Made by a program: the position numbers and the translations under genes
Origin: Pirellulaceae bacterium
GTDB lineage: Bacteria; Planctomycetota; Planctomycetia; Pirellulales; Pirellulaceae
Length of the DNA: 18,918 nt
Assembly: GCA_030748485.1 (NCBI GenBank)
Contig: JASMLW010000598.1
Location: 1-18,918 of the forward strand
Reading direction: 5' to 3'
The notes under the pieces: generated by a model
What the model was told of the DNA's origin: nothing
Database searches by the model: none
The model's input: the letters and a program-made list of their open reading frames with translations, nothing else
Shown: positions 1 through 18,918 of the stretch, piece by piece
Layout of the letters: every line of letters starts with the position of its first letter
Numbering within the stretch: the first letter of the stretch is position 1

Positions 1-3
1 GAA

Positions 4-19
4 TGGAACGTTGGTTGCA
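4..19 (+). promoter_or_regulatory. Sigma54 (RpoN)-like -24/-12 element TGGAAC-N5-TTGCA, copy 1
   Basis: TGGAAC(4-9)-gttgg-TTGCA(15-19) against the consensus TGGCAC-N5-TTGCW. It has the invariant GG and GC with correct 10-nt spacing and one mismatch in the -24 box. An overlapping second near-match, TGGCACG-N4-GTTCA at 22-37, has a poor -12. Not validated. Confidence 0.3.
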
Positions 20-29
20 GCTGGCACGC

Positions 30-94
30 GTGGTTCACCCGTGCTCAAGCACGGGCCTATGCCGCCTGCGGCGGATGGGGGCGTAAACGCCCCT
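30..94 (+). ncRNA. Candidate small structured RNA unit (three consecutive hairpins) downstream of the sigma54-like motif, copy 1
   Basis: Three hairpins: CCCGTGC-tcaa-GCACGGG (38-55), CCGCC-tgc-GGCGG (62-74) and GGGGCG-taaa-CGCCCC (78-93). Copy 1 is followed by a ttt stretch. There is no coding potential. Purely structural inference. Confidence 0.2.
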
Positions 95-161
95 GGGTTT
101 GGAACGCGGCGGCGCGGGTCGGCGCGAATGTGGAACGCGGCAGCGCGGGGCGGCGCGGGAA

Positions 162-177
162 TGGAACGTTGGTTGCA
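162..177 (+). promoter_or_regulatory. Sigma54-like -24/-12 element TGGAAC-N5-TTGCA, copy 2
   Basis: Identical motif inside the second copy of the 94-bp repeat. Confidence 0.3.
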
Positions 178-187
178 GCTGGCACGC

Positions 188-252
188 GTGGTTCACCCGT
201 GCTCAAGCACGGGCCTATGCCGCCTGCGGCGGATGGGGGCGTAAACGCCCCT
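188..252 (+). ncRNA. Candidate small structured RNA unit, copy 2
   Basis: Identical sequence and hairpins in the second repeat copy. Confidence 0.2.
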
Positions 253-275
253 CTGACTCGCCGGCGTCCTGCCTC

Positions 276-331
276 CTTAGTCATTAGTCCTTCGTCATTC
301 CTTAGTCATTAGTCGTTAGTCATTAGTCATT
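276..331. repeat. Imperfect heptamer microsatellite (TTAGTCA)n, about 7.5 units, AT-rich in a GC-rich genome. Overlaps the stop codon of the minus-strand hydrolase gene.
   Basis: ttagtca ttagtcc ttcgtca ttcc ttagtca ttagtcg ttagtca ttagtca. It puts stop codons (TAG / TAA / TGA) in all six frames. Confidence 0.85.
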
Positions 332-1410
332 CTCCCCCCCCTCACTCCTTCTACTTCCGTGATCATCACTTTCAGCGAGGCGGAGGTGATCGCGGCTTGA
401 GTCGCGTACTTGGGAGTATCGCTGGCGGGGAATGTCGCCAGAGTCGCATCCCCCACCAGGAAGACGTTGAAGTCTCCACGCAAGTTTTCGTATCCTGCCA
501 TCGTGCTGCAGACGCACATGTCGGTTGCGTAACCGGTCAATAAGATGTGTCGCACGCCTTGCTTCTTCAGAAAGTCGCGCAGCCGCTCATATCCTTCGCC
601 ATCGTATGCGACGATATCCGATTGCGCGACGTCGATTCCCTGGACGACGGGAATCGGCAACTGCCAGAAGCCGTCGCCGTTGTAGTGGGGGCCGGCGTCC
701 AGCGCCGGGAACTTGAGGAAGTAGTCGATCAGGGGCGTTCGCGTCGACAACGCGAACGATTCCGGCGGACCCTGGGCCGTGTAATCGTATTTCGCCAACG
801 CCGCCGTCAACAGACGCTGTCCTTCTAGCTGACCCAATTTGGACGGGGAGTTCGACAGCGAGCGGTAACGCTGCTTGCGGATCGCGTCGCCCGCGCCGGG
901 CAAACTGTAAATGACTTCGCGCACGCTCCCCCGCATCCGCTTTAGGAATGGATTCAACACTTGCGAGACATGTCGGTGGTAGATCGCATTTTTCTCCGGC
1001 GTGCAAAAAAACGCCACGCCCGCCGGCTGTGGACTCTTCCAGCCCTGTCCGTCGTCGATGCCCCACGGGTGCACGACCACCATCGCCGTCTGGTCGCCGC
1101 GGAGGCGGTTCTCGCTGACGATGACTCCGCGAGCGTGATACGAGTATCGCCAGCTGCGGACCGAGATCGTCGGGTCCGCGTCGTCGACGACCGCCGCCGT
1201 ACCGAACTGCCGAGTCGGCCGCAATGGTTGAACGAACTCGGGGAACTGATTCAGCAGCGGGCCCGCATTCGGCAACGGCTGCAACTTGAGGTTCACTGGG
1301 CGAGTCTCTTCGCCTCTCTCCTCGCCACGACTAGACGTTGCTGCTGCAACGATTGCGAACGCCAGCGAAACGCCAAGTAGCGGGCGGAGAAGTTGTGTGA
1401 CTTCAGACAT
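316..1410 (-). CDS. Secreted isochorismatase-family cysteine hydrolase (signal peptide plus isochorismatase-like fold)
   Basis: 364-aa ORF. N-terminal hydrophobic signal-like segment LLRPLLGVSLAFAIVAAATS. The TAMVVVHPWGIDDG block and the C-terminal ILLTGYATDMCVCSTMAGYENLRGDFNVFLVGDA block are typical of the isochorismatase / CSHase family catalytic Cys region. Plausible RBS gagg before the ATG at 1410. Confidence 0.6.
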   Translation of the reverse strand: MSEVTQLLRPLLGVSLAFAIVAAATSSRGEERGEETRPVNLKLQPLPNAGPLLNQFPEFVQPLRPTRQFGTAAVVDDADPTISVRSWRYSYHARGVIVSENRLRGDQTAMVVVHPWGIDDGQGWKSPQPAGVAFFCTPEKNAIYHRHVSQVLNPFLKRMRGSVREVIYSLPGAGDAIRKQRYRSLSNSPSKLGQLEGQRLLTAALAKYDYTAQGPPESFALSTRTPLIDYFLKFPALDAGPHYNGDGFWQLPIPVVQGIDVAQSDIVAYDGEGYERLRDFLKKQGVRHILLTGYATDMCVCSTMAGYENLRGDFNVFLVGDATLATFPASDTPKYATQAAITSASLKVMITEVEGVRGGRMTND

Positions 1411-1456
1411 CGATGGCCTCGTAAATCAGACGTTCAATTGACAGCGATGACTCGAT

Positions 1457-4400
1457 CTACTTCGTCAAATAGGCGAACAAGTCGCGGATCTGCTGGGGCT
1501 GGAGTTTGTCGAGCGCATTGTCGGGCATCAGAGAGACAGGCGACTCGCGCAGCGTGGCGATGTCGCCGCGGCTCACTCGGGTGCGGCGATCTTCCGCGTC
1601 GACGATCGTAACGCTGGCCGCATCTTGAGCGGCGATCAGGCCTGTCAACACGCGACCGCCCGTCGTCTCGAGGATGTAATTGATGTACTGGCGTTTCACG
1701 ACGGCGCCCGGGTCGACGAGGTTGGCGAGCAATGCGGCCCGGTCTTTGCGGTTCGCCTGCGTCAAGTCGGGACCGATCTTGCCGCCCTCGCCAAACAACT
1801 GATGGCACGCGCCGCAGTTCTTCTTGAAGAGCTCCTTCCCTCGCGCCGCACTGCCGCCGCCGGCGCGAAGATCATTGTTGTAGCGCCGCATGGCGGCCAG
1901 CTTTGCCTCGGTGCTGCCGGAGCCAATCCTGCCCCAGTGCTTCTTGACGAGTTTGTCGATCCGCGGATCGCCGAACGCCGCCAGCACGCGCAGCTGCGCG
2001 ACAGGGATCGTGTCGGGCTTGATCGCGCCCGCGTCGACCAGTTCCAGTAGCCGCCGAGCCGACGCCGAGTTGCTCAACAATGCGCGGCGAGCGCTCGTTT
2101 GCACTGGCGGTGAGAAACGAGGGTAGTTTTCCAGCACCGCGTCCGACAGCGATTCGGACGGAAAACGACTCAGCGCGTCAAGCGCCGCCAGTTGTGTAGT
2201 CGCGTTTTCGTTTGGTGAAAGGAAACGAAGAAGCAACGGCGCTTCGTCTTTCGCAATGAAGCCGGCGGCGAGCCGCAGTGTCGTCTGTTTCTCCGCTTCG
2301 GATGGCAGTCTTTCGTCGGCAAGCCGCTGCAACAACAGGTCTCTCGCTTCTTCGACGCCACAGGTCAGCGCTAATCGCCAAGCCGGCGCATTCGTGGGTT
2401 GCGGTTTCCATTTCCCGTAGATGAACCGGCGCAGCGATCCGCTCACCCTTTTGAATTGCCGCTGTTGCGGGGTGGCGTCGCCAGTGGCGGCGGCGAAGTC
2501 GGCGAACAGCCCGCCCTGCCCGATCGTCGCCAACCCACTCGCCCGCTCGTCCAGTCCCAGTTGCAAGGCGGCCAACGCCGATCCTTGTTGATTCGCCGGC
2601 GCGAGACTCAATAACTTCGCGCAGGCGTCGTAGCCGGCCGCCGTGCCCTCGGCCGCATACCGGCGGATCAGTCGCCGCAGATTGCCGCGGTACGAAGCCC
2701 GCGACCACAGCGCCTTGTCGCCAAACTCGGCCAGCACTTCTTCTCGGTCACTGACCGACTTGCTCTCGATCGCCCACCACAGTAGCCACGCGATCCGTTC
2801 GTCGGCGTCGTCAATTCCGCGGTCGAGTAGTTCGGTGACGATTGCCAGGCCCGTCTCGGCCGGGAGTCGTTTTGCCGTAGCCGCTAACTGAGCTCGCACG
2901 ATCGCACTTGGTTCTTTCCTCGCCAGTCGCACCAGCGCCGCGGAGACTTCGGACGAAACCTGCTTTCGGTCGCCCAGCAATCGAACCGTCCAACTCCTCA
3001 CGTAAGGATAGGGATGCGACAAGCACTCCATTGCGAACGGATCGTCCAACTCGCCGCAAGCGTGCAGCGTCCACACGCCTTGCAGCGCATCGCGCGGCCG
3101 GTCGCGATTTGCGGCGAGAGCCTTGAGCCGCGGAGCGACCGATGCATCTCGACGTTCGGCTAAAAGCACTCTTGCTCGCGTGGCGAACCAACGATTGTTG
3201 TGGGTGAGTAAATCGACGAGTTGGTCGCTCGATTGTTTGCGGAGGTCGAGCGCCGCCGGTGAAGACCTGGCCGCGCTCAACTCGGCCGGCAACTCGGCCG
3301 ACGAGATCCGGTAGATGCGGCCGTTGCCGCGGTCCCAGCGAGCGTCGGGGTCGGGGTGCGCGGTGCGGCGATCGTAGAAGTCGCAGACGAAGATCGAACC
3401 GTCCGGCGCGATGCACAAGTCGGTCGGTCCCGACCAAGTGTCGCCGACATCCAGCAGCGGTCGCTCGTAGCTCGCCGCCACGGTCGCTCCCCGCGGCTCG
3501 ATTCGCCAAGACGAAACCGTGTGGCCGAGAAAGTTGCCGGCGATGAACTTTCCGCGGTACGACTTTCCCAACGCGTCGGCCGCGTAGATCGTGCCGCCCG
3601 TCGGTGGTCCCCCCGGAACCTGGTCGCGTTGCAGTGGCGCGAAATGATGGTAGGCGAACAGATTGTGCAATGGCCCGTGCTTGCCAAAGCTCTTGTAGTA
3701 GTAGCCGCCCTGCACGGCGTGCACGAACGGTCCGCCGTTTGTCGAGTAGAACAGGTTGCCGTCTTCATCGAATGTCAGACCGTACGTATTGCCGCCGCCC
3801 TCGCAGAACAACTCGAACTCACGACTTCGCGGATGGTATCGCCAGCAACCCTGTTGGAACTCGATTCCTCGGATGCGGCAGGTCGTCGTGCTGCCGTTGA
3901 CTCCGTAGAGCCAGCCGTCCGGACCCCATGTCAAATGATTGGCGAATGACTGCGCGTCTTCCATTCCAAACCCGCTGAGCAGCACATGGGGATCGCTGTC
4001 AGGCCGGTCGTCTCCGTCCGCGTCGGGATAGAAAAGCAGATAGGGAACTTGCAATACGAAAACTCCGCCATAGCCGAACTCGACCCCCGTGCAGAGGTTC
4101 AGTCCCGAGACAAAATCGGTAAACGTGTCAGCGCGGCCATCGCCGCTGCGGTCTTCGACGATCGTGATGCGGTCGGCTCCGCGAGGTCCGTGCGGCGGCG
4201 GTTTGGGCACGCGATCGTAGACGGTGCGCGACCAGCGATCGACTCTGACTCGTTTCAATCCGGCCGGGTTGGGGTATTGGAGATATTGAATCGTCCACAG
4301 CCGACCCCGATCGTCGAACTTGACGAAGATCGGTTGCCTGATATCCGGCTCATGAGCGAACAGTTGCGCGTGCAGCCCGGCGGCTGGACGGAGTGCTTTC

Positions 4401-4504
4401 GCCGCCGCGGCTGGGGCGTATCCTTGACCGCGAGCAACTCCGATTGCGGCAAAGAGAAGCGCGATCGCTGCAGATCCAAGGCGAGGCAAATTCATGAGCA
4501 GCAT
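1457..4504 (-). CDS. Planctomycete-type multidomain protein: signal peptide, PQQ/sugar-dehydrogenase-like beta-propeller ('membrane-bound dehydrogenase domain'), HEAT repeats, C-terminal mono-heme cytochrome c
   Basis: C-terminal NCGACHQLFGEGGKIGPDL (CxxCH) with a distal-Met region SLMPDN. Central HEAT-like helical repeats. N-terminal propeller motifs GPDGWLYGVNGS and APDGSIFVCDFYD. The ORF is open to 4849, but the likely true start is MLLMNLPRLGSAAIALLFAAIGVARG (ATG at 4504), which gives a signal peptide. A 4849 start would add 115 aa of R/S-rich low-complexity sequence. Confidence 0.75.
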   Translation of the reverse strand: MLLMNLPRLGSAAIALLFAAIGVARGQGYAPAAAAKALRPAAGLHAQLFAHEPDIRQPIFVKFDDRGRLWTIQYLQYPNPAGLKRVRVDRWSRTVYDRVPKPPPHGPRGADRITIVEDRSGDGRADTFTDFVSGLNLCTGVEFGYGGVFVLQVPYLLFYPDADGDDRPDSDPHVLLSGFGMEDAQSFANHLTWGPDGWLYGVNGSTTTCRIRGIEFQQGCWRYHPRSREFELFCEGGGNTYGLTFDEDGNLFYSTNGGPFVHAVQGGYYYKSFGKHGPLHNLFAYHHFAPLQRDQVPGGPPTGGTIYAADALGKSYRGKFIAGNFLGHTVSSWRIEPRGATVAASYERPLLDVGDTWSGPTDLCIAPDGSIFVCDFYDRRTAHPDPDARWDRGNGRIYRISSAELPAELSAARSSPAALDLRKQSSDQLVDLLTHNNRWFATRARVLLAERRDASVAPRLKALAANRDRPRDALQGVWTLHACGELDDPFAMECLSHPYPYVRSWTVRLLGDRKQVSSEVSAALVRLARKEPSAIVRAQLAATAKRLPAETGLAIVTELLDRGIDDADERIAWLLWWAIESKSVSDREEVLAEFGDKALWSRASYRGNLRRLIRRYAAEGTAAGYDACAKLLSLAPANQQGSALAALQLGLDERASGLATIGQGGLFADFAAATGDATPQQRQFKRVSGSLRRFIYGKWKPQPTNAPAWRLALTCGVEEARDLLLQRLADERLPSEAEKQTTLRLAAGFIAKDEAPLLLRFLSPNENATTQLAALDALSRFPSESLSDAVLENYPRFSPPVQTSARRALLSNSASARRLLELVDAGAIKPDTIPVAQLRVLAAFGDPRIDKLVKKHWGRIGSGSTEAKLAAMRRYNNDLRAGGGSAARGKELFKKNCGACHQLFGEGGKIGPDLTQANRKDRAALLANLVDPGAVVKRQYINYILETTGGRVLTGLIAAQDAASVTIVDAEDRRTRVSRGDIATLRESPVSLMPDNALDKLQPQQIRDLFAYLTK

Positions 4505-4751
4505 TGTAGCTGGCGTGTTGCAAGAGTGGAGATCGCGGCTGGATGTGAACTCCGAAGTCGTGCGAAGTCCAGGCTCCGCACTGACTTTGCGCGACCTGAA
4601 AGATCGCGCGCCCCGCGTTCCGGCGTTTTTCGCCCTTACTTCAACCTGATAGGCTATCGGCCTCGTCATTCGCATTTTGAAGCGTTGAGGATGCGGGGTT
4701 TCGCTCAATCGAACGTCTACTGAGCGGAAGCGCGCTTTGTGAGTGGCACTG

Positions 4752-4761
4752 CCACTAGTGG
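4752..4761. promoter_or_regulatory. Perfect 10-bp palindrome CCACTAGTGG (with flanking AGTGG..CCACT inverted arms) in the divergent control region upstream of the symporter gene
   Basis: Seen directly. A possible operator. No functional evidence. Confidence 0.2.
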
Positions 4762-4813
4762 GCTGATCAACAGCCGGGCAGCACGCGCCAGAATAGCCAG
4801 TGGAAGGACTCCT

Positions 4814-6442
4814 ATGAACTCTGACGAGAAACAGAACAACCACAGCCACCGTTTGACGATCGCCATCGTCGTCGCGATCGTGGCGGCCATTGGGCTAGCG
4901 ATCGTGGCGCCCCGGTTTGCCATGGGGTTTGAGGTCGGCGGGCAAGTGTTCCTGCGGCTGTTGCAGATGGTGGTCGTGCCGCTCGTGATGGCGAGCGTGA
5001 TGAGCGGCATTATTGGGCTCGGCGACGTCCGCAAACTTGGACGGCCAGGAGCCGCCGCGGTTTCCTACTACCTTTGCACGACGGTGTTTGCGGTCATCAC
5101 GGGGCTGATCGTTGTCAACATCATCAACCCGGGTGTCGGCATCGACAAAAAGCTGGTGGAGGATGCGCGCAAAGAGGGAGCTCGCGAAGTCAAACGCGCC
5201 CAAAGCGGACATGGGCCGCACGGGTTTCGCTTTGACGGCGGAATCCGCACTTACGCGACCACGGCCGTGGTCAGCGATACTCTCGAACTTCACGACGCCG
5301 ACGAATCAAAAGTCCGCATCCGCGTCGTCCACTCGCCGTCCGCCGACCAGGCAGCCCGCGTGTGGCTCGAGCACCGCGCCGACGAGGAGGAGGAGTGGGC
5401 GCGGGCGGGCGACCCGTTCACGGCGGAAACAGAGAACGCCGAGCACTCTTTCACCGCGACGGTGCCGGAGGGTGCGAAGGAGATCCGACTACATTTCGAA
5501 CCGGGTTCGCCTGGGTCAACTGTCGTAGCGGCCGAGCTGGAAGCGGGACCGCCAACGATTGGCGACATCTTCAAGAATCTCGTGCTGATGCTGTTCACCG
5601 ACAACCTGCTCGGCTCGATGGTCGGCATCAACCTACTGCCGTTGATCGTATTCAGTATTGTCTTCGCCGGGATGTTGACGACCATGGGCGCGAAGGCTCA
5701 GGTCATCTCCGACCTGGTGATCGGCATCAATGACGCGTTGTTGAATTTCATTTTGCTGTTGATGAAGCTGGCCCCGATTGGAATCTTCTGTTTGGTCGCG
5801 GCCCGCTTCGGCAAAGCCCAAGCAGACGGTCAGTTCCTCAAACTGCTGCAAGTTCAGTTTTACTACATGACGACAGTGCTGAGTGGGCTGGGTTTGCACG
5901 TCGTGATCACGTTGCCGCTGCTGCTGTGGATCTTCACGCGGCGGAACCCAATCAAGTTCGTCGTGCAGATGTCGCAAGCCGTGTTGACGGCGTTTTCGAC
6001 TGCCAGTTCCACGGCGACGCTACCGGTCACGATGGAATGCGCGGAGCGGAAAGCGGGCGTGTCGAAGCGGTCGACAGAGTTCGTGTTGCCGCTGGGCGCG
6101 ACAATCAACATGGACGGTACAGCGCTGTACGAGGCGGCGGCGGCGATTTTCATCGCCCAGTCGTACGCCGTGATCAATCCGGACTTCCAATTGACACTGA
6201 TGGCGCAAGCCACGATTGCCGTCACGGCGACGCTGGCCGCGATCGGAGCCGCCGGAATTCCCGAGGCGGGGCTGGTGACGATGCTCATCGTGCTCAACGC
6301 CGTCGGTCTGCCGATTGAGATGATCGGACTGATCTTGCCCGTCGACTGGTTGTTGGATCGTTTCCGCACGGCCGTCAACAATTTCGGCGATTCGGTGGGA
6401 GCGGCGATCGTCGATCAGACATTCCCTGAGGCGGCGGCCTAG
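4814..6442 (+). CDS. Dicarboxylate/amino-acid:cation symporter (DAACS / SLC1 / GltP-GltT family) with an atypical ~135-aa acidic insertion in the TM3-TM4 loop
   Basis: Family hallmarks VVPLVMASVMSGI, GATINMDGTALYEAAAAIFIAQ and AIGAAGIPEAGLVTM. ORF opens at 4739, but the start at 4814 is preferred (GGAAGGA RBS 7 nt upstream). Confidence 0.8.
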   Translation: MNSDEKQNNHSHRLTIAIVVAIVAAIGLAIVAPRFAMGFEVGGQVFLRLLQMVVVPLVMASVMSGIIGLGDVRKLGRPGAAAVSYYLCTTVFAVITGLIVVNIINPGVGIDKKLVEDARKEGAREVKRAQSGHGPHGFRFDGGIRTYATTAVVSDTLELHDADESKVRIRVVHSPSADQAARVWLEHRADEEEEWARAGDPFTAETENAEHSFTATVPEGAKEIRLHFEPGSPGSTVVAAELEAGPPTIGDIFKNLVLMLFTDNLLGSMVGINLLPLIVFSIVFAGMLTTMGAKAQVISDLVIGINDALLNFILLLMKLAPIGIFCLVAARFGKAQADGQFLKLLQVQFYYMTTVLSGLGLHVVITLPLLLWIFTRRNPIKFVVQMSQAVLTAFSTASSTATLPVTMECAERKAGVSKRSTEFVLPLGATINMDGTALYEAAAAIFIAQSYAVINPDFQLTLMAQATIAVTATLAAIGAAGIPEAGLVTMLIVLNAVGLPIEMIGLILPVDWLLDRFRTAVNNFGDSVGAAIVDQTFPEAAA

Positions 6443-6653
6443 GATTCGTTATTCGATTGCGGACTCGCGCGAGGTTTTTGCAATAGTTGGCGGCGATCGC
6501 GGTGATCGGCGGCCAACCATGCGCTCAACTCGTCGCGATCACTACAACTGATTTGAGCGAAATCTCGACTGTAATTGTCAAAATAGCAGCTCGACTCCTA
6601 CGAATAGATGGCAACGAATTTGAGCCATTAACGACCTCTGTTGGATCAATGTC

Positions 6654-7298
6654 GTGGAAGTAATTGAAACACTAACGACTGGCCCCAATCTTTTTGCATC
6701 CATCGTGATGGGTGTCGTGCTGATCTACTGGCTGATGGTGATCGCCGGCGCCGCTGATATCGAATTGTTTGATTTTGACATCGATATCGGCGCCGACGTT
6801 GATATCGATGGTGACATCGACGTCGGTTCGGCAACCAGCGTCGGTTTTGTTGTGCTACGTTTTCTCAACATTGGCCAAGTGCCGTTGGTCATTTGGGGCA
6901 GTGTGTTCGTGATCGGTTTTTGGATCAGTTCGCTCGCTTTTACGCTCTTTTTCGACGACCGGACTACGTACTCGGATTACACAACGGTGGCGTTGTACGT
7001 GTTGCGCAACTTCGCCATCGGCGTGTTCGGCGCGAAGTTGATTACCACTCCCATGGTTCCGTGGTTCGAGATCGACGAAGGACCGAAGCCGGAGGAGTTG
7101 GTCGGAAAGTCGTGCGAGGTGACGGCTCCGCTAAAAGCTGATAGCCGCGGACAAGCGAGTTTTCGGACGAACGCGGCGCCGCTGTTGATTCACGTGAGAT
7201 GTGAGAAAGACGAATTCCGCAAGGGCGACACCGCGCGGATTGTTGCATACGACGCAGAAACAAAGACCTACCTGATTGAATCGGTTCGCGAGGTATAA
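6654..7298 (+). CDS. NfeD-like (YqiJ / YuaF-type) membrane protein with a C-terminal OB-fold domain; flotillin operon partner
   Basis: 214 aa. Hydrophobic N-terminal helices. Acidic DIELFDFDIDIGADVDIDGDIDVG loop. Two to three TM segments, then a soluble C-terminal domain (KSCEVTAPLKADSRGQASFRTNAAPLLIHVRCEKDEFRKGDTARIVAYD) typical of the NfeD short form. Stop is 2 nt before the flotillin ATG. GTG start at 6654 (an alternative ATG lies at 6708). Confidence 0.6.
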   Translation: MEVIETLTTGPNLFASIVMGVVLIYWLMVIAGAADIELFDFDIDIGADVDIDGDIDVGSATSVGFVVLRFLNIGQVPLVIWGSVFVIGFWISSLAFTLFFDDRTTYSDYTTVALYVLRNFAIGVFGAKLITTPMVPWFEIDEGPKPEELVGKSCEVTAPLKADSRGQASFRTNAAPLLIHVRCEKDEFRKGDTARIVAYDAETKTYLIESVREV

Positions 7299-7300
7299 CC

Positions 7301-9427
7301 ATGGAAATCTTGATCTACATCGGCATTACGGTTGGCGCTATCGTCGTCATTCTCGGCGGCCTTGGAGTCGCGCTGGCTCGCTTCTACAAGAAGGTCGGGC
7401 CCGAAGAGGCGCTCGTCCGAGCCGGCACGGGGCAACTCAAGACCGTCACTGGCGGCGGTATGTGGGTCGTGCCCATCTTCCACCGTGTGGAGAACATGGA
7501 CCTGACTCTCAAGCGGATTGAGATCGCTCGCGATGGCCACGACGGTCTGGTCTGCAAAGACAACATTCGAGCCGATATCAAGGTCGCCTTCTTTGTTCGC
7601 GTCGACAAAGATCCCGACAAGATTAAAGAAGTCGCTCAGTCGATCGGCTGCACGCGAGCCTCGGATCACTCGACATTGGTCGACCTGTTTGACGCCAAGT
7701 TCTCCGAAGCGCTGAAGACGGTCGGTAAGTCATTCGACTTTGTGCAGCTTTACGAGGAACGCGATAACTTCAAAGGCGAAATCCTCAAAGTCATCGGCAC
7801 CGACCTAAACGGCTACGCGCTCGACGATTGTGCGATCGATTACCTCGAACAGACTCCGGTCGAGATGCTCAACCCGAGCAATATCCTCGACGCTGAAGGA
7901 ATCAAGAAGATCACCGCGCTGACGGCCAAAGAGAAGATGCTCGAGAACGAGATCACGCGGGAGAAAGAGAAGACGCTCAAGAAGCAGGACGTCGAAGCTC
8001 AGGAAGCCATCCTCGAACTCGAACGACAGCGAGTTGAAGCTGTCCAAAAGCAAGAGCGCGAGATCGCTACGATTACAGCTCGCGAAAAAGCCGAGGCTCG
8101 CAAGGTTGAGCAAGAGCAGACGCTGATCTCCGAACGAGCTCGAATCTCGACCGAAGAAGAAGTCGGCGTGGCGGAAGAAAACAAACAACGTCAAGTGCTT
8201 GTCGCCTTGCGGAACAAAGAACGCACCGATCAAGTCGAGTTGGAACGCGTGCAGCGCGACCGCGACTTGGAAATGACGGAACGCGTACGAGTCGTCTCGT
8301 TGGCCGACATCGACAAAGACAAGGCGATCGAAGTCGAGAAACGCAACATCCAGGAAGTCATTCGCGAACGCGTCGCCGTGGAAAGAGCCGTCGTCGAAGA
8401 GCAAGAGCGGATCAAGGACACGGAAGAGTTCGCCGGAGCCGATCGGGCTAAGCGAGTCACCGTGACCGCTGCTGAGATGACCGCCCAAGAGTCGTTGGTG
8501 AAGGAAGTCAAAGCCGCCGAAGCAGCCAAGACGTCGTCTGAACTGCTCGCCGAGAAGACTGTCATCGAAGCCGAAGCTGGGCGCAAGGCGGCCGAAAAAG
8601 AAACGCATGCGACCAAGATGTTGGCCGAAGCGGCTCAAGCAGAGAAAGCCGCGCCGGGATTGGCCGACGCACAAGTCCAGGTCGCCACCGCCGAGGCCAT
8701 CGAGAAGACCGGACTGGCCGAAGCGACCGTCACCGAGAAGACCGGTTTGGCCGAAGCCACCGTCATCGAAACGAAAGCCGTCGCCGAAGCCAAGGGAGAC
8801 GAAGCTAGAGCGGTTGCGATCGAAAAGACTGGTTACGCCGAAGCCACCGTCATGCAACAGAAGTTCAGCAGCGAAGCGACGGGTATCCAAGAGAAGGCCG
8901 AAGCGATGAAGTTGTTCGACGGCGTTGGCCGCGAGCACGAAGAGTTCAAACTGCGGCTGAACAAAGATAAGGACATTGAAATCGCCGCCATCGGCGCCCA
9001 GCAAGAGATCGCGGAAGCTCAGGCGGGCATCGTCGGCGAGGCTGTCAAGCAGGCTCGCATCGACATCGTGGGCGGCGATTCGCAGTTCTTCGACCAGATT
9101 ATCAACGCGGTCAAGGGCGGCAAAGCGGTCGATCGCTTCGTGCACAACAGCGAAACGCTGACGGACATGAAGAACACGTTCTTCAACGGTAATCCGGAGT
9201 ACTTCCGCGATAAGTTGCAGGACCTGGTCGGGCAGTTCGACTTGAGCACCGACGATATCAAAGATCTCTCCATCGCGGCGCTGATCGCCAAAATGATGGG
9301 GCTGACCAACAGCGATGAAGTTCGCGGCGAACTCCGCCGGCTCGCCGAGATGGCGCAAAGCGTCGGACTGGCTGGCTCGAACTTCTCGTCCCTACGGCTC
9401 GGTTCAACAGAGAAGAGCAACTCTTAG
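7301..9427 (+). CDS. Flotillin-family SPFH (band-7) protein (FloT / YqiK-like) with an extended coiled-coil and EA-repeat region
   Basis: N-terminal TM helix IYIGITVGAIVVILGGLGVAL, then YKKVGPEEALVRAGTG and an SPFH core. Long E/K/R coiled-coil. C-terminal Ala/Glu 'EA' repeats EKTGLAEATVTEKTGLAEATVIETKAVAEAKGDEARAVAIEKTGYAEATV alignable to B. subtilis FloT, plus the conserved C-terminal flotillin tail. GAGGT RBS. The in-frame repeats appear as ~33-bp DNA repeats at 8697-8850. Confidence 0.85.
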   Translation: MEILIYIGITVGAIVVILGGLGVALARFYKKVGPEEALVRAGTGQLKTVTGGGMWVVPIFHRVENMDLTLKRIEIARDGHDGLVCKDNIRADIKVAFFVRVDKDPDKIKEVAQSIGCTRASDHSTLVDLFDAKFSEALKTVGKSFDFVQLYEERDNFKGEILKVIGTDLNGYALDDCAIDYLEQTPVEMLNPSNILDAEGIKKITALTAKEKMLENEITREKEKTLKKQDVEAQEAILELERQRVEAVQKQEREIATITAREKAEARKVEQEQTLISERARISTEEEVGVAEENKQRQVLVALRNKERTDQVELERVQRDRDLEMTERVRVVSLADIDKDKAIEVEKRNIQEVIRERVAVERAVVEEQERIKDTEEFAGADRAKRVTVTAAEMTAQESLVKEVKAAEAAKTSSELLAEKTVIEAEAGRKAAEKETHATKMLAEAAQAEKAAPGLADAQVQVATAEAIEKTGLAEATVTEKTGLAEATVIETKAVAEAKGDEARAVAIEKTGYAEATVMQQKFSSEATGIQEKAEAMKLFDGVGREHEEFKLRLNKDKDIEIAAIGAQQEIAEAQAGIVGEAVKQARIDIVGGDSQFFDQIINAVKGGKAVDRFVHNSETLTDMKNTFFNGNPEYFRDKLQDLVGQFDLSTDDIKDLSIAALIAKMMGLTNSDEVRGELRRLAEMAQSVGLAGSNFSSLRLGSTEKSNS

Positions 9428-9442
9428 TAACCCATGAGGCTG

Positions 9443-9470
9443 GGCGGCGAGCCGCGATTAGCTCGCCGCC
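9443..9470 (+). other. Strong intercistronic stem-loop (10-bp perfect GC-rich stem, 8-nt loop) 16 nt after the flotillin stop. No U-tract.
   Basis: GGCGGCGAGC-cgcgatta-GCTCGCCGCC. Candidate partial terminator or mRNA stability/processing element that would set flotillin versus giant-ATPase stoichiometry. Confidence 0.5.
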
Positions 9471-9532
9471 TGACGCCGGTTCCGCACTGCGGCGACGACT
9501 GGCGGCCACCTCACGGGTGAAGGAACGGAGCC

Positions 9533-12500
9533 ATGGCAGAAGCCACCACAACAGACGCCGCGCCTGAGGCGCAACTTGAAGGCGGCGCATACGAGATCAT
9601 TCGCAATCGACTTGTCACACAAGGCAAGGAGTTGCGAGATCGGTTGCACCAACTGAACGACGCCCGCAAGGCCGTCTTCGGCGCAATCGACACCGAATTG
9701 CTCGGCACCGACCGGATCTCGACCAACCACAATTGCACGCCCCGCGACATGGTGGCGATCGGCGATCGCTTCATCTTTGGATACAACGTTCAGTTCGGCC
9801 TCAAGTCCGAGATCTCGCTGGCCGACGTCTTCGCCGTTTACGAGTATCGCGATCGAGGTTTTCACGAACAGCCGCTCGAGTTTATTCAGGTCGGCAACTT
9901 CGAGCGAGATTTCAAAGAGATCTACCGCTACTACAAGAATGCGACGTTCGCCAAGTTCTTTTTGACGGGCCCTTATCTCTTCATGGTGTTTCAGGTCGGA
10001 CGCGACAGCACCGACATCAAGGCGCTGAAGTTCCTGATCAATGACGATACTCTGACGTATCTCGACAATCGCAGCGATCACGAGGTTAAATACCCGTCGC
10101 AGCACGAGTTCGAATGGACCCGGACGACTCGCGATCAGCACCGACACGGCGCGCACCCCCACATCTCGCTTCACGATCGTGTGTTCGTCGAGACGGTTGG
10201 CGGCGACCTGACGATCAAAGTCGAGAACAACACGCAGTCCGGCGAAGGCATCTACGCCGAGGATGTCGAACATACGGATCAGACTCTCGACGACGCCGAG
10301 ATCTACTACGCGATCGTCGGCAATCTGATCTTGATGAAGATTCGCCCCTATCAGGAAGAGGCGTTTCGCTACATCGTCTTCAACGAGAAGACACAGCAAG
10401 CTCGGCGCATCGACGCCATCGCCGACGCTTGCGTCTTGCTGCCGGACGATCACGGGTTGATCTTCTCGCGCGGCTACTACTTGCAAACCGGCGAATTCAA
10501 GACGTTTGAGAGTGACGTTACTGAAATGCTGTTTGAACGCCGGCTGGCGGCGTCGAACGGCGAAGACTACATGTATGTCTTCTACAATCACCAGCTCGGC
10601 GTTTACGTCCTACTGACGTACAACGTGATCGAACAGCGAGTCGAGACGCCGATTATCGTGCACGGCTTCACGCTGTTCGACAGCGGCGAAATGGTCTGCT
10701 TTAAATCGCAGGACGAACCACAGAAACACCACGCGATTCAGATTTGGAAGACGCCGTATGTCGGCGAGGGGTTCGAGACCCACGAGGAGACGGATTCCTA
10801 TATTTACAAGATCGGCAACCGCGATCTCGTCCGCGGCATGGCCGAGTGCTACGAAGTTCTCTCCCTGATCGACAAAGAGGACACCTACGCCGGGTTGTAC
10901 GTCGATCTGGTGAAGAAGACCGGCGACATCATCGACTCGTACTTCTGGATCGACTCGACCGAGACGCATCGGCCGGCGGAAGTGCTCGGCCAGATTCGCG
11001 GAGCCGCTGAGTCGGCGGTCGAAGAGTTCGAAAAGGTCGTCCGGCTCAAACAAAACACGCTCGGCGAAACCAAACGAGTACAGCAGCACTGCCAGGAGAT
11101 CATGGCCGAGCTGCACCGCAAGCGATTCGAGCACATTCTCGAGTTCGTCCAATCGCTCGGCGACCTGCGAGCCGCCCGCGGCGACATTATCTCGCTCCGC
11201 GAGTTGCGCTACATCGACGGCGGCCTCGTCGACAAGCTGGAGGAAGACGTCGCGGAGAACGCCGAGAAACTCGCGCAACGCTGCGTCGAGTTCCTGTTGC
11301 GCGACGACTCGTTGGCTCCCTACGTCGCAAAGGTCGCCGAACAGCGCGGCCGCATCGACGGCCTGGAAAAAGTCAGCGAGGCGAAGGAGCTGGAGGAGGA
11401 GATCGCCTCCAGCGCCGGTGAACTCGAGATGCTGATCGACATCGTCAGCAACCTGAAGATCGACGACGCCACGCAGCGAACGGCGATCATCGACAGCATT
11501 TCTGGAATCTTCGCGGGAGTGAACCAGGCGCGGTCGGCGCTGAAGAACAAGACCAAAGAACTCGCTTCGGTCGAAGGCGTCGCCGAATTCAATTCACAAC
11601 TGAAGCTGCTCAATCAAAGCGTCGTCAACTATCTCGACGTTTGCGACTCCCCCACCAAGTGCGAAGAGTTCCTCACCAAGATGATGGTGCAGCTGGAGGA
11701 GCTCGAGGGCCGCTTCGCCGAGTTCGACGAGTTCGTGGTGCAGCTGACCGACAAACGCGAGGAGATCTACAACGCGTTTGAGTCGCGGAAGCTGGCGCTG
11801 GTCGAAGCTCGTAACAAGCGAGCCACCTCGCTGATGAGCGCGGCGAATCGGATCTTGAAAGGCATCAAGACTCGCGTCGACAACATGGAGTCGATCAACG
11901 ACATCAACGGGTACTTTGCATCCGATTTGATGATCGAAAAGGTTCGCGATCTGTGTGAAGAGCTCAAGGAACTCGACGATTCGGTCAAGGTCGACGACAT
12001 CCAGAGCCGGATGAAGTCGGTTCGCGAGGACGCCGTCCGCCAGCTCAAAGATCGACAGGATCTGTTTGTCGGCGGCGAGAATGTCATCAAGTTCGGCAAC
12101 CACCAATTCAATGTCAACGTCCAGGCTCTCGACTTGACGATGGTGTTGCGTGACGGCGAGATGAACTTGCATCTGACCGGCACGAATCTGTTTGAGCCGA
12201 TTGAGAATGAGGAGCTGATCTCGCTGCGCGAGGTTTGGGATCAGGAAGTCGTCAGCGAGAACAAGAGTGTCTATCGGGCTGAGTACTTGGCGTACTTGAT
12301 GTTGCGGGCCGTCCGCGGCGACGAATTCGATCAGTCGGCCGCGCAGATACTGAAGCTCACTCCTGACGAGCGTGTCGCGATGGTTCAGCGCTTCATGGGG
12401 CCGCGGTACAGCGAGGCGTACGTGAAAGGCGTCTCCGATCACGACGCCGCGTTGCTGCTCGGCTCACTGCTCGAGATGGATCAAACGATCGGCATGTTGC

Positions 12501-14932
12501 GCTACCACGCCCGCGCTCGCGCCATTGCCGCCGCGTTTTGGAATTGGTTCGCCGATCCTGAATGGCGCGAGCTAATGGGAGCCCGGCTGAGAGGATTGGG
12601 CAGGATCACGGACCTGTTCCCCGATGCTCGCGAGCGACAGAAATATATCGATTCGATTCGCGCCGCGATCGGCGACTACAACGCGCAATCGAAAATGTTC
12701 GACGATGAATTCATCGACGAAGCGGCGACCTATCTCTGCCACGAGCTAAGCGATCGGGACCACTTTACCGTGAGTCGCAATGCGGCGACGCTCCGCGACG
12801 AATTCCAAGGGCATCTCAAACACGCCGGCCACGCTGAGGCGTTCGCCCACTCGGTCGCCGAAGTCCGCGAAGACGCGGCCAGTTGGTTCACGCTGGTGCG
12901 TGACTGGGCGTCGGCGTTTATTGAAAGACGCGAGGCGCGAGAAGACGATCTCGACTACGTCGACGAACTGGCCGTGCTCTTGATGCGCGAGCAAGTGGAT
13001 GTGGGACACATTGTCGATGGCGATGTCGCCAAGGCGATCGGTGGCATGTCGGGAGCTCACGGGGTCATCGAAGGCGGCCAATATCAGCTGCACTTCAATC
13101 ACTTCCTGCAAAAGCTACACGAGTACGAACGAGTTACCGCGCCGAGGTTTCAGCGGTACATCGAATTGAAGAAAGAGATCGTCGAGGAAGGTCGCCAGGG
13201 AATGCGGCTCGACGAGTTCCGTCCCCGCGTGCTCACGTCGTTCGTCCGCAACAAACTGATCGATTCGGTCTACCTGCCGCTCGTGGGCGACAATCTAGCC
13301 AAGCAGATGGGCGTCGCCGGCGAGCAGAAGCGGACGGACTTGATGGGCCTGCTGCTGCTCATCTCACCGCCCGGGTACGGTAAGACGACGCTGATGGAGT
13401 ACATCGCCAATCGACTCGGCCTGATCTTCATGAAGATCAACGGCCCGGCGATTGGGCATCACGTGACATCGCTCGATCCCGTCGAAGCTCCCAACGCCGG
13501 AGCGCGGGAAGAGGTCATGAAGCTGAATCTCTCTCTCGAGATGGGCGATAACGTGATGATCTATCTCGACGATATTCAACACTGCAATCCGGAGTTCCTG
13601 CAGAAGTTCATCTCGCTCTGCGATGCGCAGCGTAAGATCGAAGGCGTCTATAAGGGCAAAACGCGGACCTACGACCTGCGAGGTCGAAAGGTCGCCGTTG
13701 TCATGGCCGGCAACCCCTACACGGAGAGCGGCGAGAAGTTCCAGATCCCCGACATGCTTTCGAACCGGGCCGATATCTACAACCTGGGCGAGATCATCGG
13801 CGATTCGGCGGACGCCTTCGAGATGAGTTACCTGGAGAACTCGTTGACGTCCAACCCGGCGCTCAACAAGCTCGCCTCGCGAAGCCAGCAAGATGTCTAC
13901 GGAGTGATTCAGATCGCCGAGCGCGACAGTCGCGAAGGCGTCGATCTCGAAGGCAACTACTCGCTCGAAGAGGTCGATGAATTCGTTCGCGTCATGAAGA
14001 AGCTGTTCCGCGTCCGCGACGTCGTGCTGCGCGTGAACCGGCAGTATATCGAGTCGGCCGCGCAGGCGGACGAGTATCGCACCGAGCCGCCGTTCCTGCT
14101 TCAGGGATCGTATCGAAACATGAACCGCATCGCCGAAAAAGTGGTGCCGATCATGAACGATGAAGAGCTGGAGTCTCTGATCCTGAGCAACTACGAGAAC
14201 GACGCCCAGACGTTGACATCCAATACTGAGTCGAACCTGCTCAAGTTGCGCGAGATGCTGAGTATTCTGACCAAGGAAGAGGAACGGCGGTGGGAGGACA
14301 TCAGACGGACGTTCTCGCAGAACGTCAAACTCAAAGGCGTCGGCGCCGACGACCAATTCGGTCAGGTCATCGTGCAGCTCAGTTCGTTCAGCGACGGGCT
14401 CGACTCCTTGCGGCGCGCTGTCGCTGACGGCGTCGAACGGCTGGCCGAGCAAGACGACGAAGGGAAGTCGGTCGAAGTTGTCGTCGGCGAGCTGAGCGGA
14501 CTGCGAGAAGGGCTCACCGCCATCAAGGGCGCGCTTGAACAGGCGGGAACGGACGAGGCGATCGGCGCGCTGGCCGCTCAACTTCGCGAAGCCGTTCCTG
14601 TCCCCGCGCTCCCCGCTGCGTTGGCGGAACCGGTTCCCAGCGAGCCATTTCCCGTCGAGCTGGCGCGCAATGAGACGACGGAAATGCACCGCATCACCGT
14701 CCAGCACAAAGTGCCGCGCAGCATCCTGGATGTCGTCCGCACGCAGTTCGAAGTCATGGAGGGTTGGATGAGTCCGCTGCTGAGCACAGCCAAGGAAAAC
14801 TCGGCTGGCATCACCCAACTTCGCAACTCGGTCGACGAGTGCCTGCGCAGCTACGCGCTGTTGCTGAGCGAACTCGAAAGCGCGAAGCCCTTGAAAAAGG
14901 CGAAGAAGACGACCAAGAAGAAACGCAGCTAG
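9533..14932 (+). CDS. Giant (1,799 aa) soluble protein: N-terminal beta-rich region (~430 aa), ~800-aa coiled-coil/helical region, a single AAA_5 (MoxR / midasin / dynein-type) ATPase module, a helical C-terminal region and a polybasic tail
   Basis: A 5.4-kb ORF cannot occur by chance at this GC content. Walker A LLLISPPGYGKTTL (nt ~13365-13390), Walker B VMIYLDDIQH (~13553-13580), AAA_5-type sensor VVMAGNPYTESGEKFQIPDMLSNRADIYNLG (~13700-13790). No TM segments. C-terminal tail AKPLKKAKKTTKKKRS. RBS AAGGAACGGAG. Confidence 0.85.
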   Translation: MAEATTTDAAPEAQLEGGAYEIIRNRLVTQGKELRDRLHQLNDARKAVFGAIDTELLGTDRISTNHNCTPRDMVAIGDRFIFGYNVQFGLKSEISLADVFAVYEYRDRGFHEQPLEFIQVGNFERDFKEIYRYYKNATFAKFFLTGPYLFMVFQVGRDSTDIKALKFLINDDTLTYLDNRSDHEVKYPSQHEFEWTRTTRDQHRHGAHPHISLHDRVFVETVGGDLTIKVENNTQSGEGIYAEDVEHTDQTLDDAEIYYAIVGNLILMKIRPYQEEAFRYIVFNEKTQQARRIDAIADACVLLPDDHGLIFSRGYYLQTGEFKTFESDVTEMLFERRLAASNGEDYMYVFYNHQLGVYVLLTYNVIEQRVETPIIVHGFTLFDSGEMVCFKSQDEPQKHHAIQIWKTPYVGEGFETHEETDSYIYKIGNRDLVRGMAECYEVLSLIDKEDTYAGLYVDLVKKTGDIIDSYFWIDSTETHRPAEVLGQIRGAAESAVEEFEKVVRLKQNTLGETKRVQQHCQEIMAELHRKRFEHILEFVQSLGDLRAARGDIISLRELRYIDGGLVDKLEEDVAENAEKLAQRCVEFLLRDDSLAPYVAKVAEQRGRIDGLEKVSEAKELEEEIASSAGELEMLIDIVSNLKIDDATQRTAIIDSISGIFAGVNQARSALKNKTKELASVEGVAEFNSQLKLLNQSVVNYLDVCDSPTKCEEFLTKMMVQLEELEGRFAEFDEFVVQLTDKREEIYNAFESRKLALVEARNKRATSLMSAANRILKGIKTRVDNMESINDINGYFASDLMIEKVRDLCEELKELDDSVKVDDIQSRMKSVREDAVRQLKDRQDLFVGGENVIKFGNHQFNVNVQALDLTMVLRDGEMNLHLTGTNLFEPIENEELISLREVWDQEVVSENKSVYRAEYLAYLMLRAVRGDEFDQSAAQILKLTPDERVAMVQRFMGPRYSEAYVKGVSDHDAALLLGSLLEMDQTIGMLRYHARARAIAAAFWNWFADPEWRELMGARLRGLGRITDLFPDARERQKYIDSIRAAIGDYNAQSKMFDDEFIDEAATYLCHELSDRDHFTVSRNAATLRDEFQGHLKHAGHAEAFAHSVAEVREDAASWFTLVRDWASAFIERREAREDDLDYVDELAVLLMREQVDVGHIVDGDVAKAIGGMSGAHGVIEGGQYQLHFNHFLQKLHEYERVTAPRFQRYIELKKEIVEEGRQGMRLDEFRPRVLTSFVRNKLIDSVYLPLVGDNLAKQMGVAGEQKRTDLMGLLLLISPPGYGKTTLMEYIANRLGLIFMKINGPAIGHHVTSLDPVEAPNAGAREEVMKLNLSLEMGDNVMIYLDDIQHCNPEFLQKFISLCDAQRKIEGVYKGKTRTYDLRGRKVAVVMAGNPYTESGEKFQIPDMLSNRADIYNLGEIIGDSADAFEMSYLENSLTSNPALNKLASRSQQDVYGVIQIAERDSREGVDLEGNYSLEEVDEFVRVMKKLFRVRDVVLRVNRQYIESAAQADEYRTEPPFLLQGSYRNMNRIAEKVVPIMNDEELESLILSNYENDAQTLTSNTESNLLKLREMLSILTKEEERRWEDIRRTFSQNVKLKGVGADDQFGQVIVQLSSFSDGLDSLRRAVADGVERLAEQDDEGKSVEVVVGELSGLREGLTAIKGALEQAGTDEAIGALAAQLREAVPVPALPAALAEPVPSEPFPVELARNETTEMHRITVQHKVPRSILDVVRTQFEVMEGWMSPLLSTAKENSAGITQLRNSVDECLRSYALLLSELESAKPLKKAKKTTKKKRS

Positions 14933-14961
14933 TCGCCCCGGCCTTTCACGGTCTCATCGTC

Positions 14962-14990
14962 GATTGTCTTGTCGGGTTGCTCTACAATGC
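14962..14990 (+). promoter_or_regulatory. Possible sigma70-type promoter for the amidase gene (-10 TACAAT at 14985-14990; weak -35)
   Basis: TACAAT lies 30 nt upstream of ATG 15020. The upstream TTGTCT / ATTGTC candidates have suboptimal spacing. Planctomycete promoters are poorly defined. Confidence 0.2.
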
Positions 14991-15019
14991 CGCCACGAGC
15001 TTGAGCATTCTCTCTCGCG

Positions 15020-15931
15020 ATGGTGGCCATGAAACGCGTCGACGCTCTACCCCTGCAGTACGAATTCTCCCGCGCGGCGGAGCCCCGATTGCACGTCGCG
15101 CCCGGGGAGACCATCGAAGTCGAGGCGGAAGACGCTCTGTCGGGCCAGATTCGCAATCCCGGCGATCAACGCGACAAAAGTCGCGCGCCGTACAGCAATC
15201 CGGTGGCCGGACCAATCTATGTTGATGGAGCTCAGCGCGGGGACTCGATTGCCGTGCGGATCGAGACGATCGAGTCGCGCGATGGTCAGTGCGCGACGTA
15301 CACGGGACATCCGCGGCGGCTCGCCGAATGGCTTGGACTCGATGTTCCACCCGGCGGTCATGTCTGTCCTATTCGCGACGGCCTGATCCACTGGAGTGAC
15401 GAGCTGACGATTCCCTGGGCTCCGATGCTGGGCTGCATTGGCGTCGCGCCGGATTGGGGTGTCCCCACGACGGGGCCCGCCGGCGCTCATGGCGGCAACT
15501 TGGATTTGGTGGAGGTAAGGCCCGGCTGCACGGTCTACCTGCCCGTGTTTGTGCCCGGCGGACTGCTCTACTTGGGCGATGCGCACGCCGCGATGGGGCA
15601 CGGTGAGTTGTCGGCGACGGGACTCGAGATGGCGTCTGTTTCCACCGTGACGGTTGACCTGATCAAGGGCGCCGCGGCACCCGGCCCGCGGATCGACACG
15701 GGTGAGGAACTCGTCGCCGTCGCCACGGGGTCGCCGATGGAGCATTCGATTGCCGAAGCCTACGCGCAACTCATCCTCTGGATGGAGACAGAATACGGTT
15801 GGGACCGCTGGTTGGCGTACGACTTGTTGACCCATGTCGGCCAACTCTCCGTCGGCTACTACGGCATCGGAACGGTTGGAGCGAAAATCGCCAAGCGCTA
15901 CTTACCGCTTCGCAGCTCGCCGCATGAGTAG
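15020..15931 (+). CDS. Acetamidase/formamidase (FmdA_AmdA) family amidohydrolase
   Basis: 303 aa. NPVAGPIYVDGAQRGDSIAV, AHGGNLD and YLGDAHAAMGHGELSATG motifs recalled from the family. An alternative start lies at 15029. Confidence 0.6.
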   Translation: MVAMKRVDALPLQYEFSRAAEPRLHVAPGETIEVEAEDALSGQIRNPGDQRDKSRAPYSNPVAGPIYVDGAQRGDSIAVRIETIESRDGQCATYTGHPRRLAEWLGLDVPPGGHVCPIRDGLIHWSDELTIPWAPMLGCIGVAPDWGVPTTGPAGAHGGNLDLVEVRPGCTVYLPVFVPGGLLYLGDAHAAMGHGELSATGLEMASVSTVTVDLIKGAAAPGPRIDTGEELVAVATGSPMEHSIAEAYAQLILWMETEYGWDRWLAYDLLTHVGQLSVGYYGIGTVGAKIAKRYLPLRSSPHE

Positions 15932-15932
15932 T

Positions 15933-16255
15933 GTCGCCGAATCAAATCGCCGCGCGGTGTTGAGTGGAACGTCCATTGTCGCGACGCTTTGTACGATGGC
16001 CTTCCGAGGCCGTCGAATGCGGGTTATCCCCAAGAGTCCCCACCAGATTCGTGCTCAGCGTCGAATCAAATCGCCGCGCGGTGTCGAGTGGAACGTCCAT
16101 TGTCGCGACGCTTTGTACGATGGCCTTCCGAGGCGCCTTCCGAGGCCGTCGAATGCGGGTTATCCCCGAGAGTCCCCACCAGATTCGTGCTCAGCGTCGA
16201 ATCAAATCGCCGCGCGGTGTCGAATGGAACGTTCATTGTCGCGACTTCGTCGCGA
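15933..16255. repeat. Tandem repeat array: about 2.6 copies of a ~124-bp unit (unit 2 is 136 bp because of an internal 12-bp duplication cgccttccgagg; unit 3 is truncated and diverged) in the convergent intergenic region
   Basis: GAATCAAATCGCC unit landmarks at 15939, 16063 and 16199. Each unit contains the 8-bp palindromes CCGCGCGG and GTCGCGAC and a TGGAAC-N5-TTGTC motif. Unit 3 contains GAATGGAACGTT, identical to the first 12 nt of the window. Confidence 0.9.
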
Positions 16256-16258
16256 GGT

Positions 16259-16313
16259 CCTGCCCGGCAGGCAGCACCTACAGCAGGACCTACTGCAGGA
16301 CCTACTGGGACCT
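16259..16313. repeat. Palindrome CCTGCC-c-GGCAGG (16259-16271), then tandem 12-mer CAGGACCTACTG x2.5 (16284-16313), immediately 3' of the regulator stop
   Basis: Seen directly. A possible bidirectional terminator or structure between convergent genes. Confidence 0.6.
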
Positions 16314-16315
16314 GC

Positions 16316-18163
16316 TTACTCTCCTTTGGCGTCCAGTTTGTTGTAGAGGGTGCCGCGGCCGATCTCGAGAATGCGGCAGGCTTTGGTCTTGTTCCCGCCC
16401 ACTTGTTCGAGCACGTAGTGGATGTGCCTCCGCTCGGCCTCGCGCACCGACATCAGTTGCGGTGTCGGATTGGTGTCGCGCTGGTGGACGGGCATCCCCA
16501 GATCCTCCACCGTCACTTCATCGCCGCGGCCGAGCACGATCGCCCGCTCGATGGCGTTCCGCAACTCACGAACGTTGCCAGGCCAGCGATAACTGCGGAT
16601 TCCCTCGACCGCTTCGCGTGAAAACCGCTGGGGTCCGCGTCCCAACTGCGCGCGGAAGTGCTCCAGGAACAACGACGCCAGTTCAATGACGTCGTCGGCG
16701 CGCTCGCGGAGCGGCGGCATCTGGATGTCGATCACGCGGAGACGAAAGTAGAGGTCCTCGCGAAACTCCTTTTGACCGACGAGTTCAACGAGATCTCGGT
16801 GAGTTGCGGCGACGACGCGGACGTCGACCTTGATCGACTCCTCGCCGCCGAGCCGCTGAAAGGGGTGTCCCTCGAGTATCCGCAGCAACTTGGCCTGACA
16901 CGCCAGGCTCATCTCCCCCACTTCGTCCAGGAAGATCGTCCCGCGATGAGCTCGCTCGAATTGTCCGATGTGCCGGCGGTCGGCTCCAGTGAACGTGCCC
17001 ACTTCGTGCCCAAACAACTCGCTCTCCAACAACGACTCGCTAAAGGCGGCGCAGTTGACCGTCACGTAGGGTCCGTCTTTTCGTTCGCTGAGCTCGTGGA
17101 TCGATTGCGCGACCAACTCCTTGCCGGTGCCGCTTTCGCCCAAGACCAGCACGTTCGAACTGGTCGGACCGACGCGGGCGACTTGATCGAGCACGCGTTG
17201 CATCGCTTCGCTCGAGCCCGCCATTTGCGACTTCGAGTCGAGCCGGCGCTTGAGTTCCTCGTTCGCCTGCTCCAAACGCTCGCGATGCTCGACGTTCTCC
17301 AGCGCCGCTCCCATTTGGTGGGCGACGACGACGGCGAAGTCGAGATCGCTGCGAGCAAACGGATCTCGCTCCGGCTGCCGATGGCACTCGATCGCTCCCC
17401 GCACACTCGAACGGCCGGGAATCGGCACGCCGATGCCCGTTCCAACTGACAGAGGCGCGTCAGTGACCGTTTGGTCCTCGCTCCCCTGCGGCTTGTCGAT
17501 CAAGATCGCCTTGTCCTGCTCGACCGCCAGACTCGCCAACACATGCTCGTCGCGCGACTTGCCCCACGACGCGGCGCAACGCAACCGTCCGTCGGTGCCC
17601 GCCAACCAGATCGAGACCGCGTCGGGATCGACGCCGTCGACCAGTGCGTCCAAGGCGCAGCGGACCAACTCCGCCGGCGCCTGTGACTCGTGAAGCAGAT
17701 TGGCGACCCGGCAGAGAACGGCCGAATCTCGGACCACCCGCGATGCGCTGCGGCCCATCTTCTGTTCAACTAGTTTCGAGTGCGGGTCGTCGATCGGCAG
17801 CCGACCCATCATCGTCGTCGGGTGCAGCAATTCGGGCTTGAGAGAACTCGGCTCCTCGCCACCGGAACTCTCCGCAAACAGAATCAAGTGGTCGCCGATG
17901 CGCACCAGGTCCCCCGCCTCCAGCGTCCCCTGTTTGATCGGCTGTGTGTTGACAAAGGTGCCGTTCAAGCTGTCGGCGTCCCGCAGGTGCCAGCTCCCCG
18001 AACGATGGAAAATCTCCGCGTGCAGACGGCTCGCGCGGTCGTCGTCCAGAGGCAGATCACGCGTCGGATGGCGGCCGATCGTGACCGGATCCGGTCGCTC
18101 GGGGTCCAGACGCAACGTCGTCCCCGGATAGGCGCCGTTGAGCAACACAAGTGACCACGACAT
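16316..18163 (-). CDS. Sigma54-dependent transcriptional activator (bacterial enhancer-binding protein) with an N-terminal FHA domain, a central GAF-like domain, an AAA+ sigma54-interaction domain and a C-terminal Fis-type HTH
   Basis: FHA region TIGRHPTRDLPLDDDRASRLHAEIFHRSGSWHLRDADSLNGTFVN. AAA+ region VLVLGESGTGKELVAQ ... ESELFGHEVGTFTGA (GAFTGA variant) ... IFLDEVGEMS ... RVVAATHRDL. HTH region GGNKTKACRILEIGRGTLYNKL. GGGAGG RBS before the ATG at 18163. Confidence 0.9.
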   Translation of the reverse strand: MSWSLVLLNGAYPGTTLRLDPERPDPVTIGRHPTRDLPLDDDRASRLHAEIFHRSGSWHLRDADSLNGTFVNTQPIKQGTLEAGDLVRIGDHLILFAESSGGEEPSSLKPELLHPTTMMGRLPIDDPHSKLVEQKMGRSASRVVRDSAVLCRVANLLHESQAPAELVRCALDALVDGVDPDAVSIWLAGTDGRLRCAASWGKSRDEHVLASLAVEQDKAILIDKPQGSEDQTVTDAPLSVGTGIGVPIPGRSSVRGAIECHRQPERDPFARSDLDFAVVVAHQMGAALENVEHRERLEQANEELKRRLDSKSQMAGSSEAMQRVLDQVARVGPTSSNVLVLGESGTGKELVAQSIHELSERKDGPYVTVNCAAFSESLLESELFGHEVGTFTGADRRHIGQFERAHRGTIFLDEVGEMSLACQAKLLRILEGHPFQRLGGEESIKVDVRVVAATHRDLVELVGQKEFREDLYFRLRVIDIQMPPLRERADDVIELASLFLEHFRAQLGRGPQRFSREAVEGIRSYRWPGNVRELRNAIERAIVLGRGDEVTVEDLGMPVHQRDTNPTPQLMSVREAERRHIHYVLEQVGGNKTKACRILEIGRGTLYNKLDAKGE

Positions 18164-18251
18164 CGATCGCCGCCTCCCAAAATGCCACTTCCAGCCAGCT
18201 TGCTGAAACTGTGTGGATTATAGACTCCCAGCCAGCTAAGTCATCGGAAAA

Positions 18252-18270
18252 GTGTCCAAATTTTGGACAC
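18252..18270. promoter_or_regulatory. Perfect 19-bp palindrome GTGTCCAAA-T-TTTGGACAC, 89-107 bp upstream of the sigma54-activator start codon in a lower-GC divergent region
   Basis: 9-bp arms invert perfectly around a central T/A. Typical geometry of a dimeric HTH operator or a bEBP UAS. Confidence 0.45.
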
Positions 18271-18456
18271 ATCGAGCCGCTACGCTCCCGTTCTCAGTCC
18301 ATTCTTACCTCCGGCGCACCAGTTTCTGACGGTCGCTGCGACCCGGTGTTTCTCTTTTCTGCGCAGACTCCGCCGTCACTAGTAATGTCTTCTATTGATG
18401 CGCTGGATGACCTAGAAGCGCATTGTTTGGAAGCGCTTTCGGCTGAATAATTCTCA

Positions 18457-18481
18457 GCTGGCGGGCACTCGTCAGTTTTTT
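18457..18481 (+). terminator. Rho-independent terminator-like hairpin: CUGGCG-ggcacu-CGUCAG (one G.U pair) followed by U6
   Basis: Seen on the + strand 7 nt after the stop of a 21-codon micro-ORF (18385-18450) and of the 99-aa ORF 18151-18450. No annotated + strand gene ends here, so it is an orphan terminator. Confidence 0.4.
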
Positions 18482-18637
18482 AGTTTCCTTAAATGGTTTG
18501 CTCATAGGTGGTTATGTCATGTCATCAGTTTGCCATGGAGCACTGGTCCGGTCTTTGCAAAGGGAGCGTCGGCACATTTCAGCGGCGTTCGGTCGCAGTC
18601 AAACGAGCAAAGAACAGAGCAACGAAGGGGACCAGCA

Positions 18638-18918
18638 ATGTCCAAACGACGACGAAACCAGCTTCGAGATCTTCGCAAACGAAACCGTTCACGCCAGCGG
18701 CGGCTGCAACTGGAGTCTCTTGAGGACCGCCGGGTGCTCAGTGTCGCACCTCTGCTGGACGGCAATGTGCTGACCATCAACGGGACGGAGGACGACGACA
18801 CGATCACCGCTTGGGTGGAGGGCGAGCTTCTGAAGGTGGACGCCAACGGGGTTGTCTTTGAATACGAAAACAGCAGCGTGTCGCACATCAACATCCACGG
18901 TCACGGAGGCGACGATTT
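18638..18918 (+). CDS. 5' part of a planctomycete secreted protein (runs off the window end): Arg-rich N-terminus with the LESLEDRRVLS motif, then a Ca-binding-like segment (HGHGGDD)
   Basis: This open frame has no stop before the window end and is not in the ORF track. GAAGGGGA RBS upstream of the ATG at 18638. MSKRRRNQLRDLRKRNRSRQRRLQLESLEDRRVLS matches the N-terminal motif common to large secreted Planctomycetes proteins. Confidence 0.6.
   Translation, partial: MSKRRRNQLRDLRKRNRSRQRRLQLESLEDRRVLSVAPLLDGNVLTINGTEDDDTITAWVEGELLKVDANGVVFEYENSSVSHINIHGHGGDD

Follow-up and report, generated by a model that had tools for sequence, protein, structure and literature searches.

The left end of an 18,918-nt stretch of DNA from an uncultured marine Pirellulaceae bacterium (contig JASMLW010000598.1; hereafter, the window) carries part of a lineage-specific, recently amplified, non-coding tandem repeat, which lies within a quasi-palindromic structure between two convergent genes. 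We tentatively interpret this array as an extragenic hairpin repeat that behaves like a cluster of repetitive extragenic palindromes (REP/BIME) and that may have arisen from inverted duplication and unequal crossing-over.

Structure and genomic setting of the array

The source contig of the window was JGI metagenome 3300035204 Ga0373647_0001040 (26,088 nt; locus L001), on which window position x corresponds to L001 position 11411 − x. The same population was present in JGI 3300035206, two Logan runs, TARA and other ENA assemblies, and NCBI GCA_030744035.1. An earlier note on the window had described two copies of a 94-bp element 158 bp apart and had suspected that the window edge cuts a longer array. 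Both points held. Window positions 1–94 and 159–252 were 100% identical with a start-to-start distance of 158 nt, and extension upstream on L001 gave a period of 158 nt with 4.0 copies and 95% matches by Tandem Repeats Finder. The two copies in the window are copies 3 and 4, and the window thus contains the right-hand half of the array only. The GGAACG-containing half-repeats that had been noticed between the copies were resolved into two 31-nt subrepeats. The coordinates of all features are shown in Table 1.

Table 1 Features of the array and its surroundings (window positions unless L001 is given)
Feature	Position	Strand	Remarks
94-nt unit, direct copies 1 and 2	L001 11727-11634 and 11568-11475		Upstream of the window
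94-nt unit, direct copy 3 of 4	1-94	+	Covariance model, 127.6 bits
Sigma-54-like −24/−12 motif TGGAACGTTGGTTGCA	4-19	+	GG at 5-6, GC at 17-18; one mismatch to TGGCACG-N4-TTGCW
Hairpin 1	38-55		Palindrome CCCGTGC-TCAA-GCACGGG, 7 bp
Hairpin 2	62-74		CCGCC-TGC-GGCGG, 5 bp
Hairpin 3	77-94		(G)GGGGCG-TAAA-CGCCCC(T), 6 bp + G-U pair; GC-rich, no T-run after it
Spacer of the 158-nt period	95-158	+	GGGTT + two 31-nt subrepeats starting TGGAACGCGGC (~100-130, 131-161)
94-nt unit, fourth and last direct copy	159-252	+	Motif 162-177; hairpins 196-213, 220-232, 235-252
27-nt inverted repeat, right arm TGACTCGCCGGCGTCCTGCCTCCTTAG	254-280		93% complementary; left arm L001 12017-11991, outside the window
TTAGTCA/TTAGTCC heptamer run	274-337		Overlaps the stop codon of the minus-strand isochorismatase-family gene
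Inverted heptamer counterpart	L001 12147-12180		Overlaps the kinase stop codon
Decayed inverted copies, left of the array	L001 11788-11877 and 11908-12000		Covariance model, 25.9 and 11.4 bits
Isochorismatase-family gene	316-1410	−	3' end toward the array; NCBI protein MDP7020237.1
Second tandem array	15935-16270		
Sigma-54 activator gene	16316-18163	−	FHA-GAF-AAA+-HTH

A covariance model of the unit identified two decayed inverted copies to the left, so that the order of the copies is two inverted followed by four direct. The entire repeat structure, roughly 890 nt (887 nt), is enclosed by the 27-nt inverted-repeat arms, and the heptamer runs sit outside these arms. The left arm is interrupted by a 130-nt palindromic, REPIN-like element with its own inverted ends. 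The inverted and direct copies of the unit remain homologous into these arms; hence, in the simplest course of events, an inverted duplication came first and one of its arms then expanded in tandem.

The copies, including their SNPs, recurred in independent assemblies, with three copies in L002 (3300035206) and two in L095 (GCA_030744035.1). As three assemblies agreed, we rejected an assembly artefact. The other assemblies of the locus (L002, L003, L004, L094, and L095) break inside the array or just before it.

The array fills a 1050-nt spacer between genes whose 3' ends face each other. On its left flank lies a Ser/Thr kinase gene with a TAXI-type solute-binding domain, which closes the block ProRS/PLD/ECF-sigma (TIGR02984)/kinase; TIGR02984 is a Planctomycetaceae-specific ECF sigma family. 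Neither a transposase gene near the array nor rpoN on the 26-kb contig was found, and no tRNA or tmRNA genes were detected. Orthologous ProRS-PLD-ECF-kinase loci were identified in more distant relatives (the kinase was 45% identical). These loci lack the array, and the kinase gene is followed there by a co-directional PSCyt/DUF1501 gene pair after a gap of 58–194 nt. Therefore, we concluded that the array is lineage-specific and located at a synteny breakpoint.

Several other classes of element were considered. A coding reading was rejected, as the period of 158 is not a multiple of three and no gene was called. A CRISPR array, in which unique spacers lie between repeats of 24–48 nt, was also rejected, since here the "spacers" too are repetitive and the period amounts to 158 nt. 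Riboswitch and retron readings were dismissed because their defining parts were missing. A CsrA sponge with repeated ANGGA motifs was set aside as unsupported. With minisatellites or VNTRs the array shares near-identical non-coding units arranged head-to-tail.

Variation among copies and search for relatives

Variation among the four direct copies was distributed unevenly along the period (Fisher p = 1.7e-5). Variable columns amounted to 10 of 35 in the first 31-nt subrepeat and junction, versus 3 of the 122 columns that make up the second 31-nt subrepeat and the 94-nt unit. Pairwise comparison of the copies likewise gave 3–8 differences per 35 nt versus 1–2 per 122 nt. The second 31-nt subrepeat was as invariant as the 94-nt unit, and the first was the variable part. 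Two substitutions were located within the units and both were uncompensated; one breaks hairpin 1 and the other alters the base of hairpin 3. The invariant block also holds 68 nt that form no strong hairpin, including the 37-nt 5' part with the sigma-54-like motif. Because non-hairpin sequence is included in this block, the variation pattern is not explained by a structural role alone. To judge from the aligned copies, the uneven variation suggests constraint, as one signal of it. The pattern fits a functional block of ~122 nt with a free spacer, as in the cassette model. It also fits homogenisation through gene conversion tracts that end within the first subrepeat, or duplication junctions prone to error.

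Relatives of the unit were searched for in several collections. The remainder of the 26-kb contig contained no other copy. By blastn, the unit and both repeat-bearing spacers had the REP alone in common with 591 kb of related Planctomycetota loci. The earlier note had allowed that the unit might prove to be a common dispersed REP-like repeat; this was not the case, as no copy was present elsewhere on the contig or in the 591 kb, and the unit did not show the dispersal of REP, REPIN, or BIME elements in these sequences. An exact 23-mer of the 5' module gave 0 matches in metagenome, genome, and viral contig collections. In addition, there were 0 matches to the degenerate 3' module GCGGCGGATNGGGGCGTAANCGCCCC in metagenome contigs and 0 matches to a 20-mer of hairpin 1 in viral contigs, and the whole 887-nt structure had no match among plasmids in distant mode. 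The covariance model of the unit, applied to 628 kb, recovered the copies of the array itself, the two decayed inverted copies, and one weak match elsewhere (L028 1165-1255 in another MAG, 21.4 bits). This match was not counted as a homologue, because it is based on two hairpins of a generic kind with a UAAA loop and lacks the spacing of a sigma-54 site. The tags GTAG, CTAC, CGTC, and GACG were all absent from window positions 1–158.

A genuine dispersed REP/REPIN, GTACGATGGCCTTCCAAGGCCGTCG, shares the spacer with the array. The GTACGATGGCCTTCC element adjoining the array is dispersed in the manner of a REP: the core of the palindromic element, GTACGATGGCCTTCCRAGGC, was found in at least 85 stretches when one genome per species was scanned. 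Among the matches listed, nearly all belonged to Pirellulaceae or Planctomycetota MAGs, and most were inverted pairs at gene ends. In REP units, one end of the stem-loop carries GTAG or CGTC as an unpaired tag (PMC3733652). The stem of the REP identified here is GGCCTT/AAGGCC followed by CGTC, which fits the CGTC-tagged class reported in Planctomycetes by Di Nocera et al. (PMC3733652).

A second tandem array was identified at the sole other convergent junction on the 26-kb contig, flanked by a formamidase-like gene and the sigma-54 activator gene. It has a period of 124/136 and ~2.5 copies, and each unit contains one REP with flanking DNA. In one assembly it was one 124-nt unit shorter, a difference for which assembly collapse is a possible cause. 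Its units carry GAGTGGAACGTCCATTGTCG or GAATGGAACGTTCATTGTCG and have a 12-mer in common with the opening part of the 94-nt unit. This resemblance was only marginally significant, with 13 of 500 shuffles reaching the score.

Sigma-54-like motif, hairpins, and folding

Each 94-nt copy opens with GAATGGAACGTTGGTTGCA, that is, TGGAACG-N4-TTGCA, in which GG and GC are 12 nt apart. The earlier description of this segment as TGGAAC-N5-TTGCA at canonical spacing with one mismatch was therefore correct when it was compared with the consensus TGGCACG-N4-TTGCW, and all four direct copies carry the motif in this form. In quality the site equals candidate intergenic sites of related Pirellulaceae, but 0.21 sites with at most one mismatch were expected by chance per shuffled window, so that one unique site is not significant at the window level. 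For one particular 158-nt unit, the a priori chance of a one-mismatch site at the background rate is roughly 0.2%. Eight sites of equal quality were found in 591 kb of related Pirellulaceae DNA; since six of the eight were located outside long ORFs, the canonical sigma-54 motif seems to be used in the clade.

The motif of the direct copies matches that of a sigma-54 promoter, but its −24 and −12 elements are not conserved in the decayed copies or in the second array. The −24 GG is absent in both decayed inverted copies, and the sole other occurrence of the GAATGGAACGTT module, which is in the second array, has TTGT and not TTGC at −12. The sigma-54 activator gene that had been pointed out in the same window is indeed present (Table 1), but it lies 16 kb from the array and we judged the link not to be meaningful. 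A promoter in this unit would transcribe antisense to the isochorismatase-family gene.

Folding returned all three consecutive perfect hairpins that had been recognized by eye, with stems of 7, 5, and 6 (+1) bp. The 94-nt unit was more stable than its shuffles on both strands (z = −2.9 on the plus strand and −2.4 on the minus strand), and the hairpin part gave z = −1.9 to −3.2 on the plus strand and −3.4 on the minus strand. The two-unit plus-strand transcript was not more stable than shuffles (z = −0.19). The repetition itself is far beyond chance. Since the stems are perfect palindromes, they do not identify the transcribed strand; as dyads in DNA, they might just as well bind proteins. In the minimum-energy fold of the plus strand, the "promoter" segment pairs with hairpin 2 via five G-U pairs, and the long helix of this 94-nt fold was calculated as −48.1 kcal/mol, versus −40.6 kcal/mol on the minus strand. 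This G-U-containing helix of the folding model may point, weakly, to an RNA from the plus strand.

The last hairpin had been likened to a terminator stem. It is a GC-rich stem with a UAAA loop, as described, but no U-tract follows the GGGGCG/CGCCCC stem, the tails being TGGGTTTGG and CTCTGACTC, and a scan of the array region gave 0 terminator-like sites. Across the whole window, canonical terminators occurred at chance level (19 found, 18.4 expected); hence, the missing U-run is uninformative.

A search of Rfam 15, including the Qrr and Pxr models, gave 0 matches at the gathering threshold and nothing credible at the E-value threshold. The best sub-threshold match was an archaeal snoRNA model with 20.2 bits, against a gathering score of 55. 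Two possible mRNA target matches of the putative sRNA on the contig were also considered: 10 nt at 9512–9521, located 12–21 nt upstream of the ATG of a gene for a 1799-aa ATPase, and 9 nt at 14999–15007, before the formamidase-like gene. Both were rejected, as together they are at about chance level and they fall within the paired part of hairpin 1.

Origin of the array and its significance

According to our tentative interpretation, the array would have started from an inverted duplication at a rearrangement junction. One arm may then have grown by unequal crossing-over or slippage, aided by the internal 31-nt subrepeats, and the left arm would later have been split by the 130-nt palindromic element. 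As the spacer lies between convergent genes and holds a stack of hairpins, transcripts from either gene meet the same GC-rich hairpins, and the cluster might impede read-through and 3'-exonucleolytic decay between the two genes. The copies would then not act as separate transcription units under sigma-54, and the sigma-54-like motif would be a chance resemblance carried along by amplification. We counted in favor of this interpretation the four copies within a convergent spacer, the two decayed inverted copies, the REP in that spacer, the lack of relatives of the unit in the collections searched, the REP-reiterating second array at the other convergent junction, the folding of the hairpins on both strands, the loss of the −24 GG in the decayed copies, the bounding inverted repeat, and the synteny breakpoint. 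Counted against it were the fact that the unit hairpins are not the dispersed REP and carry no GTAG or CGTC tag, the non-uniform variation, and the low a priori chance (0.2%) of a sigma-54 site in the unit; the hairpins, which no U-tract follows, give no sign of a terminator function.

The proposal of the earlier note was a tandem sRNA gene or RpoN-dependent cassette. In this case, each 158-nt period would have its own sigma-54 promoter, with transcription starting at about window position 29 or 187, and would yield a ~65-nt triple-hairpin RNA whose end is formed by the GC-rich stem with the UAAA loop; activators could bind to the palindromes of the unit before it, whose centres lie at about −141 and −101. 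The sequence features behind this proposal are real. The motif, with one mismatch and canonical spacing, is present in four of four direct copies, comparable sites are mostly intergenic in related genomes (6/8), and the organism encodes a sigma-54 activator. Furthermore, motif and hairpins lie inside the invariant 122-nt block, with the variable 35 nt between the cassettes, the plus-strand helix with its five G-U pairs is the more stable one, and NsiR1 (PMC4030482) and Pxr (PMC5568312) offer precedents. Nevertheless, we consider tandem sRNA genes rather unlikely, judging from the sequence. There was no Rfam match, even to the Qrr and Pxr models, and the collections searched contained no homologues, hence no support from covariation or conservation. 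The substitutions within the units are uncompensated, and one of them breaks hairpin 1. The three hairpins are strand-symmetric, folding equally well or better on the minus strand, the last stem has no U-tract, and the two-unit transcript was no better than shuffles. In addition, the −24 GG is missing in the decayed copies, the −12 position reads TTGT in the module of the second array, about 0.2 sites of equal quality per window arise by chance, and the predicted RNA would have almost no unpaired seed region. A fuller version of the proposal, in which at least four near-identical sRNA genes, each with a sigma-54 (or ECF-type) promoter and enhancer-like palindromes, would form a dosage array similar to that of NsiR1 or Pxr, likewise appears unlikely on the present analysis.

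The repeat might also act as DNA. A phased array of sites for a regulator, a nucleoid- or partition-type protein, or an ECF sigma factor with GGAAC as its −35 element could be proposed from the 12 heptamers (11 TGGAACG and, leftmost, GGGAACG), which are spaced at 31/31/96 nt and, with 10.5 bp taken as one turn, differ by no more than ~0.35 helical turn, so that all fall on one face of the helix. This phasing is not independent evidence, since it follows automatically from the 31-nt subrepeat. Such a role would agree with the invariance of the non-hairpin second subrepeat and the 5' module, which matches that of the hairpins, and with the ECF sigma (TIGR02984) and kinase genes directly upstream on the same strand. 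GAAC-N18-CGTT is found upstream of the ECF gene and GAAC-N19-CGTG in the unit; however, an ECF −35/−10 pair requires loose motifs, and the spacing is off by one. TGGAACG occurred 101 times on both strands of 591 kb, which is near expectation, and 0 times near REPs, and no candidate binding protein was found. On this sequence evidence, a phased protein-binding array would be very unlikely. A non-autonomous mobile element of the MITE-like or foldback type, with the 27-nt inverted repeat and heptamers as termini and the tandem units as cargo, is a highly improbable alternative. The inverted arms, 27 nt at 93%, and the heptamer runs have the look of such termini, and both the splitting of the left arm by a REPIN-like insertion with its own inverted ends and the position at a synteny breakpoint would suit a mobile element. 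However, the outer ends show no target-site duplication, neither the contig nor 591 kb of related DNA contained the arms a second time, no transposase gene lies nearby, and the arms are better explained as continued homology of the inverted and direct copies.

Among known systems, NsiR1 of heterocystous cyanobacteria consists of 12 tandem copies, each with its own promoter and yielding a ~60-nt RNA (PMC4030482). Its transcription was shown experimentally, it is conserved across genomes, and it has a HetR-dependent DIF+ promoter (PMC4030482). Tandem short cassettes of this kind are the architecture proposed for the present array; unlike NsiR1, the array is known from sequence alone, no conservation was found, and the motif is sigma-54-like. 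Pxr of Myxococcales is under a sigma-54 promoter, is predicted to form a triple stem-loop of ~100 nt, and adjoins a sigma-54 activator gene, and Cystobacter has tandem Pxr paralogs, each with its own sigma-54 promoter (PMC5568312). The present array differs from Pxr in that it has no sequence or Rfam similarity to it and that the activator gene is 16 kb away; its copies are near-identical and without detected orthologues, in contrast to the diverged Pxr paralogs. Intergenic minisatellites or VNTRs, such as the mycobacterial MIRUs, are composed of near-identical, non-coding units of ~50–150 nt in head-to-tail order. Similar to MIRUs, the array is intergenic and non-coding, with near-identical copies and a period that is not a multiple of three, and its copy number may differ between populations, as that of the second array does between assemblies; unlike MIRUs, it is part of a larger quasi-palindrome and varies in a strongly uneven manner along its period. 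REP/BIME clusters are formed by repetitive extragenic palindromes that are reiterated in tandem with flanking DNA (PMC3733652). The array resembles them in being extragenic, hairpin-rich, and located between convergent gene ends, in occurring in both orientations at gene 3' ends, and in its tandem amplification together with flanking DNA. It differs from them in its period of 158 nt, which is much longer than a REP, and in its unit hairpins, which carry no tag and were not dispersed in the 26-kb contig or the 591 kb of related DNA.

If the array is a lineage-specific hairpin repeat only, it would be a further example of repeats accumulating at convergent junctions and rearrangement breakpoints, and of little importance in itself; the repeat would also be a cause of assembly breaks in this marine Pirellulaceae. 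If the sigma-54 cassette proved true, it would offer a first point of entry into sRNA regulation and the use of sigma-54 promoters in Planctomycetota. After NsiR1, the array would then stand as the second clear example of sRNA gene dosage achieved via tandem amplification and, as far as we found, apparently as the first sRNA array described in Planctomycetota.

Repeats flanking the hairpin array and dispersed palindromes

The array of three-hairpin units is flanked by two convergent genes, the kinase gene and the isochorismatase-family gene, and the stop codon of each is overlapped by a run of TTAGTCA heptamers (TGACTAA on the opposite strand). The two runs are arranged as inverted arms and supply either incoming gene with stop codons in every reading frame. 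Within the adjoining 27-nt inverted repeat is a perfect TAAGGAGG, which reads CCTCCTTA on the opposite strand. In 591 kb of related genomes, no relatives were detected. Breaks of the Logan contigs coincided exactly with the heptamer runs.

The palindromic element, GTACGATGGCCTTCC(A/G)AGGCCGTCG ... CGACGGCCTTGGAAGGCCATCGTAC, is a REP/REPIN-like repeat dispersed widely across Pirellulaceae and other Planctomycetota. Among the matches listed in a scan, it was present at no fewer than 85 loci from about 25 MAGs and Neorhodopirellula pilleata, and most of these loci were inverted pairs at gene ends. The element looks like a CGTC-tagged REP as defined in PMC3733652.

Positions of the features described (L001, source contig locus; L028, locus of another Pirellulaceae MAG)
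Feature	Position	Strand	Remark
TTAGTCA heptamer runs	window 274-337; L001 12147-12180		
Palindromic element	L001 12045-12127; window 15989-16154		L001 copy precedes the window start by about 600 nt
Three-gene co-directional set	window 6654-14932	+	
Second non-coding tandem array	window 15935-16270		period 124/136, about 2.5 copies
Sigma-54 activator gene	window 16316-18163	-	
ECF sigma gene leader	L001 15035-15125		outside window, upstream of ECF sigma gene
Intergenic hairpin run	L028 1165-1320		MFD05684.bin.1.174

Second tandem array

The second array separates two convergent genes, one formamidase-like and the other encoding the sigma-54 activator, and each of its units carries one REP and one GAGTGGAACGTCCATTG module. 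It is shorter by one 124-nt unit in one ENA assembly (L092) than in the source contig. A stretch of Ns interrupts the TARA scaffold at this position. Immediately past the stop codon of the activator gene, three 12-mers were observed in tandem (window 16271-16306; GCAGCACCTACA, GCAGGACCTACT, GCAGGACCTACT).

Likenesses to the three-hairpin unit

The hairpin run of L028 opens with GAATGGA and consists of CCACCAGC-TTTA-GCTGGTGG, AGCCGGC-TAAA-GCCGGCT, and CACCGGC-TGAA-GCCGGTG. It may be a distant analogue of the unit; its match to the covariance model of the unit was weak (21.4 bits), and coincidence is the more likely explanation.

Complementarity to the hairpin-1 region was found over 10 nt at window 9512-9521 and 9 nt at 14999-15007. 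Each stretch starts 21 nt ahead of a start codon, the first that of the 1799-aa ATPase gene and the second that of the formamidase-like gene. Taken together, the two stretches are at about chance level, and the bases complementary to them are paired within the hairpin.

Regulatory and protein-coding genes

The leader of the ECF sigma gene contains short tandem repeats (CATTGCCGTTCATGC twice and TTGTTGTTTG three times), and its GAAC-N18-CGTT element resembles an ECF-type promoter. The sigma-54 activator has an unusual N-terminal sensory part composed of FHA and GAF domains, and its sigma-54 contact loop is GTFTGA, not GAFTGA. The co-directional set encodes a YqiJ/NfeD-like membrane protein, a 708-aa protein with no Pfam match, and a 1799-aa DUF3686/DUF7902/AAA+ ATPase; these three genes may constitute an uncharacterised system.

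Follow-up and report, generated by a model that had tools for sequence, protein, structure and literature searches.

The stretch of DNA analyzed here (the window) covers 18,918 nucleotides of a Pirellulaceae contig and contains a locus of three open reading frames, all on the forward strand, at 6654-7298 (214 aa), 7301-9427 (708 aa), and 9533-14932 (1799 aa). The first ORF begins with GTG; an alternative ATG at 6708 would give 196 aa, and gene callers choose either length. The letters at the first junction are ...GAG GTA TAA cc ATG, which corresponds to a gap of 2 nt, and a GAGG within the final codons of the upstream gene precedes the second ATG. The second junction is a spacer of 105 nt (9428-9532) that carries a GC-rich hairpin. 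The initial annotation had placed the ORFs, both junctions, and the hairpin at these positions and had stated that no reverse-strand gene interrupts the module. Both statements were confirmed, since the long reverse-strand ORFs (e.g., 7805-9358 and 13364-14818) are present only mechanically and gene callers, across three independent assemblies of the same organism, called just the three forward genes.

The first gene (6654-7298) encodes a small YqiJ/YuaF-type (NfeD-like) membrane protein with an N-terminal transmembrane region, a D-rich acidic loop, and an OB-like domain at the C-terminus. Hydrophobic segments fall at approximately aa 13-31 and 62-96. The NfeD-like label given earlier is supported by a Pfam YqiJ_N match at aa 17-102 with a score of 24.9 bits (cut-off 23). 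Among the orthologues, YqiJ_N was matched by 13/33 and NfeD by 1/33, and the sole PDB match of the orthologue profile was Bacillus subtilis YuaF (2k14, E 0.14).

The second gene (7301-9427) encodes a flotillin-type SPFH scaffold protein. Pfam Band_7 did not match the 708-aa protein even at E ≤ 1, but the AlphaFold model contains an SPFH domain and its top PDB match in Foldseek is a flotillin complex (9bq2, E 5e-9), which bears out the flotillin label. The next matches were erlin, prohibitin, HflK/C, and QmcA, and the HflK/C-FtsH structures 7wi3 and 9cz2 were among them. The model consists of a transmembrane helix (aa 3-21, 7307-7363), an SPFH alpha/beta domain (approximately aa 27-190, 7379-7870), ∼390 residues of long helix (aa 198-588, 7892-9064), and a C-terminal part that is specific to the subfamily (approximately aa 591-690, 9071-9370). 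Because positively charged residues (RFYKK) follow the transmembrane helix, the bulk of the protein is probably cytoplasmic. An identical protein is named "flotillin family protein" at NCBI.

The third gene (9533-14932) encodes a giant AAA+ ATPase of ∼200 kDa with Pfam matches to DUF3686, DUF7902, and AAA/AAA_5. The protein is soluble, with no transmembrane segment and a Kyte-Doolittle maximum of 1.23. An AlphaFold model of aa 1-1200 has a mean pLDDT of 83.9, rising to ∼90 in the propeller region, and begins with a helix (aa 19-49) followed by a beta-propeller (aa 55-406, 9695-10750) that lies inside DUF3686 (aa 33-471, 623 bits). The Foldseek matches for this N-terminus are themselves propellers, namely Elp1, CyRPA, tricorn, and prolyl oligopeptidase. 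DSSP applied to the model gives a long helical/coiled-coil arm (aa 423-844, 10799-12064) that includes DUF7902 (aa 592-676, 11306-11560, 98.9 bits). The arm is followed by a small beta domain (aa 851-889) and a helical domain (aa 915-1151), which together occupy 12083-12985.

The single AAA+ module (aa 1236-1600, 13238-14332) was delimited by invariant columns and AAA_5. It is the best-conserved region of the protein, with a mean major-residue frequency of 0.84, and its nucleotide-binding motif columns are invariant among 27 diverse family members. These include the Walker A motif SPPGYGKTT (aa 1278-1286, 13364-13390) and Walker B (aa 1346-1347, 13568-13573), with N1394 as sensor-1 and R1412 as the candidate Arg finger. 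The Walker B residues are DD instead of DE, and hydrolysis could therefore be slow or have a regulatory role. The only Pfam model to span Walker A to sensor 1 is AAA_5, at a borderline 23.2 bits (cut-off 22) over model positions 2-127 of 139; it was matched by all 27 members, and the original AAA_5/MoxR-like reading is therefore reasonable. The C-terminal region (aa 1601-1799, 14333-14929) is variable by conservation profile, with a mean major-residue frequency of 0.18 and 58% gaps. At its end the Pirellulaceae protein carries the lysine-rich tail LKKAKKTTKKKRS (aa 1787-1799, 14891-14929), which the initial annotation had considered suited to binding anionic lipids or nucleic acid. At least 8 K/R among the last 20 residues occur in just 5 of 79 giants, two of which are from the source organism's own assemblies; the tail is thus not conserved in the family, and the significance given to it is not supported. 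The giant has more than 4000 homologues, and databases name it "DNA repair ATPase" or "MoxR-like ATPase".

To evaluate the gene order, loci were drawn from the best 80 of at least 585, with giants that are 46-63% identical, and 62 genomes had a giant homologue with sufficient upstream sequence. In this set, which is skewed to closer relatives by the choice of top-scoring loci, the same flotillin subfamily lies directly upstream of the giant on the same strand in 59/62 genomes, and a YqiJ/NfeD-like gene is also present at 53 of those 59 loci. The initial annotation had viewed the three genes as one co-directional module and had named rare adjacency elsewhere as evidence against it; the neighborhood analysis gave the opposite result. 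No partner genes were found near the giant at three loci (L018, L024, and L033), and at six loci with flotillin and giant the YqiJ-like gene was undetectable. The order recurs in unrelated genomes of the Planctomycetota, Bacteroidota, Verrucomicrobiota, Desulfobacterota, Clostridia, Kiritimatiellota, and Lentisphaeria, with different flanking genes each time, and annotated records add the Actinomycetota, Deinococcota, and Gammaproteobacteria. Individual examples are Streptomyces, Deinococcus, Proteus, and the Pseudomonas plasmid pQBR103. The farthest member tested, at 27% identity, has the same two upstream genes, and its flotillin aligns with an hhalign probability of 100. In a plasmid collection, the full-length flotillin subfamily and the giant occur in an identical set of 13 records, while the flotillins of the other 308 records match aa 27-391 only and have no giant alongside. 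Pairwise identities of flotillin and giant correlate over 56 loci (r = 0.79), consistent with the two genes being inherited together and for the most part vertically. The YqiJ/NfeD-like, flotillin, and giant genes are thus a real three-gene operon whose order is conserved across at least 10 bacterial phyla, and its flotillin is a distinct subfamily with a C-terminal half found only alongside the giant.

The hairpin in the flotillin-giant spacer (9442-9471), identified by RNA folding, starts 15 nt past the flotillin stop codon and consists of 10 Watson-Crick pairs and one G-U pair closing a loop of 8 nt. The 111-nt region at 9425-9535 folds at -54 kcal/mol (z = -2.8), and 0/200 shuffles fold equally well. 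No T-run follows the stem, and a terminator scan did not flag it. Among related spacers of 40-400 nt, 20/31 have a stem of at least 9 bp compared to 11.1 expected from shuffles. Many genomes have overlapping genes here or a spacer of at most 60 nt, an argument for co-transcription of flotillin and giant. The hairpin is possibly a partial terminator or an mRNA stabilizer, and it may keep the ATPase at a lower expression level than the scaffold.

The first two genes resemble known pairs. In Escherichia coli YqiJ-YqiK, B. subtilis YuaF(NfeD2)-FloT(YuaG), and Shewanella SO1376-SO1377, a YqiJ/NfeD-like gene also lies just upstream of a flotillin-type SPFH gene, and those flotillins likewise combine an anchor at the N-terminus with a long coiled coil. 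However, the pairs lack the giant ATPase, and the similarity of their flotillins to the Pirellulaceae protein is confined to aa 27-391, at ∼30% identity, without the additional C-terminal half. The giant itself can be compared to MoxR/AAA_5 (dynein-related) ATPases such as RavA. As we read the motifs, its DDIQH...AGNPYTE..G..F.IP..L..R resembles DEINR...ATQNP.E..G...LP.A.LDRF of MoxR, but MoxR proteins are ∼300 to 500 aa long and paired with VWA proteins, whereas the giant has a propeller and helical arms and no VWA partner.

PspA is a bacterial ESCRT-III-like membrane-repair protein. In 17 Bacteroidota loci the trio comes immediately after PspA (and CesT/Tir); the individual counts are 17 loci with PspA_IM30, 13 with CesT_Tir_1, and 15 with a divergent HTH gene. 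On pQBR103 a PspA/polyamine cluster is upstream of the trio, and in Proteus LemA and a TPM-domain gene are divergently upstream. No PspA adjoins the trio in the Pirellulaceae locus or in any Planctomycetota, Verrucomicrobiota, or Clostridia loci examined, and the PspA link is therefore drawn from some of the lineages only. The initial annotation had taken the giant for an undescribed third partner, but the operon was already described by Ravi et al. in a comparative-genomics study of the phage-shock (PspA) membrane-stress system (mSystems 2024, PMC11237479; preprint 2020). They report it as frequently located behind CesT/Tir–PspA, including "abbreviated" forms, and propose chaperone-like assembly of membrane-linked complexes jointly with PspA. 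Their account is one comparative-genomics paragraph, without structure, quantified linkage, or experiment, and Table S3 gives ANH61663.1 of Dokdonia donghaensis as an example. The operon they describe has the same three proteins, in the same order and with the same architectures, as the Pirellulaceae trio. In our Flavobacteriia/Cytophagia loci, where the giant shares 46-55% identity with the Pirellulaceae one, PspA, CesT_Tir_1, and the divergent HTH gene are present exactly as tabulated. The Pirellulaceae locus differs from the full operon in having no adjacent PspA or CesT/Tir and is thus an abbreviated form.

Several alternative explanations were weighed. The 105-nt spacer with its strong hairpin could be cited in favor of a YqiJK-type pair that happens by chance to adjoin an unrelated large gene. 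This reading is refuted by synteny (59/62 genomes in many phyla and 13/13 pairing both ways on plasmids), and we assign it practically no weight. It is also highly improbable that the giant is a DNA-repair ATPase beside which flotillin is incidental or regulatory. The Pfam/NCBI names ("ATPase involved in DNA repair", "DNA repair ATPase") and a weak RuvB_N match around Walker A point that way, but the similarity to RuvB is limited to ∼36 to 50 residues around the P-loop, none of the domains detected in the giant is a helicase, nuclease, or DNA-binding domain, and its conserved partners are membrane proteins. No paper in the literature searched mentions DUF3686 or PF12458.

Conflict systems often include giant NTPases with propeller or repeat domains, and the trio could act in anti-phage defense or abortive infection, with the SPFH/YqiJ pair as membrane sensor and the giant as effector. 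One orphan giant adjoins a STAND NTPase with TPR repeats, another adjoins a Uma2 nuclease-like gene, a DUF559 nuclease-like gene sits in the spacer at four loci, and phage shock is the source of the PspA name. Against this, the sole PADLOC match is 30 Walker-A residues against IetA (E 9e-4), and Pfam detected no nuclease, protease, TIR, Sir2, or other effector domain across 27 diverse members. A search of 50,697 phage records and of IMG/VR contigs found no copy, and the 13 of 72,556 plasmid records that carry the giant are mostly megaplasmids, chromids, or mislabeled chromosomes. The flanks of the trio vary among genomes and hold unrelated housekeeping and metabolic genes, and the correlated identities noted above fit joint and mostly vertical inheritance. 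The defense role suggested by the initial annotation is therefore quite improbable. A quality-control function, as in HflK/C-FtsH or prohibitin-m-AAA, carries more weight but is still unlikely; here the cage would confine membrane-protein clients and the giant would extract or unfold those clients, not flotillin/PspA polymers. SPFH proteins and AAA+ machines are established partners at the membrane, these complexes are structural neighbors of the Pirellulaceae flotillin, and the propeller could bind a substrate or adaptor. In addition, Staphylococcus aureus flotillin microdomains are reported to confine and stabilize unfolded proteins (PMC11222466). However, FtsH is a membrane-anchored protease inside a periplasmic cage, whereas the giant has no protease domain or transmembrane anchor, belongs to another AAA+ type, and would work at a cage that is probably cytoplasmic. 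As we read its translation, the segment where classical AAA+ unfoldases have their pore loop is GHHVTSLDP, which appears unlike their pore-loop motif, and no protease gene is conserved in the neighborhood.

Our favored explanation, which we consider probable, is that the trio works beneath the cytoplasmic membrane as an ATP-driven machine and, under envelope stress, remodels assemblies of flotillin, PspA, or both. The membrane-stress or membrane-remodeling role proposed initially is plausible given the trio's position behind PspA in Bacteroidota and on pQBR103. In ESCRT-III/Vps4 and PspA-PspF, an AAA+ ATPase likewise controls a membrane-remodeling polymer, though the giant lacks an MIT domain and does not belong to the classical Vps4-type AAA proteins; a 2025 review describes bacterial PspA as having no known Vps4-like ATPase (PMC7619361). 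In the proposed mechanism, flotillin would be anchored through its one N-terminal helix, with the YqiJ-like protein as its membrane partner, and would build a cage or cup on the cytoplasmic face as other SPFH proteins do; HflK/C-FtsH is an established case of an SPFH cage around an AAA+ machine. The giant would oligomerize via its AAA+ module, dock onto the flotillin assembly by its propeller or arms, and use ATP to build, take apart, or remodel polymers of flotillin and/or PspA where the membrane is stressed or damaged.

The YqiJ/NfeD-like gene (6654-7298, forward strand, 214 aa), the flotillin-type gene (7301-9427, forward strand, 708 aa) and the giant ATPase gene (9533-14932, forward strand, 1799 aa) lie one behind the other. 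The first two meet at a TAA-cc-ATG junction with a 2-nt gap, and a GAGG is found within the final codons of the YqiJ-like gene, ahead of the flotillin ATG. The flotillin and giant genes are separated by a 105-nt spacer. ORF and fold analysis placed the three forward ORFs, the 2-nt and 105-nt junctions and a hairpin in the spacer where the initial annotation had put them. The claim that no reverse-strand gene interrupts the trio also held, in that gene calls on three independent assemblies of the organism returned three forward genes only; the long reverse-strand ORFs across the trio are shadow ORFs of the kind common in GC-rich DNA. Gene callers disagree on where the YqiJ-like gene starts, with JGI calling 214 aa from a GTG at 6654 and both NCBI and Logan calling 196 aa from an ATG at 6708 (MGVVLIYW...). 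The flanking genes (316-6442 and 15020-18163) are unrelated to the module and encode an isochorismatase-like protein (reverse strand), a DUF7133/HEAT/cytochrome c protein (reverse), an SDF dicarboxylate symporter (forward, directly upstream of the trio), an acetamidase/formamidase-like protein (forward), and an FHA-GAF-sigma54 activator (reverse). The mechanical ORFs at 1457-4849 (reverse) and 4739-6442 (forward) overlap only as a result of over-extended starts; gene callers gave 1015 aa and 542 aa, respectively.

Homologues of the giant occur in at least 585 GTDB species representatives, and the family comprises about 1000 clusters at 50% identity. Gene order was analyzed in the best 80 of the at least 585 loci (16 Planctomycetota, 33 Bacteroidota, 20 Verrucomicrobiota, 5 Clostridia, 3 Desulfobacterota, 1 Kiritimatiellota, 1 Lentisphaeria, and 1 unclassified) using HMMs of the window's proteins to search their ORFs. 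The upstream test was limited to the 62 of these best 80 loci with at least 3.2 kb of upstream sequence. The flotillin subfamily lies directly upstream of the giant, on the same strand, in 59/62 loci, and 53 of the 59 also carry the YqiJ-like gene. This neighborhood check bears out the earlier proposal of a conserved module. The genes flanking the trio differ and are unrelated from genome to genome, chance adjacency has little or no support, and the trio is a genuine, strongly conserved module. The most distant giant sampled (27% identity) is likewise preceded by a YqiJ-like and a flotillin gene, with an hhalign probability of 100 for its flotillin. Between flotillin and giant, the distance varies from an 11-nt overlap to a spacer of 2.4 kb; it is at most 60 nt in 24/59 loci. 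Pairwise identities of flotillins and giants correlate with r = 0.79, which shows joint inheritance and not physical contact. Annotated records with the trio come from Streptomyces, Nonomuraea, Deinococcus, Pseudomonas fluorescens pQBR103, Proteus, Vibrio, Photobacterium, and Halomonas.

A plasmid collection was informative as to the flotillin itself. The flotillin protein matched 321 records, with at least 71% coverage in only 13, and these 13 near-full-length records are exactly the 13 that bear a giant, with the two genes adjacent. In the remaining 308 records, the match is confined to aa 27-391, with an identity of about 30%, and these are generic YqiK-type flotillins. The reciprocal 13/13 pairing therefore identifies the partner of the giant as a dedicated flotillin subfamily. 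At 4-12 Mb, several of the PLSDB 'plasmid' records (NZ_OL790811/12, NZ_LT559118, NZ_CP134663, and others) are evidently chromosomes, so counts of plasmid carriage for the trio are inflated.

Departures from the common order were of three kinds. Three giants have neither a flotillin nor a YqiJ-like gene nearby: one (L018) is preceded by genes for a STAND NTPase and a TPR protein, one (L033) by Uma2 nuclease-like and TonB_C genes, and one (L024) by a DUF2147 gene. Six loci with flotillin and giant have no detectable YqiJ-like gene upstream, namely four from Verrucomicrobiota (L057, L062, L070, and L076), one from Rhodopirellula and one from Lentisphaeria (L040 and L084). The four verrucomicrobial flotillins score lower against the Planctomycete-based HMM, at about 470-580 bits; those of L040 and L084 score 1038 and 758 bits. 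Lastly, spacers of 0.7-2.4 kb with variable extra ORFs separate flotillin and giant in L055 from Verrucomicrobiota and in five Bacteroidota loci (L017, L026, L030, L039, and L060). These ORFs encode unrelated small lipoproteins or TM proteins, with Y1-transposase-like ORFs in L026 and L055. No gap ORF is common across loci, and a conserved fourth gene was therefore dropped. A DUF559 endonuclease-like gene immediately precedes the giant in L019, L028, L029, and L066.

The hairpin in the flotillin-giant spacer (9442-9471) consists of 10 Watson-Crick pairs and one G-U pair around an 8-nt loop, and the 111 nt that span the spacer (9425-9535) fold with -54 kcal/mol (z = -2.8 versus shuffles). A terminator scan made no call on this hairpin. 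It was dropped as a classical intrinsic terminator because a T-run is absent 3' of the stem. Stems of at least 9 bp were found in 20 of the 31 spacers of 40-400 nt, as compared to 11.1 expected from shuffles, an excess that hints at a slight enrichment. Across phyla, a stable hairpin lies 6-25 nt past the flotillin stop codon in eight loci (L013, L015, L020, L023, L046, L052, L067, and L075), and spacer hairpins with T-runs in L023, L046, and L080 have the look of true terminators. The hairpin may act as a partial terminator or an mRNA stabilizer that sets the flotillin-to-ATPase ratio, i.e., tunes stoichiometry.

The 214-aa protein barely exceeds the Pfam YqiJ_N cut-off (24.9 bits versus 23), and YqiJ_N also detects 13/33 of its orthologues. 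Against PDB, an orthologue profile gave a single, weak match, Bacillus subtilis YuaF (2k14, E 0.14). Hydrophobic segments are located in the N-terminal half of the protein. The earlier label of NfeD-like stands in the sense of a YqiJ_N match and a YuaF-type protein; the NfeD OB-fold model PF01957, however, does not match the window protein and was matched by 1/33 orthologues at E 0.005. The protein is best described as YqiJ/YuaF-type and NfeD-like, with a putative NfeD OB domain.

The flotillin label was similarly borne out by fold and anchor, but not by sequence models. Pfam Band_7 (PF01145) did not match the 708-aa protein even at E <= 1, and NCBIfam FloT scored 15.9 bits against a cut-off of 700. 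In the AlphaFold model, a TM helix (aa 3-21) comes with an SPFH alpha/beta domain modeled at a pLDDT of about 75-84 and with ~390 residues of long helices. Foldseek returned the flotillin complex 9bq2 as the top match (E 5e-9), followed by erlin, prohibitin, HflK/C, stomatin, and QmcA, and every one of the 39 PDB matches at E <= 1e-3 belongs to the SPFH family or to vault. Model and matches agree on the succession of membrane anchor, SPFH fold, and long coiled coil. Since the single TM helix is followed by the positive residues RFYKK, the bulk of the protein is probably cytoplasmic. The first coiled-coil segment (aa 191-380, 7871-8440) has a mean major-residue frequency of 0.74 across phyla, versus 0.70 for the SPFH domain, with 62/190 columns at 0.9 or above. 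Coiled coils are not usually conserved to this degree, which points to a constraint from partner binding or from the cage wall.

The giant matches the Pfam families DUF3686 (623 bits) and DUF7902 (98.9 bits), both also matched by 27/27 diverse family members, and contains a single P-loop module. An AlphaFold model of aa 1-1200 (mean pLDDT 83.9) resolves a helix (aa 19-49), a beta-propeller with Foldseek propeller matches (aa 55-406), helical arms (aa 423-844), a small beta domain (aa 851-889), and a helical domain (aa 915-1151). No TM segment was found in the giant. Foldseek matches to dynein heavy chain and clathrin were rejected as homology, with TM scores near 0.1 and a resemblance of long helices and propellers. 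The AAA+ region is by far the best-conserved part, with a mean major-residue frequency of 0.84. Its Walker A, SPPGYGKTT (13364-13390), has Ser in place of the canonical first Gly, and its Walker B is DD, not DE (D1346 and D1347, 13568-13573), followed by the invariant Q1349-H1350; both deviations are invariant in the family. Sensor 1 is N1394, and R1412 is invariant. Given these non-canonical motifs, ATP hydrolysis may be slow or regulated. The AAA_5 match of the giant is borderline (23.2 bits, cut-off 22, model positions 2-127 of 139). Among 27 diverse members, all match AAA_5 (best E 1e-7), AAA, and AAA_22 and 25 match RuvB_N, with AAA_5 alone among the matched Pfam models covering Walker A to sensor 1; the original assignment to an AAA_5-type module is thereby upheld for the family. 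Classification into an AAA+ clade by PDB profile search was abandoned, as the matches (RuvB, Rix7, and NVL) cover only ~36-67 residues around Walker A; a single-sequence PDB search matched VCP/p97 too. MoxR/AAA_5 ATPases are compact, at roughly 300-500 aa, and have a VWA-domain partner gene, whereas the giant has 1,799 aa and a VWA domain is absent from the genes of the window and from the conserved neighbors of the trio. The final 200 residues vary among the family. A lysine-rich tail, earlier proposed to bind lipid or DNA, occurs in only 5/79 giants and is unconserved, so that proposal was given up. A protein in a eukaryotic set (P0097, eukprot g33011.t1) is 66% identical to the giant, and this identity to a Pirellulaceae protein marks it as probable bacterial contamination.

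The trio had been taken as undescribed, and this has to be corrected: the same operon appears in the comparative-genomics study of Ravi et al. 2024 (PMC11237479). The authors describe operons that join CesT/Tir-PspA with three more genes, including a 3TM YqiJ/YuaF protein, as well as more widespread "abbreviated" operons without PspA, and their Table S3 lists a Dokdonia example with the gene order of the window. The window shares with the abbreviated form a YqiJ/YuaF-type gene directly upstream of flotillin and an AAA+ module fused to an N-terminal beta-propeller and coiled coil. The full form, in contrast, needs an adjacent CesT/Tir-PspA pair, where the window has the SDF symporter, and a PspA HMM found no match in the window. 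Orthology to the CesT/Tir-PspA operons is established by Bacteroidota loci in which PspA_IM30 and CesT_Tir_1 lie upstream and the giants are 46-55% identical to that of the window. The published link to PspA was thus reproduced independently: PspA_IM30 is present in 17 Bacteroidota loci, in 16 of them co-directional with the trio and upstream of it, in most cases adjoining the YqiJ-like gene; CesT_Tir_1 occurs in 13 loci and a divergent HTH gene in 15. No adjacent PspA was found in any examined Planctomycetota, Verrucomicrobiota, or Clostridia locus. The window is thus an ordinary abbreviated-form member of an operon type already cataloged by comparative genomics.

Two further neighborhoods were recorded. 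On pQBR103 (L086, NC_009444.1, 85112-97641), the trio is arranged head to tail behind a yjf-like cluster of PspA, rhomboid, DUF2491, DUF350, DUF1190, and glutathionylspermidine-synthase-like genes, with an MvaT/MvaU gene downstream on the opposite strand. In Proteus mirabilis (L089, 3681-5461), the trio is immediately preceded by divergent genes for LemA and a TPM-domain protein, which belong to further membrane-associated, stress-linked families. A full-text literature search found no paper on DUF3686 or PF12458, none combining YqiK, YqiJ and an ATPase, and no experimental study of the trio. Shewanella SO1376/SO1377 was rejected as an experimental precedent, being a YqiJ/YqiK pair of the generic kind that carries its own terminator and for which the paper describes no ATPase partner.

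As for mechanism, the flotillin would build a cage that is anchored to the membrane from the cytoplasmic side and has YqiJ for its membrane partner, and the giant would oligomerize via its AAA+ module and dock via its propeller or arms. Most likely, the giant would then use ATP for the assembly, disassembly or remodeling of polymers of flotillin and/or PspA when the envelope is under stress. A client-processing role, as in HflK/C-FtsH, is the main rival. An anti-phage defense module, which the initial annotation had entertained together with a place in defense islands, has little or no support; the genomic context is unsupportive, and searching PADLOC-DB 2.0 with the trio proteins returned only IetA, at E 9e-4 over 30 Walker A residues. 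A role in DNA repair fares no better, and nothing in this analysis supports the name "DNA repair ATPase" used in databases.

Within ATP-driven remodeling, the foremost candidate idea is a putative Vps4-like role. According to a 2025 review (PMC7619361), bacterial PspA has no known Vps4-like ATPase. The giant could be this missing bacterial counterpart, docking on its partner flotillin at the C-terminal half that is specific to the subfamily and driving the ATP-dependent disassembly or remodeling of flotillin cages and/or PspA (ESCRT-III-like) polymers, a proposal that we consider rather unlikely and put forward tentatively. If true, bacteria would have an energy-consuming membrane-repair cycle. 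The trio is widespread, its flotillin subfamily is paired one-to-one with a large ATPase, and it is present in tractable hosts (Proteus mirabilis, Pseudomonas fluorescens pQBR103, Streptomyces, Deinococcus, and Flavobacteriia), which together make it a concrete, testable candidate for an energy-driven membrane-microdomain or membrane-repair step.
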